NCBI GenBank assembly: GCA_025043315.1 | Contig: GCA_025043315.1_4324.1 | DNA length: 46,202 nucleotides | Direction: 5' to 3' (one strand) | Origin: a phage | Part shown: piece after piece, positions 1-46,202 of the stretch | Numbering within the stretch: the first letter of the stretch is position 1 | Layout: every line of letters starts with the position of its first letter | The notes under the pieces: model-generated | What the model saw: the letters and a program-made list of their open reading frames with translations, nothing else | What the model was told of the DNA's origin: nothing | The model's database searches: none | Translations under genes and position numbers: made by a program

Positions 1-130
1 GACGCACCAGAGCATTATTCGCATAAATCGAAGCAAGAATTGTAGGGTCTTGATTCTGTAAACTCCCGTAAATCTCACTACCATCACTGCCGCCTAGAAA
101 TATATCGGCGTAGCTGTCTGTCTTGACCAT
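1..130 (-). CDS. 5' fragment of the gene following terL (MVKTDSYADIFLGGSDGSEIYGSL...), runs off the left edge; possibly portal N-terminus
   Basis: ATG at 128-130 (minus) with GGAG SD at 136-139; frame open to position 1; sits directly after terL. Confidence 0.4.
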   Translation of the reverse strand, partial: MVKTDSYADIFLGGSDGSEIYGSLQNQDPTILASIYANNALVR

Positions 131-177
131 GTTTTTCTCCAATAAAAAAGCCCCATGTAGAGGCTAGTTTATCACGG
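131..177 (-). terminator. hairpin/T-tract/SD cassette, copy 1
   Basis: minus strand AAACTAG-CCTCTACATGGGGC-TTTTTTATT-GGAGAAAAAC-ATG between terL and the next gene. Confidence 0.5.
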
Positions 178-1743
178 CTATTTAATTCCCGCTATGCGCA
201 TTAGTCTAGCCTTAGGATCATCTGCGATATTGAGAACAAGGTTTACCGCCATTGTTAGACAGTCAATTTGGTCGTCGTGATTGTGGCTGTCGTCAGCCGT
301 AAAGGCCGCAATCTCCGTAAGTAATCCATTTAGCCATGGCGCAGACTCTGGTAGAACTACGTTACCAGCTTTAATCTGTGGCAATGCGCTCATTACCCTG
401 GTTAGCTTGTCGTTATCCGGTACGTATGGCTCGACTGGGGTTCGCATAACTCTACTGGCCGACTGGATAAGGCCGATGCCGGATGCTTTCTTCTCGATGA
501 TGATTTTACGAAGGATGCCATCTGACTGACTGGTTGCCCTTGATTTCTTCTCGAAGTCCAGTAGTTCAGCTTCCAGCTCCGGCGCCTCCCATTTACCACG
601 GCGCTGGTCTATAAGGTAAATCTTGGCATCCTTATAGCCCCACAACTGAAGTACAGAGAAGTCACTATAACTCTTTGTAGTCATCGCAGTATCGCAAGTT
701 ATGAATCTGTAATCGTACTTGGCTGGGGGTCTGAATGTGTCGCTAATTCGCTGGAACCAATCCACGTTAATCAGATTGCCACCGAGCGCTACTGGTTCCT
801 GCTGATATTGACTAAGGAAAGTATATGGGTCACTATCCCACATTGCGACCAGGTCATGCACAGATTCCTTTCCTGGGAAGTAGCTGTAATACCTCACACC
901 ATCGCGATCAACATATTCGCTTGATAGCACGTCATCAATGAATTGCTTTTTAATCCAGTCAGGTAGTGTGTCGACGTAATCTTCAGTAACCAGCGCTGGT
1001 ATCTTCACCAAATCAAAATCAATACCCATACCTCCGCTAAGCATGAACCATGTTGAGTCATTGACGTGAAGTCGCTGCTGAATCTGTATAATTGGAGTTG
1101 CCTTACCCTTTACAGAGCTTGCGCGGCGCGAACGAATGGTATTGCCAAGCAGTGTGTGACTCTTAGCTCTGTATACAGATGAAAACATCTCGTCTGGCTT
1201 GTCGAAGTCATCCAGTATTACCGCTCCACTGTATGTGTCGGTAATATATCCACCACGCGTACCGGTAATTCTACCTCCTTTTGATGCTGATATGGACTCA
1301 AATCTAACCTTTCCATTGTCGTCAACGATCTGAATCTCGTCATCTTTATTTGTTCCGAATTTGCAAGGCCAAAGCTCCTGGAACTCCTTTGATGATATCA
1401 AATCACGGACTCGCTTTGAGTTGCGCTTAACGTTTGAGTCGGCGAAAGAGATATTAAGGTTTCGAACCTTCTTCAGCTTTAGCATCGAGTAGACGGGGAA
1501 GTGGATTGATGTGATTTCTGTTTTTCCGCTGCCTGGCGCTATGTTAATTATGGTATCTTTGCGCTCTCCGGCGATAATCTCGTCAATGATTCTGCACAAG
1601 TACTTGTGATGCCAGTTGGGGATGTATCGCTCGCCCTGGGTGATTTGGAACCAGCACCGAAGGAACCCCTCGAAGCTGTGTTCTGATATCGCCTTAACCG
1701 CCATCTTTTCCTGAACGGTCATTTCCTCCCATACTAATGACAT
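178..1743 (-). CDS. terL: terminase large subunit
   Basis: 521 aa ORF; looks like a phage terminase ATPase/nuclease by eye; SD GGAG 9 nt upstream of ATG; adjacent to putative small subunit and portal. Confidence 0.85.
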   Translation of the reverse strand: MSLVWEEMTVQEKMAVKAISEHSFEGFLRCWFQITQGERYIPNWHHKYLCRIIDEIIAGERKDTIINIAPGSGKTEITSIHFPVYSMLKLKKVRNLNISFADSNVKRNSKRVRDLISSKEFQELWPCKFGTNKDDEIQIVDDNGKVRFESISASKGGRITGTRGGYITDTYSGAVILDDFDKPDEMFSSVYRAKSHTLLGNTIRSRRASSVKGKATPIIQIQQRLHVNDSTWFMLSGGMGIDFDLVKIPALVTEDYVDTLPDWIKKQFIDDVLSSEYVDRDGVRYYSYFPGKESVHDLVAMWDSDPYTFLSQYQQEPVALGGNLINVDWFQRISDTFRPPAKYDYRFITCDTAMTTKSYSDFSVLQLWGYKDAKIYLIDQRRGKWEAPELEAELLDFEKKSRATSQSDGILRKIIIEKKASGIGLIQSASRVMRTPVEPYVPDNDKLTRVMSALPQIKAGNVVLPESAPWLNGLLTEIAAFTADDSHNHDDQIDCLTMAVNLVLNIADDPKARLMRIAGIK

Positions 1744-1744
1744 G

Positions 1745-1894
1745 TTAGTTTCTCCACCATTTTCTCTGAGATGATTTCGCTTTGTAGATATTGGAAAATC
1801 CTTCGGTATGAATTAACTCTCCATCCTTGAAGACCTCAAGCATATAAATAGTCCTTCCAGCCACCATTAATGTGCTAAGTTTTGCCTCAATCAT
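1745..1894 (-). CDS. small hypothetical protein (49 aa, MIEAKLSTLMVAGRTIYMLEV...)
   Basis: ATG at 1892-1894 with AAGAGGG SD; stop overlaps terL start; below ORF-track length cut-off. Confidence 0.3.
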   Translation of the reverse strand: MIEAKLSTLMVAGRTIYMLEVFKDGELIHTEGFSNIYKAKSSQRKWWRN

Positions 1895-1912
1895 TGTTAT
1901 ACCCTCTTATTG

Positions 1913-2419
1913 TTATAGCTTGCTGATCACTGACTCTAGCGCTTCCTTCATGCTATCTACGTCGTTAGCGGTGGAGTTATTGCTAATGGTAATCTCCTGC
2001 GGCTTATCAATACCAAGCTCCTTACCAACGATGGTGGAGTTGATAATACCTGCAACGCCAAGCTGATATTTTTGCTCGTAGATTACGTTATCAATAAATT
2101 CCATCACATCAGAGTATCCAGCCTCTGTACGCCAGCGTGCGAATCTATTGATGTTAACACCCATGAAGAGCGCCAGTCCAGTTAAGGTGAACACTCGCGG
2201 CTTGTGTACAAGGTTTTCACTAACAACGCCCCGGAAAGCCGCCGTCTCAATAGCTTTGATTGCCTCACTCTCAGCCCATGAGAAGTATCGAACAGCGAAA
2301 TCGAAAACTTCCTCAGGCGTGTACTTGCGGTTGATTGCCACCATAGCAATATCGCCATACTTCTTGTTGTATAGCGCCTTGAAATTTCCCTCACCCATCT
2401 TTAATTCTGCTTTGCTCAT
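1913..2419 (-). CDS. terS: putative terminase small subunit
   Basis: 168 aa ORF immediately upstream of terL; perfect AAGGAGG SD; call is positional. Confidence 0.5.
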   Translation of the reverse strand: MSKAELKMGEGNFKALYNKKYGDIAMVAINRKYTPEEVFDFAVRYFSWAESEAIKAIETAAFRGVVSENLVHKPRVFTLTGLALFMGVNINRFARWRTEAGYSDVMEFIDNVIYEQKYQLGVAGIINSTIVGKELGIDKPQEITISNNSTANDVDSMKEALESVISKL

Positions 2420-2462
2420 AAATCCTCCTTTGTTGAGGTCAGATTATACCATATTACAGACG
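2420..2462 (-). promoter_or_regulatory. candidate extended -10 promoter (TGGTATAAT) for terS-terL
   Basis: minus-strand TGGTATAAT (TATAAT = 2443-2448) between terminator and terS SD; weak T-rich -35. Confidence 0.35.
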
Positions 2463-2485
2463 AAAAAAAGCCCTCAAGAGAGGGC
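2463..2485 (-). terminator. rho-independent terminator (GCCCTC-AAGA-GAGGGC plus T7 on minus strand)
   Basis: perfect 6-bp stem 2470-2485 with A-run 2463-2469 on plus strand. Confidence 0.7.
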
Positions 2486-2530
2486 TAAAAACAACGAGAG
2501 AAACGAAAATTAACGAGGGTATAACACTTT

Positions 2531-2713
2531 TTACTTTCGCTCACGAACGTAAGCTACCAGGAATTTGTGAGTGTCAGTGTCAGCTCCTGACATCTCTTTT
2601 ACTTTCGCTACCGCATCCTCAGCGCTGATTGCGGCAACTGACGCGATATAATCTTGAGTGCAATTCTTGCAACTGCGGCCCATTAAGCGAATGGACAGCC
2701 TCACATCCCACAT
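2531..2713 (-). CDS. hypothetical small protein (MWDVRLSIRLMGRSCKNCTQ...)
   Basis: track ORF 2531..2758 trimmed to internal ATG at 2711-2713 with AAGGAG SD; the longer N-terminus would overlap the tRNA. Confidence 0.45.
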   Translation of the reverse strand: MWDVRLSIRLMGRSCKNCTQDYIASVAAISAEDAVAKVKEMSGADTDTHKFLVAYVRERK

Positions 2714-2728
2714 AATGAACTCCTTAAT

Positions 2729-2805
2729 TGGCGCCCGAGGCTGGATTCGAACCAGCAATCTAGAGATTAGAAGTCTCTTGCGATATCCGCTTTCGCCACT
2801 CGAGC
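2729..2805 (-). tRNA. tRNA-Arg, anticodon TCT (reads AGA), CCA encoded
   Basis: minus-strand cloverleaf folded by hand: acceptor GCTCGAG/CTCGGGC, D-stem GCGA/TCGC, anticodon stem AGAGA/TCTCT with loop CTTCTAA, T-arm GCTGG-TTCGAAT-CCAGC, discriminator G, CCA. Confidence 0.8.
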
Positions 2806-3014
2806 TTTTAATGAGTCCCGGTTACGGCTCCGGGGCTGCCTGATACAGCCGGTTAATCTGCCTGTTTGCGCTAGGTCTTAATGCCGCATACGCTACTTAA
2901 TGAGCAACGGACTTAGTAGTTGCGCTCCGTGCGCCGTTGCCACTTGGTGGCCTCGTTTGTCTACGTGGTTAATGTTAGATAATTCCTGTCAGTGATGCAA
3001 GCTATTTTTAACAA

Positions 3015-3266
3015 CTACAGCTTAACTGGTGGATGTTTGAGCTTTCCATACACAATGTCGTCAAGTGTGCTGCGGCAAATCATCATATCCACATTACTGT
3101 TCTCCACGTGCATACATTTCTTGCACAGCAACTTTGTTTTAAAACCATTCATGTAATTAGCCTTCTCGAACCATTTAATGTCACGATAGTAAACGTAATG
3201 ATGCTTCTTGCAGCCGTGTAAAATCTGCCTCAATGTTCTCATGCCGCCACCATAAAGTAAGCCCAA
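3015..3266 (-). CDS. hypothetical Cys/His-rich small protein (possible zinc binding)
   Basis: ORF with HGCKKHH, CKKCMH and ICRS motifs. Confidence 0.4.
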   Translation of the reverse strand: MGLLYGGGMRTLRQILHGCKKHHYVYYRDIKWFEKANYMNGFKTKLLCKKCMHVENSNVDMMICRSTLDDIVYGKLKHPPVKL

Positions 3267-3299
3267 GTAATCAGCCCCGCGATAAACCAGATTGTTAGC

Positions 3300-3539
3300 T
3301 CACTCATAAAGACTATTCCCATTCTCGTCATGACCAACTCGACCTTTTAGATACCCTGCGACCCAAACAAATCGATCCCTACTGACAACTGTAGAAACAG
3401 GCTGCCAAATCTCAGTGATGATACCAGCAACCAACTTATCATTCTTGCGGTCCAGCTTGCTTAGTGACTCATACTTATCGTTGAGCCTTTTAGCCTGGCG
3501 CTTTACCGCATTGAACATCGCCTCATTTAGTCCGAACAT
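3300..3539 (-). CDS. hypothetical protein
   Basis: 79 aa ORF in tightly packed minus-strand early array. Confidence 0.45.
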   Translation of the reverse strand: MFGLNEAMFNAVKRQAKRLNDKYESLSKLDRKNDKLVAGIITEIWQPVSTVVSRDRFVWVAGYLKGRVGHDENGNSLYE

Positions 3540-3542
3540 TAT

Positions 3543-3731
3543 TTAAGCTCTCTTTGTATCAGCAAAATCAATCTCTTCGAAATCGTATTCATCAAATGCC
3601 CTCTTATCATTACATTTCATTGAATTTACGAATGATTCAGCGTCACACCTTTTAGGGAATGCGATGACGCTTATAGAATCTTCGTCACCTATATTATACC
3701 CATAAACTACATAAATCTTTGAATAACTCAT
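3543..3731 (-). CDS. hypothetical protein
   Basis: 62 aa ORF directly downstream of palindromic promoter module at 3762-3804. Confidence 0.5.
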   Translation of the reverse strand: MSYSKIYVVYGYNIGDEDSISVIAFPKRCDAESFVNSMKCNDKRAFDEYDFEEIDFADTKRA

Positions 3732-3761
3732 TTCTCAATCTCTCGTTGTGTTGATGTGGTA

Positions 3762-3804
3762 ATTATATGCCATCCGTGGCGACTGCGTTTAGCAATTCGT
3801 GCTA
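3762..3804 (-). promoter_or_regulatory. palindromic promoter module (TAGCAATTCGTGCTA 3790-3804; TATAAT at 3762-3767)
   Basis: 15-bp palindrome, 22-bp spacer, -10 hexamer, conserved leader CCACATCAACACAACGAGAG before ATG of 3543..3731. Confidence 0.6.
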
Positions 3805-4391
3805 TTTATAGAATGACTTAACAAAAGCCTCAGGTGTTACACCACGCTTGCAAGGCTTAATTAAATCCTTAATGATGAACCAGTGGAAAGTCTTCATATC
3901 AAAGACCAGTCGTTCACATGCGATCACATATTAAGTGAAGCTCATTCTTTCTTCTCCCGTTCCATCCACATTTTAGCCAGCTCGTAATAAGCTATCGCCT
4001 CCTCGACCTTTTCAGCTTCATCCTGCATTCTCTTACACCACTGGCTTGGTGATTCGTAGTTATCCATTAGTAAATTATAACCTCATCTTCTGAAAGGTAG
4101 ATATCCTCGCCATTCTTGTTCTTTACGATGTAGCAGCTACCATCATCACTCATCTCTGCGAAGAACACATCGCCACGCTGAATTAGCGCCACATAATCAC
4201 TCTCGCCAACATAAACAATCTTAATCATAGAATCACCTTACTTAAATTATCGTTCGTTAGAATGCGTTTTAGCGTCGTCTACGCCTGCCGAAATTATGTA
4301 GATAGTGGCGAAGCCTAGAGACCAAAGCAACCACGGTAGAGCCTCAACAAAAACATCGCCCATCATTAACTCCGTGTGCATATCGTTTACC

Positions 4392-4574
4392 TCAAATCTT
4401 ATTCAATTGCTCAAGAATTTCGTATGCCATCTCTCGAGCTTGCTCTTCGGTCATGTGGATGGTATGAACCTGTGGCTCTTCTCGCATCCCGCAAGCCTGG
4501 GCAATGATGAATGTTGTGTATCCGTCGAAGTGGTTGGCCTGGAGCTTTGGTTCTGATTGGGCAAATCGTGCCAT
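4392..4574 (-). CDS. hypothetical protein
   Basis: 60 aa ORF downstream of a variant promoter module. Confidence 0.45.
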   Translation of the reverse strand: MARFAQSEPKLQANHFDGYTTFIIAQACGMREEPQVHTIHMTEEQAREMAYEILEQLNKI

Positions 4575-4605
4575 CTGTAATCCCTCATCTCTTTTAGGTG
4601 GGGTA

Positions 4606-4648
4606 ACTATAACAAATTACCCCGGTACCGTTTTATCAATTAGTGCTA
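4606..4648 (-). promoter_or_regulatory. palindromic promoter module, degenerate palindrome (TATCAATTAGTGCTA 4634-4648; TATAGT 4606-4611)
   Basis: same 22-bp spacing and leader as the other copies. Confidence 0.45.
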
Positions 4649-4798
4649 CTCGGCTACTCTATATGAATTAATATCACCACCAAGAACCAACCATTGAGCC
4701 TTTGCACCATCGTAGGTATCGTAGACTCGAACGTGCCTAACGCTGTTAAACTTGCCAGTGTAGTACGTGTGGATGTAAATCATTTCTTTGCCCCCCTA

Positions 4799-5014
4799 TC
4801 ATGATAACTTTGAGAATGCAACCAGTGCTTCACCAGTCATTGATCTGATAAAAACTCTTCCGCCATTTTCTTTTACGTGCATATGCACGCCAGTCTTCGG
4901 TGATTTAACTGTGAGGATTTCGCGCTCGTTTACTACAGCAATCAACTTCATGCCGCGTCGGAATCCAAAAATATTACAAGCTCTGGAGCTTGCAAAATCA
5001 ACATTTAGAATCAT
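4799..5014 (-). CDS. hypothetical protein
   Basis: 71 aa ORF in early array. Confidence 0.4.
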   Translation of the reverse strand: MILNVDFASSRACNIFGFRRGMKLIAVVNEREILTVKSPKTGVHMHVKENGGRVFIRSMTGEALVAFSKLS

Positions 5015-5241
5015 TTCTTTGTCGCCTTATCCCAGTTAGTCAGGTACGCAGTATTGCCGCTTAGCGCCTCGTATTGTCGCGATGACTCAAAGTCAATAAC
5101 GTCGAACTGCTGGTTATTAATCTGATCGCCAACTTCTTTCACTACTCGCATCTGCTCGAATGATAGCGTGGAGTACATTGGTTTCATGATGATACTCTTT
5201 AGCACTGCTGCGTCTTTCTCTGACAGGTTAATTGTAATCAT
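5011..5241 (-). CDS. hypothetical protein
   Basis: 76 aa ORF downstream of promoter module 5360-5402. Confidence 0.5.
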
Positions 5242-5359
5242 TTTCCAAATACTCCCTTAGTCTTCAGATTGTGGCGATAGAACTGCATGATGTGACCGTT
5301 GTGGTGATTGCTTGATGGGTATTGCTTCATTTTTCCCGCCTCTCGTTTGGTGTGAACTA

Positions 5360-5402
5360 ACTATAACAAAACCCACCTGAGCGGGTTTAGCAATTTGTGC
5401 TA
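5360..5402 (-). promoter_or_regulatory. palindromic promoter module (TAGCAATTTGTGCTA 5388-5402; TATAGT 5360-5365)
   Basis: palindrome overlaps stop of the upstream gene; 22-bp spacer. Confidence 0.55.
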
Positions 5403-5660
5403 TTTACCAACCTTAATTGATTTAGACGATTCATGAATAATCTTCTGCCCGTAAAGCTCCTTAGCTTTCTGTAATGAATCAATCGAGTCATTGAGGTCTG
5501 TAAGGTAATCCTTGTGCCCACGTAAACCCATGCAAAGCATCTTCTTTATCGCGTGCTGAGTTGCTGGGTCAGATACGCGGAACGCATCAAGAACACGATA
5601 AACATCTACTGTTGTTACTGTGCCATCAATGCCAATAATTTCACGATCGTACTTACTCAT
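5400..5660 (-). CDS. hypothetical protein
   Basis: 86 aa ORF. Confidence 0.5.
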   Translation of the reverse strand: MSKYDREIIGIDGTVTTVDVYRVLDAFRVSDPATQHAIKKMLCMGLRGHKDYLTDLNDSIDSLQKAKELYGQKIIHESSKSIKVGK

Positions 5661-5851
5661 ATATCAATCCTCGTTATTGTGCCGCCATGCGTCTTAAGCA
5701 TGAGTTTTGCGTATTTTTCGTCTACATATTGCAGGAGCATATCAATACCCCCGCTGCTGAATTTGTGTTCGTATATTGTCACTTGACTTTCATTAGATTG
5801 GTTGATTCGGGGATTATGCCAGTCAGGATGAATAAATCGAGTATCCTTCAT
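5657..5851 (-). CDS. hypothetical protein
   Basis: 64 aa ORF with overlapping start/stop to neighbours. Confidence 0.45.
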   Translation of the reverse strand: MKDTRFIHPDWHNPRINQSNESQVTIYEHKFSSGGIDMLLQYVDEKYAKLMLKTHGGTITRIDI

Positions 5852-6099
5852 TGCTTCTCTGCCTCGTCCGCCGCCAGGATTAATGCCGAAGCCAGTTTTC
5901 GCGCTTGCTCAGGGGTGTATTGCATCAGCGTCTGGAAATCTTCGTATTCACCCGGATCGAAATTCAGAGATACAACGGCACCGCGATGGCTTTCTGTAAT
6001 GCTGACCTCGGCTTGGTTAAAGTAAACATCTTCAATACGAACACTTTCCATCTTCATTTCCTCTTCGTTGTTGATATGGTAATCATAGCTGACTACCAT
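5848..6099 (-). CDS. hypothetical acidic protein
   Basis: 83 aa ORF downstream of promoter module 6082-6124. Confidence 0.5.
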   Translation of the reverse strand: MVVSYDYHINNEEEMKMESVRIEDVYFNQAEVSITESHRGAVVSLNFDPGEYEDFQTLMQYTPEQARKLASALILAADEAEKQ

Positions 6100-6124
6100 A
6101 TTTATTGTTTAGCAATTCGTGCTA
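6082..6124 (-). promoter_or_regulatory. palindromic promoter module (TAGCAATTCGTGCTA 6110-6124; TATGAT 6082-6087)
   Basis: 22-bp spacer; leader CCATATCAACAACGAAGAGG. Confidence 0.6.
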
Positions 6125-6499
6125 TTCACCGCTCAGGAGTGATTTAGCTTTCCGGTAGAACTCAATCGCCGCCTCCACCTCTTCTTCACTGTACCGTAAG
6201 TGGTATGGTAGTCTACTAGGGTGCTCACCATCGTAAGTTTTGAAGTTAGGTTGCCAGCTTAAATCCGTCAAGGCAGGGTTGACGTAAACCTTATCCCCAA
6301 TTAGACAGGTAACATTCATCTTATCGAGCTCTGGAATTAGCTTATCCTTAATCAATAGCATCATTCCATCGCGCCCCGCAAATGGTTTCAGCTTGCGAGC
6401 ACCTTCATATAGAGACCTGATGCCGACAACTCCTTTGCCGTTAACTCCCATTTTCCTGATGATTCTAATCAGTACACCAAGCTCATCACCATTATACAC
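6122..6499 (-). CDS. stand-alone paralog of the C-terminal domain of the 9708..11291 replication protein (GTG start)
   Basis: GKGVVGIRSLYEGARKLKPF...NVTCLIGDKVYVNPAL aligns by eye with residues ~465-525 of the 527 aa protein. Confidence 0.5.
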   Translation of the reverse strand: MYNGDELGVLIRIIRKMGVNGKGVVGIRSLYEGARKLKPFAGRDGMMLLIKDKLIPELDKMNVTCLIGDKVYVNPALTDLSWQPNFKTYDGEHPSRLPYHLRYSEEEVEAAIEFYRKAKSLLSGE

Positions 6500-6645
6500 C
6501 TCTGAGGTATCAATAGAGCCCCAAACGCCGTTGACTGTCGATACCCGTTAGCATTGATTGCAACCCGCAGTGGCGGCAGCCCATCCTGGATAGCGATATT
6601 CATAATCTGCTCGTCCGTCAGTTTATCCTCGTTAAAGTCAAACAT
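6484..6645 (-). pseudogene. N-terminal remnant of a second copy of the 9708..11291 gene, out of frame with 6122..6499
   Basis: 53-codon ORF MFDFNEDKLTDEQIMNIAIQDGLPPLRVAINANGYRQS... matches MFDFNEDKLSVEQVMAIAAADNLPPLRVAINANGYRQS of the full-length gene; same TAATG context. Confidence 0.55.
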
Positions 6646-7124
6646 TACTTAATCTCCTCAATAATTAAACGGTAATCCTTAATGGCCTTCATGGCGGCTG
6701 CAAGCGCCTCACCTTCATACTCAGAAAGGTCTGGCATCACCTTAGAAATCTTAGCCTTGAACTCAGTGATTGCCTCATCCTTGATCGCGTTGTTGGTCTT
6801 CTTTCTAATCCCAATGTTTGCAGTTCCAGGAATCAGCTTAATAACCAGCTTCTTGTTTCCAGCTAGAGTGGTTTCACCAAACTCACTATCACCCTCATCC
6901 TCATCATAATGGTGAGTTGCCTTCAGCCCTGCATCTCTCAACTCAGGCATACGAGCCGTTGTATTGTAGATGTATGAGCTCTTAAGCTTTTGTAGACCAC
7001 CCTCCTCGGCGCCAATAAGGCTCTCAATCTTGTTGAGTGTCACGCTGATCTGCTTATCCTCAGAATTAAGCGCTGCTTTTACCATCTCACGAATCACTTG
7101 GCCTAATGTTACCTTCTTGTTCAT
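6645..7124 (-). CDS. hypothetical protein, first gene of the leftward early operon
   Basis: 159 aa ORF with GAGAGGAG SD and canonical sigma70 promoter upstream. Confidence 0.6.
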   Translation of the reverse strand: MNKKVTLGQVIREMVKAALNSEDKQISVTLNKIESLIGAEEGGLQKLKSSYIYNTTARMPELRDAGLKATHHYDEDEGDSEFGETTLAGNKKLVIKLIPGTANIGIRKKTNNAIKDEAITEFKAKISKVMPDLSEYEGEALAAAMKAIKDYRLIIEEIK

Positions 7125-7155
7125 CTCTATAACTCCTCTCGTTTAAGTTGAATCC

Positions 7156-7184
7156 ATCATATACCGACTTACACATGTAGTCAA
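7156..7184 (-). promoter_or_regulatory. canonical sigma70-type promoter TTGACT-N17-TATGAT
   Basis: -35 at 7179-7184 and -10 at 7156-7161 on minus strand; leader AAACGAGAGGAG resembles palindromic-promoter leaders. Confidence 0.5.
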
Positions 7185-7204
7185 GTGTAATTTTTGGTAA
7201 CTTT

Positions 7205-7540
7205 TGGGGGCGTTACGCGAAATGGCACGCTAGCTAAGCTATAGCTCAATGTAGTTTCGTGTCGTGCGTGTAACGAGGTAAATTGGCTAGATGGCTCCAT
7301 AATGGCTAAATCTCACATAAAATAGCAACAATGTATTCTGATGGGAAAAAACATATAGATATCGCCGGGACCCCCGTTACACGACTTACATACAATAATA
7401 ATAATAATAATAATAATAATAGAAAGAAGATATATATATATATTAAGCACTTATAGCGTAAGTCAGGGCGTATCTGCGCGTAACTAGCGTAACGATAGGC
7501 GCTGGCTTACATCGCGCTACGTCGGTTACGCGTCAGCTCA
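7205..7540. promoter_or_regulatory. regulatory region A: GTTACG-type repeated boxes, (AAT)9 at 7394-7421, (AT)7 at 7430-7443; homologous to region 25515-25850
   Basis: shared blocks AAATGGCA, AGCTATAGCTCAATGTA, AGGGCGTAT, ACATCG-N-TCGGTTACG with region B. Confidence 0.55.
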
Positions 7541-7726
7541 AAATGGCTCAGCCAGAATAAAAATCAACTTGTATGGTAGTCAACCCAGCTTTCATTCACT
7601 AACTCCCCACTTCATTTCACTTTTCGCAACAATCAAAAACATCATTGCATCAGAAGCAATATTGCTGTATGCGCAATAATCATGTGAATCATTGCAATAT
7701 CTGCAACAATCCATAAATCTGACGAA

Positions 7727-7770
7727 TAGCACTTTTTGCTAAAGACATGTTAAGGTGGTGACGCTATAGT
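7727..7770 (+). promoter_or_regulatory. palindromic promoter module (TAGCACTTTTTGCTA 7727-7741; TATAGT 7765-7770)
   Basis: 23-bp spacer; leader TAGCTCATCAACAACGGGGAG before HNH gene. Confidence 0.55.
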
Positions 7771-7791
7771 TAGCTCATCAACAACGGGGAG

Positions 7792-8340
7792 ATGGATATG
7801 AAGATTGATAAAGATGAATTGCGTCACGAAAGCGCACTGATTGGTCGAGTTAGTGACCCTGAAATTTGGAATTCGATATTTGAATATGATGGGGAAAACC
7901 TAATAAGAAAAGCAACAACATCAAGTAGAGCGAGGGCTGGAGATGTTGTGGGGTGCCTTGATAGGGGTTACTTAACTGTCAGGTTCAATAAAAAGCTATA
8001 CTTTGTTCATAGGATCGTATGGGAAATGCATAATGGACCCATTCCTGATGGAATGTATATTGATCACATAAATCACAAGAGAGATGATAACGGATTGGTC
8101 AATTTAAGGCTTGTAACAAGAATTGAAAATCAAAGAAACATGTCAATTAGCAAAAGGAATAGTAGCGGCTTTGTTGGTGTCTCATGGAGTAAGGTGCACA
8201 ATAAGTGGGAGGTTAGAATAGGAGTGGGGAATGGCACGAAAGACATGTATTTAGGAAGATATGATGCCATTGATGAAGCAGTTGCAGTTAGAAAGAAAGC
8301 GGAGTTAGATATTGGGTATCACAAAAATCACGGAGAATAG
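7792..8340 (+). CDS. HNH homing endonuclease with AP2-like DNA-binding domain
   Basis: HNH-type motif IDHINHKRDDNGLVNLRLVTRIENQRN, then SSGFVGVSW...KWEVRI; paralog of 18683..19213. Confidence 0.75.
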   Translation: MDMKIDKDELRHESALIGRVSDPEIWNSIFEYDGENLIRKATTSSRARAGDVVGCLDRGYLTVRFNKKLYFVHRIVWEMHNGPIPDGMYIDHINHKRDDNGLVNLRLVTRIENQRNMSISKRNSSGFVGVSWSKVHNKWEVRIGVGNGTKDMYLGRYDAIDEAVAVRKKAELDIGYHKNHGE

Positions 8341-8581
8341 ATATGAAAATTCGCTGCACCAATTGCATTACAAGTACCGACAAAAAGTGTTAACACCGTT
8401 CGTTAAAGGCTCTGTATACGACGCTGAGCCGCTAATCATTAACGGCAAGACAATCCCGAACGAATGGGTTATTAATGGTGCTGAGCGACCGCACAAGCAC
8501 GATTCTGGATGGATTGCCATTGCAGGCTGGAAGGTTGGAATGTTTATCCCTGGAATTGCAACTTTTGACGAGGTGAAATGA
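8312..8581 (+). CDS. hypothetical protein, start uncertain (TTG in track; GTG at 8386 possible)
   Basis: ORF overlaps HNH 3' end; no convincing SD. Confidence 0.3.
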   Translation: MGITKITENRYENSLHQLHYKYRQKVLTPFVKGSVYDAEPLIINGKTIPNEWVINGAERPHKHDSGWIAIAGWKVGMFIPGIATFDEVK

Positions 8582-8754
8582 TGCTTAAGCCATCAGATCT
8601 TGATGCCTGCGACATGAAGGTTATAGCTTCAATGATACATAGCGGCGTGAGGTTCAATGCTAGCGCGATCAACATGAACGGCAAAACTGAGCGTGACTTG
8701 GAAAGCAGTTTCGAAATCACAATGAAAGCAATCAAGAAGGCAATGAAGAAATGA
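8578..8754 (+). CDS. hypothetical small protein (58 aa, MMLKPSDLDACDMKV...)
   Basis: ATG with GAGGTGAA SD; overlapping stop/start with both neighbours. Confidence 0.4.
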   Translation: MMLKPSDLDACDMKVIASMIHSGVRFNASAINMNGKTERDLESSFEITMKAIKKAMKK

Positions 8755-8939
8755 AAATTAAATTAATCAGCTTTGCAACAAAGCACGGAAAATATGAGAA
8801 AGATTTCTACGAGGTGGAGATCGGAGGAGTTTACGAAGTTATTTACCAGTATGAGTCGGGCGAGGTTAGCATCAAGACTCCTGCCGGAAGGGAGCTCCCA
8901 TTGTTTACATCCGAGTTCGAATACATTATCGAGGCGTAA
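8751..8939 (+). CDS. hypothetical protein
   Basis: 62 aa ORF, ATGA overlap with upstream gene. Confidence 0.5.
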   Translation: MKIKLISFATKHGKYEKDFYEVEIGGVYEVIYQYESGEVSIKTPAGRELPLFTSEFEYIIEA

Positions 8940-8942
8940 AAG

Positions 8943-9104
8943 ATGCTACTACCATCTGAGATAAATTATTACGATCTTGACACCGTCGCAGCTTACAGCG
9001 GAAAGGTCTGGCCTTGCGGTGACTGGTTTCGCGAGGACTTGCTAGAAAGCCATGAAATTATGCTCAAGGCGATAGAGAAGGCAAGAAGTAGCACTAATTG
9101 CTAA
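8943..9104 (+). CDS. hypothetical small protein (53 aa)
   Basis: ORF whose TAA lies inside the palindrome at 9089-9103. Confidence 0.4.
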   Translation: MLLPSEINYYDLDTVAAYSGKVWPCGDWFREDLLESHEIMLKAIEKARSSTNC

Positions 9105-9131
9105 AGTCCTTCGGGGCTTTTCATGTATATT
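9089..9131 (+). promoter_or_regulatory. palindromic promoter module (TAGCACTAATTGCTA 9089-9103; TATATT 9126-9131)
   Basis: 22-bp spacer; leader CTCATCGAAACGAAACAACGAAGGG. Confidence 0.6.
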
Positions 9132-9167
9132 AATCTCATCGAAACGAAACAACGAAGGGTAAAAGAA

Positions 9168-9521
9168 ATGACTACTACGATTACCAAAAACTGGATCAGC
9201 AACGAAAATGTACTCTATAAAGCTCGCGTTAAAGATGGTGTAGAACAAATCAAGAAAGATGGAAAATGGATTAACCTTGAAGAGCGCGGCAAGTACATCA
9301 AGACAAAGACCATTTACTGCACAAAGGTTAACCATCGCTCATCCATTCGTAAATACTTTACTGAAGGGGAGAGATATCAAGTAGATCTCCATGCTGGACT
9401 TGGGCAGCGCGCTGGATACATTTACGATAAGGAGGGCAGCGCATGGCAGCTATATCGTGACGAAGATGTTGGCTTTGTTACAGTTTGTGGAGACTATCGC
9501 TTTGAGGCTCAATACAAATGA
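9168..9521 (+). CDS. hypothetical protein (MTTTITKNWIS...)
   Basis: track ORF 9123..9521 trimmed to ATG after SD AAGGGTAAAAGAA, because the upstream part is promoter/leader. Confidence 0.55.
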   Translation: MTTTITKNWISNENVLYKARVKDGVEQIKKDGKWINLEERGKYIKTKTIYCTKVNHRSSIRKYFTEGERYQVDLHAGLGQRAGYIYDKEGSAWQLYRDEDVGFVTVCGDYRFEAQYK

Positions 9522-9634
9522 TTGATTTACTTGGTGGTGGGTACTTTATTATCTTGATCGTAGTTGAGATTCTTAAGATTGCATTATATGGAGCTGGATT
9601 GTGGATGTGTCTAAAGTGGATTAAGAACAACTAA
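9518..9634 (+). CDS. small hydrophobic protein (38 aa, MIDLLGGGYFIILIVVEILKIALYGAGLWMCLKWIKNN), one predicted TM helix
   Basis: ATG overlaps upstream stop (ATGA); below track cut-off. Confidence 0.35.
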   Translation: MIDLLGGGYFIILIVVEILKIALYGAGLWMCLKWIKNN

Positions 9635-9677
9635 TAGCACAAATTGATAATGAATTATAAGCGGTCGTTGATATAAT
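9635..9677 (+). promoter_or_regulatory. palindromic promoter module (TAGCACAAATTGATA 9635-9649; TATAAT 9672-9677)
   Basis: 22-bp spacer; leader GACCGCTCAGAAACAACACGGAGAG. Confidence 0.6.
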
Positions 9678-9707
9678 GACCGCTCAGAAACAACACGGAG
9701 AGAAGTA

Positions 9708-11291
9708 ATGTTTGATTTCAACGAAGATAAGCTATCTGTTGAACAGGTTATGGCAATTGCTGCCGCAGACAACCTCCCACCCCTGCGCGTGGCTATCAAT
9801 GCTAATGGATATCGCCAGTCTCAATCATTCTGGAAGGCTCCGGTCGAGATTGATGCAGCTAATGATAAGTATCCTGTAATCTCACTAGGAAATGATATTG
9901 ATGTTGTTGGCAAGCTGTCAGCCAATATTGCTCGCTCAGTTCAGTTTCCGGAGTCTTCAGCTTATATGCACTTCCTGGGGTGTATTTCCGCTGCAATGCT
10001 GGGTCGATTTACTGTTGAGTATCATGGAACTCAGCAGCCGACTTCGCTGTACGTCGTAACGAGTCAGCCACCATCGACCGGTAAATCAGCAATTAACTCA
10101 CTCTCCATTGCTCCAATGATCGCCGAGACTGAGCGACTGAACGAGGTGCGCAAGCGTGAGCGCAAAAAGATTATGGCCAAGCTATCCGCATTATCCAAAG
10201 AGATGAAACAGGAGAAATCTCCGTCAGAGATGGCTTCACTTTTTGAAGAGAAAGAGGAGTTAGAGGAAAAACTCGAGAAACTTTGTGATATCGTATTCCC
10301 GGTATCAGATACCACACCTGAAGGTCTTGCGCGAATAAACAACCGCCAGGGCAACTTTGCGGTAATTTCTGACGAAGCGACGAGTGTTAACTCACTGCTT
10401 GGCATGACCTATGGAGATGGCTCTAAGAAAACGAACAGCGAACTTGTGCTTAAAGCATGGGATGCTGGTAACGTATCTATCGCGCGTGCGAACGCAGAGA
10501 ACAACATGAGCTTCGTTGCTATGGGTTGCATATCGGTAATTGCGCAGGATGAAACAATCAATGCCATCATGAACGCTGGGGCGCGTGGCATTGGCGTATC
10601 GGAACGTTTCCTTTTGGTCCGCGAGAAGTCATTCCTGGGCGAACGTGTATTCGTTGATGAGAATGGAGACTCAACTTACGAGCCAATTGATGATGGACTA
10701 AAGGCTGATTACTTCCGCTTAGTTCATGAGATAATGAGTGAGCAAGATGTTAAGCTGACAGTAAGCAACTCAGCGATGAAATATCTCAACCGTGCTCGTC
10801 AGGAGATGGAACCTCACCTTGCTGACGGCGGAAAGTATTCGCACACAATGTTGCGCGGCGCTCTTGGTAAGTTCGATAAGCAGGCTATCAGGATTGCAGC
10901 CGTTCTTCACACAGTTCGTAACTGGTTCAACCCAAATGGCGGTAGTCCGCAAAAGTCCAGAGAGATTGATCTCGACACCATGCAAGAGGCTGTAATTATG
11001 TTCCATGAACTGAGTAAGACTTATCTGTCATCTGCAAACGCTGCTGGGCATGCTGGCGACAATGCAGAGATGAATAAGCTGATTGATATTCTGATTAAGC
11101 AAGGTAAGAGCGGTAAAGGTGTTGTTGGTATTCGTTCCCTGTACGAAGCTGCTCGCAAGGTTAAGCCATTCGAGGCTCAGGCGGGAGTGATGACGAAGAT
11201 TAAAGATCACTTGCTGCCAATGCTTGATGAGAAAAACTACACGTGCCTGATTGGTGATAAAGTTTACATTAATCCACGACTATTGGGGTGA
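9708..11291 (+). CDS. P-loop NTPase replication protein (primase/helicase-associated), C-terminal domain duplicated at 6122..6499
   Basis: Walker A-like SQPPSTGKSA and Walker B-like FAVISDE; 527 aa. Confidence 0.6.
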   Translation: MFDFNEDKLSVEQVMAIAAADNLPPLRVAINANGYRQSQSFWKAPVEIDAANDKYPVISLGNDIDVVGKLSANIARSVQFPESSAYMHFLGCISAAMLGRFTVEYHGTQQPTSLYVVTSQPPSTGKSAINSLSIAPMIAETERLNEVRKRERKKIMAKLSALSKEMKQEKSPSEMASLFEEKEELEEKLEKLCDIVFPVSDTTPEGLARINNRQGNFAVISDEATSVNSLLGMTYGDGSKKTNSELVLKAWDAGNVSIARANAENNMSFVAMGCISVIAQDETINAIMNAGARGIGVSERFLLVREKSFLGERVFVDENGDSTYEPIDDGLKADYFRLVHEIMSEQDVKLTVSNSAMKYLNRARQEMEPHLADGGKYSHTMLRGALGKFDKQAIRIAAVLHTVRNWFNPNGGSPQKSREIDLDTMQEAVIMFHELSKTYLSSANAAGHAGDNAEMNKLIDILIKQGKSGKGVVGIRSLYEAARKVKPFEAQAGVMTKIKDHLLPMLDEKNYTCLIGDKVYINPRLLG

Positions 11292-11294
11292 TGA

Positions 11295-11630
11295 GTGTTT
11301 ATTTTGGATTTGTACCGCTTCTGCGAGTCGTATTCATACTTCACGCGCCAGCATTTGGCGCGATTCATCTACCAACATAAGGACTCTCAGAGATTCAGTA
11401 AGGCGGCAGGATTATCGCATAGGGAGTTTTGCAGTGCGGCTTCAAAGGAGTTCTGCGCGAAGATGCTTAGTGCTGGTTACATTGATGGTAAGTGCGGCGA
11501 GTTTGTTAGCAAGGGTAGTTTGAAAAGGCCATTTGGCTTCAACTTTGAGGCACTTAGTGGGTATGAGAGCAAGTACATAAAAGAGATGATGAACATAGGA
11601 AAAATGACGGACGACGAGTTATTTAGATAA
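11295..11630 (+). CDS. hypothetical protein
   Basis: 111 aa ORF ending at the convergent terminator. Confidence 0.45.
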   Translation: MFILDLYRFCESYSYFTRQHLARFIYQHKDSQRFSKAAGLSHREFCSAASKEFCAKMLSAGYIDGKCGEFVSKGSLKRPFGFNFEALSGYESKYIKEMMNIGKMTDDELFR

Positions 11631-11660
11631 AAATATAGCCTCCATTAGGAGGCTTTTTTA
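11629..11660 (+). terminator. rho-independent terminator at convergent junction (AGCCTCC-ATTA-GGAGGCT plus T6)
   Basis: 7-bp perfect stem 11637-11654, T-tract 11655-11660. Confidence 0.7.
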
Positions 11661-12034
11661 CGTCTTAAGATTAAGGTCAGGAGAATCAGAACAAGCAACC
11701 CCATAGCTCCTGTTCCAACCCACGGAAGCGCTGATGATTCGTTATTGGTAATTTCAATCTTTTCGGCAGTGATTGTTGAGGCCTTAATCGAATTGTCAGC
11801 AGTCTTTTTTCCGCTCGAGCTATCCAGAGAGCCTACGCTAGAATCCTTAACGGAAGCGTCGCTGGAGCTGCTGGAATCAACCTTATTCGTTAACCCAACG
11901 CCAATCTTGTTGTTCTCAGCCCCGGCCTGAGCTGTAACTTCCGGCTTGCTTCCAATCAATCCAGTCAGTGCATCAGTTGCCGAACATCCAGATAAAGCCA
12001 CGCACATAACTAACGCTGCAATCCGCTTAAGCAT
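11645..12034 (-). CDS. unimolecular spanin (lipoprotein signal plus C-terminal TM)
   Basis: N-terminal MLKRIAALVMCVALSGC with lipobox LSGC; C-terminal hydrophobic helix then RRKKAS; last gene of lysis cassette. Confidence 0.65.
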   Translation of the reverse strand: MLKRIAALVMCVALSGCSATDALTGLIGSKPEVTAQAGAENNKIGVGLTNKVDSSSSSDASVKDSSVGSLDSSSGKKTADNSIKASTITAEKIEITNNESSALPWVGTGAMGLLVLILLTLILRRKKAS

Positions 12035-12495
12035 AACTTAATCTCCTCGTTCCTGCGATTCACCAACCCCTTAACGACAACCTTTTTGCCATTAACGGTA
12101 GCTTTATTCCAGAGGCCCAAAGCCTTGCAACCTTGCTCAATCTTACCCTGGTTAATTAACTTAACGGCAGTGGATTTCCTCATCGCTGAGCCGCCAACGT
12201 TATAGCTAAAGCTAATTAACGCCGCTCTTGTCTGCTGTGAAATTGGGTAAGTCACAGCATCCTGAACATGCTTACCATGAATCTGAATGTGCTTCTCAAG
12301 CAGGTTCCGGCACTCCCTGTTGCTGTAAGTCTTACCCCAAACTACGTCAGGACCAGTAATACCAGAACAAACCGTTGGGATTCCGGCAATGTCCATGTAT
12401 GGCTTGTTCTCCACACCCTCAACAAGCTCAATAAGCGGCGCTGCGATGTATATTGCCGCAGCTGTCGCAGCACCAACTACCAGCTTCTGCTTCAT
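12010..12495 (-). CDS. SAR endolysin (T4-lysozyme-like fold)
   Basis: N-terminal Gly/Ala-rich signal-anchor LVVGAATAAAIYIAAPL; catalytic triad pattern E-x8-D-x5-T in VEGVENKPYMDIAGIPT; AAGGAG SD. Confidence 0.8.
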   Translation of the reverse strand: MKQKLVVGAATAAAIYIAAPLIELVEGVENKPYMDIAGIPTVCSGITGPDVVWGKTYSNRECRNLLEKHIQIHGKHVQDAVTYPISQQTRAALISFSYNVGGSAMRKSTAVKLINQGKIEQGCKALGLWNKATVNGKKVVVKGLVNRRNEEIKLCLSGLQR

Positions 12496-12711
12496 TTACT
12501 TACTCCTTATTTTGATTGCTGTTTTAAGGTCTCCAGATTCAAGTGCGCGCCGAATAGCCTGGCTATCCTTATACTTCCAGTAAGCACCCCAAGCTCCAAA
12601 AATGATTAGAGCGATAAGACTGATTATTGCTATAGTCATTTGACCAGTTGCCGCGCCGGTTACCGCAGCGCCTCCAGTTGATGCCGTAGCGGCGTTAATT
12701 ACTTCCCTCAC
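12496..12711 (-). CDS. putative holin/pinholin (71 aa from GTG; track gives 97 aa from ATG at 12789)
   Basis: TM segment MTIAIISLIALIIFGAWGAYW and charged C-terminus; directly abuts endolysin; GTG at 12709-12711 has AAGGTGG SD, while ATG at 12789 abuts a terminator T-tract with no SD. Confidence 0.45.
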   Translation of the reverse strand: MREVINAATASTGGAAVTGAATGQMTIAIISLIALIIFGAWGAYWKYKDSQAIRRALESGDLKTAIKIRSK

Positions 12712-12789
12712 GCGATCCACCTTTATGTATTTGTCAATGTTTAAGTTAGTAAAAGAATGATACATTAGCACCGCTCGGAAAAGAAGCAT

Positions 12790-12816
12790 AAAAAAGGGGA
12801 GCCAAAAGGCCCCCCG
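12790..12816 (-). terminator. terminator-like hairpin (GGGGGGCC/GGCTCCCC plus T-tract on minus strand)
   Basis: stem 12796-12815 with A-run 12790-12795 on plus strand. Confidence 0.5.
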
Positions 12817-12840
12817 CTTGTAAAGTTATGTTTTTTCTGC

Positions 12841-13017
12841 GCTAGTCAGCGATAATAAATTCAACTAACGAACCATCAATCGGCGCTAAAATGTGAGTCA
12901 TGTCATCGCCGTAAATCTTGTAATATCCATCACCCTGGTACTCTGCATTGTACGGCTGGTTAACTGTAAATGGCAGCGTCTTGGATTTGTTCTTGGTGCA
13001 ATAAATCATTTTAGTCA
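12841..13017 (-). CDS. hypothetical small protein (58 aa)
   Basis: ATG with GAGGAAACACAAA SD; promoter module upstream. Confidence 0.4.
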
Positions 13018-13058
13018 TTTTGTGTTTCCTCGTTTAGTTCATCTCGTTTCGATGTGGT

Positions 13059-13102
13059 GATTATGCCGCATTTCTACGGCATGGGTTAGGCAAAGAGTGC
13101 TA
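13059..13102 (-). promoter_or_regulatory. palindromic promoter module, degenerate (TAGGCAAAGAGTGCTA 13087-13102; ATAATC 13059-13064)
   Basis: 22-bp spacer; leader CACCACATCGAAACGAGATG. Confidence 0.45.
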
Positions 13103-14233
13103 TTAACTAAACATTTCGGGACGGCAAGTGAATCGGCCAATCTCACCAAACTTAGGGCTATAGATTATCACTGAAGCCTGTCGGTATGATCGATACCCTC
13201 CATTGGCGCTGTACGCATCCTTACAACCAAGTTGTCCATGAGACTCATCAATGCCTAAGTTACCCTCTGTAATCGTTTGATGGTGGTAATGGCCCGAGTG
13301 AGTGTAAACATACTCAGATTCACCAAAGGCCTTGCGATGATCGCGAGCCAGGGTGGACAGTCGAGTGTCAGGTTTTTTGAGTTCATGTCCATGACAGTAA
13401 CCAAGCAGGGTCTTTCCAAACTGTGTTACGTGAAGCGCCGCAGGAGATGCATCAACATTAACTCGAGGCTCATCCATATAGAACGCCGCCATTGCAGCGC
13501 GAAGCCAAATCATACCTGAGAGGTCGTGGTTGCCAGGGATAATCTGCACCTCAACCTCGGCGTGCTTATCAAGCATCCGACTAATTGCTCGGCGGGTAGC
13601 TCGCACCGCTACGTAAACAAGCTTGTGATAACGGCTATCTTGATCAAGAATATGACGACTCGTTGGAGTTACCGCTTCCATTCCGTCAGAGTGAAGGAAG
13701 TCTCCACCAATCAGCAATACAGCTTTCTTTGAGTTAGGGGCTTTTGCTACCGCGTAATCAAAGTAATCATTAAGGATTCTCTCAGCAATTTCAGTACTGT
13801 AGTTCTCACCACATTCAGCGTGGTGAGCCATGGCGCCAATGTGAAGGTCGAACACTGGGTAAAGGCTCAATGTGTCCTCAAATAATGATACTCTGAGCGC
13901 CTTAGGTTTCTCACGTGGCAACTCATCAGTTAGGGCTTGAATTACCTGAAGCATCATTTCTTCTTGCTTCTCTTTGTCAATGTCAGACTTAACCCACTGT
14001 TGCTTAATCTCACCATCCGCACCAATAAGGCTAGAAACACCCTTAACAGCGTAACCCTGCGGAATCAGATTGCTAACATCACGACCGTGACCTTCACCCA
14101 TCTTAGCCAATTTACTGCGACGCAATTCAACGTTGCGAATGTTCATTCCGTACTTCTCTGCGATTGCTTTGTTAGTCATGCCGTTAGCGAGCTCTTCGCG
14201 CAATTGTTCGTTGGTAATTTTTGCAGTTGCCAT
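13103..14233 (-). CDS. metallophosphoesterase (calcineurin-like) with N-terminal HTH-like segment
   Basis: motifs DLHIG, GGDFLHSD, GNHD, GHELKK; N-terminal GMTNKAIAEKYGMNIRNVELRRSKL. Confidence 0.65.
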   Translation of the reverse strand: MATAKITNEQLREELANGMTNKAIAEKYGMNIRNVELRRSKLAKMGEGHGRDVSNLIPQGYAVKGVSSLIGADGEIKQQWVKSDIDKEKQEEMMLQVIQALTDELPREKPKALRVSLFEDTLSLYPVFDLHIGAMAHHAECGENYSTEIAERILNDYFDYAVAKAPNSKKAVLLIGGDFLHSDGMEAVTPTSRHILDQDSRYHKLVYVAVRATRRAISRMLDKHAEVEVQIIPGNHDLSGMIWLRAAMAAFYMDEPRVNVDASPAALHVTQFGKTLLGYCHGHELKKPDTRLSTLARDHRKAFGESEYVYTHSGHYHHQTITEGNLGIDESHGQLGCKDAYSANGGYRSYRQASVIIYSPKFGEIGRFTCRPEMFS

Positions 14234-14291
14234 TTATAAGTTCCTTAATTCATTACGATAAAGTATAAGATAGTAAAGCTAAACAGTGGGA

Positions 14292-14310
14292 CTAATGCTA
14301 CTAGCATTAG
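14292..14310. promoter_or_regulatory. perfect inverted repeat TAATGCTA-C-TAGCATTA
   Basis: 8-bp arms in the intergenic gap upstream of the phosphoesterase gene; arms are the promoter palindrome half-sites in swapped order. Confidence 0.35.
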
Positions 14311-14315
14311 TATCT

Positions 14316-14567
14316 TCATTCAACTTCTTTCAACCAGTAGTCAATCAAATCAGCACTGATTGTTAACTTATGGCCAAGGTCAGTCATGCAAAGGTTCCCG
14401 CATGCTGGGGAGTAGTAAATCTGAACCCACTTTCCGTCTTTAGTTTTTGCGTTCACATCCACATAATCAGGAGGGAACCAGTCAGCAATAGGTATGGCTC
14501 TAAACTTCGCACCACTTTGCCCATGCACTAAATCGTAATGCTCTGGCTGAAAATCTAAACCCAACAT
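14316..14567 (-). CDS. hypothetical protein
   Basis: 83 aa ORF. Confidence 0.45.
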   Translation of the reverse strand: MLGLDFQPEHYDLVHGQSGAKFRAIPIADWFPPDYVDVNAKTKDGKWVQIYYSPACGNLCMTDLGHKLTISADLIDYWLKEVE

Positions 14568-14569
14568 AC

Positions 14570-14818
14570 TTAATCCTTAGACTTTGTTATCTTAAACTTG
14601 AATCCCTCAGATTTAAGGAACTCATTAACATCAATTCTTACGCCTGGCTTAACTCTTACGTATTTTCTTGGGCGCTCATCCATGTAAGAGAATTTTCCAT
14701 TGAACACGACACTAATATCTTTTATATCAAAGAAGCGGGATATCTGCTTAATGTCATCCTGTAACCCCGCCTCACCACAATGCGCCCAAACTGCGGCGCG
14801 TCCAGTTTCAACTATCAT
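14570..14818 (-). CDS. hypothetical protein
   Basis: 82 aa ORF. Confidence 0.45.
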   Translation of the reverse strand: MIVETGRAAVWAHCGEAGLQDDIKQISRFFDIKDISVVFNGKFSYMDERPRKYVRVKPGVRIDVNEFLKSEGFKFKITKSKD

Positions 14819-14940
14819 AAGTCGTAAGCCATTTTCAGGTATTCTTTAGCACACACCCAGCAATGTTCTGAGCCGGTTTTAACTGCTTCATTTGCATAGG
14901 TCTGTGCAATCTCGAACATCTCTTTGTCTACAATTTTCAT
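14815..14940 (-). CDS. hypothetical small protein (41 aa, MKIVDKEMFEIAQTYANEAVK...)
   Basis: ATG at 14938-14940, overlapping neighbours; below track cut-off. Confidence 0.3.
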   Translation of the reverse strand: MKIVDKEMFEIAQTYANEAVKTGSEHCWVCAKEYLKMAYDL

Positions 14941-15155
14941 CTCACAATCTCCACATCCAATTTTGAAACACTAACAACAATACCCGCATCGTTTTTAACG
15001 ATGTATCTATCTGAGTCTGCGGAAATTTCAAGAACAAAATAGCTATTCCCGCGCTTTAGAAGGTACTCATCAATATCCATCCGTGGGGTGTTGTTTCTTG
15101 GCTTAAACGTAACAACGAACGGTCTATTATTAATCATAAAAAATCCTCCGGGCAA
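14937..15155 (-). CDS. hypothetical protein
   Basis: 72 aa ORF. Confidence 0.45.
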   Translation of the reverse strand: MPGGFFMINNRPFVVTFKPRNNTPRMDIDEYLLKRGNSYFVLEISADSDRYIVKNDAGIVVSVSKLDVEIVR

Positions 15156-15355
15156 TCTTTTTTCATTTCTGCAATGTCTGTAACCATACGGTCACGCCAT
15201 GTCTCGATATCAGTGCTCAGGTAGTCTTCTTCAAAGCTATAATCAAGGCAGTCAGCTAAAAACCATTTGTCTCCCTTGTATCCTGACTTATGCAGTTCCT
15301 GTACAGCTATAGCTTTGAAATAATCCCACTGGTCTTCAAACTTAAAAATTGCCAT
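15134..15355 (-). CDS. hypothetical acidic protein
   Basis: 73 aa, rich in D/E. Confidence 0.45.
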   Translation of the reverse strand: MAIFKFEDQWDYFKAIAVQELHKSGYKGDKWFLADCLDYSFEEDYLSTDIETWRDRMVTDIAEMKKDCPEDFL

Positions 15356-15606
15356 TATTCTAATACCTCGTCAAATTTTTCGCCAAATTCGTTTTTAACA
15401 GTTTCTAAGTCATCTTTGTATGTCGGGCTAACTTCAAATGCGTAAGACTTATCATCAACATCAATCAGTATATATCCAACGCTTGTTGTTATTGCCAGTT
15501 CATACATATAACCAGTCTTGCGTGATTCGTAGAATTTTCCAGTGTAGATAGTAGCCATTTTGTTTCTCTCTCTGTGTTTCGTTTCGATGGAGTAACTATA
15601 CCCCAC
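15355..15606 (-). CDS. hypothetical acidic protein
   Basis: 83 aa ORF downstream of promoter module. Confidence 0.5.
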   Translation of the reverse strand: MGYSYSIETKHRERNKMATIYTGKFYESRKTGYMYELAITTSVGYILIDVDDKSYAFEVSPTYKDDLETVKNEFGEKFDEVLE

Positions 15607-15637
15607 CTTTTAAAATCGTCTTTAGCAATTAGTGCTA
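15595..15637 (-). promoter_or_regulatory. palindromic promoter module (TAGCAATTAGTGCTA 15623-15637; TATAGT 15595-15600)
   Basis: 22-bp spacer; leader TACTCCATCGAAACGAAACACAGAGAG. Confidence 0.6.
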
Positions 15638-16054
15638 TTTTGAAATCATTTCTTTGAATGCTGCAATAAAACCCTCGCGACCATAGGCCACAGCCGCGAA
15701 ACCTCCTGATTCTCTCACGCTTTTAAGGAAAGACTTCTGTTCGTTACTGACTGGACTAGCTTGTGTTTTTCCAGCTCTCTTTAGCTCTATGGCTCCAAAA
15801 GGGTACTTACCACGCAGAGATTCAGGTATCAGAAACAAGCAATCTGATACGCCCTTAAGCAATCCTTTAGCCTGGTCCTTTCTTGCCTGACCGATGCTCT
15901 TCATCGATTCATTAACCGTGTGCCAATAAACAATCTGCGGGTAGTTATACTTAACCCAATCAGAGCAAAAGATTTGTTCGTCATCCTCCTTTGGGCATGA
16001 TTTAACGGGGCCAGGGTAAAACTCAATGTAATCTTCTTTATCTGTTATGTTCAT
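15635..16054 (-). CDS. VRR-NUC domain nuclease
   Basis: PD-(D/E)XK-like GVSDCLFLIP...GAIELKRAGKTQASPVSNEQKSFL; adjacent to SF2 helicase. Confidence 0.65.
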   Translation of the reverse strand: MNITDKEDYIEFYPGPVKSCPKEDDEQIFCSDWVKYNYPQIVYWHTVNESMKSIGQARKDQAKGLLKGVSDCLFLIPESLRGKYPFGAIELKRAGKTQASPVSNEQKSFLKSVRESGGFAAVAYGREGFIAAFKEMISK

Positions 16055-18045
16055 AACAATTCTCCAAAATTCTTAAAAGCTATTATATCCTTTCCTTTGC
16101 CATTCTTGCGGTGTGTCACCTGGACTGGCGCGCGAAACTTATCTGCGTTAGTCATAATCATTCTGGCATTCTTCAGCCTGCCAATTCGTGCTGCTTCAGC
16201 GCGATTTTCAATGTGAGCAAGGCAAAAGTTTTTCCAAAGCACACTACAAACCCTATGGTCAGATTCTGGATTGAAGAACTCCCAAGCGTTAAATCTTTCT
16301 CCGTTGTGGGCCATGATATTGTACTTAACAACAATGCCCGTTTGATTCTTGCTTAAACCAACTTGAAAATCATAAACCCGCAAATAGTCTCCGCGACGAT
16401 ACATCTTTCCAGTCAGGTTAGCGTTTGGGTCCTTAAGCGTTTCTCCGCATTCACGACAAACTTTTGCTGCTATGTCATTTTTAGTTCCACAACCTTTCTT
16501 GATTACCGCCTTTGTTTGTTGGTCGGTAATATCATCACATGTCGTGAACTGGAAAAAGTGATCGCATCTAACACCATCAATCTTATTGCTACAGCGTCTA
16601 GCAAATGGCGAGTTCTCATATCCACATTGCGGACACTGGCGAACCTTATCACCACCTTTTCTTGAGGATTTAAACTTCTCAGCCTGAATCTCCTCAATTA
16701 TTGGGTCAAAGTAAAGCTCTGCCATGTCATCAAGCGCTCCGGCAAAGTCTAATACCAAGTGGTCCTCCTTCTTGAACCCAGCATCTATGTGCGCCTTTTT
16801 TAGTTTTCGCATGCCACGACCAAGAAGCTGAATCATTAAGGTTAGACTGCCAATCTTGCGTAGTATGACGCTAGTATCCCACAGCGGTTGGTTTACGCCC
16901 GTAGTTAGACAACCAATCTGGAATATTATTTTGTACTTCCCTGTCTGGCAATCTGCAAGAATCTCTCTGCGCTTCCTCTCTCCGGTAGAATCGGTGATAA
17001 TGGCGTAAGGGTATCCATCCGGCAATGCCGCAGCAGCCTCATCACAATGAAGTTTTCCAGCGCAGGTGACCAATGCGGCGTTGCGAGTCTCCAGTATTTT
17101 GACGACAAACTGCATTATCTTTTGTGTCATGGTTTGGTTGTCGTGAATCTTTGCGGCCATTGCATCCATTTCTTTTCTGCTAAAGTCTTTCACGCCATCA
17201 CTACCGTCTGGAACAAACTCGCTAAGGTCATAACCCAAATCGCCAACCTCGCCATAAACAGTGGGAACCACGAATCCCAAATCAACAAGGTAATTTGTTG
17301 GAACCTGAATCACAGTTTTTCGCCAGAACCCACGGATATTTGGATTGCTAACGACGATATGATCATTGTTTCGATAAGGGCTACCAGTAAGGCCGAATAT
17401 ACGAAGCTCCCGCCCGTATTTTTCACGGCAGCGACGCTTCATCTCAGTGATTATTAGCGTGTACTGCGCGCGACCAGTGCCAAACAACCCTGTGTTTACG
17501 CCATCCTTAAAAACCATCTCGCCTTTCTTTGTGCTCATTTGTTCAAATGTTTCTTCGTTCTCTTCAGCCTCAACGATATCCATGTGATCAACCATATGAC
17601 ACTCATCGATTGCAATAACTGCCGGAACATAGTCACCAAGCCCCTTAAATAGGCCGTTGGCTGCCGTGCCCTCACTAGCAACTATGGTTGGGTAGTAAAC
17701 TGATTTAACGTTAAGTCCGGCGCAATAGACGCTGTTGCGGATGCCGAAATTACGAAGTTCTTCTGAGTTCTGGCTTACTATCTCTGACTGGCGAGAAAGA
17801 ACCATGTAAGGCAACCCCAATTGCTCCATGCGCTTTCCAATCATGGCGAGAATGATTGTCTTACCAGCAGATACTGAAAGGTCTGCGATAAATGGGGCCT
17901 CGTACTTCCCAATAGCCTTTCCGATAGCATCAAATGTAACGCACTGGAACTCGTAAGGAGTTATCTCTCCAAACTGATAGTCTTTCTGAATCTGTTTGAT
18001 TCTTTCTTTATCGAAGTTTGCAACCTGCTTCTCGATAGGCAACAT
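16051..18045 (-). CDS. SF2 DNA helicase with C-terminal zinc-ribbon region
   Basis: Walker A SVSAGKT, DExH-like IDECHMV, motif VI LGRGMRK; Cys clusters CPQCG...CRECG. Confidence 0.8.
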   Translation of the reverse strand: MLPIEKQVANFDKERIKQIQKDYQFGEITPYEFQCVTFDAIGKAIGKYEAPFIADLSVSAGKTIILAMIGKRMEQLGLPYMVLSRQSEIVSQNSEELRNFGIRNSVYCAGLNVKSVYYPTIVASEGTAANGLFKGLGDYVPAVIAIDECHMVDHMDIVEAEENEETFEQMSTKKGEMVFKDGVNTGLFGTGRAQYTLIITEMKRRCREKYGRELRIFGLTGSPYRNNDHIVVSNPNIRGFWRKTVIQVPTNYLVDLGFVVPTVYGEVGDLGYDLSEFVPDGSDGVKDFSRKEMDAMAAKIHDNQTMTQKIMQFVVKILETRNAALVTCAGKLHCDEAAAALPDGYPYAIITDSTGERKRREILADCQTGKYKIIFQIGCLTTGVNQPLWDTSVILRKIGSLTLMIQLLGRGMRKLKKAHIDAGFKKEDHLVLDFAGALDDMAELYFDPIIEEIQAEKFKSSRKGGDKVRQCPQCGYENSPFARRCSNKIDGVRCDHFFQFTTCDDITDQQTKAVIKKGCGTKNDIAAKVCRECGETLKDPNANLTGKMYRRGDYLRVYDFQVGLSKNQTGIVVKYNIMAHNGERFNAWEFFNPESDHRVCSVLWKNFCLAHIENRAEAARIGRLKNARMIMTNADKFRAPVQVTHRKNGKGKDIIAFKNFGELL

Positions 18046-18146
18046 ATCTGAATTCCTATAAAAATTGTCTTGTAGCGTTTAATTGAGTACAATATTACCA
18101 TCAAATCATGATGACTTTTAACAAAAAATGCTATTGAGGTAATAAG

Positions 18147-18632
18147 ATGAATGCAGTCGACAAGCGAACCATTAACGGTAATAACGGAACCATCCGCACT
18201 GAAGACAAAAAACAACGGAAACGACCTTCAGGTTACTACGTTTTGAAAGATGAGGTAAGGGCGGGTTTACGTGCGCGGCTGGAAATTGTTCTTGATTTCT
18301 TCGGCACAAAGGCAAATATGGCAAAGCAATTAAAGGTAACACCACAGGCTGTAGAGGAATGGTTTAAGCGCGGTATGATTTCTGCGCGCGGGGCTCAACT
18401 CTCACACAACTACTACAAGCGAACAGGGGAAGGCTTTCGCGCCACATTCTGCCGACCAGATCTGCAATTCGACGGAAACGGCAAGCCTCTTACTCTACGT
18501 TGCAAAAAGCGTCACATGCTGCGTGTTGTTACTGAGGCTGAATTAGCCACCAAGCCAGAGTGTCGATCATGGCGCAAGATTAAGGAAGAGAATCGCAAAA
18601 AGCGAGAAGCAGAGACAAATAGCACGAATTGA
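18147..18632 (+). CDS. HTH DNA-binding protein (Cro/YdaS-like), candidate regulator
   Basis: HTH-like TKANMAKQLKVTPQAVEEWFKRGMIS; basic N-terminus. Confidence 0.5.
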   Translation: MNAVDKRTINGNNGTIRTEDKKQRKRPSGYYVLKDEVRAGLRARLEIVLDFFGTKANMAKQLKVTPQAVEEWFKRGMISARGAQLSHNYYKRTGEGFRATFCRPDLQFDGNGKPLTLRCKKRHMLRVVTEAELATKPECRSWRKIKEENRKKREAETNSTN

Positions 18633-18662
18633 TAAACAATGGCGCTATGCATTGTGTATAGT
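18620..18662 (+). promoter_or_regulatory. palindromic promoter module (TAGCACGAATTGATA 18620-18634; TATAGT 18657-18662)
   Basis: 22-bp spacer; palindrome overlaps stop of upstream gene. Confidence 0.55.
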
Positions 18663-18682
18663 GCCTTTATTGTTTATGGAGG

Positions 18683-19213
18683 GTGTATATGAAAGTTAAT
18701 GATTTTGTTTATGTTGACGATGAATTTAAATTAAGATGGAAGAGTAGAGGTGTTGAATTCTTCAAAACAGAGAGGTCATCAAAGATCTGGAATAGTAGGT
18801 TTGCAAACAAGGAATGTGGATACATTAGGGATGACGGCTATCTTTCTTTTGAGTTCAATGGTCGAGCATACAGAAATCACAGGGTGATATGGGAAATTGT
18901 AACTGGTAATGAAATAGATGATAACATGGAGATTGACCATATAGATCATAATACAACAAACAACAATATTGAAAACCTTAGACTTGTTGACAGGAAAGAG
19001 AATTGCAAAAACCAATCCATGATGCCCCATAACTCGAGTGGCTTCACAGGTGTTCACTGGTGGTCAGCAAGAAACAAATGGAGAGCCCGCATCGAATGTG
19101 ATGGCAGAGTGAAAACAAAAACATTTGAAGACTTTAATGACGCTGTCGAGTGGAGAAAAGAAATGAACATAAATCTTGGCTTTCACAAGAATCATGGAGA
19201 TAAGAAAAAATGA
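18683..19213 (+). CDS. HNH homing endonuclease with AP2-like domain (second copy)
   Basis: IDHIDHNTTNNNIENLRLVDRKENCKN, SSGFTGVHW...KWRARI. Confidence 0.75.
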   Translation: MYMKVNDFVYVDDEFKLRWKSRGVEFFKTERSSKIWNSRFANKECGYIRDDGYLSFEFNGRAYRNHRVIWEIVTGNEIDDNMEIDHIDHNTTNNNIENLRLVDRKENCKNQSMMPHNSSGFTGVHWWSARNKWRARIECDGRVKTKTFEDFNDAVEWRKEMNINLGFHKNHGDKKK

Positions 19214-20133
19214 AATTTTATGATAAGAAAGAGGTATTGCCAAGAATGATGGGGATGTGGAAGGATGCCCTCATAAACATTTGTGATGCGCCTGAGAGCT
19301 TCTTTAATGGCAAGCACCAGCCATGCCTATATTGTGGAGGTCGGGATCGGGCTAGATGGACTGATAACCTATCTATAAAAGGTGACGGCGGAAATATATG
19401 CAATCAGTGCGGAAACGACACTGGAATAGGGTTGATGATGAGGCTTACTGGAATGAACTACAGTGAGGCCATAAATGTATTAGGTGACTGGCTCAACCTT
19501 ATACCTGCAGAGGTTATATCAAAAGCAAACAAAAGAGCATCTCGTACATCACCATACAAAATGGGCGCCCAGATTGATCACGAAAGATGCTTAGAGATAA
19601 TGGAAAGGACGGAAAGAGTAGAATCAACTCCGCTCAGTACATATGAGGGTATCTATAGCGAGTTTGGTTTTGATGTTGGCAGGACGAAATCAGGCGAATT
19701 AATACACGCAGTACCGTGCTTTATGGCTTATAATGATGGCATATCAGATGATATGTGCAATGTGATGTTTATCAATGAAGAGGGAGATGTTAGTTATGCT
19801 GCAAAAGATTATACTCGCCAGTCTGTGGCTGTTATTGGTTCCTTTAAGGATGATGAGTACGCTTACCTGGTCGATAATTGGGTTGATGGTGTTCGCGTTC
19901 ATCTTGCTACTGGCAACCGCAGCGTGCTTGTTTGCCACTCCAGCTACAACATGGAAATGGTTGCTTATGCGCTTAAAAAATACAAGTTACGCGTCGCTTG
20001 TACTATCCACGATTTTGATTTACTTGCCGTTGCTGACGATCGCAATCTTGATGTTGTAATGCCAAATGATGATAATTTTTTCAAGTCAGGAATAAGAAAG
20101 AGAATATACAAGGCAAGCGAATTACTAAACTAA
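19210..20133 (+). CDS. putative DNA primase with N-terminal zinc ribbon
   Basis: C-x2-C...C-x2-C (CLYCGG...CNQCGN); replication-module position. Confidence 0.5.
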   Translation: MKFYDKKEVLPRMMGMWKDALINICDAPESFFNGKHQPCLYCGGRDRARWTDNLSIKGDGGNICNQCGNDTGIGLMMRLTGMNYSEAINVLGDWLNLIPAEVISKANKRASRTSPYKMGAQIDHERCLEIMERTERVESTPLSTYEGIYSEFGFDVGRTKSGELIHAVPCFMAYNDGISDDMCNVMFINEEGDVSYAAKDYTRQSVAVIGSFKDDEYAYLVDNWVDGVRVHLATGNRSVLVCHSSYNMEMVAYALKKYKLRVACTIHDFDLLAVADDRNLDVVMPNDDNFFKSGIRKRIYKASELLN

Positions 20134-20156
20134 CCTCCTTCGGGAGGTTTTTTTAT
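20133..20156 (+). terminator. rho-independent terminator (CCTCC-TTCG-GGAGG plus T7)
   Basis: hairpin 20135-20148 then T-tract. Confidence 0.7.
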
Positions 20157-20181
20157 GCATTAAAGATGATACAATCCACTT

Positions 20182-20196
20182 TAGCAATTCGTGCTA
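20182..20196. promoter_or_regulatory. palindrome TAGCAATTCGTGCTA without the usual -10/leader, upstream of tail fibre gene
   Basis: exact palindrome core; no TATAAT-like hexamer at the 22-bp position on either strand. Confidence 0.4.
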
Positions 20197-20221
20197 AACA
20201 ACAATATAGGAATTGATTATT

Positions 20222-22579
20222 ATGGCAATTTATGACTTAGGAACCGCATCGCTAGCCGCGAATGGCGAAGTGACTGGCGTAGGAACAACATGGAAGGCAC
20301 CACTTACACTGATCAGAGTTGGTGCAACCATCGTATTTAAAACTGAACCAGTACAGATTTACACCATCTCAGAAATCATCAGCGATACGCGGATTAATGT
20401 TTACAACCCTAATTCTGAAACTGTTCCTGCTGGCACTGGTTACGCGATTCTTGCGCACGACGGGATTACCGTCCAGGGTTTAGCTCAGGATGTTGCCGAA
20501 ACTTTGCGCTACTATCAGTCAAAAGAGACCTCAATTGAGTCATTAATTGAAATAATTGAAAACTCAGATATTGATGTTATTGATGGCAAAATTCAGGAAA
20601 TGCAGCAAATTCTAAGTAGCACAATGGCAGCCGAAGGATCAGCAAAATCCAGTAGTGATAGCGCTCTTGAATACAGTAATAAATCAATAAGCAGCGCTAA
20701 TGAGTCAAAGTCTGCAAGGGATGAGGCTGTAGCCGCTAAGAATTCGACAATTGAAGCGATTAATAACGCAGGAGATGCAGGTACACTAGTGACATTATCT
20801 GGTTCTAATGGGGCATCACTTATTGGAACCACTGATGGTTCAACCATTCAGGACGAGATTTCGAGTCTTAAAGCCAATGGGGCTTCAATTATTCGAACCA
20901 CTGATGGTTCAACCATTCAGGACGAGATTTCGAGTCTTAAAGCCAATGGGGCTTCAATTATTCGAACCACTGATGGTTCAACCATTCAGGACGAGATTTC
21001 GAGTCTTAAAGCCAATGCTGGAAATCTTAGGGCAGAACTAGCTTCTGATAATGGATTTAATATCGTCAATTACAAGAGGCCTGGTGTTAATGGTTCTGTA
21101 ATTAATTCGCTATCTACCAGGTACGCTTACACTTTAGACGCCGTGGCTGATTTCGGAGCTGACCCAACAGGTTCAACAGATAGTTACGAAGCATTGCAGG
21201 CGTGGGCGAACGCATGTGTTGCTGGGCCATGGGCTACAGGAACTATTAACGGAATATTCAGGATCAGTAAAACACTTGAGTTCGCCAATATCGCTGGATT
21301 GACCATTATTGCTAACTGTTACATATACCCAACTTTCGAATCTGGCGATGCTGTGATTCGCTATCGCAATGGCCAGGGTCTTCGTGTTTACGGTCGCTTT
21401 GAAGCGTCAGGTCAGAATAAGATAGGTATCCGTGCGGCTCATAAGATTTACACCGATAATGATAATGGTTTTAGCTTTTCCTACCTATATGGTGCTTGCG
21501 CTAGTGATGCTCTTACTGGTTTCGAGTTTGGTGACGCGGCTTATCCTAGCGGTCTAGTTTCCGAAATGTCACTGATTGGTGGTTACTCAGTGGGGTGCCC
21601 ATGCGCGGTTCGAGCTATAGGTTCCCAGTGCTATATTAACTTGGATGGATTCGATGCTGTGTCTGGAGGGGTGGGTGATCTTAGTTCCGTTACACAATAC
21701 ACCATTCATGTAAAGGGGGCTAATGTTAAAGTTCGTGGCGGTGAGATTCAGCACAATAATAATATCTACGGAGCTAGCATTCTCGTAGAGCCTCAAACTG
21801 ATCCTCTTTTCAATAATCAGTTCGGAAGCATTGAGGTTAATGCTTGCCATGTTGAGACAGCAGCGCAGCTGTGTTTTATTGCGAATCTTGATGGTGTGGA
21901 ATCACCTAAGAGTGATTTTACTAATATTTCATTTAAAGGACTGCGTGGTTATCACTCCCAGGATAACGGACCATTTATTAGCACGCACTCAACTGCCATT
22001 GAAAGTAACTATTCTGGAACCATTAGTTGGGCTAATATGTCTGGAATGCACTGCGGAGTCACCAGAACACAGCCTAACATACAGGCTGGGAGTCTATCTA
22101 GAGTGTACTACGACGAGACATATGGTGCTGGGTTCCGTAAAGGATTACAGTCTGTATCTGGCGGTATATTGCACTTTAGTCGTAGGCCTGTATGTATAGC
22201 TCAGAACACAGGTGGACAGACTCTTACTGCAGCCACTGACAAAATAATTTGGGGGGGGCTGGTTTCAACTGACGACTCTTACCGCTGGAACGCACAGTAC
22301 AGCGGGGGTACATTTACAGTGCCAGCGGGTGGTTTAAAGGATGTTCACGTTCATGCTGTAGCAAGGATTGACACAAATGTTCAGCTTAGTATGACTGTTT
22401 TCGTAGACGGCGGCGCACAAAGTTTGGCTATACCCAGCGCGGGAGCGGCTGAGCTTAATGCATTCCTTGGTGATTTAGATGCGGGTAGAGAAATTGAGAT
22501 CAGAGCTAGTGTAAGTCCAGGTTCGGCTATTTTGAATGGAGGTTATTTTGAGAGGATGACTATTACTGCATCAAGGTAG
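20222..22579 (+). CDS. tail fibre / tailspike protein with three tandem 23-aa repeats
   Basis: 785 aa from ATG at 20222 (track 788 aa from TTG 20213); repeats GASxIxTTDGSTIQDEISSLKAN x3; C-terminal Gly/Asn-rich region suggestive of a beta-helix. Confidence 0.7.
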   Translation: MAIYDLGTASLAANGEVTGVGTTWKAPLTLIRVGATIVFKTEPVQIYTISEIISDTRINVYNPNSETVPAGTGYAILAHDGITVQGLAQDVAETLRYYQSKETSIESLIEIIENSDIDVIDGKIQEMQQILSSTMAAEGSAKSSSDSALEYSNKSISSANESKSARDEAVAAKNSTIEAINNAGDAGTLVTLSGSNGASLIGTTDGSTIQDEISSLKANGASIIRTTDGSTIQDEISSLKANGASIIRTTDGSTIQDEISSLKANAGNLRAELASDNGFNIVNYKRPGVNGSVINSLSTRYAYTLDAVADFGADPTGSTDSYEALQAWANACVAGPWATGTINGIFRISKTLEFANIAGLTIIANCYIYPTFESGDAVIRYRNGQGLRVYGRFEASGQNKIGIRAAHKIYTDNDNGFSFSYLYGACASDALTGFEFGDAAYPSGLVSEMSLIGGYSVGCPCAVRAIGSQCYINLDGFDAVSGGVGDLSSVTQYTIHVKGANVKVRGGEIQHNNNIYGASILVEPQTDPLFNNQFGSIEVNACHVETAAQLCFIANLDGVESPKSDFTNISFKGLRGYHSQDNGPFISTHSTAIESNYSGTISWANMSGMHCGVTRTQPNIQAGSLSRVYYDETYGAGFRKGLQSVSGGILHFSRRPVCIAQNTGGQTLTAATDKIIWGGLVSTDDSYRWNAQYSGGTFTVPAGGLKDVHVHAVARIDTNVQLSMTVFVDGGAQSLAIPSAGAAELNAFLGDLDAGREIEIRASVSPGSAILNGGYFERMTITASR
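20811..21017 (+). repeat. 3 x 69-bp in-frame tandem repeat inside tail fibre gene
   Basis: units 2 and 3 identical, unit 1 differs at a few positions. Confidence 0.9.
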
Positions 22580-22603
22580 TATTTAATATTCATTATTTTG
22601 TCA

Positions 22604-22635
22604 TAAAAAAAGCCCCGAAAGGGGCTTTATCTTTT
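22604..22635. terminator. bidirectional rho-independent terminator (AGCCCC-GAAA-GGGGCT)
   Basis: hairpin 22611-22626 flanked by A-run and T-run; between convergent tail fibre and ssb genes. Confidence 0.7.
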
Positions 22636-22636
22636 A

Positions 22637-23053
22637 TTAGAATGGGATATCGTCGTTGAATTGACTTTGCTGCTGAGGTTTTTGTTGCTGAGTTTTCTGT
22701 TGTTGTCTTTGCTGCTGCTGTTGTGGCACTGAATCACCACGCTGACTAAACTCAAGTCGAGGGTTATTCATATTAACTGTAACGTAAGTATTGCCATCTT
22801 TATCGCGGACATCAACCGACAAACTCTCGGCGCTTAGGCTGACAACTTTACCTTCCTGAAATGCTTCGTTATACCAATCCAGCATCGACTCTTTGGCGAA
22901 AAGTACTGCGCGGTAGTTTGTGTACTTAGTTTGACCATCTTTATCCTTGTATCGCTCGCTCAAATCAACTGCAAACATCTTCCAGTTACCATTTTCGTTT
23001 GCGCCTTCTTTAGTGAACGGAGCGCGGCGAATCTGACCAGTAATTACGTGCAT
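22637..23053 (-). CDS. ssb: single-stranded DNA-binding protein
   Basis: Gln-rich linker (QQQQQRQQQKTQQQKPQQQSQ) and acidic tip FNDDIPF as in bacterial SSBs. Confidence 0.75.
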   Translation of the reverse strand: MHVITGQIRRAPFTKEGANENGNWKMFAVDLSERYKDKDGQTKYTNYRAVLFAKESMLDWYNEAFQEGKVVSLSAESLSVDVRDKDGNTYVTVNMNNPRLEFSQRGDSVPQQQQQRQQQKTQQQKPQQQSQFNDDIPF

Positions 23054-23095
23054 GTTTTTATCTCTCTTTTTGCTGGGTCCAAAGCCCCGTTTAAT

Positions 23096-23746
23096 TTAGA
23101 ATGTGTCGATTTGTTGTGATTCTACTTCAATCTTTTCTTCATGACTACTTTTTTCCGCGACTTTCTTTGGTGTTGCTGGGTTGAATCCAGTTGCTGCGTT
23201 TGCTTCGATTTCTGCTTTTCGCTCGATAATGTGAGGTTCAAAAACCTTCCACCCCGCTGCGTCAAGTGATTGCTTGGCTTCTTTCCAAACATTACGAAGC
23301 TCATCAAGGGTGTTGCATTTCTCGAGCTCTCTCTTGAAGTCCTTAACACCTTTCGCTGCGAGATTTCCATCATCATCTGCCTGGCTAAGTCCTAGTGCTG
23401 CTGTGATGCCGTAACGTCGCGCGTATGTAAGTGCAGAACCGTAACCTTGAGCGTCTTGCTTGCTGATTGGGACAATCATTAAGAAGCTAACCCACTCCCC
23501 TGATTCGGCGTGGAATAGCTTTGTCTCAACCTTCATGCGATTCGTTTGTTCATAATCAAGCACACTTTGGAACATAACAAGACCGCACTCATCTAAACCT
23601 GGCTCGACAGCCGCCAAAACGTCTTCTAAGGTAGCGTATTTATTCTTAAGGTGTGAGTTCTGCTTAGACTTTTCAGCCTTCGCAAATAGCGATTTAGCAG
23701 TGTGCAGGGCGTTTAAAATTGATTTGCATGATTCTGAAATTTGCAT
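23096..23746 (-). CDS. Erf-family single-strand annealing protein
   Basis: motif GSALTYARRYG; adjacent to ssb and exonuclease. Confidence 0.6.
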   Translation of the reverse strand: MQISESCKSILNALHTAKSLFAKAEKSKQNSHLKNKYATLEDVLAAVEPGLDECGLVMFQSVLDYEQTNRMKVETKLFHAESGEWVSFLMIVPISKQDAQGYGSALTYARRYGITAALGLSQADDDGNLAAKGVKDFKRELEKCNTLDELRNVWKEAKQSLDAAGWKVFEPHIIERKAEIEANAATGFNPATPKKVAEKSSHEEKIEVESQQIDTF

Positions 23747-23775
23747 CTTTAACCTCGTTCGTTGTTGATGGGGTA

Positions 23776-23818
23776 ATCATACCCCACCTTTTAATTTTGT
23801 ATTTAGCAATTCGTGCTA
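23776..23818 (-). promoter_or_regulatory. palindromic promoter module (TAGCAATTCGTGCTA 23804-23818; TATGAT 23776-23781)
   Basis: 22-bp spacer; leader TACCCCATCAACAACGAACGAGG. Confidence 0.6.
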
Positions 23819-23819
23819 T

Positions 23820-24785
23820 TTAGATTTCTTTGTATTGTTTTAGAGCCCAATCAGGAACTAATAGCTCTTGCTCTGTTATGCCGTTCGAGTACCCAGGCCA
23901 AATATCCAACTCCTTGCACTTCTTGTAGGTCGCCAGCGCCTCTAAATATTGAAGCCTTCCGATTCTGAGTTGCTCATCTGTCAAGGTGTACAGCATTGGT
24001 AGATATGGCTCCACCTTCTCCTGCGCAAGCAATCCTACAACAACCTTTCGCTTCTCGCTGAATGCCTTCACAAACAGATCTCTCTGAAGAGCCATTTTTG
24101 CAAGGTATCCGTGAGAGAATGCTGACTTACCAAATCCTTCCGGGCTTGCGTCAGCTGTTGTTTTATAATCTGTGATCCGAACGACTCCATCAACAACGTC
24201 AACGTGGTCAATTCGAATCTTCACTCCGACACCAAGAATCTCACCGAATATTGATAGCTCTTTTTGTGCTGTCTCACTATTCACGATTGCATTATATGCC
24301 GGTATATTGCAAAGAACCTCACGCATAGCCACAACTTTATCGTAGTCTGCTGCGCTAACTAGCTCCTTGCCCTCTACAAGAGCCTGTGCGCTCTCCTGCT
24401 GCTCAATTAGCCATTTAACATCCCAATCCTCACCGGAGCGATACATCATCTCTACGAGCTCGATATACCCCTTCCCTGACGTGCCAGCTACGCCAACTTT
24501 TTTAAGTGCTGCCGATAATCCGGCCTGGCTTGTAATTAATCCTTCAATCGCGTCAAGGTCTGTAGCTCGAAGGTATTCTTTATCAAACATGTCACCTTCG
24601 AGGATGTACGTGTGTGACAGGGTTCCAAACTTAAGCGCCTTGCTATTATTGTTGCGCTGCTTGAACTTCCACTTAGCTGGTGAACCCTGGATAATCTCGA
24701 CAAGTGAGGAGCCTGAGATGTGGTCAGTTTCAGCGTGGTAAGCCTCGTTGCTTAGCTCCTCTCTCGTAAAAACTTTAAAAGTCAT
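23820..24785 (-). CDS. putative PD-(D/E)XK recombination exonuclease
   Basis: 321 aa; nuclease-like RIDHVDVVDGVVRITDYKTT; upstream partner of Erf. Confidence 0.5.
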   Translation of the reverse strand: MTFKVFTREELSNEAYHAETDHISGSSLVEIIQGSPAKWKFKQRNNNSKALKFGTLSHTYILEGDMFDKEYLRATDLDAIEGLITSQAGLSAALKKVGVAGTSGKGYIELVEMMYRSGEDWDVKWLIEQQESAQALVEGKELVSAADYDKVVAMREVLCNIPAYNAIVNSETAQKELSIFGEILGVGVKIRIDHVDVVDGVVRITDYKTTADASPEGFGKSAFSHGYLAKMALQRDLFVKAFSEKRKVVVGLLAQEKVEPYLPMLYTLTDEQLRIGRLQYLEALATYKKCKELDIWPGYSNGITEQELLVPDWALKQYKEI

Positions 24786-24979
24786 TTTATTTTCACCTCA
24801 ACATTTCTCGTTGAAACGGTAACGGGAACCTCACTACAACCCATAAGTACTTTCGCCAAATCAGAACAGGTAGTTGTTATATTTATCTCCCTTCCTGTGG
24901 CAAATTTTACCCTTAACCTTACCTCAGGATCTTTCTCGTCGTTGTATGGTGACTTGTTAATGTCAATAAATGCCTTCAT
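24782..24979 (-). CDS. hypothetical protein
   Basis: 65 aa ORF. Confidence 0.4.
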   Translation of the reverse strand: MKAFIDINKSPYNDEKDPEVRLRVKFATGREINITTTCSDLAKVLMGCSEVPVTVSTRNVEVKIK

Positions 24980-24982
24980 GAT

Positions 24983-25177
24983 TTACCCCTTGACCTTAAC
25001 CACTTTAACAGACTTCAAATCCTCCTCAGTGAAGTAACCAGTCAGCACATCTCGGGCTTCTTCTTTGGTCTCGAATCTGTCCGCTTCGCTCTTATCTGTT
25101 GTGTATCCAGCAGGGCCGCCAAAGTAGCAGTCTCCGAACAGTGCGTTGTTTTTCTCTTTGATAATGTAGTATGTCAT
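24983..25177 (-). CDS. hypothetical protein
   Basis: 64 aa ORF. Confidence 0.4.
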   Translation of the reverse strand: MTYYIIKEKNNALFGDCYFGGPAGYTTDKSEADRFETKEEARDVLTGYFTEEDLKSVKVVKVKG

Positions 25178-25524
25178 TTTTGTAACCCCACGATGATTTC
25201 GATATGCTCTTTAGTTGTCTTTTCTATTCTAATTGATTTATTTTTCCAGTCTTCACCATATGATGACTCGCATAATTTAAGAGCTATTTCGTAAGTTAAC
25301 CCAATAAAAACCGGAGCATAGCTAGGTAGTATTACGGTGTGAGCTGAGTATCTATCTATTTTCTTTCCCATTTTCGTATCTCTTTGGTTGTTTGCTTTCG
25401 ATGAGGTAACTATATATTCGCAAGTGCAGCCAGTCCAATTGGTTTCGCCAATCGTTGATTCAAACTTACGCGTGAATATTTGTAATTCCGTGTAGGCATT
25501 GCCACTTGTTACGTAAAATGGCAT
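25174..25524 (-). CDS. hypothetical protein (start uncertain)
   Basis: 116 aa ORF whose ATG lies inside conserved regulatory region B. Confidence 0.4.
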   Translation of the reverse strand: MPFYVTSGNAYTELQIFTRKFESTIGETNWTGCTCEYIVTSSKANNQRDTKMGKKIDRYSAHTVILPSYAPVFIGLTYEIALKLCESSYGEDWKNKSIRIEKTTKEHIEIIVGLQK

Positions 25525-25850
25525 CTAAGCCCAGCTATAGCTCAATGTAACCGGCGTGTATATCGTGTATATCATTTATTGCTGATGGTGTATTGGTATA
25601 GCTGCCGCACAATACTGTATAAATCCACATGATATTAAAATTATAACCGGAACACTCTATAGAAGTAGTTACATGATATACACAGTAATATATATAATAA
25701 TAATAATAAGAGTAAAATGTTGATATATATAGATATTTTAATGTAACTAATGCGTAAATTGGCGTAACAGGGCGTATATCATTTTCCGCGGATGAGATTG
25801 TATACATCGAGTTACATCGGTTACGTGTAACTGTGATTTGTGGTGAATTT
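25515..25850. promoter_or_regulatory. regulatory region B, diverged homolog of region A, with short (TA)n/(AAT)n tracts
   Basis: shared blocks with 7205-7540; GTTACG boxes; AT-rich simple repeats at 25680-25730. Confidence 0.5.
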
Positions 25851-25859
25851 GGCGATAAA

Positions 25860-25902
25860 TAGCACTAATTGCTAAAGGAATCTGACTGTCTTTAGGTATA
25901 TT
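25860..25902 (+). promoter_or_regulatory. palindromic promoter module (TAGCACTAATTGCTA 25860-25874; TATATT 25897-25902)
   Basis: 22-bp spacer. Confidence 0.55.
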
Positions 25903-26004
25903 TATGCGCATGGCGGCAATGGTGTCGTCATACAACCTGAATTTCAGGCTTAACATCAAATCATGACCCAAATTTGGGTCATGAAAAACAGAAGAGAGAT
26001 TAAA

Positions 26005-26244
26005 ATGAACTTAGCCTTACTTAATGAAGATGTAAAAATGAATAGTTATGATTTTTTGAATAATGTTGTCAACCCAGCCAGAGAGGTGGCAGGAGAGTCA
26101 AAGCTGCGTCACAACTGGTTTCTTGAAAAAATTGTGGATGAGATTGGTGCTGAAAATTTGTGCTACCGAAAATCGGTAGCGCAAAATACGAGCAACCAAA
26201 TGGCAAGGAGTCAGAAAATTGATACTGTAGATTTAAACATGTAG
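26005..26244 (+). CDS. N-terminal part of a Rha-like regulatory protein, ends at in-frame TAG
   Basis: AREVAGESKLRHNWFLEKIVDEI resembles the Rha-domain core as I recall it; start chosen at third ATG with AGAGAGATTAAA leader. Confidence 0.4.
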   Translation: MNLALLNEDVKMNSYDFLNNVVNPAREVAGESKLRHNWFLEKIVDEIGAENLCYRKSVAQNTSNQMARSQKIDTVDLNM

Positions 26245-26247
26245 CAA

Positions 26248-26673
26248 ATGCTTCTTGTTGGAATGCGTGAGTCAAAGGCAGTTCGCCTAGCGGTTCTTGA
26301 TAAGCTTAAGCAGATGCAGGCCACCATTAAAAAACAAGCAGAAGTAATCAGCCAGATGGTAAGTATTGATGAACTAAAAGAGGCGAGAATGATGCTTGGT
26401 GTAGCTAATGCGCAGAATGCACATCTTAGCCAGCGCATTGTTGCAGAGCAAAGAATAAATGAGATCTTACTCATGGATAAGAATACCGATGAAAAGCTCG
26501 ACATGCTGGCTTGTGAGGCTCGCCAGTGCTGGGTTAGCCGCTCTGATGAGATGGAGGAAAGATTTAAGTATGAAGTGCAATGCTTCGCTCTTAAAGAAAA
26601 GACGGACGCACTGACCGGATTAATTGAGAATGAGCTAGGTATTGATATTAAGCTGTTGCTCGAAAAGAAATAG
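26248..26673 (+). CDS. C-terminal part of the same Rha-like reading frame (141 aa), in frame with 26005..26244 across TAG-CAA
   Basis: same frame as upstream ORF, separated only by TAG at 26242-26244 plus CAA. Confidence 0.45.
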
Positions 26674-26713
26674 CACTAATTGCTAAACACTGGTCGCAAG
26701 GATGCGATACTAT
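26671..26713 (+). promoter_or_regulatory. palindromic promoter module (TAGCACTAATTGCTA 26671-26685; TACTAT 26708-26713)
   Basis: 22-bp spacer; leader TACTCCATCGAAACGAAACGAAC. Confidence 0.6.
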
Positions 26714-26753
26714 TACTCCATCGAAACGAAACGAACTTACTAAGGAACATAAA

Positions 26754-26999
26754 ATGACTAACTTAATCAAATCAGTAATCATCGCCGCAGCAGTAATCAT
26801 GGCAGTTGGTTGTTCTTCCGGTCCTCGCCCGGATGGTTGGTGTGCAACCCAAGCAAACGGCGTATGCGTGGCTAAGTGGGAAGGCGGTGTAGTTGTTCCG
26901 GCTGGTGAGCTTGATGTTCGCTACGCCGGAATTGAAAGCAAGGCCGGAGGCGGTTACGGTGGGTCAGTTGCAGATCATGGTTCTAAGGAGTGGAAATAA
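26754..26999 (+). CDS. small lipoprotein (candidate superinfection-exclusion protein)
   Basis: signal peptide plus lipobox MAVGC; 81 aa. Confidence 0.7.
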
Positions 27000-27961
27000 T
27001 GCCACAGGGTATTTTAATCGACCTTAATGATGGAAGGCCAGCTATGGAGATTACTGCGGGGCTAAGAGCACCCGCCGTGACCGGCTCAATAAACACGAAT
27101 GGACTTTCAACCCCAGCAAGTTCGTGGGATTTTGGATTGACAATGTCTCCTGGCTCTACGGCTTTCTGCCTACCAACGAAAGCAGTCCACGTTGACACTT
27201 ACGATGTTATACCCGAAGTTTATTACATGAACGGGTTTCAAAAGGTAAATGACGGAACTGGCAGGATAACGCTTAGCAACTTCAATGGTGCCAATGGTCG
27301 AATAATTGACTTTGCGGGTAATTGTTTTGAAATTCTACCAGCATCATCTTCATCAAGCCCAGGGATACTCGTTGAGAACTCAACTGATTTCCTTGCTATA
27401 TCAAGCAACTCGAGACTAATGTCAGCAGCATGGGTTGGAGGCATACAGGTTAACGGGGCGGCATCGCTACCAGTTAGCGGCATACCATTCGGCAAGTGGG
27501 ATAATCCAAACGTATCACTTGAATCAGATGGATCAACAATATGGTGTAGGGATATAACCTACGGAGGTACAGATGATGTTGCGGCAAGTACTTATGTTCA
27601 GCTGGTGATATTCAGAAATGAACCCCCACCAGCCGGACCAGGACTAACAATGTCGAATAGTTCTGGTCAGATTGTTTTTTCCAGCGTTAGACGACCATTT
27701 GTTCTTGGTGGATTCATTCAGATCAACAATGGATACCAGTCAATAAATGGTGGATTCTTCCCGCTGCTCAGATGCGGCGCTACGACTAGAGTTACTGGAG
27801 GGTATAACAACTTAAGATACAAGGGGGTTTGCATGTCTGGTGGTAACGTTAGAGCAGTACCAGGTACTGTAATTGGTAACTACTCAACTCAGACTGGCGC
27901 TCAGTTCCCTTTCGACACAAATATATCAATGGCACTTCCATTTATTCCAAACTTCTACTAA
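26998..27961 (+). CDS. hypothetical protein, possibly fibre/receptor-binding-like, translationally coupled to the lipoprotein
   Basis: ATG overlaps lipoprotein stop (TAATG) with AAGGAG SD; Gly/Ser/Asn-rich 320 aa. Confidence 0.45.
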
Positions 27962-27992
27962 AAGAAAAGCCCCAATTAAGGGGCTTTATTTA
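27961..27992. terminator. bidirectional rho-independent terminator (AGCCCC-AATTAA-GGGGCT)
   Basis: hairpin 27968-27985 flanked by A- and T-runs between convergent genes. Confidence 0.7.
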
Positions 27993-30900
27993 TTACCACA
28001 CTCCAACTACCACTCTTCCTCCGTTCGGTAAGTTTACAGTGATTCCGTTATTGTTAATCTGGACCGTGTTATTAATTCCGTTAAATGCGAAGTTACCATT
28101 ATTGGCATACAGGTTACCCCTTACAGTGGCGTTATTAAATTCCGCACTTCCTGACTTGTCAATCGCCCATCCTTGAGAGCCAGCAACGTAGTTGTTAGAT
28201 TGAATCCTGTTACCAATCTTCGCGTTAGTAATTGAGCCATCGCCAATTACCGCGCTTTGGATGATTACGTTTCCGTTCTCTACAACGAAGGGGAGTTGCC
28301 ACTGACCGGAACCAGAACCAATGCCGTTACTGATTGCGAATCTGTTTGCGTCAAAAATGAACTGACTGCGAACGTTTCCACCAGTGCCAACTAGCTCCAT
28401 GCTCATGCCGGATGAATAAGTCTGACCATTGTATTTCAGGCCAAGGCTAATTCCGTACTGCACGCCAGTTGATGTGGCATTAGAGAATGCGTCTAACTTC
28501 TGGTTTAGAGCCGCCTCGTTTTCGCCAAGTCTTGCTGATAGAGCCGTGTCTGCAGTAGTTCTTGCTTCTGTCTCTGTGGCTAATGCAGTCTGAACTTCTG
28601 TAATCGACGATACAACTTCATCATCTATCTGTGCTTTAAGGGCTGTTAGAGCCTCTACGCGCGCCTGAGTTTCATCTGCTATGAGATTAACTGCCTGAAC
28701 ATATTCAGCCTTACGTTTGCCATTCTCCTTTGTCATTCTGCGAACATCGCCATCATTAGCCAATGCGTTCTCGATAATTGCCTCGGCTTGATTCTGAATG
28801 TCCTGGTTTTTCTCAATTGCATTCTGCTCGAGATATTTGAATCCTTCAGAACCCTCGATATCAACCTTGATGTAATCATTGATGATGTTGGCGTCGTCAG
28901 TACTCATGCCCCTAGCGAAATAAGACCAATCAGAGGTATTGCCAATTCTGTCAATCAATCTTGCACGATACCAAATGACCTTGCCTGGTTGAATCGGCGC
29001 GTGCCAGTATTCATAGGCTGGATAAGGCAGTAACGTCAGCAAACTTGCGTTATCAGGATTATAAGTACCGTCACCATTATCAGGAACCTGCTGAAGTTCA
29101 GTGTAAGCAGTATCACCAGATCCTTCAGGAAATCCCCATTTAACACGGATGCCAAATACTTCATCAGTTGATGCAGTGATAACTGTAGGCGCAGATGGGC
29201 GGCCAATCTTACCAGTTAGCGATACAGTTACAATGTCAGACCAGGCAGACACGTTTTCAGTATCTGATACGCTGCGAACCCTAACGTCATAGATTCCTGC
29301 GTAAATACCTTCGATATCAACCTCTGTGCTAGCTGTTCTGGGTACGTTAATCCAGTTGCCATTCTCTTTTCTCCACTGAACATTGTAGGTTTTTGCGTAT
29401 GGAGCTTTATCCCATCCGATAACCATCGTCTCAACTGATAAGCCTTGAACAACCTTACTGTAGCTTGACACTGTTAAATTCTCAGGCGGCGACAATCTGT
29501 CAGGCTCTACGATTGAAGTCGGACGATCAACAATGTTAACGCCGTAGTCAATCTCGTCATACTTGTTAGGGTCATACTCTACTGCGGTAATTGTATACTG
29601 GAATGAGTCCGAGCCGTCGGAATCCGCTTTTTGAATCCCGGTCACAACATACTGCTGAAGCGCCAGATTATCCTTATCGATTGCGAATACAGTATCAGGC
29701 TGAGCTACAAAGCTGAAAGCTGTGTTCAGGTTAATCGTCCTACCATCATCAGATACGCTTGCAATGGTTCTTGCCTCCGGACTTCCGTCAGGCTTGTTCA
29801 GAAGAATTCTGTCACCAGGCTCTGCGTCAACTTTAAACGGGGTAAAAACCTGCAATCCCTGAACTGATTCAATACGACCGGAAAGGTTTAACTGATAGTT
29901 GCTGGACCATGCCGCGTCATTGACCGCAATAACCTCACCAATCATCGGAATCATACCTTCCAACCCGGTAGTGAAGCTGATAGTTTCGCTTCTTAGGTTG
30001 GTTTTCAGGAGCCATCTTCCGCGTCTGTTTGCTTCACTTCTGCGAGTACATCCAATCGCAGTTAAATCTACAGGGTTAAATCCAAAACGACGAGTTGCCT
30101 CCAGCTCGAATACTGTCTCAACATCCTGCTGATAGTTGTTCTCCACATCATCAAACTGAACGTTTGCGGTAGTGTAAAGACTTTTATCACTGGCAAATGT
30201 GCGGCTGAATAATCCATTAACGACGTTATCATTCGTGAAGATGTAAGATGGATTACGAGGTTTGTCGACAACAATACCAATCTTTTCGCCATCGTAGAAA
30301 GTTAAGCCACGGAAGATTGAGCAGATATCACGAATTAGTGTGTAGGCCTCAACTTTATTCTGGACAACCATGTCGCATAGATATCGCGGCTCCATACCAC
30401 CCTTACCATCTGGAACCATCTGGTCACAGAATTGCGCGGCTTCATACAGGCCCCACTTATCAATCTCTACACCCAACTCTCGCTGATCAAGACCGTAGCG
30501 GCGGTTTGTCACTAAGTCATAAAGAACCCACGCAGGGTTATTTGACCATGCCATTTTAAATAGACCATTCCATGTGCCACTATAAGTTCTGCTTTCAGGG
30601 TCATAGTTTGTAGGAACCTGAATCAACTTCCATCGCTTCTTGATAGAGATTGTCGGGATACCGTTAGGAAAAAGGTCAGAGCCAAACTCAACGTAAACAA
30701 GAGCCGTAAGCGGATAGCGGAATTTAGCGTCGATTACTTCCTGATAGGTTGTAATCTGCATCCCGTTTACCAGCGTGCTACTTGTCGAATCTGGCGTAAT
30801 CTTACGGATACGAACCAGGGCGCTATCAAATTCAGCCGGAAGGTTTACACGAATGCTGCGGTCGTAACCTGTAGTTGTCTTCCCGTTAGCAACTCCTCGA

Positions 30901-31418
30901 GTATATTCCTGGTAAGCGCCACCATTAACAGAAATGTCTATCGCGTACTCGCATGTGGTTCCGTTCAGATCGCCATTACTTTCTTGCTTAACCAGCCTAG
31001 GCCAATATAGCTTTACACGAATCGCTGATAGCTGAGTATTGTTAACCGCAATGATGTACGGGGTATCGTTCGTGATTTCTCTGGAGGCCTGAATCTCTGA
31101 GTTAGCACCATCAAGCCCAGCGATATAGTCCTGATACTGCGTACCAGCACGGAACTCAGCGCGAACACCTTCATAGTTGTAGCTACCATCCTGATTTTGT
31201 ACCGGAACGTCAGCAAGGTATAAATCCTTCATTGAGAAGTTTGAATCTACCTCTCCGTCAGCGACAGCAAGCAACACCTTAACCTTGTTTAATGAAATAA
31301 GGTTGTCTTCTTGCTCCACTGGTTGATGCGGCTTCTGACTACCACCCTTAGCACCATAAATCTTAATATCTTCAGCCATATCACAAAGCCTCATGTTTGT
31401 TTTGATCATTTGTGCCAT
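27993..31418 (-). CDS. tail tip / central fibre protein, lambda J-like
   Basis: 1141 aa; segment GAKGGSQKPHQPVEQEDNL resembles the lambda J N-terminus as I recall it; follows I, K, L, M; true start may be ATG at 31379. Confidence 0.8.
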   Translation of the reverse strand: MAQMIKTNMRLCDMAEDIKIYGAKGGSQKPHQPVEQEDNLISLNKVKVLLAVADGEVDSNFSMKDLYLADVPVQNQDGSYNYEGVRAEFRAGTQYQDYIAGLDGANSEIQASREITNDTPYIIAVNNTQLSAIRVKLYWPRLVKQESNGDLNGTTCEYAIDISVNGGAYQEYTRGVANGKTTTGYDRSIRVNLPAEFDSALVRIRKITPDSTSSTLVNGMQITTYQEVIDAKFRYPLTALVYVEFGSDLFPNGIPTISIKKRWKLIQVPTNYDPESRTYSGTWNGLFKMAWSNNPAWVLYDLVTNRRYGLDQRELGVEIDKWGLYEAAQFCDQMVPDGKGGMEPRYLCDMVVQNKVEAYTLIRDICSIFRGLTFYDGEKIGIVVDKPRNPSYIFTNDNVVNGLFSRTFASDKSLYTTANVQFDDVENNYQQDVETVFELEATRRFGFNPVDLTAIGCTRRSEANRRGRWLLKTNLRSETISFTTGLEGMIPMIGEVIAVNDAAWSSNYQLNLSGRIESVQGLQVFTPFKVDAEPGDRILLNKPDGSPEARTIASVSDDGRTINLNTAFSFVAQPDTVFAIDKDNLALQQYVVTGIQKADSDGSDSFQYTITAVEYDPNKYDEIDYGVNIVDRPTSIVEPDRLSPPENLTVSSYSKVVQGLSVETMVIGWDKAPYAKTYNVQWRKENGNWINVPRTASTEVDIEGIYAGIYDVRVRSVSDTENVSAWSDIVTVSLTGKIGRPSAPTVITASTDEVFGIRVKWGFPEGSGDTAYTELQQVPDNGDGTYNPDNASLLTLLPYPAYEYWHAPIQPGKVIWYRARLIDRIGNTSDWSYFARGMSTDDANIINDYIKVDIEGSEGFKYLEQNAIEKNQDIQNQAEAIIENALANDGDVRRMTKENGKRKAEYVQAVNLIADETQARVEALTALKAQIDDEVVSSITEVQTALATETEARTTADTALSARLGENEAALNQKLDAFSNATSTGVQYGISLGLKYNGQTYSSGMSMELVGTGGNVRSQFIFDANRFAISNGIGSGSGQWQLPFVVENGNVIIQSAVIGDGSITNAKIGNRIQSNNYVAGSQGWAIDKSGSAEFNNATVRGNLYANNGNFAFNGINNTVQINNNGITVNLPNGGRVVVGVW

Positions 31419-31428
31419 TCTACACTAA

Positions 31429-31452
31429 ATAAAAAACCCGCACTAGGCGGGT
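31429..31452 (-). terminator. terminator-like hairpin between I and J (CCCGC-ACTAG-GCGGG plus T-run)
   Basis: stem 31437-31451 with A-run 31429-31436. Confidence 0.45.
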
Positions 31453-31459
31453 ATGATAT

Positions 31460-32032
31460 TTAAGCAATGTCTTCACTATATGAACCAGCCGAAAACACAG
31501 AGCCGCCAACCGTTCGATAACCATATGGAAGGCAAACCGGATAACCAGCGGCTACAGTGTTCACAGCCGAGCCGAATGCGTAAGAGGCGCGGTTGCTTGT
31601 TTTGTTGCTCTGGGTCTTTAATCCAGTCGCTTGCGGCGAGAGTAATTGAGCAATACCGCCAGCAGCCAGAGAAACACCAGCGCCAACAAGATAAATCTGC
31701 CCGGTAAAGATGCCAACCGTGATAAGAGCGGCGCCTAAAATAGTCTGAAAAAGCCCGCCAGACTTACGGCCTTGAGGGATTGGTAAGATGCGTATCTCCT
31801 GAACGGCACTAAAATCAGCTATTCGATGCTCGTTCACATTTTTACCATCCACAAAAATAGCATATCTGCTGTTTTGACCTACATGGCTATTCATGAACTC
31901 CTTGAACTCGGGGATCTGTGAGCAAAGTGCCCGCATAGCTTCAGGCACGCTATTCACTGCCATCTGGTGAATCTTTCCAAACCTGCGGCCTAGAGATAGG
32001 CCTAACTTAATATCAATCAGTTTCTGGGTCAT
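31460..32032 (-). CDS. tail assembly protein, lambda I-like
   Basis: 190 aa, hydrophobic Gly-rich C-terminal half; position between K and J. Confidence 0.7.
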   Translation of the reverse strand: MTQKLIDIKLGLSLGRRFGKIHQMAVNSVPEAMRALCSQIPEFKEFMNSHVGQNSRYAIFVDGKNVNEHRIADFSAVQEIRILPIPQGRKSGGLFQTILGAALITVGIFTGQIYLVGAGVSLAAGGIAQLLSPQATGLKTQSNKTSNRASYAFGSAVNTVAAGYPVCLPYGYRTVGGSVFSAGSYSEDIA

Positions 32033-32771
32033 AAATTACATCCTCAGGTAAATTCTTATGGCGAACGATCCGCACTGTACGCTCTCGCCAGTAATCGGAA
32101 TAGATATCAATGGAACTCATTTTACCATAAAGATGGTGAATGAATCTGTTGTTGCCAATGTATATTCCAGCGTGGTTTGTTACCTCACTCTGCACCTGCA
32201 TCATAATCATTGAGCCAACCGGGGTGTCTGAAGTTTTTACCAGCTCAAATCCTTCCTTAATCCAGTTGTCGTCATAGATATTTTCATTGTACCGTTTCTC
32301 CCACCACGGGTAATTAACTCGGTAGTCATTCAGTTTGACACCGTATTTCTTGTGGAATTCCATCACAAGCCCCCAGCAATCAAAGCTACCAAGCCCCCAC
32401 GGGCGACCAATCAGTGGCATAGATGATGGCTCAAGGATGCGCATATCTCCCTCCGGAATGCTGACGATAACATAAGGAATCTCGCACTCGTTGCAGCTGC
32501 AAATATCCGCTGGGCTAGGTCTTGTTGTTGCTCCGTCGCCTGTGTGAGAGTGAACTACATAAACAATTGACTCGTTATCAACCAGATTAAATGCAATGTC
32601 GGCATACTCATTCGAATCAAGGATGAACTCATTCTCAGGGTCTTTGCTGGCATTTGTGATTCTGTGATACTTCTGCGCCCGACCCTTTTGGGTGACAACG
32701 CCACAGCATTCGTGCGGGTAAACTTCCTTTGCGTGCTGGAAGATTTCCAGCTTAACTTTTGGTGTTAACAT
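32013..32771 (-). CDS. tail assembly protein, lambda K-like (JAB/MPN plus NlpC/P60-like)
   Basis: HECCGVV and HSH motifs; start moved to ATG 32769-32771 with GGAGGT SD (track TTG start runs through a T-tract). Confidence 0.75.
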   Translation of the reverse strand: MLTPKVKLEIFQHAKEVYPHECCGVVTQKGRAQKYHRITNASKDPENEFILDSNEYADIAFNLVDNESIVYVVHSHTGDGATTRPSPADICSCNECEIPYVIVSIPEGDMRILEPSSMPLIGRPWGLGSFDCWGLVMEFHKKYGVKLNDYRVNYPWWEKRYNENIYDDNWIKEGFELVKTSDTPVGSMIMMQVQSEVTNHAGIYIGNNRFIHHLYGKMSSIDIYSDYWRERTVRIVRHKNLPEDVIYDPETD

Positions 32772-32829
32772 TTTACCTCCAATAAAAAAGGCCAACCTTT
32801 CGATTGACCTAGTTTAACACTAATTTAGT
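32772..32829 (-). terminator. hairpin/T-tract/SD cassette, copy 2
   Basis: minus strand AAACTAG-GGTCAA..TTGGCC-TTTTTTATT-GGAGGTAAA-ATG. Confidence 0.5.
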
Positions 32830-33195
32830 TTATTCAAAATAAACCTCAAAATCTATAAATACTGAAGCACCATTGGATTTAAGCTCCTCAGCCTCAATCA
32901 GCTTTTCATCAAATAATGACTTAGTAACATCAATCCAATTCATTCTATATTTCATCTTTCCATCATGCGTATCACTTAAAAGATTGAATCCCACATCATT
33001 AAGTTCAACTCGTGAAAAGTTGTAATAACTATCATGGAGCATGCTGGTAAATTTTACAGTTTTACCATCATCATCCCTAACCTGATAGTAACGACCTGAG
33101 TCATCAACATCACAGGCGTAAGCTTCACCAACAGAAAATAAACCTTCGCATTCTTCTTTGTCTTTCTTGTATCCGTTAAATTTAATGTAGAACAT
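32830..33195 (-). CDS. hypothetical protein inserted between L and K (moron candidate)
   Basis: own promoter module upstream and hairpin cassette downstream; start at ATG 33193-33195 with GAGGAG SD. Confidence 0.5.
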   Translation of the reverse strand: MFYIKFNGYKKDKEECEGLFSVGEAYACDVDDSGRYYQVRDDDGKTVKFTSMLHDSYYNFSRVELNDVGFNLLSDTHDGKMKYRMNWIDVTKSLFDEKLIEAEELKSNGASVFIDFEVYFE

Positions 33196-33223
33196 TTTTA
33201 ACTCCTCTCGTTTGTGTAAAGTA

Positions 33224-33266
33224 ATCATACTCCATCCGTGGCGACTTCGTTTAGCAATTCGTGCTA
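33224..33266 (-). promoter_or_regulatory. palindromic promoter module (TAGCAATTCGTGCTA 33252-33266; TATGAT 33224-33229)
   Basis: about 55 bp near-identical to the copy at 3762-3804. Confidence 0.6.
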
Positions 33267-33267
33267 T

Positions 33268-34023
33268 TTAGTTCTGATTCGCTTTGGACTGAAGGCTAGC
33301 CGCAGCGCATCCACCAAATGAAAGCTGATTATTCTCTCCAAATCTAAGCTTGCAACTGTTAACAGTTCCTGCGCAGAAGTCTAATGATGGATCGCTTACC
33401 GGTTTATCATCCTTGTCAAAATAACGATTACCAGCATAATCACAGCCATTACCGCTACGATACCAGCCCCTAGAAGCCCAGTAGCAAACAGACTGAACAA
33501 GTCTCGCAGGAATATAGATACCATCCATATCCATAGGGCTACTTAGCTCGAATGACGCCGTCTTGTAATCAACCTGCTTCGGTCGCTCAATGAAGTAAAC
33601 AAATCTGCGATAGTCACCATCAGCAATGCTCCCGTCTTCATTGATGTTATCTCGCGTAGTAATCCAGATGGTAACCTTAGCTTTAACAAGTCCGTTGTAT
33701 GTGCGAATCAATGCGCTGATACGCTGGTCTACGTTTGATACTGTTAGCGTCACTTTGTTGGCTTTGCCGTCAGAGGTCATATTGATACCCGAGATACCGA
33801 AAGGTCTTGGTCCATACTCTTCTCCGCGAAATGTAATCGTCTTCTCTGGTAGTGGCTCGCCATTCATCTGGGCCAGCATAATCTCTTCTGGTGTGTATGA
33901 AATGTTCTCATTGTGGAAGTTGTAAACGAGACTTCCAAAGGAGGTTCCGTCAACCTGGATTAGTGTCACAATCTCGCCAGGGAAAAGGCTTTGCAGCTGA
34001 TTTTCAAACTTTGGACTTAACAT
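33268..34023 (-). CDS. minor tail protein, lambda L-like
   Basis: start moved to ATG 34021-34023 (track TTG 34035); position between M and K. Confidence 0.75.
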   Translation of the reverse strand: MLSPKFENQLQSLFPGEIVTLIQVDGTSFGSLVYNFHNENISYTPEEIMLAQMNGEPLPEKTITFRGEEYGPRPFGISGINMTSDGKANKVTLTVSNVDQRISALIRTYNGLVKAKVTIWITTRDNINEDGSIADGDYRRFVYFIERPKQVDYKTASFELSSPMDMDGIYIPARLVQSVCYWASRGWYRSGNGCDYAGNRYFDKDDKPVSDPSLDFCAGTVNSCKLRFGENNQLSFGGCAAASLQSKANQN

Positions 34024-34061
34024 GATTTTCTCCAATAAAAAAGCCCCTAATGGGGCCTAGT
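34024..34061 (-). terminator. hairpin/T-tract/SD cassette, copy 3
   Basis: minus strand AAACTAG-GCCCC-ATTA-GGGGC-TTTTTTATT-GGAGAAAATC-ATG. Confidence 0.5.
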
Positions 34062-34412
34062 TTAACGCATTGCGCTAAAGACTTCCACGAATTGCATGCT
34101 CACAGTCTGAACATCCTTACTGAGTGGTGTAACGCTAATGCTATCCTGCTGAATAACAAACATTGATGTATCACCCTGCGGAGTGGTCCAGAAGAATGGA
34201 GTGATGATGTGGTTGAAGCAGAAATTCATCACATCGCGCCAATCCTTGTTGGTGTAAGTCATCTGGTAGCTTCTGGTGTTGCTCCTGTATCCACCCGCAC
34301 CCCTTTGGGTGTAACCATTGCCGAAGCTAACAATTCTAGCATTGTTTGTGTTAGAAAATGCAGCCCCTCCGTTTTGGATTTGCGTGCACCAATTAAAAGT
34401 ATCAATAGCCAT
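34062..34412 (-). CDS. minor tail protein, lambda M-like
   Basis: 116 aa ORF immediately downstream of tape measure. Confidence 0.7.
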   Translation of the reverse strand: MAIDTFNWCTQIQNGGAAFSNTNNARIVSFGNGYTQRGAGGYRSNTRSYQMTYTNKDWRDVMNFCFNHIITPFFWTTPQGDTSMFVIQQDSISVTPLSKDVQTVSMQFVEVFSAMR

Positions 34413-34442
34413 AAAAATCCTTAGGGGCCGAAGCCCCGTTAA

Positions 34443-37418
34443 TTAGTTGAATCCACGAAGGTAAGCATACGCCCTGCCGCCCTGCTGGAAAGACTGAGCA
34501 ATCTCTTCCGCTACGATTGCCTTGACGCCGTTTTGCAATGCTTTAGCTTGCTCTGGGTCGCTACCCACCCCCGAGTTTACGTTAACAGTGATTCCGCTAA
34601 CATTAACATCCGTTCCACCAGAAACCAAACCGCCACTTGCATAACCAGATGGACCACCAACCGCGCCGCCGTTTGCATATCCCTTCATTAGAGCGTAAAG
34701 GTTTTTTACGCCAATTCTGCTAGTCGCTTCTTTTGTGAATACGAACTCACCGCGGTGTACCGTTCCTGCTGGCTGATACTTACCACCATCACCAGTATAG
34801 CCGCCGCCAGCAAAACCTATGGCAGATGCAATTGAACCAATAGCACCACCTGTGCCACCGAAGCTACTTAAGCTAGACTCGATAGCCTTGACAACAAGAA
34901 GCTGAGTTGCAATCTTGGCGATCTGCTTAAGAATGTTAACCGTGAATTCCCTGAAATTAGTCTCGCCAGTTGTTACAAGGTTTGTAATCTGGTCGGTAAT
35001 ACCTTCAAAGACCGTTGTGGTTAAACTTCCAGCAATTGAGAATGCATCCGTCGCGCTCTCAGCCCAATTAGCAAAGGATTGATTCACGCCAGCGAGCCAG
35101 TTTTCACGTAGCGCATCCTCCTGAGCATAAAAGTTACGTCTTGCTTCGAGAAGTTGCGCGAAATCTACGTCATCAAGAGAACCACCAGCATTAACCTGAT
35201 TGGACTGAAGAGCCTGAATCTCTTTGGCTCTCTGCTGCTCCCGAGAAGACAGGCCAGCACCCAAATTAATATTGCTTGCCTCATTGTTAATCTGAAGAAT
35301 CTTCTTGCGGTTATCTTCAGCTAACTTATTGGCACGCTCCTGCAAAACAATCTGATCGCCTAACTCAGCTTTCTGCCTTGCGAGTGCAAGAACTTTATCC
35401 TTCTCAATGAGAAGTCTTGCTTGCTCTTTGGTAATTGAGCCATCAATTTGCCTCTGCTCAAGAATCTGGAATTTAGCCTCTTCCTGAAGGTACTGCTTGC
35501 GCTCATTACTTATTACTGCGCCAATATCCCTGTTTTCCTGAAGTACCTTTAGTTGAGCCTGAAGTGCCAGCACGCCAGATTCGTAACCAATTGTAAGGTC
35601 TCTTTGCTCTTTAGCCCTACCATTTTCTTCTTTCCTGCTCTTCTTGATCGCATCAAGTTCATCCTGAAGCGCCTTCTTCCTTTTTGCAAACTCCTCATCA
35701 GTACCTGACTGCTCATTGGAATTCTGATTTTCCCTGCGTGTAACGTAACCAAGTTCTCCTTCTCTGATTCTGGCATCTCTCTCCCTGATAGACTTCTCTA
35801 GCTCAAGGTTTTGCTTCTTGGCGGCATCGATAATCTTCTGCTGACTCTTGATTACATCATCACCGACACCATCAAGGCCTGGGATATTCTGCAATGCCTG
35901 AGTTGCACTAATTACAAACTCACCAATCAGCGCGTCACCTTGGTTAATGAAGACCTTAATCTGTTCAATTGTCCCGGCTATTACATCAACAAACAGGTTT
36001 AGAGCCCCAACCGTTCTGCGACTAATTGCATCCCATACATCAGATATGTACTTCCTGAAGTCACTCCAGGCCAATTCAAGAGGAGTAAGCTGGGCTGCAA
36101 TATCGTTAAGGTTTGCTTCCTGTGATTTGCTAAATATATCAATGGCAGCAGTTACGGCTTCAACCTCACCCCTAGTCTCTCTCAATCTTTCAATTGTTGT
36201 TAACTGCCCCTGTGTAAGGAAGTTAAACCTCTTGTCTAAATCAGCAAGTCCTTGAATTGGGTCGCTCGCAATCTGGTTATAGTAACCAGTAATCTCCTTC
36301 GCATCCCTACCTGTCAACTGCGCCCATCTGGCGGTTGATTTGGTAATCTTGTCAATCTGAGTCAGCGTAAGGTTCCCTTGCTCAATAAGGCTTGTTGCGA
36401 TGCTAGTCACAAGTCCTCTTGTAGCACCAGTAGCGTCAGAAACAGAGCTAACCAACTCTCTAACCTGCGAGATTGATGCGATTGTAGAGTTGTTGGAGAA
36501 TGCAATCGCAGAATTTAATGCTCTGAATTCACTCTCTGCCTGAGCGGCACCGATACCGAGAGCAACAAGTGCCCCACCCAAAACGCCAACAGCAACATTG
36601 AATGGATTTAAGGCTGCGAGCGCGAATCTAAAGGTGTTACCAATACCTCCAAATGCATCCTTAATTTGTCCGCCTTGCTGAATTGCAATAAGCCAAATCG
36701 GAATGCCGCCAGCAAGTGATGTCCCAATATCTGTAATCTGCGCTGGCAATTGAGAGATTGCAGCCTTGTATTGACCTGCGCTTAATCCTGATTTCTGAAA
36801 AGCCTTACTCTGAGCAATTAACTGGGTGTTTGCCTTCTTTGATGCATCGGCGATTCTGTCAATAATAGGCGCCGCCTGAGAACTTACGCCAAGCTGAGCA
36901 GCTTGTAGCTTAAGATACTCCTCACGCGTCAATGTTGCCGCTTGAGCCTGACGCTCAAGTGATGCAATGAACCTATCCGCTTCAACCTTTGCCTTTGCCT
37001 TATCCTTTGCAGCTTGCGCTGCCGCTCTACCCTCTTCAGTTAGCGCCGCACGTGAACGAGCAAGTTTTGCGTTCTGCGTTTCAAGAGCCTCACCTAAGCG
37101 GAAAAACTCCTCATCAGGAACAACGCCAGCTGCGAATGCCTTATCAAGACCTACTGCCGCCTCCTGAAGTTTACGGAATTTTGCAGCCGTTGGGTCGATA
37201 GCTGTTTGCAACTTAGCCAGAGATGCTTTCTGCTCAGCCAGTGCGCGAGCCGTATCTCTAGCCTGGGTTTTAGCAACCTGCTCGGCATTTACGAACTCAC
37301 TAATCCCAGAGGCAGCCTGTTGGTTGGCCTGTCTGAACTTTTGCAGGGATTGCGTGCCCCTATCGACTTGCGAGACGTCTACGGCTAGTGTGATTCCGGC
37401 TAATTCATTTGTTGCCAT
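34443..37418 (-). CDS. tail tape measure protein
   Basis: 991 aa, long Ala/Gln/Glu-rich coiled-coil region, Gly-rich C-terminus; follows G/GT chaperones. Confidence 0.85.
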
Positions 37419-37453
37419 CTAAGCCTCCATAATAGAAAACCCGCCGAAGCGGG

Positions 37454-37765
37454 TTATTTTTTTCTCAGGTTATCCATCATCTCGAGAGCCTTAGCTTCAA
37501 GGATGCGTAAATCACTGAGCACCAATTCTTCTTCTGAGACATTATACACTCTAAAGAGGAAATTTAGCACGTTGTAATCTAACCCTGTAGCTCCGTTAGC
37601 TCCGACTCTCCACTGTGTCGCCATTGAACAATAAATGTCCCACGCCTTCATCATGTTTTCGTCGAAGTGTAAAACTTCAGGCTCTTCATCTTCGTAATCA
37701 GAGCGGCGCATCCCAATAGCTTCCAGTTCGGCATCAGTTGGCTCTGACTGGTACTGTAGATACAC
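37454..37765 (-). CDS. tail assembly chaperone, T-like frame, expressed as G-T fusion by -1 frameshift
   Basis: in the -1 frame relative to 37774..38088; frame open back to the slippery site. Confidence 0.55.
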   Translation of the reverse strand: MYLQYQSEPTDAELEAIGMRRSDYEDEEPEVLHFDENMMKAWDIYCSMATQWRVGANGATGLDYNVLNFLFRVYNVSEEELVLSDLRILEAKALEMMDNLRKK

Positions 37766-37773
37766 CGCCCTCT

Positions 37774-38088
37774 TTAGTTTTTTACACGCTGACCAGCCAG
37801 TGCTTGCATATAGGCGGTAGTTAGCGCAACGGTTGAAGCCGGGAACAGGTCGGAGAACTCATTAACGTTATCCTCGTTGTATTCCTCTTCCAAATCCCAA
37901 TCAGAGGCAATTGCCATGATAAGCTCTTTGGTGCTCAAATCTTCCTTGCTAAGCAATTCCTGCAGCTCTGAAGTCTTCTTGTGCTTAACTGTAAAGATAA
38001 CCTCTACATCCTGGTCGTTAGCCAGCTTGAATTTTACAGGCAGCTTAAAGTCAGGGAGTGCTGCCAGTGAAAGTTTGAACTTTGCCAT
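37774..38088 (-). CDS. tail assembly chaperone, G-like
   Basis: 104 aa acidic protein ending ...AGQRVKN; slippery heptamer A-AAA-AAC at 37777-37783. Confidence 0.6.
   Translation of the reverse strand: MAKFKLSLAALPDFKLPVKFKLANDQDVEVIFTVKHKKTSELQELLSKEDLSTKELIMAIASDWDLEEEYNEDNVNEFSDLFPASTVALTTAYMQALAGQRVKN
37777..37783 (-). other. candidate programmed -1 ribosomal frameshift site (A AAA AAC)
   Basis: heptamer in X-XXY-YYZ phase at the last two codons of the G-like ORF. Confidence 0.55.
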
Positions 38089-38127
38089 CTTAGTTAATCC
38101 TCTTATTGTTTGTGAGTATGTATTCTA

Positions 38128-38376
38128 TTACTTAGTGTTTTCTTTTGCAATCTTAGTAGCTGAGTCCTTACAAACCTCTTTGCCATATTTCATGATTTGA
38201 TCAACTTTGCCACCCACAAGTTCCTGGCATGCTCGCTCAGCTTTAGCAAACTCAACAGTATATTTGTTTGCCTTGCTGTTTGCATCGGCATCGCCAGTTG
38301 GGTTGACAATCTGAACTACTGCATAAAAAGCAACCAGAACCGCAGTAAGCTTGATGATGTTTTTAACGTTATTCAT
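38128..38376 (-). CDS. small secreted or membrane-anchored protein (moron candidate)
   Basis: N-terminal hydrophobic signal IIKLTAVLVAFYAVVQI; own promoter module upstream. Confidence 0.5.
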   Translation of the reverse strand: MNNVKNIIKLTAVLVAFYAVVQIVNPTGDADANSKANKYTVEFAKAERACQELVGGKVDQIMKYGKEVCKDSATKIAKENTK

Positions 38377-38409
38377 TTAATTAATCTCTCATTTCGTTTC
38401 GATGAGTTA

Positions 38410-38452
38410 ACTATACAGGAAGATTGGATTAACGCTTTAGCAAAAAGTGCTA
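38410..38452 (-). promoter_or_regulatory. palindromic promoter module (TAGCAAAAAGTGCTA 38438-38452; TATAGT 38410-38415)
   Basis: 22-bp spacer; leader TAACTCATCGAAACGAAATGAGAGA. Confidence 0.55.
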
Positions 38453-38455
38453 TGC

Positions 38456-38482
38456 AATAAAAAAACCCTCCGAAGAGGGTTT
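38456..38482 (-). terminator. strong rho-independent terminator after major tail gene (AACCCTC-CGAA-GAGGGTT plus T-run)
   Basis: 7-bp stem 38464-38481; A-run 38457-38463. Confidence 0.7.
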
Positions 38483-38487
38483 GTGTT

Positions 38488-39144
38488 TTAAACTTCAGCT
38501 GCCACAGAGGACAGTCTACCACGAATGGATACAGCGATGGATACCGTTTCGATTTCGTTAACACCAATGGTAGGGGTGTCGTTGAAAGCGATAGTGCCGG
38601 ACTGCAAACGCATTTCCTGAGCGCGAGGTACAAACAGACGAATGGCAACAACCTGGCCTGACTCATCGTAGTTACGCAGAACCGGATAAACCGGGTTAGT
38701 GTACTCATGAGCGAAGGTGAAGGTATTCGTTACCGCAGACTTGTAAGTTGGAATCTGCTGTTCGCGGTCATCAGAAAGGCACTGGAAGCTAACAAACTGC
38801 TGTTCGCCGCCGTCAGTAGATACATCCTGAACGCACGGAACTTCGAACCAGGAAGTAATCTTAACAACTTCACCAGTTAAGCCGGCCGGGAACTTGGTGG
38901 TGTTGGAGGTATCAATACCTTCAACTGTTACCGAAGTGCCAGAAACTTCAGTTACTCGAACCTGCTTGTCACTAAGAAGCGTGGAGCTGGAGGCGGTAAA
39001 CAGAAGGTAGTCACCCTTAGCCAGGCCGGATGCGCTAGCTACGGTTAAAACTGGTTTAGGTGCGTTAGAGATTGCAGTTACATCAATTGTGTTACCGCGA
39101 GAGCCTTCTACGAAGACCTGCGTGCCATTGCTGAGATGAGCCAT
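38488..39144 (-). CDS. putative major tail protein
   Basis: 218 aa ORF immediately upstream of chaperones and followed by a strong terminator. Confidence 0.6.
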   Translation of the reverse strand: MAHLSNGTQVFVEGSRGNTIDVTAISNAPKPVLTVASASGLAKGDYLLFTASSSTLLSDKQVRVTEVSGTSVTVEGIDTSNTTKFPAGLTGEVVKITSWFEVPCVQDVSTDGGEQQFVSFQCLSDDREQQIPTYKSAVTNTFTFAHEYTNPVYPVLRNYDESGQVVAIRLFVPRAQEMRLQSGTIAFNDTPTIGVNEIETVSIAVSIRGRLSSVAAEV

Positions 39145-39159
39145 GTATTTTTCCTTTTG

Positions 39160-39561
39160 TTAGTCTAGACGAACATAAAAATGAACCGGGATAAACCACC
39201 CAGACTTGGATTTGATAACCGGGTCAACAACTCCAGACTCATAAATGGTCCCGATGTCAAGCATTGTACCATCAACGATAGATTCTGCCAATTGATTAGC
39301 GATTTGTCTCGGCTTGTCAATGCCAGTCCCAGGGCTGAAGAAAACAGAAATCTGCACCATGCCTACGTAGTATTTGCACTTCCTGCTTAATCCGTATGTC
39401 ACAGTATCAACTTCCGTGTAGTCATACTTTAGCCAGATAGAGCCATCCGCTGGAGGAGTGAAAGCAACGTTTTCCCAAGATACTGGATATCTGACTGGGA
39501 AGCTGCTCACCAGCAAATCATTAACATATTTCCTGGCAGCTATAGACAATTCATAATGCAC
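39160..39561 (-). CDS. putative tail completion / neck protein
   Basis: 133 aa ORF between head-tail joining genes and major tail; call positional. Confidence 0.4.
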   Translation of the reverse strand: MHYELSIAARKYVNDLLVSSFPVRYPVSWENVAFTPPADGSIWLKYDYTEVDTVTYGLSRKCKYYVGMVQISVFFSPGTGIDKPRQIANQLAESIVDGTMLDIGTIYESGVVDPVIKSKSGWFIPVHFYVRLD

Positions 39562-40000
39562 GCTTAGCCTCCTCTACTGCTTCCTGAAAGTATCGACCAA
39601 GCCGCATCTGAACAATCCTAATAATGCCGTTTGGTGCCTGACCCGAGCCGCCATACTCAAGGTGAATTGAGTAATCAAGCCTGTTTGTTATGTAAATAAC
39701 TTTGGTTCCCTTTGCTCTGGCTACCGCCCTTGCCTGTCTTGCTAGTGCTCTTTTGGTCTCTGTTCCAAGTTTATCATAGTCAATTACTGACTGCTGAGCC
39801 GGGGAGTTAGCTGTTATTTGCCAGTTGGCTTTGAACCTGCCAGTGTCAACTGGTGACTGATCTACCAACCCCTTAGCTGTGTTGATAATGGTTCCTGCAA
39901 CAACCTCTTCAACTCCAGACTCAACCTTATCTATCCACTCAGAAATGGAGCGGCTAAATTCAATAACCCCGCCATTATCCTTCGGTATAAAACTAGCCAT
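39551..40000 (-). CDS. putative head-tail joining protein
   Basis: start moved to ATG at 39998-40000 with GGGTGG SD (track 40039). Confidence 0.4.
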   Translation of the reverse strand: MASFIPKDNGGVIEFSRSISEWIDKVESGVEEVVAGTIINTAKGLVDQSPVDTGRFKANWQITANSPAQQSVIDYDKLGTETKRALARQARAVARAKGTKVIYITNRLDYSIHLEYGGSGQAPNGIIRIVQMRLGRYFQEAVEEAKRAL

Positions 40001-40364
40001 AAGTAGCCACCCTACGAAGGATTGGTCTATATCCAACAACTGTGCCGGTTGGTTTTACAGGTCGCGGGTCAACAACAACGAAAGTCTCACCATCAACCTT
40101 AATCTGATAACCCTGATTAATTTCCACCTGTGCCGTGAAGATTCCGCGTTTATCGCCAAACTGGATAAACTCACCATCTATATCGCGCGTCTTGATTTCT
40201 CGCACTAAGCCTTTTAACTGGAATGTTTGCGCTGGCACTTCTACCTCAACGCCGTTAACGATTTCAACATATCCAGCGCCAGTACTCATTTCATAAACGC
40301 CATTTGCATCACTAAAGAAGTTAATGCCAGCTCGAGTAATTGATTCGATTTCGTTGTAGTTCAT
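39993..40364 (-). CDS. putative head-tail joining protein
   Basis: start moved to ATG 40362-40364 (MNYNEIESI...) giving ATGA overlap with upstream gene. Confidence 0.4.
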   Translation of the reverse strand: MNYNEIESITRAGINFFSDANGVYEMSTGAGYVEIVNGVEVEVPAQTFQLKGLVREIKTRDIDGEFIQFGDKRGIFTAQVEINQGYQIKVDGETFVVVDPRPVKPTGTVVGYRPILRRVATYG

Positions 40365-40762
40365 CGGCAACCACACCCACCGCCACCAGCGGAAGTAATC
40401 AATCCAAATCCACCGCCTTTCTTGCGGAGCAGTGCTTTGTACATACGGCCCCATGAGGAAGATGATAAATCACCCTGGATTGCTGATTGGTTATCATATG
40501 TGATAGAGAACTCACCGCTCAGTGCATAACTTGCCATTCTACGACTGTATGTTTCCAGGCCTTCATTCTCGCCCTTAAACGCGCCATCAGCAAGCATTAG
40601 GTGCAGCGCGTAAAGGCCAACAGCCTTATCTTTGTCTGCTCCAAACTTGCTTTCGCATACATATAGACGTGCCAAATCAATCCATACATTAATTGCTTCG
40701 TCATCCACCGCTTTAAGCGCAGGAACAAGAGAGCGCATAAACGCCAAAATTGCATCATTCAT
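40361..40762 (-). CDS. putative head-tail connector / packaging-associated protein
   Basis: start at ATG 40760-40762 with GGAG SD (track TTG 40777); Gly-rich C-terminus. Confidence 0.4.
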   Translation of the reverse strand: MNDAILAFMRSLVPALKAVDDEAINVWIDLARLYVCESKFGADKDKAVGLYALHLMLADGAFKGENEGLETYSRRMASYALSGEFSITYDNQSAIQGDLSSSSWGRMYKALLRKKGGGFGLITSAGGGGCGCR

Positions 40763-40803
40763 ATTAGCTCCATACAATAAAGGACGCCGAAGCGCCCTGT
40801 TTG

Positions 40804-41049
40804 TTATTTGTACTCGTTACCAGTCTCAGCTTCGGAGATGGTTTTCGGTTCTTTGCGCTTTTTCTTGCTAACAATTTCTTGCGCGATTTGCTTGGTTGCT
40901 TTAGCGTCACCTTCAATAGTGAGTTTACCCTCTGCGATTAAACGCTTGAGTCCGTCGCAAATTACATCAACCTCGAAAGTGTCACCAGGCAAATATTTCT
41001 CACCCTTGTAAACGATAAGGCAAGCGCCGGTGTGTTCTAAACGAATCAT
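40804..41049 (-). CDS. hypothetical protein
   Basis: 81 aa ORF downstream of capsid terminator. Confidence 0.4.
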   Translation of the reverse strand: MIRLEHTGACLIVYKGEKYLPGDTFEVDVICDGLKRLIAEGKLTIEGDAKATKQIAQEIVSKKKRKEPKTISEAETGNEYK

Positions 41050-41112
41050 TTTTGTCTCCTTTGTTTATCTGGTTGAGTGATTATAACCCAACAATCCCAT
41101 TTGGTACAGACG

Positions 41113-41136
41113 TAAAAAAGCCCTCCGAAGAGGGCG
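41113..41136 (-). terminator. rho-independent terminator after major capsid gene (GCCCTC-CGAA-GAGGGC plus T6)
   Basis: stem 41120-41135, A-run 41114-41119. Confidence 0.7.
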
Positions 41137-41141
41137 ATTTA

Positions 41142-42083
41142 TTACGCGAAGGTGATACCTTTCATTACAGCCATCGTCAGTGGACGATAAACGATCAAAC
41201 CTGTAGCTTTTGATGTTACAGGGTACTTAAAGTGCAAGTCCTTAGGTTGCCCTGGAAGAACGTTGGTAGCTTCCGGAACCTCGATAGACATATTGAGTGG
41301 ACTCTTCTCAAACGCCAGAGCAGCCTTACCACCTGCGCCATCGTAGTTGTCCAGGATCTGCAGATAACGCAGATTGATTCCCGAGTTGTTGGTAGCGAAC
41401 AGCTGCGCGTAACTGATAGAGGTGTTGGGAACCAGCTCTTGCATCAGGCGGCGAGCGGAAGCAGGCAGCAAGATATCAGTTGCGGTGTGAGTGCCATTGG
41501 TCGAAGTCTCGATTGCATCAATAAGTGCGGTGATGTCAGTCATGGCAGCAGCTGCGGAGTTCCACGTACCACCAACAACGTTGTTGATGTTCGGATGGTT
41601 GAATACGCTAGTGATACCGTGCGGAGCAGAGCCAGACCAAACCAGCTTATCAAGCAGATTGTCGTGCGCTTCGAAAGCAAGTTCCTGCTTGCGAGTTGAC
41701 AGAGACTGACCAGTTGCAGCACTAGCTTTAATTTCATCAGTAGAAATCAGGAATGCGTTACCGAAACGGAACACTTTGCCTTGTTTCTCGGTCATAAACG
41801 CATCAACCAGCGGCAGGTCGTCAGAGTAATCTGCGATAATCTGCGCAATACCAACGCCATCAAATTCTGGATATTCGAAATACTTCGCATGGCCGGGGAT
41901 TTCATTGGTTACAGGGAAGATATTAACAACGGAGTTTTCTGCGTATTCTTTTTCGTAAGCGCGATTCAGAGCAGCAGTAAGCTGGCTAACAGTCCAGATA
42001 CCAGCGGCATCTGCTTTATCTACGCCCATCTGCTCGAGGTGGGCGGTGATTTTTGCTTGTTCTGCATCAAATCTAATGGCCAT
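41142..42083 (-). CDS. major capsid protein
   Basis: 313 aa ORF looking like an HK97-type capsid protein by eye; followed by strong terminator. Confidence 0.75.
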   Translation of the reverse strand: MAIRFDAEQAKITAHLEQMGVDKADAAGIWTVSQLTAALNRAYEKEYAENSVVNIFPVTNEIPGHAKYFEYPEFDGVGIAQIIADYSDDLPLVDAFMTEKQGKVFRFGNAFLISTDEIKASAATGQSLSTRKQELAFEAHDNLLDKLVWSGSAPHGITSVFNHPNINNVVGGTWNSAAAAMTDITALIDAIETSTNGTHTATDILLPASARRLMQELVPNTSISYAQLFATNNSGINLRYLQILDNYDGAGGKAALAFEKSPLNMSIEVPEATNVLPGQPKDLHFKYPVTSKATGLIVYRPLTMAVMKGITFA

Positions 42084-42175
42084 TCTTTATTGTTCCTTTT
42101 CAGTTATGTGTCTACGGATTCATTATACAGTAGGGCGACCGCAAATCAACAGATAAGTTAGTCGCCCATAATTCG

Positions 42176-42748
42176 TTAGCTCGAGATGATCTTAGCTACG
42201 CGAAGTTGCGCGAGAAGGTTGTTTAGCTTAGTGCCTACCGCGTTAACTGCAGCGGTAGCTGATGTGGCCACTTCAGCGGCTTCAGCACCAGTCACGGTCT
42301 GGCTACCGACGTCATCGACAGCCGCACCTGCAACAAACTTATTGCCAGGCATGGCTTGGTTTGCACCAGTACCAACAATCGGGGCAAAAGTGGCTGGTTT
42401 TCCGGTTACGTCAGCCCAAGATACTGAAACAGCACCGCCTGAACTTCCTTTATATGCGTAAGCAAAGAACTGTCCTGGCGACAGGCTCAGGCTTGATGTA
42501 TCAATGGTAAATCCGTCATTAGAAGCGGTCTCAATATCTTCGAACAACTTTCGCATATTGGTTGAAGTGATCACCTTGGCTTCAGTGATTGAACTATCAG
42601 CGCCCTTGGCGACAACTATTGAATATGACTGAGAGCCATTTACCGTAATTTTACTTACTGGCTGAAAGCCTGCTGTGATAGCTGCTTGCAATAGTGCATT
42701 GAATCGTCCGCTATCTGCGTTGATAGCCTTAACTTCGGTGTAAGCCAT
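42176..42748 (-). CDS. hypothetical structural protein (Ala/Gly/Thr-rich)
   Basis: 190 aa ORF between decoration-like gene and capsid gene. Confidence 0.45.
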   Translation of the reverse strand: MAYTEVKAINADSGRFNALLQAAITAGFQPVSKITVNGSQSYSIVVAKGADSSITEAKVITSTNMRKLFEDIETASNDGFTIDTSSLSLSPGQFFAYAYKGSSGGAVSVSWADVTGKPATFAPIVGTGANQAMPGNKFVAGAAVDDVGSQTVTGAEAAEVATSATAAVNAVGTKLNNLLAQLRVAKIISS

Positions 42749-42803
42749 GTTTAGTCTCCTTTTCTAAGTGAGAATTGAATATAACATGGGAGTAATTTGA
42801 TTA

Positions 42804-42827
42804 CAAAAAAAACCTCCCGAGGGAGGC
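42804..42827 (-). terminator. rho-independent terminator (CCTCCC-TCG-GGAGG plus T-run)
   Basis: stem 42813-42826, A-run 42804-42812. Confidence 0.65.
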
Positions 42828-42846
42828 TTTAATTTGGGTTTAAGGT

Positions 42847-43311
42847 TTACTTTTGTTTAACCTGAACTTCAACAAGTCCATCTACGTCTGCTGGTTTGGT
42901 GCTGGGGATGAATCCACCTGCAAAGGTCCAGCTGGTCTCAACAGTGCCTTCCTTCTGGACGATGCCAGTTGCAGATACTTTAACTGGAGCGCCGAAGACT
43001 ACGTCGGTCGCTAACGAAATATCAGTTCTAACCCAGATTCGACCAGTAGTCATTACGTTAACGGCTTCATTTACGCGAGCAGTGCCATCCGGAGTCTCGT
43101 AGTTAGATCGAACAACTACACCAAGAGCATTACCGGCAACTAGACCACTTGCTTCCACAATCTTGTGCCCATCTACAGGCTGAGCGGTTGTAAACTTAAC
43201 AACAGTGCCAGCCGGGATTGGTGCTGCACCGCCAACTACACAAGCTCCGTCGATGTTATAGAGCGAAGTATCAGAAATCATACCTGCCAGTGCTACGGAA
43301 CGAATTGCCAT
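42847..43311 (-). CDS. putative head decoration / abundant head protein
   Basis: 154 aa ORF followed directly by a strong terminator. Confidence 0.4.
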   Translation of the reverse strand: MAIRSVALAGMISDTSLYNIDGACVVGGAAPIPAGTVVKFTTAQPVDGHKIVEASGLVAGNALGVVVRSNYETPDGTARVNEAVNVMTTGRIWVRTDISLATDVVFGAPVKVSATGIVQKEGTVETSWTFAGGFIPSTKPADVDGLVEVQVKQK

Positions 43312-43323
43312 GTTTATAACTCC

Positions 43324-44409
43324 TTATTTCTTAATTTTAGCTAAACGAGCACGCGGGTCTAATTTCTTAGGCTCTACGGCGCTGTCAGATTTGTCGGAAG
43401 CGGTAGTAGCTTTACGTACTTCAGCCATTTTATCAGATTCTTTGGCAATGTCGAACGCCGCGTCGATGTATGCGTCAGACTTCTCGGAAACATCAAGGCC
43501 GGAGACTTCTTTAACGTAAGCAACTTTAATGCCTTTAGCATCCAGACCGTCGGCCTTAACACCAGCTTCAGCAGCAACAGCAACCAGGGCGGCAATGGCA
43601 TCAGCGTCAGCTTTCGCTTTAGCCACGGCAGCTTCGATTTCAGCAGGCATTGCATCAACTTTAGCTTTCAGTGCATCGCGCTCAGCAATTGCGGTGTCAG
43701 CCTTTGCGTTCAGCGCTTCGATGTGAGAAGCGATTTCTGGGGCGACCTCAAATTCCTGCGCGCCGTCGAGTTTAATCTTAATCATTTCCTGTTTATCCTC
43801 TTTATTGATATCAACGTCAGTAGTATACGGGTTTTCCTGCTCACCGTCCATATTCAATTTGGCAATACCTGCTCTACCTCGATATACCATTGCGAGATGG
43901 TTCACTTTAATGTCACGCTGAATTGCGTCGAACTCCTGCCAACCATCTGGCGCATCGAATTGATCACCATCAGATTTAAGGACGTACTCGCCAGTAACTG
44001 GGTCTCCCCAGCCCGGGGTCTCGTCAAGAATTGCAGAGTATCCAACCGATAACTCTCTGGCGTTACCTGCCATGGCCTCCTGAATCGCCGCGTTATCGTA
44101 AACAACAATTGGGGCAACTACCGAGCTACCTAATGGTTCAGCTTTGCCAGTAACGGAACCTACCACTACCTCTTTAGCGTTATGCGAGTTAACGAAAACA
44201 TGGTCCATAGTCATTGGTTTACCCTGGTAGCTCGCGAGTGATTCATCCTTGAAAACCTCCTCTGCTGGGCGAAACTCTCGAACGGTGCGACCATCCTCGG
44301 TGTAGTAGACCTGCACACCGAGGCGTGCGACTACTGGTGTGTCGACTAGAAATCCATTCTCGTCGATTGTTGCCTTGAACTTTGCGCTGTCATAGCGGAT
44401 TTTACTCAT
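43324..44409 (-). CDS. putative prohead protease / scaffolding protein
   Basis: 361 aa; C-terminal Ala/Lys/Asp-rich coiled-coil; position between minor head protein and capsid. Confidence 0.45.
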   Translation of the reverse strand: MSKIRYDSAKFKATIDENGFLVDTPVVARLGVQVYYTEDGRTVREFRPAEEVFKDESLASYQGKPMTMDHVFVNSHNAKEVVVGSVTGKAEPLGSSVVAPIVVYDNAAIQEAMAGNARELSVGYSAILDETPGWGDPVTGEYVLKSDGDQFDAPDGWQEFDAIQRDIKVNHLAMVYRGRAGIAKLNMDGEQENPYTTDVDINKEDKQEMIKIKLDGAQEFEVAPEIASHIEALNAKADTAIAERDALKAKVDAMPAEIEAAVAKAKADADAIAALVAVAAEAGVKADGLDAKGIKVAYVKEVSGLDVSEKSDAYIDAAFDIAKESDKMAEVRKATTASDKSDSAVEPKKLDPRARLAKIKK

Positions 44410-44421
44410 TTAATTCTCCTA

Positions 44422-45150
44422 TTATGATTCCCAATCTGGAACCGACCAGCAACGACAACCGTATTCTTGACCTGGAAATATATCGTTACCACCTAGTTTA
44501 AAGCTAAGGCCCTCTCTCGCTATATGCGATTGGCGCTCCCTATCGTCCAGCATGCCATGCCAGATGTAACGGCTAACACCAGCATCCTCAAGCCTGCGTC
44601 TCATAAGTGTGGAATTCAGACTTGAAACAATCCCAGACGCAATGTTTGCCGTTCGCTTCCTGTAGATTTTGTACCTATCAGATAGCTTAACGTAGTCACC
44701 ATTCTGTATTGTTGCAGCCGTCTGCAAGAAATCATCTTTAATGTTATTCAGTAATTTAATCGCTGACTTATTAGTGGTGTAAATCCACTGATTTAGGTCA
44801 TCATTATACCAAGGCTCATCACCATTGATGCCGTTAACATCAAGGTTCATAACGCTAGGATTGGACCTTCCTCCGGTCTTTATTGCAAGCACAAGAAATT
44901 GCGAGCTATTGTATCTGTATATAGCTGCACCTATGGCTGGGATGGTTGATATAAATGAAGCCACCAGCGCCGCAATTATCCCGTCAAGATATCCATCCTC
45001 TTCCTCCAGTTCCTCTGCAGTATCAATTTTAAGTCTTGTTGCTGATTCCCTCATTGCTGAAATTAGCTCAGTTACCGCAATGCTAAGATTGCGGTTTACC
45101 TGACTCTCAATTGTCTGTGGGTACTTCCAGCGGGTCATTACTGGTTTCAC
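44422..45150 (-). CDS. minor head (head morphogenesis) protein, Mu F / SPP1 gp7-like
   Basis: C-terminal ...QEYGCRCWSVPDWES with CRC motif; immediately downstream of portal. Confidence 0.6.
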   Translation of the reverse strand: MKPVMTRWKYPQTIESQVNRNLSIAVTELISAMRESATRLKIDTAEELEEEDGYLDGIIAALVASFISTIPAIGAAIYRYNSSQFLVLAIKTGGRSNPSVMNLDVNGINGDEPWYNDDLNQWIYTTNKSAIKLLNNIKDDFLQTAATIQNGDYVKLSDRYKIYRKRTANIASGIVSSLNSTLMRRRLEDAGVSRYIWHGMLDDRERQSHIAREGLSFKLGGNDIFPGQEYGCRCWSVPDWES

Positions 45151-46202
45151 TAATTGTCACCTCTGTTTCTACTGAACCGTCACTAATCTTAACCTCTGGA
45201 GCGATTGTGCGCAATGTATCTCTTGCCTCATCAATATCCATAGCGCCAGCTGCAATTAGTGTCGCAATGCTGTTTACATTCTTCTCCAGAATCTCTGCTT
45301 TGTCCTTGCTTGATTCCTGTGCCAGAGGGTTAAACTCAACTGACCATTCGTCAACGTTAACAATGAACGGGATTAAGAACTCAAGAATAGGAAGCAGTTC
45401 AGAGTTACGTTTGCGGTCAACCAGCTTATGGAATGTCTCAAGCGCTGTATTCTGGCTTGAAGATACGCCTCCGACGTTCTTGTTCTTCAGGATGATTTCA
45501 TGAATGCCGCTCAGCGCAACGATCCTGTCAAACTTCTTATCCAGGAACGAATCAATCCCGCCAATGTCAGAGTTCAGAACGCTATACTCTTCAGATTCCG
45601 CGTCAATGCCAATCGCCTGACCAACGCCGCTATTGTTATCAACCTGTGCTAGGCGCAACCTTGCAGCACCAAATCCTTCACTATCATCACATAACTCAGC
45701 CAGATTTTTGGCTTTCCATACCGCCTGCTGCTTGCGCTTCAGTAACTGCGTAGCAAGTCGTTCACAGTTGGTGTAATCCTTAATTGAGTCAAGAATATCA
45801 CTGGATAGAACGCTGCGGCCCCACCCATCATTTTGCCGACGCATTACGTTAGGAATTCGCTCGCCATCGATGATATGAATTCGGCTGTAATGCACATCGT
45901 AAAACATATCGCTTTCGTTTGTGGTGATACGATAGGTTAGCGGCTTGCCAAAGCGCGCGTTGCGTGGGTTCTCCTCGCGAGTTTGTACTTTTACTTGTGT
46001 GCGGTCGTAAACACGGACAGTTTCAAGTTCAGCGCCTTCTCTGACCGGGCTTGTTAGCGCTCTATTATCCTTAACGATAGCGACAATGGCAGAGCCACCG
46101 AATAATCTCGCCCATGACCAGGCATCGTTAATATTCTGCGTCATTTCTAGGTCATCCCAGCGTGACCAGAATGCAGGTTCGTCATCAATACCATCAATGT
46201 GG
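45107..46202 (-). CDS. portal protein, 3' part (runs off the right edge)
   Basis: 345 aa from first ATG but frame stays open upstream to the window end. Confidence 0.65.
   Translation of the reverse strand, partial: HIDGIDDEPAFWSRWDDLEMTQNINDAWSWARLFGGSAIVAIVKDNRALTSPVREGAELETVRVYDRTQVKVQTREENPRNARFGKPLTYRITTNESDMFYDVHYSRIHIIDGERIPNVMRRQNDGWGRSVLSSDILDSIKDYTNCERLATQLLKRKQQAVWKAKNLAELCDDSEGFGAARLRLAQVDNNSGVGQAIGIDAESEEYSVLNSDIGGIDSFLDKKFDRIVALSGIHEIILKNKNVGGVSSSQNTALETFHKLVDRKRNSELLPILEFLIPFIVNVDEWSVEFNPLAQESSKDKAEILEKNVNSIATLIAAGAMDIDEARDTLRTIAPEVKISDGSVETEVTISETSNDPLEVPTDN

Follow-up and report, generated by a model that had tools for sequence, protein, structure and literature searches.

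In SSBs a disordered, hypervariable linker joins the OB fold to a conserved C-terminal tip, which in the Escherichia coli protein docks many partner proteins; linkers rich in Pro, Gln and Gly favour cooperativity, while charged linkers diminish it (bioRxiv 10.1101/2021.08.19.456831). The amides of the linker have been proposed to drive tail-tail interactions, which an acidic tail abolishes (bioRxiv 10.1101/2022.01.17.476650), and studies of E. coli SSB indicate that these contacts depend mainly on Gly backbone amides and the aromatic W136 rather than on Gln (10.1101/2022.01.17.476650; PMC12143593). The E. coli linker comprises 56 residues, with 17 Gly, 11 Gln (20%), 16% Pro, W136 and F148 (PMC12143593). 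Phages encode SSBs of their own: in phage HK620, the annealase cannot be loaded on DNA coated with SSB unless the SSB tail has its last six residues (PMC5928155).

We analysed the tail of an SSB encoded in a 46,202-nt stretch of phage DNA (contig GCA_025043315.1_4324.1, hereafter the window), which is the genome of a T1-like phage of the Drexlerviridae, an Rtp-like coliphage; its closest GenBank relatives are Rtp-like Drexlerviridae with ~85% DNA identity. The Gln-rich tract in this tail is probably the disordered linker of a phage-encoded, bacterial-type SSB of a T1-like coliphage, acting as the tether of a host-like tip and drifting under a constraint on its composition. Hypervariable, composition-constrained disordered linkers are already known for bacterial-type SSBs, and the one described here is a short, Gly-free, aromatic-free and extremely Gln-rich version. 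The features of the locus are as follows.

22637..23053, minus strand: SSB gene, 138 aa plus a TAA stop (ORF, PHROG 44, identity to P0001)
22736..23053, minus strand: OB-fold core, presumed to bind DNA, residues 1-106, with FSQRG at its C-terminal end
22661..22735, minus strand: disordered linker of 25 residues (107-131), DSVP followed by QQQQQRQQQKTQQQKPQQQSQ (sequence, pLDDT, variability in relatives)
22661-22723, minus strand: Gln tract QQQQQRQQQKTQQQKPQQQSQ, residues 111-131, 15 Q in 21
22666..22702, minus strand: 15-nt periodicity, 2.5 copies, within the tract, as QQQK[T/P]/QQQSQ units (Tandem Repeats Finder score 53, 86% matches)
22640..22660, minus strand: C-terminal tip FNDDIPF, SSB-Ct-like (sequence; E. 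coli FDDDIPF)
23096..23746, minus strand: Erf-family single-strand annealing protein (Pfam ERF E=1.2e-27; PHROG 155 E=5e-48)
23820..24785, minus strand: RecE-like PD-(D/E)XK exonuclease (Pfam DUF3799 E=8e-22; PHROG 412 'exonuclease VIII' E=1e-98)
22609..22628, no strand assigned: bidirectional intrinsic terminator of the SSB gene and the convergent tail-fibre gene (8-bp stem, 5 GC pairs, T runs on both strands)

An earlier note, made from the letters of the window, had described the tract as the tail of an SSB, and this identification held at the level of function and fold. Over its full length (residues 1-138) the protein matched PHROG 44, 'single strand DNA binding protein', with E=4.5e-28, and one entry of a public protein collection (P0001) is 100% identical to it. 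A Pfam search with the full-length 138-aa protein gave no SSB match at E<=1; against the core alone PF00436 scored 13.2 bits, below its curated cut-off of 26, and just seven of 40 diverse family members matched that model (best E=6e-4). A profile built from the 40 family cores reached the mitochondrial SSB Rim1 in the PDB over nearly the whole domain (E=2.5e-4), and did so only as a family profile, since searching PDB chains with the single sequence returned nothing significant (best E=0.098, an unrelated chain; Rim1 at 0.43). In the AlphaFold model, computed from an alignment with 60 relatives, the core has a pLDDT of 74-86, which is moderate confidence, and the strand-strand-strand-helix-strand-strand order of an OB fold; the best 50 Foldseek matches in the PDB were all bacterial or mitochondrial SSBs (top E=5e-4). 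Together, the model, the Foldseek matches and the Rim1 profile support an OB-fold core of the SSB type moderately rather than strongly. Bacterial and mitochondrial SSBs and PriB dominated the fold searches, which returned no structure of the T7 gp2.5 type, and that fold was rejected for this protein. We accept the protein as an SSB by function and fold, in a divergent phage-specific branch outside Pfam-level membership.

The position of the gene fits this assignment. The exonuclease is the first gene of a recombination module, the Erf gene lies immediately upstream of the SSB gene in the same operon, and the order exonuclease-Erf-SSB recurs in Drexlerviridae, in a Vibrio phage and in Edwardsiella phage GF-2. 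The arrangement resembles that of phage HK620, where an SSB gene also sits beside the gene of a single-strand annealing protein, although the annealase there is Sak4 rather than Erf and the tip is NDYPPF rather than FNDDIPF. T7 gp2.5, another SSB of phage origin, also combines an OB fold with an acidic C-terminal tail whose last residue is Phe, but the tip in the window copies the host motif and not that of T7; some database records name relatives of the window SSB 'helix-destabilizing', the term used for gp2.5. The window encodes a primase and helicases, and no polymerase was found in a scan of five of the six ORFs of at least 500 aa (all but 34443..37418); a host-like tip makes sense if the phage relies on the host replisome.

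Several other observations concern the genome around the SSB gene. In relatives, an additional ORF of ~150-170 aa separates the exonuclease gene from the Erf gene (L001:158-807, L023:100-808), where the window has a gap of only 73 nt (23747-23819). On the other side, DNA homology with essentially all fetched relatives ends in the terminator just past the SSB stop (22602-22607), and the 3' part of the convergent tail-fibre gene, which ends at 22579, is not common to the relatives, which points to a module boundary for host-range exchange at 22602-22628. The tail-fibre gene (20213..22579) contains a 69-nt tandem repeat at 20807-21017 (3.1 copies, 97% matches) that encodes three copies of a 23-aa unit (NGASIIRTTDGSTIQDEISSLKA), as well as a G8 homopolymer at 22251-22258 that may be a frameshift-prone site or a sequencing hazard. 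Farther away lie a perfect (AAT)9.3 trinucleotide repeat (7394-7421) and, among the replication genes, a free-standing HNH endonuclease gene (7792-8340, plus strand; PHROG 99, E=1e-60). The single phage tRNA (2729-2805, minus strand) is a tRNA-Arg with anticodon TCT, which reads AGA, joint commonest Arg codon with CGC in the long open frames of the window (110 each) and the codon of R116 in the linker; a link between this tRNA and the Gln tract was rejected, the tRNA being tRNA-Arg(TCT) and not tRNA-Gln.

The Gln-rich linker peptide reported earlier is present exactly as claimed, on the minus strand at the 3' end of the ORF 22637..23053: in frame 2 the reverse complement of 22637-22760 translates to RLEFSQRGDSVPQQQQQRQQQKTQQQKPQQQSQFNDDIPF followed by the stop. 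That interval also takes in the end of the folded core and, at 22637-22639, the stop codon, and the residues FN separate the Gln tract from DDIPF. Gln makes up 60% of the linker and 71% of the tract, where it is encoded by 7 CAG and 8 CAA codons with (CAG)3 as the longest run of a single codon; the longest Gln run is five, and the linker holds no Gly, no aromatic residue and no PxxP motif. Chance is excluded as a source of the tract, since with a background Gln frequency of 4.0% in the long open frames of the window the probability of at least 15 Gln in 21 residues is 5e-17 (~5e-12 when corrected for all six-frame windows), and a six-frame scan of the window found no other 21-residue stretch reaching even 8 Gln. 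At 21 residues, with no Gln run above five in the window, the tract was not accepted as a polyQ or prion-like Q/N-rich domain. The linker is predicted to be disordered, with pLDDT below 50 across residues 97-138 of the AlphaFold model, and the tip FNDDIPF, which differs at one position from E. coli FDDDIPF, directly precedes the TAA and so ends in a free terminal Phe.

The E. coli protein offers the nearest comparison for this tail. Both have an OB core, a low-complexity disordered linker in which Gln and Pro are prominent, and an acidic-hydrophobic tip ending in DDIPF (MDFDDDIPF in E. coli), and in both the tip stays conserved among relatives whose linkers are hypervariable. The window core is, however, only remotely related to that of E. 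coli by sequence, and the window linker, with roughly half the length and three times the share of Gln, has neither Gly nor aromatics. The description of the linker as unusually Gln-rich thus stands against SSBs generally, with 20% Gln in the E. coli linker and roughly 30% in the wider phage family, but not within its own clade, where the median is 65%.

That wider family is small, since HMMER, run exhaustively with the core against 1.84 billion representatives, yielded only 74 clusters at E<=0.001. Its tails, counted up to the tip, are 13-111 residues long and close almost always with a DDIPF-like tip, and Gln is their commonest residue, typically at 20-50%, accompanied by Gly, Pro, Ala, Asn or Ser. 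The PHROG 44 relatives in other Drexlerviridae and related phages (Webervirus Domnhall gp24, JohannLBurckhardt bas11_0029, Vibrio phage pYD38-B) share a homologous core, the position after exonuclease and Erf, and the tip seen in the window, and differ in having longer linkers (about 25-110 aa) with Gln around 20-50% plus Gly, Pro, Ala and Asn. The linkers of twelve among 40 diverse family members contain GWGxPQQP (e.g. L004:1501-1962, L005:1495-1971, P0121, P0122, P0145, P0155, P0165), a motif that an alignment to PDB chain 7f2n shows in the linker of enterobacterial SSB too, and that is found in the E. coli linker sequence printed in bioRxiv 10.1101/2021.08.19.456831; several of these members end in NEPPMDFDDDIPF, like the host protein. 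These shared sequences suggest that the tails with the motif were acquired from, or converged on, host ssb, and the clade of the window has lost GWGxPQQP, its linkers being almost pure Gln.

A separate observation concerns SSBs, in some relatives and in unrelated phages, that continue past DDIPF with a conserved 14-15-aa extension (A-x-x-GLQY-x-x-x-x-I-x-x-L, e.g. ASLGLQYGKHRIYAL), which is absent from the window (L023:1900-2377, also L024-L026; L027:560-619; L028:901-1384; L029:901-1573). Its coding sequence runs into the beginning of an endonuclease ORF (phrog_2340, E=5e-39), and at L027 it is present with a terminator in place of the endonuclease. The same junction occurs in an unrelated Vequintavirus protein ending in YDFCDDIPF, and 216 records of phages of Escherichia, Vibrio, Klebsiella, Salmonella and other hosts contain it according to tblastn, the usual annotation being SSB followed by endonuclease VII or homing endonuclease. 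By sequence this looks like a homing-endonuclease cassette placed at the conserved coding sequence of the SSB tip, which would bury the tip Phe so that it is no longer C-terminal; a text search of the available literature found no description of such a junction.

Variation in the linker itself was followed among close relatives, all Rtp-like Drexlerviridae, with 120 cluster representatives (81-100% identity) from a search of a 5.8-billion-protein collection for the protein-level analysis. The core is 106 aa long in 119 of these 120, with a mean pairwise identity of ~93%, while the stretch that links FSQRG to the tip occurs in all lengths between 21 and 31 aa; linker length is therefore not invariant across relatives although core length is fixed. 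There are 104 distinct linkers, the Gln share varies from 46 to 74% (median 65%), and Gln runs reach 11 residues among the proteins and 14 among the DNA sequences. The tip always reads F-x-x-(x)-I-P-F (FNDDIPF in 55 of 120), no tail contains Trp (0/120), and the reading frame, tip and stop codon are kept in all relatives.

What the linkers hold in common is their composition. Across the tracts of the 104 distinct linkers (2348 residues) Q accounts for 74.6%, P for 7.8%, R for 5.2%, N for 3.1%, K for 3.0% and H for 2.1%. Six residues lie one nucleotide away from CAA or CAG, and among them K, R, P and H occur 425 times whereas E and L occur just 7 times; acidic and hydrophobic residues are almost absent. 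Pro occupies position -6 from the linker end in 97 of the 104, and the conserved C-terminal element is in fact PQQQxQF[N/D/E]DDIPF. Scans of IMG/VR and of metagenomes for further DNA copies gave 8 loci each, and the DNA-level analysis rests on 19 sequences. In 18 of them (153 pairs), codon positions 1 and 2 of the core are 94.6% identical and position 3 is 67.7% identical, and the tail DNA is 69.3% identical, so that the tail changes about as fast as synonymous sites do. What these sequences preserve is the composition, the want of negative charge, a rough length and a single proline, and the sequence and exact length drift.

That the length of the repeat DNA could change by slippage had also been proposed, and over evolutionary time the relatives agree with this. 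Eight pairs of linkers differ by one clean in-frame indel alone, with cores 92-100% identical, and the indels are +Q (three pairs), +QQ, +PQ (two pairs, beside an existing PQ), +RQQQK and +R. At the DNA level, L009 and L010 differ by a 9-nt indel within a CAR run, and L011 carries a perfect 18-nt tandem duplication, CAACCTCAGCGGCAACAG twice. The clean indels, the 18-nt duplication and the 15-nt periodicity fit replication slippage or unequal exchange between short repeats as the mutational source. Rapid switching, on the other hand, is not borne out: the window has at most three identical codons in a row, and in the 19 DNA relatives such runs are 2-6 long, even with Gln runs of up to 14. CAG accounts for 51% of the Gln codons of the linkers, compared with 71% in the long ORFs; whether codon interruption reflects selection against pure repeats was considered and no conclusion was drawn, the sequences being related and their run lengths like those of random mixing.

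Recombination also contributes to the diversity of the linkers, as judged from one pair. The SSB core of metagenome contig MAUZ01000002 (L015:601-918) is 96.9% identical in DNA to that of the window (22736-23053), but the tail, which is 24 nt longer, shares only 61% of its positions, against an average identity of 86% in the surrounding region. This contrast points to fine-scale mosaicism around the junction of core and linker, and recombination between phages, not slippage, could be behind part of the diversity. A mosaic junction within the repeat was rejected, the strong boundary with relatives being the terminator (22602-22607).

Read as a tether, the tail would work as follows. The OB core would coat the ssDNA that arises during phage replication and exonuclease/Erf recombination, and the linker, flexible, uncharged to slightly basic and rich in amides, would present FNDDIPF, which nearly duplicates the tip of host SSB. 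This motif would then dock host SSB-interacting proteins of the replisome and of repair, and probably the phage's own annealase Erf, for which the tail-dependent loading of the HK620 annealase provides a model by analogy. If the E. coli linker is a guide, the tether may in addition promote contacts between adjacent SSBs; however, this role in cooperativity may not carry over, since the window linker lacks both Gly and the aromatic residue to which the E. coli studies point as main drivers. Selection would act on composition (Gln-rich, with some Pro, Arg, Lys and His, almost no Asp, Glu or hydrophobics, and a Pro six residues before the tip) and on approximate length rather than on exact sequence, and in-frame slippage and small CAA/CAG tandem duplications would consequently be tolerated, letting the linker drift between ~21 and 31 residues. 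The near-absence of Asp and Glu fits a tract that must not push away DNA or the tails next to it, or that must leave the DNA-binding surface free for the acidic tip.

Among the alternatives, the one that survives best, though still unlikely, differs from the tether only in emphasis and overlaps with it: the tract would be an active self-association module, in which Gln amides drive SSB-SSB clustering or condensates on ssDNA, tuned by length, and concentrate the replication and recombination machinery. The strong conservation of composition despite turnover of sequence and the exclusion of acidic residues would be expected of such a module, and both condensation and non-nearest-neighbour cooperativity of E. 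coli SSB depend on its linker, with amide-amide contacts proposed as the driving force (10.1101/2022.01.17.476650; PMC12143593). The same work, however, gives the main role to Gly and W136, and finds that the Plasmodium SSB tail, with many N and Q, does not condense (10.1101/2022.01.17.476650; PMC12143593); the window linker is short (25 aa), without Gly or aromatics and with no Gln run above five, and Trp is missing from every one of the 120 tails.

Less probable again is that the Gly-free, Trp-free, near-pure-Gln linker is a derived design that changes how phage and host SSBs mix on ssDNA, its length serving as an evolvable tuning knob. If this were true, the derived linker could keep the phage SSB out of host-SSB assemblies while the mimicked tip still captured host partners.

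We give slightly less credence still to the possibility that the diversity of the linkers is itself adaptive, through an arms race with host defences that sense phage SSBs or through competition with host SSB for partners. The number of distinct linkers and the decoupling of core and tail between the window and L015 could be read in this way, and phage SSBs are known to trigger Retron-Eco8 (10.1101/2025.11.11.687766), but the composition does not diversify and the tail DNA diverges about as fast as third codon positions of the core, as near-neutral drift predicts. Moreover, the SSB sensed by Retron-Eco8 in that study was T7 gp2.5, which is unrelated, and sensing depended on its OB fold but did not require its C-terminal tail (10.1101/2025.11.11.687766); the lead was rejected as bearing neither on the family of the window SSB nor on its tail.

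Finally, a fast-switching simple-sequence (contingency) locus, or a non-coding role in another frame, on the other strand or as an RNA element, has next to no probability despite the repetitive CAR DNA and its Tandem Repeats Finder period of 15: the triplet unit never costs the frame, CAA and CAG are mixed so that the phase-variable candidate was rejected for want of a long uninterrupted repeat and with frame and tip intact in relatives, no plus-strand ORF spans the tract and the sole ORF in another frame is a 42-aa low-complexity artefact, and an Rfam search over the tract gave no match.

For the tether under compositional constraint, which we prefer, the significance is modest: taken alone the tract has little importance, being a normal part of a known architecture, here with an extreme composition, and it implies no new principle. 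It is nevertheless a clean natural example of selection holding composition (amide-rich and non-acidic), approximate length and one proline, while sequence and exact length drift about as fast as synonymous sites. More than 100 natural variants of the linker on a near-constant core make up a ready-made series for tests of SSB linker function, and a phage SSB that copies the host tip and is encoded beside Erf is relevant to the design of recombineering tools.

Follow-up and report, generated by a model that had tools for sequence, protein, structure and literature searches.

Two diverged copies of a non-coding module of about 320 nt, in direct orientation and ~18.3 kb apart, are present in the genome of an Rtp-like coliphage. 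The copies share the same block order, contain the two least stable duplex segments of the genome and are conserved throughout the phage family. We propose, with a probability of about 0.45, that they represent paired replication origins made of iterons and an unwinding element, or one such origin and its cis-acting partner.

Two diverged copies at divergent gene junctions

The window, i.e. the whole 46.2 kb stretch of DNA that was analysed, is essentially the complete genome of an Rtp-like phage (Drexlerviridae, Braunvirinae). Most of its length aligns with Veterinaerplatzvirus and Rtp-type records at 85-89% identity, and its gene order is collinear with that of phage Rtp, in reverse orientation. 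The first copy of the module lies in the following gene environment.

7125-7791: region A, the gap between the leftward early operon and the rightward arm of small genes and helicases
6645-7124, leftward: DUF7174/rtp1-like gene, the first gene of the early operon beside region A

Region B separates the leftward rtp46-exoVIII-erf-ssb operon from rightward genes for an anti-repressor, a cor-lipoprotein and a membrane protein. Both copies thus sit at divergent gene junctions, as the initial annotation had noted. It had also described them as bracketing replication and recombination genes, and the 18.3-kb arc that separates them indeed encodes helicases, the primase, SSB, Erf and exonuclease VIII, together with lysis genes. 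The GC and AT skews of the window track gene orientation and yield no replication signal.

The existence of a second, diverged copy is borne out by pairwise alignment. In Smith-Waterman alignment, A and B reach a score of 69, compared with 23.0 +/- 3.0 for 300 shuffles that preserve dinucleotide composition (z = 15.4). Once the (AAT)n/(TA)n tracts are masked, the similarity is still above chance, with a score of 47 against 20.9 +/- 2.5 in shuffles (z = 10.4). All other 481-nt segments of the genome score 29 or less against A. Reciprocal nhmmer searches retrieved the A core with the B core (E = 2e-10) and the B core with the A core (E = 2.4e-7), and a family profile of the core detects exactly two copies in the window, at 7376-7533 and 25668-25829. 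The six words initially reported as ordered blocks in the same orientation are all colinear in A and B.

AAATGGCA: 7220 in A, 25516 in B
TAAGC: 7235 in A, 25526 in B
17-mer AGCTATAGCTCAATGTA: 7237 in A, 25533 in B
9-mer AGGGCGTAT: 7465 in A, 25769 in B
ACATCG: 7509 in A, 25804 and 25814 in B
9-mer TCGGTTACG: 7522 in A, 25817 in B

On the + strand of the whole window, AGCTATAGCTCAATGTA, AGGGCGTAT and TCGGTTACG have only their A and B occurrences. The limits of the duplication had to be redrawn. Module B starts at 25508 rather than 25515 and ends at ~25830 rather than 25960, and the shared unit occupies only 7212-7535 of the 7141-7790 segment delimited earlier in A.

Anatomy of the module

The module is composed of a left block, a linker and a core, with the following elements.

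25508-25830, + strand: module B, a non-coding unit of ~320 nt made of the left block, a variable linker of ~105 nt and the core
7212-7535, + strand: module A, of the same length (about 323 nt) and block order as module B
25508-25550, + strand: left block of B, GTTACG-N-GGCA-N-CCAGCTATAGCTCAATGTAAC
7212-7254, + strand: left block of A
25668-25829, + strand: core of B (162 nt), the most conserved part, from the nhmmer profile
7376-7533, + strand: core of A, from the nhmmer profile
25687-25737, + strand: AT-rich (AAT)4 ... (TA)n tract of B, a candidate DNA unwinding element
7394-7444, + strand: AT tract of A
25752-25777, + strand: three GCGTA(A/T) iterons of B, starting at 25752, 25762 and 25772, with a 10-bp phase
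7456, 7468, 7478 and 7487 (starts), + strand: four GCGTA iterons of A, 9-12 bp apart
25803-25832, + strand: right-end repeats of B, two TACATCG followed by the palindrome GTTACGTGTAAC

In the left block of B, an inverted GTTAC/GTAAC pair surrounds a 10-bp palindrome, AGCTATAGCT. Conservation of the left block, at a set distance from the core, extends to both copies in many phages; the linker between block and core is poorly conserved in sequence and fixed in length (104-122 nt).

A consensus of the core was built from 17 distinct B and 19 distinct A copies. It opens with GTTACA-GATATACA. In the B copies, every position of the (AAT) run, ATAATAATAATAAT, is conserved at 90% or more, and in the A copies this is the majority sequence. 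In most Braunvirinae copies the spacer after this run is TAAAAGGTTGATA, with an IHF consensus on the opposite strand. In the window, the IHF match is found at 25713-25725 on the - strand, within the AT tract of B, which had previously been placed at 25680-25730. This consensus is kept in the Braunvirinae B copies and not in Rogunavirinae. A (TA)n/TATATAGATAT run comes next, then TGTAAC, inverted relative to the opening GTTACA, then three GCGTA(A/T) repeats 10-11 bp apart in B (four in the A copy of the window). On the 3' side of the GCGTA repeats are TTTCCGCGGAT and then TGTATACATCGAGTTACATCGGTTACG(Y)GTAAC. All Rtp-like and Rogue-like phages conserve the columns of the GCGTA iterons in both copies.

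GTAAC is enriched in the two modules of the window (14 observed for 1.4 expected, p = 4e-10), and GTTACA in the two copies of T1 (9 for 0.3 expected). Both copies of the module thus contain several short repeats, GCGTA and GTAAC, of which GCGTA is phased at about one helical turn, as is typical of iterons.

To evaluate duplex stability, nearest-neighbour energies were calculated in 60-bp segments over the whole genomes of the window, Rtp, T1, Rogue1 and the Klebsiella phage GH-K3. The AT tract of A is the least stable segment of the window (-53.9 kcal/mol) and that of B the second least stable (-55.3 kcal/mol), for a genome mean of -81.1 (sd 4.8). In all five genomes, the two AT tracts rank first and second, at -53 to -59 kcal/mol; the third-ranked segments are at -63 to -67 kcal/mol and the genome means at -81 to -86, with an sd of about 5. 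Within the CF1 loci, the AT tracts are likewise the least stable segments. The repeats are thus adjacent to AT-rich DNA of low duplex stability, as expected for an unwinding element.

No long ORF is common to both modules. An ATG at 25524 in the left block opens a 116-aa ORF, but a shared small ORF was rejected, as this start is absent from A and from the Nouzillyvirus B copies; we therefore treated the left block as non-coding. The annotation of Rtp46 extends across the left block, and the annotated start of the rtp46-type genes is corrected here: a promoter, a 5' leader and a start at ~25371 agree with Rogue1 and ACG-M12, in which the rtp46-like genes are annotated with 65 aa. A structured RNA was also rejected, the sole Rfam match in the window being a tRNA and the fold of the B core having a z of -0.33 relative to shuffles. 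The best pairs of sigma-70 hexamers inside the module (16-18 nt apart) reach 9/12 matches, all of them in the AT tract and not above shuffles (promoter-like matches: 6 in B for 4.5 +/- 2.2 in shuffles, 5 in A for 3.0 +/- 1.6). No GATC sites or clusters are present in the module.

Occurrence among T1-like phages

In self-comparisons of the window, Rtp, T1, Rogue1 and GH-K3, the A/B pair is the top or near-top non-tandem intragenomic repeat. The pairs outside the window are as follows.

Rtp, 170-292 versus 28043-28165: 83% identity over 123 nt
T1, 220-309 versus 30016-30095: 76% identity over 91 nt
Rogue1, 204-271 versus 26603-26670: 82% identity over 68 nt
Klebsiella Webervirus GH-K3, 15388-15517 versus 49298-49170: 86% identity over 130 nt

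The Tlsvirus CF1 also carries the pair, and the core profile detects exactly two copies per genome in Rtp and Rogue1 as in the window. About 135 phage records match each region, and a related exoVIII is found in roughly 1,700 phage records. Outside phages, searches of PLSDB plasmids and of 5,426 E. coli genomes detected no sequence related to the module. The positions are constant, with one copy beside pac and the other upstream of the exoVIII-erf-ssb operon. In GH-K3, this operon has been inverted and moved, and module B went along, keeping its polarity relative to the operon. This inversion of B came with the operon and not from exchange between A and B, and no deletion variant between the copies was detected; all related genomes examined keep both.

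Among 11 phages, the B cores have a mean identity of 88% and a minimum of 77%, and the A copies are mosaic, with a mean A-A identity of 64%. By comparison, the proteins encoded nearby are 61% (exoVIII), 52% (Erf) and 57% (SSB) identical between the window and Rogue1, and the genes that flank B vary among phages (Rha, KilA/anti-repressor, cor, or none). This strong conservation of the B core, next to more divergent proteins and swapped flanking genes, argues for selection on the DNA itself. In dozens of relatives, similarity ends coincide with the edges of the B core, stopping at 25829 (position 430 of the query) or starting at 25657 (position 258), which indicates that the flanks have been exchanged repeatedly.

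These breakpoints, like the mosaic A copies, are what would be expected if the two copies had no function of their own and were the relic of an intergenic duplication, or linkers that persist as crossover points between co-infecting phages. We regard this as very improbable. Identities of 77-94% are not expected of a neutral relic beside proteins that are 50-60% identical, the pair is kept in six genera with coordinated sequence change, and it coincides with the two stability minima of every genome tested.

The coordinated change is seen at the genus level: the A-B score within GH-K3 is 172, compared with at most 44 for GH-K3 against other genera. Concerted evolution within the Rtp/Rogue group was rejected, since in a permutation test over 11 phages A is no closer to its own B than to a foreign B (p = 0.13). 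The dominant repeat is GTAAC/GCGTAA in Rtp, Rogue1 and T1. In GH-K3 it is GTAAGA(T), with 14 of the 24 genome copies in the two gaps (p = 4e-22), and in CF1 it is of the GAACA type. A CGTAA-like core persists in all the genera compared.

Candidate functions of the module pair

The initial annotation envisaged a duplicated control region, paired origins or recombination substrates. Several elements next to the modules bear on the choice between them.

25409-25437, - strand: sigma-70-like promoter TGGACT-17-TATAGT, predicted to drive the rtp46-like gene and the exoVIII-erf-ssb operon
7156-7184, - strand: sigma-70-like promoter TTGACT-17-TATGAT, predicted to drive the DUF7174 (rtp1-like) early operon
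25857-25877, + strand: 21-nt Drexlerviridae repeat AAATAGCACTAATTGCTAAAG, in the rightward promoter region of the anti-repressor gene
7726-7746: 21-nt repeat beside A, the equivalent of 25857-25877
7620-7715: pac-like cluster GCAACAATC / ATCATTGCA / GCAATA, beside A only and outside the duplication

The credible sigma-70 promoters are outside the module, point away from it and lack the 21-nt repeat. That at 7156-7184 is one of only 10 sites of the genome with at least 10/12 consensus matches. Because each copy is directly upstream of such an early promoter (7184-7156 and 25437-25409), the main rival to origins is a control region. The module might be an upstream operator or enhancer array for the early promoters of the rtp1/DUF7174 and exoVIII-erf-ssb operons, at which a phage or host regulator, possibly with an IHF-type bend, activates early transcription or later shuts it off. 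A similar arrangement is found in CF1, where TTGACT-17-TATAAT precedes the exonuclease gene. The IHF consensus in the conserved centre of B also fits with a control array, and helically phased repeats are typical of cooperative repressor or activator binding as well. Similarly, AT-rich tracts flanked by repeats also occur in promoter/operator regions, and the fixed polarity of the module towards the downstream sigma-70 operon, preserved even in the GH-K3 inversion, is equally expected for a transcriptional role; both features weigh against origins. Nevertheless, the left block and the -35 hexamer are separated by a variable distance (28 nt in A, about 70 nt in B), and an UP element would have to be closer than the AT tract, which lies 190-290 nt upstream. 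Known phage operators do not require a composite of 320 nt that includes the two extreme melting minima of the genome, the GH-K3 module is located between a terminator and a separate promoter with a 21-nt repeat, and no regulator gene consistently adjoins the module. A control array thus appears somewhat unlikely to us, while remaining a live rival.

The 21-nt repeat is a different element. It was described in TLS, T1, Rtp and Rogue1, with function unknown (PMC11447400). Like the module, this intergenic repeat of Drexlerviridae (aaATAGCACnnnTTGnTAAAA) is non-coding and family-wide, and it adjoins both modules; unlike the module, it is found in more than 13 copies per genome and is outside the A/B similarity. 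The more than 13 similar copies elsewhere in the window are each upstream of a gene and point along transcription. In region B, the consensus ATAGCAC-N3-TTGNTAAA is matched by 25857-25877, and a -10-like TATATT follows ~20 nt 3' of it; the A/B module itself is devoid of the 21-nt repeat. Thus, the palindromic module that had been included in region B (25860-25902) corresponds to this repeat and a downstream promoter-like segment, and it does not belong to the duplication.

The pac-like repeats had also been grouped with the region, but they form a separate element that has no counterpart beside B. Position 1 of the T1, Rtp and Rogue1 GenBank records falls in a cluster homologous to 7620-7715, and we therefore take the latter as the pac region; in T1, position 1 is the start of the annotated 2.8-kb terminal repeat. 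The shared module does not mark the genome ends of the first headful, as a pac site does. It might still be a second pac-type entry site for the terminase, or a site of breakage or strand invasion that starts recombination-dependent replication and concatemer formation. Module A is only 85-180 nt from the pac-like cluster, which places it inside the T1 terminal repeat, and B is tied to the exoVIII-erf-ssb operon in every genus examined. Several possible PhageTerm ends were reported for phage SU57, and multiple pac sites were discussed (PMC7718038). However, the GATTGTTGC/GCAATGATT repeats that mark pac are absent from B, a single pac site is described for T1-like phages (PMC7718038, PMC11447400), and the module has no resemblance to any known terminase recognition site. 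We consider a packaging or recombination site improbable. As for the copies being recombination substrates for each other, productive recombination between A and B found no support: they share no exact match longer than 17 nt, essential genes would be lost by deletion, and relatives offer no such variant.

Of the three initial proposals, paired origins best fit the anatomy of the module, given that its iterons are phased, that the pair holds the two lowest-stability tracts in the genome and that it is conserved across the family; the function itself is read from sequence. Phased repeats, inverted repeats around a melting-prone tract, replicon-specific sequence and strong conservation together make up the standard signature of iteron origins. 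This signature, the phage's own primase and helicase and the precedent of phage SPP1 lead us to favour paired origins, or one origin with a cis-acting partner. The replication origin and iterons of T1-like phages were reported as not found (PMC7718038, PMC11447400). The literature that we surveyed on iterons, origins and transcript maps of T1-like phages, the original T1 and Rtp genome papers aside, does not describe the module.

The window encodes the following proteins of interest in this respect.

9708-11291, + strand: DUF3987 (SF6, MCM-like) helicase, homologue of T1 gp09 and Rtp67 (Pfam E = 1.4e-41; phrog_2373)
19210-20133, + strand: DNA primase with a primase-helicase-type Zn-ribbon, homologue of T1 gp24 and Rtp51
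18147-18632: Cro-like regulator
6122-6645, - strand: internally deleted helicase paralogue, made of the N-terminal ~42 aa and C-terminal ~75 aa without the ATPase core

DUF3987 proteins belong to the SF6 helicases, have 5'-3' polarity and bear a winged helix at their C-terminus; they are linked to primases in the replication modules of mobile elements (PMC11724360, PMC4889955). With its winged-helix C-terminus, the DUF3987 protein of the window is a candidate initiator and replicative helicase. A search of solved structures with this helicase gave no significant match. In its annotation, the T1/Rtp primase is likened to the P4-type alpha primase. In the window, loss of 1 nt from a T run near 6524 splits the gene of the helicase paralogue, which is intact in phage DTL (140 aa). 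A link between this paralogue and the modules is speculative.

In a model with paired origins, the (AAT)n/(TA)n tract would be the unwinding element. The initiator would bind the flanking repeats, namely the inverted GTTACA/TGTAAC, the GCGTA repeats on one helical face, GTAAC and TACATCG, melt the tract and load the DUF3987 helicase and the primase of the phage. There would be two origins, or one and a cis-acting partner, one of them by pac and the early operons and the other upstream of the recombination operon. A dual role is also possible, with an origin activated by neighbouring early transcription. In a more specific scheme, in our view quite unlikely, the MCM-like DUF3987 helicase would recognize GTAAC/GCGTA at two origins of the same design, through its terminal domains or a partner; the invariant trinucleotide register of ATAATAATAATAAT would guide single-stranded DNA binding, as an analogue of the bacterial DnaA-trios, and the headless paralogue present beside origin A in some lineages would tune firing.

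Some observations speak against origins. Iteron origins frequently include sites for host factors (DnaA boxes, IHF), and DnaA boxes (at most one mismatch) are absent from both regions. When divergence was compared with repeat type, no phage protein was found to follow the way the repeats differ from genus to genus. Comparison of the window with CF1 or GH-K3 even ranks the DUF3987 helicase as the best conserved protein. Its N- and C-terminal parts diverge faster than its core, and T1 retains GTAAC/GCGTAA repeats though its helicase is the most divergent. No protein is meaningfully closer to T1 than to CF1 or GH-K3.

The closest precedent for paired origins is the Bacillus phage SPP1. Its oriL and oriR are two similar regions in which repeats bound by the initiator (AB boxes) adjoin an AT-rich unwinding element; a single phage protein binds both regions (PMC5737612). 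As in the window, two separate similar regions are present in the genome of one virulent pac-type siphophage. There is no sequence similarity between the SPP1 origins and our modules, oriL is located inside the initiator gene whereas both copies in the window are intergenic, and SPP1 uses the DnaB-type G40P with a loader rather than a DUF3987 SF6 helicase and a separate primase. G38P binding and oriL function were shown experimentally in SPP1, in contrast with modules known from sequence alone.

Satellite phage P4 has two cis regions, ori and crr, a few kb apart, which share the same short iteron and are both required for the replication that its primase-helicase drives. The P4 alpha protein combines primase, helicase and origin-binding domains, and crr has no unwinding tract. 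In contrast, T1-like phages encode their primase separately from the helicase, which belongs to another superfamily, and both copies of their module harbour an unwinding tract. The lambda origin, plasmid iteron origins and the SaPI ori, with iterons flanking an AT-rich centre, are present in one copy per replicon. Like our modules, these origins combine helically phased, replicon-specific short repeats with an easily melted AT tract. The repeats of the modules are shorter (cores of 5-7 nt) and of several kinds, and their initiator is a candidate only.

T1 is a classic coliphage and a notorious contaminant of laboratories and fermentations. The module is a sharp, highly conserved DNA marker of this phage group, usable for detection or CRISPR-based decontamination. 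With a precisely bounded, family-wide pair of candidate origins, the question of the origin of T1-like phages becomes directly testable. If our reading is correct, an origin would be known for the first time in a phage with a DUF3987 (SF6, MCM-like) helicase, and T1-like phages would join SPP1 as a second well-defined example of virulent siphophages that carry two similar origins.

Genes beside the paired modules

Modules A and B are paired ~320-nt non-coding copies, candidate replication origins. The features considered beside them are as follows.

6122-6645 (-): DUF3987 helicase paralogue, internally deleted
9708-11291 (+): DUF3987 helicase gene, used for comparison
Rtp NC_007603.1, 28260-28658: rtp46 as annotated
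25963-26244 and 26248-26673 (+): anti-repressor/KilA-type gene, two ORFs, right of module B

The helicase paralogue is located in the early operon, immediately left of module A. It is composed of the N-terminal ~42 aa (MFDFNEDKL...) joined to the C-terminal ~75 aa, without the ATPase core. Its C-terminal part shares 64% identity with residues 454-525 of the helicase, whose own C-terminus additionally hits phrog_7327, a family of unknown function. In phage DTL the paralogue is intact (140 aa); in the window one nucleotide is missing from a T run near 6524, which breaks the gene into ORFs 6469-6645 and 6122-6499, and in Rtp (annotated rtp2) and Rogue1 it is reduced to the first 14-18 codons. Of the compared phages, T1, CF1 and GH-K3 lack it.

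Next to module B, the annotated rtp46 ORF of Rtp spans the conserved non-coding left block of the module (28273-28334, Rtp coordinates). Since the relatives' 65-aa version of this gene is annotated with a start downstream of a promoter, the start codon in Rtp has probably been set too far upstream. On the other side of module B, in the window, the anti-repressor/KilA-type gene appears to be split in two, its 93-aa ORF aligning to positions 1-55 of phrog_8235 and its 141-aa ORF to positions 79-219. A hairpin with a 10-bp stem (25961-25984) spans the first start codon.

The Tlsvirus B-module repeats of Citrobacter phage CF1 (10300-10760) include TGTTCAC/GTGAACA, similar to the type I iteron of P4, TGTTCACC. 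The T1-family primase carries a P4-alpha-like annotation, and the likeness between the CF1 repeat and the iteron may be a coincidence.

Putative mobile genes, tRNA and tail repeats

7792-8340 (+): HNH_3 homing-endonuclease gene, directly right of region A (the gap holding module A)
18683-19213 (+): HNH_3 homing-endonuclease gene, inserted between the Cro-like regulator and primase genes
2729-2805 (-): tRNA-Arg, anticodon TCT
20807-21017 (+): three tandem 69-nt repeats, inside ORF 20213-22579

For both endonucleases, identity to the best match in Rtp, Rogue1, T1 and CF1 is only 37-46%, and protein comparison with GH-K3 gave no match, the pattern expected of mobile insertions. The first also matches an AP2 domain, but weakly and below threshold. 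The tRNA-Arg gene belongs to the early arm, likewise in relatives. The 69-nt repeats, 96-100% identical, lie within the 788-aa tail fibre/spike gene; in the related phage OzMSK, internal repeats are reported to underlie variability of a predicted tail-spike gene (PMC13035648).

A 21-nt repeat upstream of many genes

Many genes of the window are preceded by a 21-nt repeat of consensus (A)AATAGCAC-N3-TTGCTAAA, already described in the literature (PMC11447400).

Sites of the 21-nt repeat (not all)
3759-3808
5357-5406
6079-6128
9080-9106
13057-13106
15592-15641
18611-18637
20170-20196
23773-23822
26662-26688
33221-33270

A TATAAT/TATAGT-like hexamer follows ~20-22 nt 3' of the repeat, together with a conserved leader, GTTAC-TCCATCGAAACGAAAC. 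Because this spacing is too long for the TTGCTA of the repeat to play a normal -35 role, the arrangement suggests that these sites are activator-dependent promoters.

Follow-up and report, generated by a model that had tools for sequence, protein, structure and literature searches.

The window analysed here, a stretch of 46,202 nucleotides from an Escherichia coli assembly (contig GCA_025043315.1_4324.1), represents the entire, circularly permuted genome of a T1-like siphovirus (Drexlerviridae, Braunvirinae-like). A portal-like gene spans its two contig ends, and its first 25 kb align with Veterinaerplatzvirus isolates at about 87% identity over 72%. The gene of interest lies on the + strand. 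It begins at ATG 26005, with GAGAGA just 5′ of it, and runs for 79 codons to a TAG at 26242-26244. This 5′ fragment, codons 1-79 plus the premature TAG (26005..26244), encodes the strand, the first two helices and the β hairpin of an N-terminal domain. The TAG is followed by CAA (26245-26247), ATG 26248 and 141 codons up to a second TAG at 26671-26673, the natural stop of the gene, in a single frame throughout. The initial annotation had described two ORFs in the same frame, split only by the TAG and the CAA; its coordinates are correct, and the peptide that it quoted, AREVAGESKLRHNWFLEKIVDEI, is present in the upstream part. The longer ORF from 25963 is a mechanical call with 14 extra codons at the 5′ end, and a DNA alignment shows that the start codon of the orthologs corresponds to ATG 26005. 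The 3′ remainder (26245..26673, +) matches positions 79-219 of phrog_8235 (E 1.2e-57) and codes for the final two helices of the N-domain, with their conserved 15-letter motif, and for a long C-terminal helical hairpin. The downstream neighbour, a Cor-like superinfection-exclusion lipoprotein (26754..26999, +; PF24052, E 5.7e-38), is a separate gene, the counterpart of which is annotated as Cor in phage vB_Ec-G8.

The two ORFs are parts of one gene. The joined frame, expected initially to give about 220 aa, encodes 222 aa, and residues 11-222 cover positions 1-219 of the 219 of phrog_8235 ("anti-repressor") with E 1.2e-69. Taken separately, the halves match positions 1-55 and 79-219. A tblastn search found single uninterrupted copies in P818 (90.5% identity), CY1, TR2, phiA2-1, IME253 and TR3, each of them one CDS of 221-227 aa; in P818, CY1, IME253 and Veterinaerplatzvirus 12210I the CDSs are intact, colinear and 215-227 aa long. 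The phrog_8235 orthologs of P818 (UOX38459.1), CY1 (annotated 'KilA protein'), IME253 ('anti-repressor', YP_009789229.1), TR2, TR3 and phiA2-1 are 69-90% identical to the window protein over all 222 residues. Their position in the genome also corresponds, with the recE-side divergent region on one side and cor on the other, and they share the leader and the repeat elements of the window gene. They are intact single ORFs and not two separate genes, whereas the window copy carries a TAG at codon 80. With its full-length profile match and its reading frame interrupted where relatives have an uninterrupted ORF of ~215-227 aa, the window copy is a disrupted member of phrog_8235.

The comparison of alleles identifies the lesion as a G>T change at 26242, which converts the Glu80 codon to TAG (26242..26244, +). 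In the DNA alignment this column holds GAG in P818 and GAA in CY1, IME253 and 12210I, and every ortholog has one of these two sense codons. An intact protein, P0001, is identical to the repaired window protein at 221 of 222 positions, with Glu at position 80. The metagenomic allele that encodes it, on the two contigs L005 and L006, departs from the window sequence at only 3/669 bases, one of which is the G/T at 26242. Given these near-identical intact alleles, the TAG is very recent, and no other decay is found in the gene. The window copy thus shows the one-base difference from an otherwise near-identical intact allele that is expected of a recent nonsense pseudogene. Four explanations had been offered for the interruption (read-through, recent nonsense mutation, sequencing error and deliberate split), and the single intact orthologs and the 3/669 allele support the second. 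We consider a very recent nonsense mutation the best reading, over recoding or a designed split, with a probability of about 0.75.

The position of the stop within the protein is informative in this respect. AlphaFold models gave a pLDDT of 74 for the full-length protein and, for the N-domain alone, a pLDDT of 82 with a pTM of 0.72. The modelled N-module consists of a strand (11-13), two helices (14-28 and 36-47), a β hairpin (53-59/70-78) and two more helices (79-87 and from 91 on). The protein also has a long helical hairpin (91-157 and 162-211). The most conserved stretch in 40 homologs, 15 letters in which G86, S90, R94 and V97 are invariant, comes directly after codon 80. The TAG therefore stands at the start of helix 79-87, just ahead of this motif. 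Since it falls inside the folded N-domain and not in a linker, and since the orthologs are unsplit, a deliberate split into two genes is disfavored. Among solved structures, an hmmsearch with the N-domain profile gave only a chance match to an oligoribonuclease.

It is conceivable that the gene still functions in two parts, a 79-aa N-fragment and a 141-aa C-fragment produced by termination-reinitiation at ATG 26248, with the C-terminal helical hairpin continuing to work, for example as a partner-binding or dominant-negative form. ATG 26248 lies only 3 nt past the TAG, a geometry compatible with reinitiation, but it has no Shine-Dalgarno sequence in range, the nearest AAGGAG being 37 nt upstream. 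In two relatives with an earlier amber codon (L007 and L008, see below), reinitiation is unlikely because the stop is ~100 nt ahead of the next in-frame ATG. All five point lesions at the locus (5/5) affect the N-terminal domain and leave the C-terminal 141 codons open, although this clustering may be a detection bias. The C-terminal part is also under strong purifying selection among lineages (the window and L007 differ there by 36 nucleotides but only 3 amino acids), yet this selection is older than the lesions. The split passes through a folded domain without a linker, and no relative conserves a two-gene layout. We regard a functional two-part gene as very unlikely.

Read-through or codon reassignment would be expected to show a conserved stop, and either a suppressor tRNA or TAG used as a sense codon elsewhere. 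No ortholog or near-identical allele has the in-frame stop. The only tRNA detected by ARAGORN in the window is Arg(TCT), and no suppressor tRNA was detected there. TAG ends 10 of the 58 window genes with ends aligned to 12210I, this gene included, at the conserved C-terminus, and no other in-frame TAG occurs in the window genes compared with that phage. Of the other window genes compared with 12210I, all but two align without internal stops or frame breaks. TAG is thus an ordinary stop in this genome, and amber read-through, which had been listed first among the initial options, is disfavored.

A leaky or suppressed amber, for which a host suppressor or near-cognate tRNA would supply enough full-length regulator, deserves separate consideration. 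The UAG here precedes a C, which makes for a weaker termination context in E. coli. Homologs vary at position 80 (E, D, K or G), so that Gln or another residue would probably be tolerated there. The absence of further decay in the rest of the gene is in line with such leakiness, as is a second independent lesion, in a relative, that is likewise GAG>TAG. However, the phage itself brings no suppressor tRNA, and efficient suppression would extend many proteins, given the share of genes that end in TAG. The other lesions include frameshifts and absence of the whole cassette, which no suppressor can rescue; the second nonsense codon of the window is TAA; and the stop has been kept in no ortholog. 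Sufficient full-length product from a leaky amber is therefore unlikely, although an allele described as null may really be leaky through basal or host-suppressor read-through of UAG.

The T at 26242 could also be a sequencing or assembly artefact, that is, a consensus error, for example from a low-coverage contaminant or from oxidative damage, in a phage that truly has GAG. In the TPA annotation of an E. coli assembly the two half-proteins appear as HCL7432478.1 and HCL7432479.1, and both are also present on a 46,113-bp Logan contig (ERR8651901). T1-like phages notoriously persist in E. coli cultures as contaminants or as "carried" phages (PMC8262962), which accounts for the contig of a virulent phage in the assembly of an E. 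coli isolate. As the phage is probably such a contaminant or carried phage in the isolate library, its coverage could be low. The second nonsense change of the window (GAA>TAA, 3931-3933) is likewise G>T, and G>T is a classic artefact of oxidative damage. On the other hand, substitution errors rarely reach the consensus, and the NCBI TPA and Logan assemblies, made with two assemblers though apparently from the same reads, are identical over 16.7 kb, the TAG included. The other lesions found in independent samples indicate that real knock-outs of this gene exist. A G>T signature test on the window-private substitutions was uninformative, the nearest relatives being only 81-83% identical in the flanking block. 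On balance, we judge an artefact improbable.

The window has two further possible lesions. A 47-aa ORF (3805-3945, −), conserved in 12210I (MSFTEYVIACERL...), reads MSFT*YVIACERL in the window, with GAA>TAA at codon 5 (3931-3933, −), which on the coding strand is a G>T change. A restart could occur at a GTG two codons past the TAA. The homolog of a 140-aa CDS of 12210I (6122-6645, −) occupies two frames, 6645-6523 and 6538-6230 (on to 6122), with a break at ~6530. It resembles both the N- and C-terminal ends of a 527-aa DUF3987 protein (9708-11291) and looks like a decaying partial duplicate, which 12210I shortens differently. Both lesions would fit either an accumulation of mutations in accessory genes or a process of error or damage biased to G>T.

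To return to the nonsense mutation, we propose that a single G>T substitution, from GAG for Glu80 to TAG, has very recently turned a non-essential accessory regulator gene into a null or strongly hypomorphic allele. The intact gene is a self-contained cassette that combines its own repeat/promoter element, a structured leader and the 222-aa protein. The winged-helix-like module at the N-terminus of the protein (residues ~10-105), of a kind that stands at the N-terminus of Ant/KilAC-type anti-repressor proteins, would probably bind DNA, and the long C-terminal helical hairpin would probably mediate dimerisation or partner binding. Because the stop is inside the N-terminal module, only 79 residues are translated before it. 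At the most, a share of the ribosomes would reinitiate at ATG 26248 and yield a 141-aa product without a complete N-domain. The phage tolerates the TAG because the gene is non-essential, and the loss of this presumed regulator would be either neutral or advantageous. The literature yielded no measured function for the protein in any Drexlerviridae phage.

The initial annotation had called the gene Rha-like. This holds for the position of the locus and the architecture, and perhaps for the fold, in which the match is weak, but not for the family models. The profile searches connected the halves and the joined frame with phrog_8235 from end to end and with no Rha model: PF09669 (Pfam) and TIGR02681 (NCBIfam) gave no match at E<=1 to the halves, the joined protein or P0001. 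No other Pfam or NCBIfam model matched the window protein in a meaningful way. Rha-type alleles of the same locus do match PF09669 (9/40 aligned sequences, best E 1.1e-8). Those of many sister phages (Veterinaerplatzvirus 12210I, EC3a, ESCO41, G8) encode 215 aa with a true PF09669 N-domain, and the C-terminal ~115 residues of these sister alleles are nearly identical to those of the window protein. The locus thus carries two alternative N-modules joined to one C-module. Profile-profile comparison (hhalign) of the window-type and true Rha-type N-modules gave a colinear alignment over 73 columns, which is weak (P=0.024), and the order helix-helix-hairpin-helix is colinear in both. Foldseek searches against viral models retrieved antirepressor and "Regulatory protein" models (prob 0.85-1.0, TM 0.5-0.6), and the match to the EC3a Rha-type protein was weak (E 0.11, prob 0.75). 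No significant sequence-profile match links the window protein to the founding Rha family (phi80 Rha, P22 orf201). In our reading, the protein is a modular regulator of the Rha/Ant type by architecture and context, and stands outside the Rha family by that family's own models. The rha genes of phi80 and P22 inhibit phage growth in IHF-deficient hosts (PMC4936722), and their harm in IHF mutants would offer, by analogy, a precedent for selectable loss of the window gene.

The names 'anti-repressor' and 'KilA' given to orthologs are annotations only, as neither a KilA-N nor a KilAC domain was detected in them. What connects the window protein with the Ant/KilAC-type prophage anti-repressors, such as the 'phage antirepressor KilAC domain-containing protein' of E. 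coli and Stx phages, is a common N-module without a Pfam model (MxSxDFLNxxINPAR...GE..., E down to 1e-35). This module is widespread in "Ant/KilAC"-like proteins of prophages from Enterobacteria, Pseudomonas, Aeromonas and Vibrio, in which it is fused to PF03374, PF10549, PF04383 or PF02498 domains. The Ant/KilAC proteins end in a KilAC/ANT domain, whereas the window protein ends in a helical hairpin; PF03374 matched neither the window protein nor its close orthologs, and was found only in distant homologs with the common N-module. Unlike the prophage anti-repressors, the window gene sits in a virulent T1-like phage, which has no repressor to antagonise.

We also considered, and rejected, the Pir regulator of T1 as the identity of the gene. 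Pir is encoded by orf23, between primase and helicase, and T1 is without the gene studied here. Pir is the only transcription regulator of T1 studied experimentally (PMC6737242). Its positional counterpart in the window (18147-18632, +), between the helicase and primase genes, encodes a Cro/HTH-like protein of 161 aa. This protein is a candidate binder of the repeated palindromic element.

The cassette is bounded by a perfect direct repeat of 20 nt, AAATAGCACTAATTGCTAAA. The upstream copy (25857..25876, +) forms the 5′ edge and is followed by a -10-like TATATT at 25897-25902. The downstream copy (26668..26687, +) forms the 3′ edge and overlaps the stop codon of the gene; together with TACTAT at 26708-26713 it looks like a separate predicted promoter region for the cor-like gene. 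With one copy for the broken gene and another for cor, the amber should have at most a limited polar effect on cor. The consensus of the element is AAATAGCAC[T/G]AATTGCTAAA, with the inner palindrome TAGCA-N5-TGCTA, and the window contains at least 12 copies, against 0.03 expected. Besides the two at the cassette edges, copies lie on the − strand at 3788-3807, 4632-4651, 5386-5405, 6108-6127, 15621-15640, 23802-23821 and 33250-33269, and on the + strand at 7724-7743, 9086-9105 and 18617-18636. Every copy follows the local direction of transcription, with a TATAGT/TATAAT-like hexamer ~20 nt further on, after which come a short CAUCAACAACGA..GAGAG leader and the start codon. In several cases the copy overlaps the TAG that ends the gene before it. 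T1 also carries the element, and the same direct repeat, given as 21 nt, has been described in phage TLS, where its function is debated (PMC11447400).

Between the upstream repeat and the start codon lies a structured 5′ leader of unusual length (25908..26004, +). It contains three hairpins, at 25910-25931, 25936-25948 and 25961-25984, the last a perfect 24-bp palindrome, and has an SD-like GAGAGA at ~25994-25999. Its minimum free energy is -33.7 kcal/mol (z = -4.2). The second and third hairpins are kept in CY1, IME253 and P818 through changes on both arms. A search of 25500-26800 against Rfam gave no match. Either an RNA structure or an operator, co-varying with the N-domain, may be present here. 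In the Rha-type alleles of EC3a and G8, a different single palindrome stands where the window has its leader hairpins.

The repeat element appears to act as a junction for the gain and loss of the cassette. No homolog of the gene was found in T1, where cor directly faces recE; there (L021, 29850-30378) a single repeat element stands directly ahead of cor and the cassette is absent. The same exact absence, with one repeat before cor, is found in L027 (ENA ERZ27284563) and L030 (Logan SRR3053162), at positions 1760-2500, and both contigs encode a 64-aa neighbour protein identical to that of the window. Deletion by recombination between the two flanking repeats would produce this pattern, as would a locus into which the cassette was never inserted. 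In L009, CY1 and IME253, extra cassettes have been inserted at the downstream repeat junction. The gene is a dispensable accessory cassette, absent from T1 and from some close relatives.

Phage T4 has PeSL-flanked cassettes, with which the present case can be compared as gain and loss of cassettes at repeated promoter elements. The likeness to other pseudogenes of accessory genes lies in the single-base stop in a non-essential gene, the flanking 20-nt repeat and the relatives that lack exactly the cassette. The flanking repeat here, in contrast to the PeSL of T4, is the Drexlerviridae 21-nt DR element of TLS (PMC11447400).

Inspection of the DNA upstream of truncated gene calls among close alleles revealed three more lesions at this locus. 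In L007 and L008, assemblies that may both derive from a single sample, GAG>TAG has occurred at codon 31, an invariant Glu. A run of G-A6 at codons 41-43 has lost one nucleotide in L009 and gained one in L010, the closest relative of the window in this region. The gene is intact in L005, L006 and P818. In the Rha-type allele of L025 and L031 (Logan ERR13865576 and ERR13865898, two samples; positions ~1334-1423), a 1-nt deletion turns GGAAAGGAG into GGAAGGAG at about codon 25, within the conserved TGK.H motif of the Rha domain, and leaves an N-truncated ORF of 185 aa. Where they were called at these loci, the neighbouring genes recE, erf, cor and DUF6453 have their usual lengths.

Truncated protein calls led to most of the broken relatives, so that their sampling has an ascertainment bias. 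The only unbiased sample is a set of 23 contigs anchored on the neighbouring 64-aa gene: an intact Rha-type allele is present in 18/23, the Rha-type allele with the 1-nt deletion at ~codon 25 (L025 and L031) in 2/23, and the cassette is absent from 2/23, the remaining contig (1/23) being the window's own sample. In the closest allele group, defined by at most one amino-acid difference in the N-terminal 80 residues, five distinct intact proteins stand against three independent lesions (window, L009 and L010). The amber allele of L007/L008 falls just outside this group, with V28A and V44A besides the stop. The five point lesions at the locus, the window's included, are all in the N-terminal domain. 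This clustering hints at selection for loss, but lesions late in a gene are harder to detect, and detection bias and small numbers bar firm statistics.

The leader and the N-domain have their own history. Across 25945-26275, which covers the leader hairpins and the N-domain coding part, the window, L007 and L009 are 98-99% identical. Identity falls to 83-87% over the 95 nt that precede this patch and to 91-93% over the C-terminal coding sequence, in which most differences are synonymous. With L005 and L010 added, the patch is 98-99.7% identical and the flanks 83-93%. These values suggest that a module of leader plus N-domain spread recently by recombination into diverged backbones and that the lesions would have followed afterwards.

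Taken together, the lesions and absences fit a gene whose loss is tolerated and perhaps favored in some hosts. A more specific possibility, which we put forward tentatively and think rather doubtful, is that in wild T1-like phages the N-domain is a repeated target of selection for loss, the intact protein being costly in some hosts, and that the leader-plus-N-domain module has recently been spread by recombination. The protein may, for example, trigger a host defence or abortive response, or it may poison the growth of the phage, as rha does in IHF-deficient cells. If the protein is indeed costly, the amber of the window would be one of at least five independent escape-type lesions. A literature search on the gene as a defence trigger or escape locus returned nothing relevant.

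Taken as a single event, the TAG is an ordinary knock-out, and annotation should treat both ORFs as a single, disrupted gene. A modest lead comes from the locus as a whole. In natural samples of virulent T1-like phages, this accessory regulator cassette occurs with either of two exchanged N-domain types, is deleted, or is inactivated by various small lesions, with the adjacent genes intact. Such a footprint is expected where a gene helps the phage in some hosts and harms it in others. The uncharacterised protein, with its Pfam-less N-domain common to prophage anti-repressors, is thus a candidate for the study of host range and defence triggers.

Scans of IMG/VR and JGI metagenomes gave three loci each, none informative for the N-type of the window. 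The complete genomes of E. coli contained no match to the gene, and the 79-aa fragment, used as a protein query, matched nothing but itself. The N-domain profile search showed the family to be broad and yielded no further checkable broken alleles. Three shortened products of other metagenomic alleles, P0092 (141 aa), P0094 (118 aa) and P0101 (123 aa), reflect either lesions or contig ends; P0094 and P0101 are N-terminal fragments, and P0092 begins at Met82, as does the second ORF of the window.

Follow-up and report, generated by a model that had tools for sequence, protein, structure and literature searches.

Organization of the locus

A small lipoprotein gene and a second gene encoding a protein of 320 residues lie in tandem at this locus, within the window, i.e., the whole stretch of 46,202 nucleotides of phage DNA that was analyzed (Table 1). 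Both are found on the + strand and converge on a gpJ-like gene, which is located on the - strand together with the remaining tail operon; the second gene and the gpJ-like gene are separated by 31 nt. The stop codon TAA of the lipoprotein gene (26997-26999) overlaps the ATG of the second gene (26999-27001) in the form TAATG, with AAGGAG at 26984-26989, 9 nt upstream of this ATG. The lipoprotein gene has a Shine-Dalgarno sequence of its own, TAAGGAA, at 26741-26747. The terminator scan places a hairpin, common to the two-gene unit and the gpJ-like gene, between the convergent genes and calls no terminator between the lipoprotein gene and the second gene. An earlier note on this DNA had described an 81-residue lipoprotein with a lipobox, the TAATG coupling, and a position opposite the tail operon, and these descriptions hold for the open reading frames, the overlap, and the strands given here, with the two units converging on the hairpin.

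Table 1. Coordinates of the features at the lipoprotein-receptor-binding protein (RBP) locus and of the candidate regulator
Feature	Position	Strand	Remarks
Palindromic promoter/operator module AATAGCACTAATTGCTAAA (TAGCA-N5-TGCTA)	26669-26687	+	Lipoprotein ATG 67 nt downstream; promoter role proposed
-10-like hexamer TACTAT	26708-26713	+	Exactly 20 nt past the module and directly 5' of the conserved leader
Conserved leader TACTCCATCGAAACGAAAC	26714-26732	+	Directly 3' of the hexamer TACTAT
Superinfection-exclusion lipoprotein gene, Rtp45 family (predicted)	26754-26999	+	81-residue precursor, 62-residue mature protein
RBP gene, LptD-type DUF6453 allele (predicted)	26999-27961	+	320 residues
Bidirectional intrinsic terminator hairpin AAAGCCCCAATTAAGGGGCTTT	27966-27987	both	8 stem pairs, T-rich tails on each side
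GpJ-like central tail fiber/tail-tip protein gene	27993-31418	-	1,141 residues; presumed docking partner of the RBP
Rtp52 homologue, helix-turn-helix regulator gene	18147-18632	+	92% identity to Rtp52 (E=6e-112); candidate module binder

The GpJ-like protein matches the Pfam families FNIII-A_GpJ, Phage-tail_3, and Phage_Tail_Tip and, in PHROGs, phrog_31 ("central tail fiber J"). It shows 96 to 100% identity with Rtp43 except for the last ∼90 residues, with 74 to 82%, and this C terminus covaries with the RBP allele. The same synteny, a lipoprotein gene followed by an RBP gene and converging on gpJ, is found in Rtp, Oekolampad, OzMSK, and G8. By sequence, the phage backbone is that of an Rtp-like coliphage (Drexlerviridae) with a swapped RBP allele. 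The gene upstream of the palindromic module varies: it is split and anti-repressor-like here, a DNA methylase gene in OzMSK, and an intact anti-repressor gene in G8. In lytic siphophages, prophages, and podophages, the DUF6453 gene always adjoins a gene with a Phage_Tail_Tip domain. In Kuravirus/phiEco32-like podophages, both the lipoprotein and the DUF6453 protein have homologues, whose genes are unlinked, and the DUF6453 gene of Kuravirus adjoins a tail needle gene with the same Phage_Tail_Tip domain as GpJ.

The lipoprotein

The 81-residue protein covers the complete profile of the Pfam family PF24052 (Phage_lipoprotein; positions 1 to 80 of 80, E=5.7e-38) and is assigned to phrog_4281 in PHROGs. 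The lipobox pattern of the PROSITE PS51257 type spans residues 10 to 20, with Cys20 as the lipidated cysteine, and in the translation of the open reading frame the first 20 residues are followed by SSG. The n-region contains Lys6, and the residue at position +2 is a serine and not an aspartate. Sorting of lipoproteins by the Lol system of E. coli follows the +2 rule. Owing to the serine at this position, sorting is expected to place the protein in the inner leaflet of the outer membrane.

Pairwise comparisons show identities of 91% with OzMSK_039, 80% with Rtp45, and 40% with the Oekolampad lipoprotein. Rtp45 as contained in the PDB entry 9rps_D is matched with E=1.5e-34. Cysteines are present at positions 20, 30, and 38, so that the disulfide pair Cys30-Cys38 of Rtp45 is conserved. 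Across residues 20 to 43, the only difference from Rtp45 is N35 in place of S35; an insertion of five residues, SKAGG, is found near the C terminus. The stretch from residue 20 to 43 includes residues 30 to 35, which form a conserved strand pairing with LptD in Rtp45 (PMC12685063).

The predicted receptor-binding protein

The 320-residue protein matches PF20051 (DUF6453) with E=4.5e-139 (residues 4 to 297, profile positions 1 to 291) and the RBP of Oekolampad from the LptDE complex (PDB 9rpt_C) with E=3.6e-67 over residues 2 to 320. Global alignments give identities of 96.9% with OzMSK_038, 45% with the Oekolampad RBP, and 41% with Rtp44; the identity reaches up to 98% with Veterinaerplatzvirus T145P1 and is 90% with AHP24. 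In comparison with OzMSK_038, the Oekolampad RBP, and Rtp44, the protein thus lies within the LptD-type RBP family, defined by >30% identity over >99% coverage (bioRxiv 10.64898/2026.04.02.716166). Invariant residues are clustered at the N terminus (M1, G4, I7, N10, D11, I18, and R23). The family is labeled [quoted passage not shown] in phrog_1265. Several GenBank records likewise name RBP homologues "membrane protein."

An AlphaFold2 model built on an alignment of 69 homologues reaches a pLDDT of 87.6 and a pTM of 0.86, compared to a pLDDT of only 29.7 for single-sequence AlphaFold2. The model is all-beta and contains no transmembrane helix. In a Foldseek search against the PDB, its sole significant match is 9rpt_C (E=1.5e-21, probability of 1.00, target TM score of 0.90); all other matches have E values of >0.3, and no fiber or spike structure is significant. 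In the model, the protein is therefore a compact all-beta fold like the solved RBP of Oekolampad, and not a fiber. The homologue from OzMSK is described as two lectin-like beta-sandwiches (PMC13035648). The earlier note had called the protein rich in glycine, serine, and asparagine and fiber-like. The composition is as described, with these residues as the three most common (12.2%, 10.0%, and 7.8%, respectively); the fiber-like character is contradicted by the structure prediction. A trimeric tail fiber or tailspike was accordingly dropped as a candidate identity after Foldseek gave no significant fiber or spike match.

Putative promoter module and candidate regulator

The palindromic module upstream of the lipoprotein gene was found by reading the sequence, followed by a pattern search of the window, which contains 15 copies at up to 3 mismatches, compared to 0.01 expected by chance. 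A 19-mer identical to the copy upstream of the lipoprotein gene is also found at 25858-25876. In the alignment of the 15 contexts, 13 to 14 copies show a hexamer similar to TATAGT, TATAAT, or TATGAT exactly 20 nt past the module, and downstream of the hexamer those copies carry the conserved leader, then a Shine-Dalgarno sequence, and finally an ATG. Module copies precede replication genes and structural genes alike. The same module is located upstream of the genes for the lipoprotein homologues in OzMSK and G8, and a degenerate copy is located upstream of rtp45. A generic sigma-70 scan calls no promoter upstream of the lipoprotein-RBP pair because the module has no -35 box at the canonical spacing, and the repeat search at default sensitivity missed the palindrome with its 5-bp arms. 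The earlier note had the lipoprotein gene driven by its own palindromic module; the module is indeed present in front of the gene, and from its arrangement we infer that it acts as a promoter and drives this gene.

The Rtp52 homologue encoded elsewhere in the window is a candidate for the protein binding these modules. For Rtp52, the annotation gives a transcriptional regulator whose helix-turn-helix spans residues 53 to 74, and the homologue shows a subthreshold match to a Cro-like helix-turn-helix at residues 48 to 72. Wietzorrek and coworkers reportedly linked inverted repeats to Rtp52 in 2006, which would support a connection between regulator and palindrome.

Proposed function in LptD recognition and exclusion

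The region very probably represents the LptD-type host recognition module of an Rtp-like coliphage, consisting of an RBP and an exclusion lipoprotein. The reading as a pair of exclusion protein and RBP, put forward in the earlier note, gains support from characterized homologues. As described in PMC12685063, the cryo-electron microscopy structure 9RPS shows Rtp45 on the periplasmic side and in the lumen of LptD, with extracellular loop 4 displaced and RBP binding blocked. The complex in 9RPS is composed of Rtp45 bound to LptDE-LptM. The same source describes the RBP of Oekolampad as purified in soluble form and attaching to LptDE on the extracellular side (PDB 9RPT). OzMSK requires loop 11 of LptD for infection and is unable to infect the lptD mutants Δ(Y658-Y678) and Δ(L394-V396) (PMC13035648). 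Seven phages of the BASEL collection with this type of locus selected lptD mutations, and the authors of that study (Maffei et al. 2021; PMC8594841) describe a [quoted passage not shown] beside gpJ, with this allele tied to LptD. The available text of PMC12685063 contains no plating assay for the resistance of cells expressing a lipoprotein of the Rtp45 family.

A multistep mechanism can be proposed on this basis. The unit would comprise two translationally coupled genes, served by a phage promoter module of their own and sharing a terminator with gpJ. [quoted passage not shown] Its beta-hairpin is expected to rise through the lumen of LptD and displace extracellular loop 4, so that LptD would be held in a conformation refractory to the RBP. 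This lock would block superinfection and keep progeny from being lost on the debris of lysed cells. With its invariant N terminus, the RBP would most likely dock on the GpJ-like central fiber at the C-terminal tip of the latter, and its loop-bearing end would reach far into the open barrel of LptD. As the terminal receptor, LptD would then commit the phage to DNA ejection. That both proteins behave as do their homologues, together with the docking of the RBP on GpJ, protein sorting, and expression timing, is what we infer.

Alternative explanations

With an unchanged molecular mechanism, the lipoprotein might be made late, together with the RBP, and serve mainly to prevent the irreversible adsorption of freshly released virions to LptD on cell debris instead of acting in early exclusion. 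Such a role was reportedly proposed for Rtp45 by Wietzorrek and coworkers in 2006, by analogy with Llp of T5. Guarding against adsorption to cell fragments is among the roles of exclusion factors listed in PMC12685063, and the lipoprotein gene is cotranscribed and coupled through TAATG with a virion structural gene, with no terminator between them. Modules lie before replication as well as structural genes, so that expression of the unit may extend over the whole of infection, which speaks against this explanation, and one role does not preclude the other. This explanation is a serious possibility, if somewhat short of an even chance. A different question is whether the lipoprotein blocks FhuA in the manner of Cor or Llp, as could be concluded from its size, lipobox, and genomic position, which are like those of T1 cor, and from the annotation of the vB_Ec-G8 homologue as "Cor superinfection exclusion protein." The BLASTP alignment with T1 Cor extends over only 38 residues with 29% gaps, hardly beyond the signal peptide and lipobox, and T1 Cor reaches 17.3 bits on PF24052, under the cutoff of 27 bits; the genes for the FhuA-type RBP of T1 belong to no Pfam family and are not related to DUF6453. 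A function as an FhuA blocker is hardly credible in light of these results, and membership in Cor was rejected, as BLASTP and PF24052 reveal no homology of the mature protein to T1 Cor.

For the RBP, sequence divergence could have led to an outer membrane receptor other than LptD. The identity with Rtp44 and the Oekolampad RBP is only 41 to 45%, RBP loci recombine often (PMC8594841), and some Rtp-like phages also need NupG, via a GpJ domain (bioRxiv 10.64898/2026.04.02.716166). Against a change of receptor stands the 96.9% identity with the RBP of OzMSK, which depends on LptD loop 11. Moreover, the receptor-specific RBP families known from this locus, four in all, are unrelated to one another, the 320-residue protein falls squarely into the LptD family, and its partner belongs to the LptD-targeting lipoprotein family, so that another receptor is very unlikely. 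The protein could also be a nonstructural membrane protein or moron and no virion component at all, in line with the PHROG and RefSeq labels of the family and the GenBank records mentioned above. Gel-band proteomics of AHP24 identified seven major structural proteins, and the RBP homologue is not among them, which fits a nonvirion protein; this absence is probably due to low copy number, and for a tip protein present in few copies the result is uninformative. An all-beta model without a transmembrane helix, the solubility of the purified Oekolampad homologue and its attachment to LptDE on the extracellular side, and the constant position of the gene beside a Phage_Tail_Tip-domain gene in siphophages, prophages, and podophages make a moron extremely improbable. 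The LptD-type recognition module, with an RBP and a cognate exclusion lipoprotein, is thus retained as the preferred interpretation.

Wider implications

The two-gene module of the LptD type has been described before (Maffei 2021; Black 2025; Dunbar 2025), and the main value of the analysis for this window is annotation, with no new biology beyond those studies. The annotation is useful for picking phage-resistant production strains, such as those with a deletion of LptD loop 11, and for designing phage cocktails. Neither protein of the pair has a match in NCBIfam or PADLOC, and these searches give no entry for the pair among catalogued bacterial defense systems. The uneven divergence of lipoprotein and RBP on the Rtp backbone bears on cross-exclusion between LptD phages and could matter more than the annotation. 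Lipoproteins of the Rtp45 type might form a generic lock of LptD that excludes phages with any DUF6453 RBP allele, a tentative idea that we consider possible but on balance doubtful. Such a lock would explain why the lipoprotein is 80% conserved compared to Rtp while the RBPs have diverged to 41%. The relationships of the Kuravirus proteins suggest that these podophages may use LptD, a use so far unreported and likewise of potentially greater weight than the annotation. If the generic lock proved true, the use of LptD as terminal receptor would be much more widespread than recognized and would include Kuravirus/phiEco32-like podophages.

Comparison with known systems

The closest characterized systems are Rtp44/Rtp45 and bas18_0025/bas18_0026 from Oekolampad (PDB 9RPT, 9RPW, 9RQI, and 9RPS), in which both families, DUF6453 and PF24052, are the same as here. 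The locus further resembles them in gene order, the convergent site by gpJ, the lipobox, and the pair Cys30-Cys38, and the RBP fold fits 9rpt_C. In contrast, the RBP shows only 41 to 45% identity, and its allele is exchanged on an otherwise Rtp-like backbone. Near-identical alleles are found in OzMSK_038/OzMSK_039 of vB_EcoS_OzMSK/MSK, Rogue1, ACG-M12, and Veterinaerplatzvirus.

A similar logic is known from pb5 (Oad) and Llp of T5, which, according to PMC12685063, combine an RBP at the tip of the central fiber with an adjacent outer membrane lipoprotein that disables the receptor from the periplasm. The receptor of T5 is FhuA, a TonB-dependent transporter, compared to LptD in the Rtp45-type systems. 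As stated in the same source, Llp works by long-range allostery, whereas proteins of the Rtp45 type physically displace LptD loops. No Pfam or PDB match ties the lipoprotein or the RBP to Llp or pb5.

Cor of T1, phi80, and N15, with the FhuA-type RBP locus (gp31, gp32, and gp30 in T1), occupies the same slot beside the gpJ homologue. Here too, a small lipoprotein is encoded on the strand opposite that of the gpJ homologue, but the proteins of the RBP locus are unrelated, and the similarity of Cor to the lipoprotein is found only in the signal peptide. In lambda, LamB is likewise a terminal outer membrane protein receptor recognized at a GpJ-like tip, although by the C-terminal domain of GpJ itself instead of a separate RBP (PMC8594841). 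LptD, in this case that of Pseudomonas, is also used at the GpJ-like tail tip by gp54-gp56 of DEV.

Identification of the lipoprotein and the receptor-binding protein

The 81-residue lipoprotein matches the Pfam family PF24052 (Phage_lipoprotein; E=5.7e-38) and chain D of the structure 9RPS (E=1.5e-34). The 320-residue protein encoded directly downstream matches PF20051 (DUF6453; E=4.5e-139) and, through residues 2-320, chain C of 9RPT, 9RPW and 9RQI (E=3.6e-67). According to Dunbar et al. (PNAS 2025; PMC12685063), the source of these structures, the exclusion lipoprotein Rtp45 of phage Rtp is bound to the periplasmic side of LptD, the LPS exporter of the host outer membrane, between LptE and LptM. 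A hairpin of Rtp45 extends up the LptD lumen and shifts extracellular loop 4 by up to 20 Å, a displacement not compatible with binding of the receptor-binding protein (RBP). The earlier reading of the pair as an exclusion lipoprotein and an RBP is supported by homology at the sequence level, the homologues being Rtp45 and the Oekolampad RBP, both solved with LptDE.

Further phages connect this type of RBP with LptD. Two lptD loop-deletion strains are not infected by OzMSK, in which gene 038 has been annotated as coding for a putative LptD-binding RBP (PMC13035648), and Maffei et al. tied an RBP allele of this type to LptD via spontaneous lptD mutants (PMC8594841). A 2026 preprint confirms that the RBPs encoded at this locus fall into four unrelated families, specific for FhuA, BtuB, LptD and YncD, with a family threshold of >30% identity over >99% coverage, which the window RBP passes (bioRxiv 10.64898/2026.04.02.716166).

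Anatomy of the gene pair

The lipoprotein ORF and its lipobox are exactly as the earlier note had described. Residues 10-20 fit the PROSITE-type lipobox pattern with Cys20 as the lipidation site, the n-region holds Lys6, and the +2 residue is Ser. The claimed overlap of the two genes is likewise present, one base being common to the stop codon TAA (26997-26999) and the ATG of the RBP gene (26999-27001). The RBP gene shows an AAGGAG motif 9 nt 5' of the ATG. An alternative GTG start at 26990 in the ORF listing was rejected, as homologues do not start there. The description of the protein as rich in Gly, Ser and Asn is borne out by its composition (12.2%, 10.0% and 7.8%), and the pair lies, as claimed, on the strand opposite to the tail gene. 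Only 31 nt separate the end of the RBP gene from the stop of this convergent GpJ-like gene.

Coordinates of the gene pair, its surroundings and homologous loci
Feature	Position	Strand	Remarks
Lipoprotein gene	26754..26999	+	81-aa ORF
RBP gene	26999..27961	+	320-aa ORF
GpJ-like gene	27993..31418	-	1141 aa; FNIII-A_GpJ, Phage-tail_3 and Phage_Tail_Tip domains; PHROG 'central tail fiber J' match
Hairpin	27966-27987	both	single hairpin scored as intrinsic terminator in either direction
Hexamer TACTAT of lipoprotein gene	26708-26713	+	from module alignment
19-mer copies (start positions)	3788, 4632, 5386, 6108, 7725, 9087, 9633, 15621, 18618, 20180, 23802, 25858, 26669, 33250, 38436	own orientations	form AATAGCAC-N-AATTGCTAAA
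Rtp52 homologue	18147-18632	+	92% identical to Rtp52 (regulator with helix-turn-helix annotation)
DUF6453 and needle locus, phage SU10	L008:11089-13090		gp18, gp19
Gordonclarkvirinae locus, phage 101114UKE3	L007:4818-5852		gp023
Klebsiella phage Domnhall (MN013075.1)	19702-20655; 30302-30481		RBP homologue; lipoprotein homologue

Fold of the RBP and alternative assignments

A database search with the 320-residue protein returned 112 homologues from phages and enterobacterial prophages, all with DUF6453. A single-sequence AlphaFold2 run (pLDDT 29.7) was replaced by one based on a 69-sequence alignment, which gave a wholly beta model with a pLDDT of 87.6 and a pTM of 0.86; the N-terminus and a Ser-rich loop at residues ∼111-140 are of low confidence. 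In a Foldseek search against the PDB, the single significant match of this model is 9rpt_C (E=1.5e-21, probability 1.00, target-normalised TM 0.90), and no fibre, spike or beta-helix structure was matched. The protein is thus an RBP without fibre-like character, and the fibre part of the earlier proposal does not hold. The 97%-identical OzMSK protein has been modelled as two lectin-like beta-sandwiches with loops at one end (PMC13035648). Invariant columns of the family alignment are concentrated in the first 25 residues, a pattern that fits a putative docking surface for the tail tip; the OzMSK authors likewise argue for docking of the RBP to the tail tip through its N-terminus (PMC13035648).

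The PHROG and RefSeq labels of this protein family, 'membrane protein / moron', are contradicted by the all-beta fold of the model and by the Oekolampad homologue, which was purified in soluble form and binds LptDE extracellularly (PMC12685063). That the window protein uses a receptor different from LptD is very unlikely, as it is 97% identical to the RBP of OzMSK. Membership of the lipoprotein in the Cor or Llp type was weighed as a rival and, for Cor, is rejected: the alignment with T1 Cor is confined to the signal peptide, T1 Cor stays under the cut-off of PF24052, and the proteins of the FhuA-type locus of T1 are unrelated to the window pair.

Exclusion by the expressed lipoprotein is strongly predicted, and the accessible published text on Rtp45 contains no plating assay of cell protection by a lipoprotein of this family. 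The lipoprotein may serve chiefly to protect progeny from debris late in infection or, alternatively, in early exclusion; its cotranscription with a structural gene, to which it is also translationally coupled, would favour late coexpression. The RBP is not listed in the gel-band proteomics of the close relative AHP24, as expected for a low-copy tip protein.

A palindromic promoter-like module

The lipoprotein gene has its own palindromic module, as the earlier note stated, in the form of AATAGCACTAATTGCTAAA (TAGCA-N5-TGCTA) at 26669-26687, the first bases of which lie inside the stop codon of the upstream gene. The module was seen on reading the sequence and not detected by the repeat finder at default settings. 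It is one of 15 copies of the 19-mer in the window at ≤3 mismatches, compared to 0.01 expected, and the bare palindrome TAGCA-N5-TGCTA occurs 12 times. With the copies aligned in their own orientation, a TATAGT/TATAAT/TATGAT-like hexamer is found exactly 20 nt downstream in 13-14 of the 15, followed by a conserved leader (..TTACNCCATCGAAACGAAAC..), a Shine-Dalgarno sequence and the ATG; the copy at 20180 (- strand) is without a clear -10 hexamer. The palindrome is centered at about -42 relative to the start site deduced from this hexamer. A -35 box at canonical spacing is absent from the modules, and a generic sigma-70 scan called no promoter at the lipoprotein-gene module. Such a geometry would fit a promoter that depends on an activator rather than one with canonical -35/-10 boxes, and it suggests that the modules are activator-dependent phage promoters located 5' of replication genes as well as structural genes.

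The homologous lipoprotein genes of OzMSK and vB_Ec-G8 (G8) are preceded by the same module and rtp45 by a degenerate copy. A candidate binder of the palindromes is the homologue of the Rtp regulator Rtp52, the 3' end of whose gene is overlapped by the copy at 18618-18636. Wietzorrek et al. are said to have linked Rtp52 in 2006 to ten conserved inverted repeats in Rtp.

Mosaicism and genome context

The phage is a Drexlerviridae-type coliphage, with best DNA matches of 87% identity over 72% of the first 25 kb of the window. The order lipoprotein gene, then RBP gene, convergent on gpJ, is also found in Rtp, Oekolampad, OzMSK and G8. The GpJ-like protein and its Rtp counterpart, Rtp43, are 96-100% identical throughout, apart from the C-terminal ∼90 residues (27993-28260), where identity drops to 74-82%. 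At the DNA level, the lipoprotein gene is 81-85% identical to Rtp; identity then falls to background (38-58%) from ∼27020-27080, just past the conserved N-terminal codons of the RBP gene. What several phages have in common with the window is limited to the promoter module, the lipoprotein gene and ∼70 nt at the start of the RBP gene. Recombination boundaries seem to fall within the C-terminus of GpJ and directly behind the ∼25 conserved codons that open the RBP gene. The divergence pattern therefore indicates an Rtp-like backbone with an OzMSK/Rogue1-type LptD-RBP allele, in agreement with Maffei et al., who reported that RBP loci are exchanged horizontally (PMC8594841).

Upstream of the lipoprotein gene, an anti-repressor-like gene (25963-26673, + strand) is split by an in-frame TAG at 26242-26244. 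Its C-terminal 136 residues (ORF 26248-26673) are 86% identical to the intact 217-residue anti-repressor of G8; the upstream ORF (25963/26005-26244) shows no similarity to the N-terminus of that protein and no Pfam match. A sequencing error, a replaced domain or decay to a pseudogene may account for the split. The 19-mers on the two sides of the cassette (25858 and 26669) are identical. In Rtp (L004:9940-10060), ATATCATTTTCCGCGGATGAGATTGTATACATCGAGTTACATCGGTTACGTGTA directly precedes the rtp45 promoter module, and the same segment precedes the 25858 copy in the window. The same slot 5' of the lipoprotein gene contains a DNA methylase in OzMSK and an intact anti-repressor in G8. The slot (25780-26687) resembles a site of exchangeable cassettes, for which the promoter modules may have served as recombination points.

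The only copy in the window of a perfect 24-bp palindrome, TCATGACCCAAATTTGGGTCATGA, lies at 25961-25984, where it overlaps the ATG of 25963; on the - strand it is scored as a terminator-like hairpin. Next to it, ∼430 bp (25525-25960) of apparently noncoding DNA, high in AT and containing short tandem runs (ATAATAATAATAA, TATATATA), separate the divergent gene blocks of the - and + strands and may have a regulatory or origin-like function.

Homologues outside the Rtp-like coliphages and comparison with known systems

Gordonclarkvirinae (Kuravirus-like) podophages carry an Rtp45-family lipoprotein gene in the early region. In phiEco32, gp106 (L006:2426-2707) is a clear Rtp45 homologue (PF24052, E=2.4e-36) and matches the window lipoprotein with a BLASTP E value of 8e-18. 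Kuravirus and phiEco32-like podophages also have a DUF6453 gene, located directly behind that of the tail needle. In SU10, its product gp19 matches PF20051 (E=2.2e-23) and aligns with the siphophage RBPs with an hhalign probability of 99.3% over 295 columns, and the tail needle gp18 contains the Phage_Tail_Tip domain that GpJ has at its C-terminus. No mention of gp19 is made in the paper on the SU10 structure. The BASEL expansion paper gives the O-antigen and LPS core as receptors of the Kuravirus-like group, and the N4-like phage DEV was the first podovirus proposed to use LptD (January 2026 paper). The Kuravirus needle tip may bear a DUF6453 RBP targeting LptD. As homologues of both proteins are present and a literature search found no Kuravirus-LptD link, LptD use by these phages is a testable and apparently unreported hypothesis.

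In lambdoid prophages of the Enterobacter cloacae complex (L009:2502-6966, L010:2502-6966), a DUF6453 gene begins 2 nt past the stop codon of gpJ, in the same orientation, and a side-tail-fibre-like gene comes next. No PF24052 lipoprotein gene was called near it in either prophage; therefore, the RBP and the exclusion lipoprotein are not always linked. Klebsiella T1-like phages carry homologues of both proteins, with ∼31% identity for the RBP and ∼63-65% for the mature lipoprotein, and the two genes lie on the same strand ∼10 kb apart. These homologues hint that Klebsiella phages use LptD as well, with the genes arranged differently.

In global alignments, the window RBP shows 96.9% identity with OzMSK_038 and 95.6% with the G8 homologue, compared to 45% with the Oekolampad RBP and 41% with Rtp44, the RBP of Rtp. 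The lipoprotein shows identities of 94% with the G8 homologue, 91% with OzMSK_039, 80% with Rtp45 and 40% with the Oekolampad lipoprotein. The gene pair is a known, structurally characterised module and not a new one. The disulfide cysteines 30 and 38 of Rtp45 are kept in the window lipoprotein, and the main difference between the two proteins is a 5-residue insertion (SKAGG) near the C-terminus of the window protein.

Follow-up and report, generated by a model that had tools for sequence, protein, structure and literature searches.

The late-gene region of the T1-like phage (Drexlerviridae, Braunvirinae) considered here carries three intergenic cassettes in which a hairpin passes through a U-tract into the Shine-Dalgarno (SD) sequence of the next gene. 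These are ordinary predicted Rho-independent terminators that punctuate T1-like late genes, of a type already known from T1 and TLS. They probably act as partial, sense-oriented intrinsic terminators in the gaps between late genes, with one of them (site B) forming the 3' end of a moron-like module. As terminators they are routine, adding detail to how a single T1-like genome is annotated. In relatives, however, they form the downstream edge of what appear to be swappable accessory-gene modules.

The window, that is, the whole stretch of 46,202 nucleotides that was analysed, contains the pattern TAAACTAG, hairpin, CTTTTTTATTGGAG, 4-6 nt and ATG exactly three times, always on the minus strand. 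The 14-mer CTTTTTTATTGGAG is present in exactly three copies at 0 mismatches, with no other copy in the window even when 2 mismatches are allowed, and the composite TAAACTAG-N8-24-CTTTTTTATTGGAG-N4-8-ATG gives 3 matches versus 0.00 in 100 shuffles. The first-pass annotation, which had described a hairpin, T-tract and SD cassette before three gene starts, was therefore right on this point. A fourth TAAACTAG (44493-44500) lies within a gene and lacks a hairpin, consistent with a chance occurrence.

Site A (128..171, minus strand; TAAACTAGCCTCTACATGGGGCTTTTTTATTGGAGAAAAACATG when read from 171 to 128) occupies the terL/portal junction, with TAAACTAG at 164-171, the hairpin AGCCTC-TACAT-GGGGCT at 149-165, the U-tract TTTTTTATT at 141-149, the SD GGAG at 137-140 and the portal ATG at 128-130. 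According to Pfam, it is flanked by the large terminase and by the portal, the rest of which is found at the opposite end of the window. Site B (32769..32816, minus strand; TAAACTAGGTCAATCGAAAGGTTGGCCTTTTTTATTGGAGGTAAAATG from 32816 to 32769) lies between ORF132 and the K-like gene, whose product has the JAB and NlpC/P60 domains. Here TAAACTAG spans 32809-32816, the hairpin AGGTCAATC-GAAA-GGTTGGCCT 32789-32810 (9 bp, of which 2 are G.U), the U-tract 32781-32789, the SD GGAGG 32776-32780 and the K-like ATG 32769-32771. Site C (34021..34064, minus strand; TAAACTAGGCCCCATTAGGGGCTTTTTTATTGGAGAAAATCATG from 34064 to 34021) separates M from L, which Pfam identifies as Phage_min_tail and Phage_tail_L; its TAAACTAG (34057-34064) includes the TAA stop of M and is followed by the hairpin AGGCCCC-ATTA-GGGGCTT (34041-34058), CTTTTTTATTGGAG (34030-34043), the SD (34030-34033) and the L-like ATG (34021-34023). 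The downstream genes are thus the portal (earlier given as the gene after terL) and the K-like and L-like genes of the first-pass annotation. The consensus then proposed for the initiation region, GGAG(A/G)(A/T)AAA, misses by one base at site C, where the spacer after GGAG is AAAATC.

The stems are GC-rich and 5-9 bp long (6, 9 and 7 bp at A, B and C); each includes 4-5 G-C pairs and closes a loop of 4-5 nt. At 3/3 sites the U-tract TTTTTTATT directly abuts the stem (the T-run is 5-8 long in relatives), and the gap between the U-tract (UUUUUUAUU) and the GGAG of the next gene is 0 nt, so that the T-tract does run straight into the SD, as had been noted from the letters. A terminator scan called all three sites, on the minus (coding) strand only. 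In RNAfold predictions, the folds containing the hairpin have energies of -13.9 to -14.8 kcal/mol and leave the SD and AUG unpaired; at site B the stability of the sense RNA (-13.5 kcal/mol) far exceeds that of the antisense (-3.2 kcal/mol). A bidirectional terminator was rejected because no T-tract lies on the antisense strand and the scan made no call there. The earlier impression of terminators is supported by an intrinsic-terminator anatomy, and also by position, as the T1 record (NC_005833) annotates a "rho-independent transcriptional termination site" at both the terL/portal (AGGGCTGTCAATTGACGGCCCTTTTTATTggaggaaacATG) and M/L junctions. An Rfam scan of the whole window returned only a tRNA and no family matching the cassettes.

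Termination does not account for the conserved upstream TAAACTAG, except that this sequence lengthens the stem by a few A/U pairs. It contains the upstream gene's stop codon only at site C (TAA), the stops at A (TAG) and B (TAA) lying 15 and 23 nt before the hairpin. As a three-frame stop block it was rejected, all 3 frames being covered only at B and 2 at A and C. The tetramer CTAG is under-represented (70 observed vs ~180 expected), and a special role for it was likewise rejected, since 3/70 copies at cassettes is unremarkable.

Neither these three sites nor low-copy proteins have the arrangement to themselves. About 10 elements made of a hairpin and a T-tract lie in the late cluster, two of which, besides A-C, abut an SD (37438-37455 and 40781-40798). 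One belongs to a compact junction of hairpin, T-tract, SD and ATG before the tape-measure gene (37416..37455, minus strand; AACCCGCTTCGGCGGGTT ttctattatGGAGGcttagATG) and the other to a compact junction of the same kind (40760..40798, minus strand; AGGGCGCTTCGGCGTCCT ttattgtatGGAGctaatATG), both without the shared flanks. Promoters resembling TGnTATAAT stand behind other terminators of this genome. In T1, 6 terminators abut an SD.

Conservation of the hairpins in relatives, which the first-pass annotation had named as a test, is found, and with covariation. Orthologous site A cassettes are present in JeanPiccard, SU57, Rtp, IME253, CEB_EC3a, DTL and Opt-719, and the site C hairpin is kept in relatives with compensatory changes. 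Across 16 distinct A/C-type orthologues, 94% of cells are paired and one stem pair occurs as C-G, A-U and G-C. Neither the covariation score nor the paired percentage was reached in any of 500 shuffles, a control that ignores phylogeny, and slid registers score far below the observed one. The B-type variants show U.G<->U-A changes only, again with a sense RNA far more stable than the antisense. Together these data suggest that pairing is maintained by selection, an argument that rests on one doubly compensated pair and on sequences that are related and modest in number. The hairpin is weak in two orthologues (site C of ACG-M12, -4.3 kcal/mol; L019, -5.2 kcal/mol). ATTGGAG is invariant in all orthologues and paralogues, and T6ATTGGAG also stands before L-like genes of distant phages. 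The junctions of relatives were read by eye, and slot A was sampled mainly through a motif scan and GenBank records, a terL-based search contributing 5 loci. The motif scan of IMG/VR gave 81 matches, ~20 of them without any hairpin; as TAAACTA and T5ATTGGAG are built into the search pattern, the scan is unusable as evidence for the spread of one cassette.

The origin of site B becomes clearer when the gene upstream of it is considered. The accessory ORF132 (32830..33198, minus strand) lies between the L-like and K-like genes; it probably starts at the ATG at 33198, with GAGAGGAG just upstream, although the mechanical ORF reaches 33228. It has no Pfam match, and is assigned to phrog_14592 ("virion structural protein") as a relative of phiEB49 gp37. 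Its 5' boundary is a promoter-like direct repeat (DR; 33221..33270, minus strand) which overlaps the L stop codon, with AAATAGCACGAATTGCTAAAC at 33249-33269 and a -10-like TATGAT at 33224-33229; this repeat family has been described for TLS/T1 (PMC11447400). By sequence, the module has the DR repeat and TATGAT ahead of ORF132, with the site B hairpin behind it. No more than 15 phage records contain ORF132. It is present in the window, BEK6, SU57, ACG-M12, phiEB49 and AugustePiccard, whereas L is directly followed by K in T1 and in the relatives L006, L008, L009, L011-13, L015 and L017. The site B cassette is found only in genomes that carry ORF132. In relatives without it, the L stop leads to GGAG and the K ATG with no hairpin, and these uninserted junctions have the SD and lack the U-tract, which ties the U-tract to the hairpin and not to the ribosome-binding site (RBS). 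After insertion, the native RBS of K (TAAGGAGAAATAAATG) is replaced by the module's own. The proposal that the hairpin serves to lower K expression is therefore better recast: the hairpin is there, and it is more readily explained as the terminator of an inserted module.

ORF132 is paralogous to an ORF in the terL/portal slot (33% identity, E = 2e-8, same PHROG), and that slot holds an ORF132 paralogue in SU57, Rtp, IME253, CEB_EC3a, phiEB49 and Opt-719. In other relatives the M/L slot contains unrelated small ORFs, again in the order DR, ORF and cassette, and in JulesPiccard it carries an ORF132 paralogue with a B-type hairpin, where homology to the slot-B modules extends through CTTTTTTATTGGAG and stops at GGAG. 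Slot-filling ORFs in relatives always end in this cassette. In 3 slots, variable cargo ORFs, paralogous in some cases and different in others, lie between a DR and a cassette, and the cassettes would mark the junctions of an inferred recombination. This comparative evidence supports the earlier suggestion of a copied cassette. A solo site A cassette was also considered as the deletion scar of an accessory ORF and rejected, T1 having a terminator there without any ORF; the AAATAG at site A is simply the end of terL and not a sign of such a scar.

In the explanation that we favour, E. coli RNA polymerase on the late cluster would release part of its transcripts at the U-tract, and the upstream mRNAs would thereby gain a protective 3' hairpin. 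In transcripts that read through, the hairpin would sequester upstream sequence while the U-rich stretch, SD and AUG stay single-stranded, allowing the next cistron to start translation independently. Termination would have to be partial, or somehow overcome, because portal, L, K and I are essential genes and the gap from U-tract to start codon is too short to hold a promoter. A strong terminator directly ahead of an essential gene would do harm unless a promoter followed it, so that the efficiency must be limited; such compact terminator-into-RBS junctions would imply either deliberately leaky terminators or a mechanism of re-initiation or antitermination. Phage antitermination would also reconcile terminators with essential downstream genes; we know of no such mechanism for T1-like phages. 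Sites A (terL/portal) and C (M/L) would be old, family-wide terminator positions, and at site B the module, in the order promoter-like DR repeat, ORF132, terminator and SD, would have been inserted between L and K. The near-identical flanks may then reflect partly functional constraint on the T-tract and SD, and partly the use of these junctions as seams for module exchange among the three slots by recombination.

Termination, leakiness and any attenuation of low-copy proteins are what we infer from the make-up of these junctions. In the literature searched, no 3'-end, coverage or in vitro termination data were found for T1-like phages, nor any usable transcriptome or terminator assay for T1-like phages or Drexlerviridae, the RNA-seq in PNAS 2026 being of a T5-like phage. 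The idea of a regulated attenuator did not hold up: there is one dominant hairpin, with no alternative structure or sensor, and no antiterminator helix competing with the hairpin appears in the MFE or centroid folds. The cassettes thus lack the antiterminator or sensor of a leader-type attenuator.

The expression of essential downstream genes would also be accounted for if the cassettes were composite elements, a reading that we consider unlikely. In that case (T/C)G-N-TAAACT in the conserved upstream flank would serve as an extended -10, and transcription would start inside the hairpin, in its 5' arm or its loop; transcripts arriving from upstream would end, and new ones without the complete hairpin would escape, carrying the U-rich leader and SD into portal, L or K. 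TGn indeed directly precedes TAAACT in every A- or B-type copy examined (TGATAAACT, TGTTAAACT; TGATACACT in Opt-719), the key -10 positions T1, A2 and T6 are kept in TAAACT, and in L012 and L013 the hexamer is swapped for TGTTAATAT, which is likewise extended -10-like. Phage T1 has TATAAT 2 nt before its terL/portal hairpin, and T1/TLS-like relatives have a -10-like TATAAT or GATAAT just past the M/L hairpin, which suggests, as do the TGnTATAAT-like promoters behind other terminators of this genome, that the family pairs terminators with re-initiation. However, a promoter scan (>=4/6 per hexamer) was empty at all three sites, with no recognisable -35, and site C in the window and in most relatives has CGT, AGT or AGA in place of TGn. 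Moreover, TAnnnT hexamers easily arise by chance in the AT-rich stretch that separates a TAA stop from a hairpin, and the copies are paralogous or orthologous and hence not independent.

Two further readings place the function of the hairpin in the RNA itself. It could be a 3' exonuclease barrier left after RNase E-type cleavage in the adjacent AU-rich strand, giving segments of the long late transcript different half-lives. The stable hairpin, the AU-rich single strands on both sides (UAAACUA / UUUUUUAUU) and the selection on sense-RNA pairing would fit, and segmental mRNA decay is an established means of setting stoichiometry in polycistronic operons. We nevertheless regard it as improbable, since an unbroken U6 set directly against the stem specifically marks intrinsic termination, whereas a stability hairpin could do without it, and the U-tract comes and goes with the hairpin. 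Stems of 6-9 bp are also too short for RNase III, the T7-type site of which is an irregular dsRNA stem of ~20 bp. As such processing can coexist with termination, it is more a complement than an alternative. Alternatively, the hairpin clamp, a U-rich S1-binding leader and the SD could insulate or enhance translation, uncoupling the next gene from the upstream cistron with any effect on transcription incidental. The SD and AUG are unpaired in every predicted fold, ATTGGAG is as invariant and widespread as described above, and the native RBS of K gives way to that of the inserted module. This is improbable all the same, as genes at uninserted junctions are translated without hairpin or U-tract, and it would leave unexplained the GC-richness of the stem, its strict abutment to the U-tract and the same architecture after major capsid and tail genes that have downstream promoters.

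A wider possibility, less likely than not, is put forward tentatively: T1-like phages (Braunvirinae/Rogunavirinae) may have a plug-in system for accessory genes in the essential late operon, its seams targeting fixed slots, as a siphovirus counterpart of the promoter-early stem-loops (PeSLs) of T4-type phages. The left bound of each plug-in would be the DR promoter element, which begins with TAAATAG and with these bases also provides the stop codon of the upstream gene. The right bound would be TGnTAAACT-hairpin-U6AUUGGAG, which would stop transcription of the cargo, give the displaced downstream gene its RBS and perhaps re-initiate from the overlapping extended -10. Such seams would steer recombination to terL/portal, M/L and L/K. 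The same seams around interchangeable ORFs in 3 slots would explain how virulent siphoviruses gain genes in an essential operon while leaving it intact, and could be natural insulated insertion sites for phage engineering.

The closest known elements are the terminators of T1 and TLS. The re-annotation of TLS lists 21 intergenic predicted terminators and gives the "transcripton" idea for the T1 late region, such terminators delimiting the transcriptons (PMC11447400). They are alike in family, junctions (terL/portal and M/L), intergenic position and sense orientation, and in T1 the T-tract also runs straight into the SD (...GGCCCTTTTTATTggaggaaacATG; ...GTCCCTTTTTTTATTggagaaatcaaaATG); they too are predictions. 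Unlike the present cassettes, the T1/TLS records lack the flank identity of TAAACTAG...CTTTTTTATTGGAG (exact matches in T1 = 0), in T1 a distinct promoter-like -10 and a leader of greater length follow the M/L terminator, and T1 has no L/K insertion and hence no site B. Partial termination has precedents in the leaky intrinsic terminators inside transcription units of phiX174 (bioRxiv 10.1101/2020.03.05.979765) and in the read-through terminators of Pseudomonas phages mapped by ONT-cappable-seq (PMC10914365). These share the hairpin and U-tract within operons and a fraction of transcripts continuing downstream, and rest on transcript mapping, whereas the present cassettes are known from sequence.

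PeSLs are promoter/terminator cassettes that end in the SD and start of the next gene and bring about modular shuffling (PMC2839356, PMC4122927). Like the elements described here, they are short conserved intergenic cassettes around variable ORFs of unknown function, with a stem-loop terminator or attenuator whose end is the downstream SD, and they offer homology for insertion, deletion and replacement without disturbing neighbours. The cargo in 3 slots between DR repeat and hairpin/SD, and the B-type cassette moved to M/L, recall this; mini-circles or crossover products were not observed. PeSLs combine promoter and stem-loop in one ~100-bp element, both activities having been shown by reporters. 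Here, in contrast, the promoter-like repeat and predicted terminator stand at opposite ends of the cargo, the scan found no canonical sigma70 promoter within the three cassettes that would make each a single composite element, and the slots lie inside an essential late operon instead of hyperplastic regions. Some DR copies elsewhere enclose a hairpin (e.g. 5357-5406).

Morons, known from lambdoid/HK97-type phages, are genes that sit between two genes of the late operon and bring along a promoter and a terminator of their own (PMC2629481). ORF132 resembles them in being present or absent between the adjacent conserved late genes L and K, with a promoter-like element before it and a terminator-like hairpin after it. 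It differs in that the phage is virulent, so that there is no prophage-state expression, and in that its product carries the annotation of a virion structural protein. Furthermore, its conserved flanks look like a vehicle for mobility, and classical morons are considered to lack such a vehicle (PMC2839356).

Three copies of a composite element, in which TAAACTAG, a hairpin rich in G and C, CTTTTTTATTGGAG, an A-rich stretch of 4-6 bases and ATG follow one another, are found on the minus strand of the window. Site A (128-171) lies between the large terminase and portal genes, site B (32769-32816) between an unannotated 132-aa ORF and the K-like JAB + NlpC/P60 gene, and site C (34021-34064) between the M-like Phage_min_tail and L-like Phage_tail_L genes (domains from Pfam). 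The 14-mer CTTTTTTATTGGAG has three exact matches in the window and no others even at two mismatches, the composite pattern has three matches against 0.00 in shuffles, and a consensus terminator scan calls all three sites, on the minus strand only. The hairpin, T-tract and Shine-Dalgarno (SD) arrangement described in the first-pass annotation is thus accurate in its overall layout, with corrections on two points: site C has AAAATC as its spacer downstream of GGAG, and it is the one site at which the TAA within TAAACTAG ends the upstream gene. Sites A and C are 84% identical over 44 nt, which exceeds what function alone would require and is consistent with past exchange. The L-like (34006-34023, minus) and K-like (32754-32771, minus) genes have nearly the same first five codons, ATGTTAAGTCCAAAG (MLSPK) and ATGTTAACACCAAAA (MLTPK), while phiEB49-type L genes start with MATPLSTK, unlike MLSPK; from these sequences, the copied segment may at one time have included the opening few codons of the gene after it.

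The window DNA belongs to an E. coli siphovirus of the T1-like group (Drexlerviridae, Braunvirinae), 84-90% identical to BEK6, vB_Ec-G8, ACG-M12, SU57 and the BASEL phages Bas01-03. The genome is permuted and cut inside the portal gene (ends 1 and 46202), and is not a perfectly closed circle, since ~45 nt are unaccounted for at the end join (15 codons, RIIDTIPETALAAGF in JeanPiccard). A tRNA gene (2732-2805, minus; 63 bits in Rfam) is found on the upstream side of the small terminase gene, where SU57 has an annotated tRNA-Arg. Three tandem 69-nt repeats, 96% identical (20807-21017, plus), encode 23-aa protein repeats inside a 788-aa ORF (20213-22579) whose position matches that of the annotated tail-spike gene in SU57. 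Low-complexity (AAT)n / (AT)n tracts occupy two divergent intergenic regions (7385-7453 and 25675-25737), and a 42-nt repeat common to both is found nearby (7212-7253 / 25508-25549).

Conservation of the hairpins in relatives, on which the earlier reading had been made to depend, is observed: the same cassettes recur at the same junctions, and SU57 has exactly the same three. Stems of the A/C type vary as GCCCC/GGGGC, GACCC/GGGTC or GGCCC/GGGCC with pairing kept; in 16 distinct sequences pairing holds in 94% of cells, and one base pair takes the forms C-G, A-U and G-C. The covariation score and the percentage paired were reached by 0 of 500 shuffles, and slid registers are far worse. In stems of the B type, U.G to U-A exchange on the 3' arm is the sole variation, and the sense RNA is far more stable than the antisense (in the window, -13.5 against -3.2 kcal/mol), pointing to the transcript as the target of selection. 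A single hairpin, lengthened by a short UAAA/UUUU helix, dominates the RNAfold prediction, with SD and AUG unpaired. An Rfam search gave no family match for the cassettes. In five distant siphoviruses from IMG/VR (L027, L042, L183, L169 and L171), whose L-like proteins are 27-34% identical, a hairpin-TTTTTTATTGGAG-N5-7-ATG arrangement directly precedes the L-like gene, and L027 and L042 have a second hairpin-TTTTTTATTGGAG copy before another gene. The arrangement may have been conserved over a long evolutionary distance, or these phages may have converged on the same compact terminator/RBS solution.

Judged by sequence, the cassettes have every feature of intrinsic terminators. The GenBank record of T1 (NC_005833), a member of another subfamily, annotates a "rho-independent transcriptional termination site" at terL-portal and M-L, which are orthologous in position to sites A and C, and six of its annotated terminators run directly into the next SD, such as AGGGCTGTCAATTGACGGCCCTTTTTATTggaggaaacATG ahead of portal. 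For TLS, the 2024 re-annotation predicts 21 intergenic terminators and cites a proposal in which the T1 late region consists of successive "transcriptons", each with terminators at its borders (PMC11447400). With ~10 hairpin and T-tract elements in the late cluster of the window, this indicates a family-wide style rather than a peculiarity of three genes; the terminator-into-SD kind is known already, and the present cassettes are further examples. Two more hairpins abut an SD, at 37438-37455 (before the tape-measure gene) and 40781-40798, and promoter-like sequences follow others. Unlike sites A-C, seven hairpins (27966-27987, 37438-37455, 38463-38482, 41120-41135, 31436-31452, 22609-22628 and 11637-11654) are called as terminators on both strands, with an A-tract upstream and a T-tract downstream; one of them separates two convergent genes, the J-like gene and the 26990-27961 ORF.

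That the shared flanks reflect a copied cassette is the part of the first-pass annotation best supported by comparison, through module presence/absence, paralogous cargo and a hairpin that moves with the cargo. Site B is present only together with the 132-aa ORF, itself found in only 15 of ~800 related phage records and preceded by one copy of a promoter-like repeat that abounds in this phage family, AAATAGCACnAATTGCTAAAC, and by a -10-like hexamer. In relatives lacking this ORF, the L stop codon leads into TAAGGAG...ATG of K, with neither hairpin nor T-tract. A paralogue (110-118 aa) occupies the terL-portal junction in SU57, Rtp, IME253, CEB_EC3a, phiEB49 and the rogunavirus Opt-719, with 33% identity (E = 2e-8), the same PHROG (14592) and a shared C-terminal ...FEVxFE before the stop; the repeat forms its left border and TAAACTAG-hairpin-CTTTTTTATTGGAG its right border. 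The M-L slot holds another paralogue in JulesPiccard and unrelated 64-74-aa ORFs in three IMG/VR phages, each as repeat, ORF and cassette. The JulesPiccard M-L hairpin is of the site B type, and homology with L-K modules covers the ORF's final ~100 nt and continues across spacer and hairpin to the end of CTTTTTTATTGGAG, beyond which the sequence is L-specific. The hairpin therefore travels with the cargo, with the right-hand seam in the T-tract/SD; the left seam falls at the stop codon of the upstream gene, which the repeat contains within its first bases. The RBS of K is TAAGGAGAAATAAATG uninserted vs TTATTGGAGGTAAAATG inserted; the module supplies the SD of the displaced downstream gene. Sites A and C in the window are terminators without cargo at old slots, and T1 likewise has cargo-free terminators there. 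HNH homing-endonuclease genes in relatives occupy the L-K, TMP-M and terS-terL junctions (Rtp, L016/L138; L014; L019; L020; JulesPiccard, L185 2872-3354; ACG-M12, L001 1333-1830; JeanPiccard, L002 576-1052), which marks these late-operon junctions as general insertion hot-spots; the L-K copies have a repeat-like ATAGCACTTnTTGnTAA upstream and no hairpin/SD cassette downstream.

The oriented repeat ATAGCACnnnTTGnTAA has ~17 copies in the window, including 3787-3807, 5385-5405, 6107-6127, 13103, 15620-15640, 23801-23821, 33249-33269 and 38453 on the minus strand, and 7726, 9086-9106, 9634, 18617-18637, 25857-25877 and 26668-26688 on the plus strand. About 20 nt on stands TATAGT, TATGAT or TATAAT, followed by a conserved leader, (T)TAC(C/T)CCATCGAAACGAAA, and an SD. 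The repeat was described in TLS/T1 (PMC11447400); since both the -10-like hexamer and the leader are conserved, the copies may form a promoter class particular to the family, with a factor- or UP-like site upstream.

The U-tract co-occurs with the hairpin and not with the RBS. Part of the host RNAP transcripts would terminate at the U-tract, the 3' hairpin would stabilise the upstream mRNA, and portal, L and K/I would be supplied by read-through, because the 16 nt from U-tract to ATG are too short for a promoter; in read-through RNA, hairpin and U-rich leader would favour independent translation initiation. An unlikely alternative places an extended -10 promoter in the conserved upstream flank, overlapping the hairpin, so that upstream transcripts stop while new ones start inside the stem and escape. 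The flanks at site A (TGATAAACT), site B (TGTTAAACT) and in L012/13 (TGTTAATAT) fit it, as does TATAAT at the T1 terL-portal junction, but no -35 element is present, a promoter scan is silent at the cassettes, the TG is mostly absent at site C, and TAnnnT hexamers arise cheaply in AT-rich spacers. Roles in processing or stability, or as a translation insulator, are both plausible and would add to termination, not replace it.

Within the termination reading, the proposal of an attenuator for low-copy proteins appears compatible with the layout: the genes that have a compact promoter-less junction before them are portal, tape measure, L, K and one gene on the downstream side of 40798, whereas promoter-like sequences come after three other terminators, of which 42809-42830 lies upstream of the major capsid gene, 41120-41135 follows the capsid gene and 38463-38482 follows the tail-tube gene. 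Any lowering of K expression by site B is more likely to be a by-product of the inserted module, whose promoter and leaky terminator would roughly cancel out. The original observation is solid and its interpretation partly right.

Among known systems, a leader-type attenuator and an RNase III site were rejected for the cassettes. The site B module shows the presence/absence pattern of a moron. T4-type PeSLs are conserved regulatory cassettes that end in an SD, border variable ORFs and show where exchange takes place (PMC2839356, PMC4122927), and the cassette system in T1-like phages works alike. Membership in the PeSL family was rejected, as the cassettes do not unite promoter and stem-loop in a single composite element. 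Several repeat copies do enclose a stable hairpin before the -10-like hexamer (5357-5406 and 13057-13106, minus; 18617-18665 and 26668-26715, plus), the spacer folding down to -11.7 kcal/mol; in T1 (L187), such hairpins at 38973-39001, 39998-40024 and 41980-42007 are recorded as terminators. These repeat-enclosed hairpins resemble the composite promoter/stem-loop arrangement of PeSLs.

Follow-up and report, generated by a model that had tools for sequence, protein, structure and literature searches.

A T1-like coliphage genome was found to carry, between tail genes L and K, an inserted cassette built around a 121-aa open reading frame (ORF121). The arrangement and comparison of the sequences suggest that this cassette is probably an autonomous accessory-gene unit, that is, a moron in the Hendrix/Juhala sense with a putative promoter of its own, residing in a virulent phage. 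It consists, in order, of the 21-nt repeat aaATAGCACnnnTTGnTAAA, the -10-like hexamer TATGAT, a short leader containing GGAG, ORF121, and a hairpin followed by a T-run. The preliminary description of this DNA had recognized in it the layout of a moron, with promoter, gene and terminator inside a late operon, and this proposal is supported by the absence of the insert in relatives, by its foreign composition and by its discordant divergence; promoter activity was inferred from the geometry of the upstream elements.

Genome context and anatomy of the cassette

The window, that is, the whole stretch of 46,202 nucleotides that was analysed, is a complete and circularly permuted T1-like siphovirus (Drexlerviridae) coliphage genome, and the phage is virulent. 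The portal gene seems to be split by the window ends (1-130 and 45107-46202, minus strand): its ATG, together with a hairpin-RBS element, lies near position 130, and the reading frame picks up at the other end of the window. Because this frame spans both ends, the window looks like a whole, circularly permuted genome. An identical ORF121 protein is on record in one contig only, which was deposited under E. coli, and the nearest cultured relatives of the phage are BEK6 (~90% identity) and ACG-M12, SU57 and the Veterinaerplatzvirus group (85-90%). Elsewhere in the window, two non-coding stretches (7212-7453 and 25508-25737), both intergenic and situated between divergent gene blocks, share a 42-nt repeat that is 81% identical, along with AT-rich AATAATAAT.../TATATATA runs; these stretches could be origin or packaging-related sequence.

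The genes of the tail region are as follows:

34443-37418, minus strand: tape measure protein
34062-34412, minus strand: M (PF05939)
33268-34035, minus strand: L, minor tail / tail-tip protein L (Pfam PF05100, E 2e-46)
32830-33195, minus strand: ORF121, 121 aa, between L and K
32013-32771, minus strand: K, JAB/MPN and NlpC/P60 tail protein of 252 aa (Pfam PF14464 and PF00877)
31460-32032, minus strand: I (PF06805)
27993-31418, minus strand: J

The lambda-like M-L-K-I-J order given in the preliminary description was confirmed, with M, L, ORF121, K, I and J in sequence on the minus strand. The phage also encodes a 157-aa protein named 'transcriptional regulator', a homologue of phiEB49 gp22 / SU57_00052. 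The start of K was placed at ATG 32771, as inferred from relatives, and the TTG at 32795 that appears in a mechanical listing was dropped in its favor. K, I and J are without a promoter module of their own; since K has none, its expression must come by read-through of the putative terminator of the cassette, the parts of which are located as follows:

32781..33267, minus strand: whole inserted cassette of 487 bp, from the L stop codon to the K RBS, as aligned with the empty site of vB_EcoS-12210I
33249..33269, minus strand: 21-nt Drexlerviridae direct repeat aaATAGCACGAATTGCTAAAc, which contains the inverted repeat TAGCA-N5-TGCTA
33224..33229, minus strand: -10-like hexamer TATGAT, 38 nt after the A of ATAGCAC
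33196..33220, minus strand: short leader, conserved in every cassette of the family (..CACAAACGAGAGGAG..), with the RBS GGAG at 33205-33202, 6 nt before the ATG
32783..32810, minus strand: intrinsic-terminator-like hairpin AGGTCAATCGAAAGGTTGGCCT followed by TTTTTT, directly before the K RBS

The first two A's of the 21-nt repeat are part of the TAA stop codon of L. A 121-aa ORF between L and K had been described beforehand, and it was found as stated on the minus strand (33195->32830), with its ATG at 33195-33193 preceded by GAGAGGAG at 33209-33202 and with a first stretch of residues, MFYIKF, that is common to the homologues in BEK6, ACG-M12, SU57 and phiEB49. A longer ORF of 132 aa that begins at 33228 was rejected because its start lies within the -10-like element, lacks an RBS and does not recur in the homologues.

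Downstream of the gene, the hairpin (32810-32789, followed by T6) forms a stem of 9 pairs, for which the RNA free energy is -14 kcal/mol and the z-score is -3.3, and an Rfam scan of the cassette region gave no match. The hairpin cassette of the preliminary description is therefore present, but its layout of hairpin, T-run and ATTGGAG turned out to be a generic intercistronic element. An element of the form TAAACTA(G/A)G-hairpin-T6-ATTGGAG-ATG also occurs on the minus strand at the TerL-portal (128-171) and M-L (34021-34064) junctions, and a hairpin with a T-run is also located at the I-J junction (31436-31452). Because similar hairpins part essential late genes at these three places, late-operon transcription must read through them. 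The 3' end of the cassette (32781-32822) shares the 'GTTAAACTAGG...TTTTTTATTGGAG' frame, with a different stem, ~20 nt past the ORF121 stop; it resembles a copied M-L junction and may mark where the cassette was first assembled.

Distribution, lateral exchange and the ORF121 product

Comparison of the L-K junction in related phages, which the preliminary description had proposed, resulted in a clean pattern of presence and absence, in which a 10-nt junction is set against the 487-bp insert. In vB_EcoS-12210I, the empty junction reads TAAGGAGAAATAAATG, with L and K located 10 nt apart and flanks that are ~90% identical; in the alignment, L...GTTAA is joined to GGAGAAATAAATG...K, and the same was observed in dozens of near-identical Veterinaerplatzvirus records. 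The insert is present at the L-K junction in the window and in about 10 relatives. The gene is far from universal at this position, as the insert was covered in only 10 of the 760 phage records with similarity to the L-K region, and a tblastn search found an ORF121 homologue in only 15 records. The L-K junction is a hot spot for inserted cargo, which in other phages consists of HNH endonuclease genes (JulesPiccard and Sf12) or an oppositely oriented Rha gene (IME253).

Members of the ORF121 family were found at two further junctions, and cultured carriers include Bas01 (AugustePiccard), Bas03 (JulesPiccard), ACG-M12 and SU57. JulesPiccard has a homologue between M and L, which comes with the repeat, the leader and the GGTCAATCG hairpin of the cassette. 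The Opt-79 group and SU57 have more distant paralogues between TerL and portal that carry the same module. The similarity of these paralogues to ORF121 amounts to 37% identity for Opt-79 and an hhalign probability of 96.4% (E 1e-9) for SU57, and the paralogous subfamily is present at TerL-portal in 27 phage records (e.g., SU57 7980-8385; phiEB49 40316-40522; Opt-79 1639-1995). Both paralogues, at L-K and at TerL-portal, are present in SU57, G8, ACG-M12 and phiEB49; the window itself has no gene between TerL and portal. In phiEB49, ACG-M12, ECH1 and SCS31, the match to the TerL-portal copy falls into two pieces, and its annotated length in phiEB49 is 68 aa, which suggests decay. The module is located 70-75 nt before the ATG at every complete family locus examined (10 phage genomes and 5 metagenomic contigs), and at one further locus, cut by the contig end, the -10 and leader are still visible. 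The terminator hairpin is likewise found beside the gene in JulesPiccard, at M-L, and in every L-K cassette. Since both the promoter-like module and the terminator were present with the gene in each family member examined, the three parts travel as a unit across three junctions, L-K, M-L and TerL-portal.

The composition and divergence of the cassette also set it apart from its neighbors. ORF121 has a GC content of 33.6% and a GC3 of 28.7%, compared with 44.8-48.2% GC for L, K and I. Between the window and phiEB49, dS is 0.17 for ORF121, 3.6 for L and 1.9 for K, and the sliding identity is 85-97% in the cassette versus ~70% in the flanks; against ACG-M12 the pattern is reversed, with 85-92% in the flanks and 50-80% in ORF121. 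The dN/dS of ORF121 is ~0.5, compared with 0.02-0.04 for L and 0.04-0.10 for K, so that the gene is under purifying but relaxed selection. Taken together, the composition, the relaxed selection and the divergence discordant with the flanks indicate that the insert is a laterally exchanged unit. By part, dN/dS is 0.3-0.7 in both folded domains of the product and ~1.4 in the linker only, and the values below 1 in both domains indicate that ORF121 is a real gene.

The product is a hydrophilic protein of 121 aa (14.2 kDa, pI 4.6) in which no signal peptide or TM segment was found. A structure prediction had also been proposed in the preliminary description, and AlphaFold (pLDDT 75.6) gave an SH3-like barrel (~1-64), a disordered linker (66-78) and a beta-beta-alpha-beta C-terminal domain (81-121); when modelled alone, the C-terminal domain had a pLDDT of 91.8. 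The C-terminal 45 aa are nearly invariant across close homologues (38-89% identity) and still recognisable in the most distant members, and some members keep these 45 residues with an N-terminal domain that is different or duplicated. The family is phage-only and comprises 44 clusters at 90% identity. When 1.84 billion representatives were searched with a profile, 15 clusters at 50% identity were obtained, one of which, the 923-aa protein P0053, was rejected as a spurious repeat match. ORF121 matched no known family in Pfam or NCBIfam, the latter having no model for the family, and a search of PDB sequences with the family profile gave no match either. PADLOC, which covers defence and not anti-defence proteins, gave no ORF121 match at E <= 1, and in a Foldseek search of viral models all matches were to further small phage proteins that are likewise uncharacterised. 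The SH3-like small barrels FeoA and Gp54 of phage Bas11 (PDB 9axb) were considered as possible fold relatives of the N-terminal domain; Gp54 is a small beta-barrel protein that is not essential and that triggers CapRelSJ46 (PMC11578894).

The database label of the family points in a different direction from the moron reading. ORF121 belongs to PHROG 14592 (E 5.1e-37, full length) and is 85% identical to phiEB49 gp37; the label for the family in PHROG 14592 and RefSeq is 'virion structural protein', which RefSeq applies to phiEB49 gp37 and its paralogue gp57 but not to neighbouring unknowns, which are left unnamed, and the authors of SU57 used 'putative tail fiber protein', by similarity. These labels favor the alternative that ORF121 is an optional virion protein, either at the tail tip or packaged, that is made mainly from late-operon read-through, for example a decoration or adaptor protein with the conserved C-terminal domain docked and the variable barrel facing outward. 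It is consistent with the location of every known insertion site of the family within the morphogenesis operon and with the build of the family, in which 45 conserved residues at the C terminus are joined to interchangeable N-terminal domains. We nevertheless consider this alternative unlikely. The trail of the label ends at the RefSeq entry for phiEB49 gp37, the original GenBank entry reads 'gp37' only, neither the GenBank nor the RefSeq records hold an evidence note, and a literature search combining the structural label with EB49 gave no match; the product may be associated with virions if mass spectrometry in Battaglioli et al. 2011 is the basis of the label. Close relatives build their tails without ORF121, and virion proteomics of the JK06-like phages AHP24, AHS24, AHP42 and AKS96 detected seven structural proteins, none of them from an L-K junction gene (PMC4070988). 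The dN/dS of ORF121 is 5-25 times that of L and K, the TerL-portal paralogue in phiEB49 and ACG-M12 may be decaying, and ORF121 has a promoter-like module of its own, unlike every core structural gene in the window.

In terms of function, the best explanation of the data is that ORF121 is a small acidic cytoplasmic two-domain protein that would be dispensable for virion assembly. Our best guess is that it acts as a host-interaction or anti-defence accessory factor, because it is small, acidic, cytoplasmic and sporadic, with frequent paralogues, relaxed selection and lateral exchange.

The 21-nt repeat as a putative promoter module

Copies of the repeat were counted over the whole window with the pattern ATAGCACNNNTTGNTAAA and at most 1 mismatch. 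This resulted in 16 copies, compared with 0.01 expected by chance, and all 16 are oriented toward the next gene, on either strand:

Repeat sites 1-8: 3805 (minus), 4649 (minus), 5403 (minus), 6125 (minus), 7726 (plus), 9088 (plus), 9634 (plus), 15638 (minus)
Repeat sites 9-16: 18134 (minus), 18619 (plus), 20197 (minus), 23819 (minus), 25859 (plus), 26670 (plus), 33267 (minus), 38453 (minus)

The preliminary description had presented the palindromic module upstream of ORF121 as a near-identical copy of the sequence at 3762-3804. The resemblance is genuine, with 92% identity over 50 nt between 33221-33270 and 3759-3808, and so is the inverted repeat TAGCA-N5-TGCTA, but the module is more than a pair of copies, since it occurs 16 times in the window.

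The geometry of the copies is nearly constant. A TATAAT-like hexamer (at least 5/6 match) is located exactly +38 from the A of ATAGCAC in 12 of the 16 copies and at +39 in one more, against a background of 0.39% per position (binomial 2e-26). In 13 copies, the start codon follows the repeat motif at a distance of 69-83 nt, behind a leader of the form CATCGAAACGA / CACAAACGAGAGGAG, and the two A's before ATAGCAC are usually the end of the TAA stop of the upstream gene. The copy at ORF121, AAATAGCACGAATTGCTAAAC at 33269-33249, has the ATG 72 nt past the A of ATAGCAC and matches the TLS-type repeat. With the hexamer taken as the -10 element, the inverted repeat TAGCA-N5-TGCTA would be centred near -42, which corresponds to a class II activator position. 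TTGCTA within the repeat was rejected as a -35 element since in every copy 22 nt separate it from the -10-like hexamer.

Some copies depart from the common form. In several (e.g., 9634+, 6125-, 23819-, 4649-), the 20-nt spacer or the -10 region lies within a hairpin, the arms of which differ between copies. The copy at 25859-26010 (plus strand) has a ~145-nt leader with the hairpin ATCATGACCCAAATTTGGGTCATGA and an ATG at 26006, and the copy at 20150-20197 (minus strand) lacks a -10-like hexamer and precedes a terminator-like hairpin.

The genes headed by the module in the window are small unknown ORFs, two HNH genes, a DNA helicase, an Erf-like recombinase and a lipoprotein, and none of the core morphogenesis genes in the window is headed by it. 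In the structural region of the window, the module is found at two places only, before ORF121 and before an 82-aa membrane ORF, and in that of SU57 it is likewise found at two places only, both before members of the ORF121 family. The 82-aa ORF (38128-38376) is basic, has an N-terminal hydrophobic segment and lies between the major tail protein and tail chaperone genes; it belongs to a second moron-like unit (38128-38453, minus strand) with the repeat at 38436-38453, a -10-like TATAGT and a leader. The GC content of this unit is 40%, versus 45-50% in its flanks, and the 82-aa ORF occurs in 82 phage records; SU57 lacks it at the corresponding junction. The two HNH endonuclease genes (PHROG 99; 7798-8340 and 18689-19213, both plus strand) are each headed by the module. 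The module-headed lipoprotein of 81 aa (26670-26999, plus strand; lipobox AVGCSS, PHROG 4281) lies just past the end of J on the opposite strand, and its position and type would fit Cor-like superinfection exclusion.

A 21-nt direct repeat, aaATAGCACnnnTTGnTAAAA, was previously described in phage TLS and was also stated to occur in T1, Rtp and Rogue1; its describers left its function open, with a stoperator, an enhancer site or an UP element as proposals (PMC11447400). The repeat of the window is the TLS repeat, with an identical consensus, the same orientation with the downstream gene and the same distance of ~73-76 nt to the start codon. Three features have no counterpart in that report: the hexamer fixed at +38, the way in which the repeat abuts the stop codon of the gene before it, and the link to mobile accessory ORFs in the structural operon. 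A search for Drexlerviridae transcriptomics gave a single candidate paper, which is an RNA-seq study of a T5-like, not a T1-like, phage.

The proposals made for TLS lead to a second alternative, in which ORF121 is a real accessory gene but the repeat is an operator, stoperator or enhancer and not a promoter, ORF121 is expressed only from the late polycistronic transcript, and the hairpin is an RNA-stability or attenuation element. The TLS authors found few canonical sigma-70 promoters (PMC11447400), and the ORF121 module has no -35 hexamer at 16-18 nt spacing from its TATGAT, was not called by a standard sigma-70 promoter scan, and has its TTGCTA too far from the -10-like hexamer. Hairpins like that of the cassette, which part essential late genes, cannot be strong terminators of late transcription. 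The rigid spacing of the hexamer and the constant distance to the start codon are, however, predicted by a promoter and not by an operator alone; all copies face the downstream gene on both strands; and the repeat heads divergent or isolated units (helicase, Erf recombinase, lipoprotein) for which there is no other candidate promoter. We therefore regard a role other than promoter as improbable.

It is highly improbable that the cassette is a selfish or neutral passenger, spread by junction-repeat recombination or by hitch-hiking on homing-endonuclease conversion tracts: HNH genes do occur at the same junctions (TMP-M in ACG-M12 and phiEB49; L-K in JulesPiccard and Sf12), and the sporadic distribution and the dN/dS that is high relative to the neighbours would suit it, but both folded domains are under purifying selection, the C-terminal domain can still be recognised in the most distant homologues, ORF121 has no HNH, GIY-YIG, LAGLIDADG or other nuclease domain (no nuclease match in Pfam or PHROG and no nuclease fold), and no HNH gene lies beside the cassette in the window.

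Proposed expression of the cassette and comparison with known systems

If the cassette is an autonomous unit, then host RNA polymerase would start at a bipartite promoter composed of the 21-nt repeat near -42, which is probably activator-bound or UP-like, and the -10 hexamer at the fixed 38-nt offset. The transcript would start ~7 nt downstream of TATGAT, and a ~20-nt leader with a strong RBS would drive the translation of ORF121. Transcripts from the module would end at the intrinsic terminator just before K, and late tail-operon transcripts would read through this terminator to express K, I and J. With both its own module and late-operon read-through, ORF121 would be made on the schedule of the module as well as late. 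The cassette is swapped horizontally as a unit among Drexlerviridae and lands at intergenic junctions of the morphogenesis operon (L-K, M-L, TerL-portal).

The moron concept is said to go back to Juhala et al. in 2000 and to Hendrix, and morons of lambdoid phages include lom and bor in lambda and gp15 in HK97. The ORF121 cassette is similar to the lambdoid morons in that an extra gene with its own promoter-like element, an intrinsic terminator and a distinct base composition is located between two conserved late genes that adjoin each other in relatives. It differs in three respects. The phage is virulent and has no prophage state for expression, so that the classical moron rationale of prophage expression does not apply; the promoter module is the family's own repeat and not a generic sigma-70 promoter; and the cargo is cytoplasmic and acidic, and not a membrane or surface protein.

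The PeSL (promoter-early stem-loop) cassettes of T4-type phages, reportedly described by Arbiol et al. in 2010, are said to be units of promoter and stem-loop that bracket small novel ORFs. The ORF121 cassettes are similar to these in the repeated promoter and stem-loop units around small ORFs and in the apparent modular shuffling between sites and phages. In contrast, the two have no relationship in sequence, in phage family or in promoter type, the ORF121 cassettes are located in a late operon whereas PeSLs are located in early hyperplastic regions, and repeat recombination in the ORF121 cassettes is deduced from the cassette boundaries. A broader reading, which we put forward tentatively and regard as doubtful, is that the 21-nt modules of Drexlerviridae may be portable expression units for accessory ORFs, similar to T4 PeSLs, and that the ORF121 family may be a fast-evolving arms-race effector, possibly an anti-defence factor or a defence trigger similar to Bas11 Gp54, which might even be a packaged component of virions in the case of ORF121. 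The stop-codon abutment and the hairpin-T6-ATTGGAG element would then permit precise shuffling of ORFs among late junctions and between subfamilies.

T1-like phages are widely used (e.g., in the BASEL collection) and are common laboratory contaminants, yet neither their transcription signals nor roughly half of their small genes have been characterised. The locus shows an unexplained 21-nt repeat that would act as the front of a promoter of fixed geometry and that moves together with accessory genes. The locus further establishes a very small protein family restricted to phages, for which 1.84 billion representatives contain some dozen genuine clusters at 50% identity, and it flags a propagated database label without traceable evidence. 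As a family that seems dispensable, evolves fast and passes laterally between phages, the ORF121 family fits the pattern usual for genes of host interaction or anti-defence. In summary, the ORF121 locus does not overturn current understanding and provides a clean, testable example.
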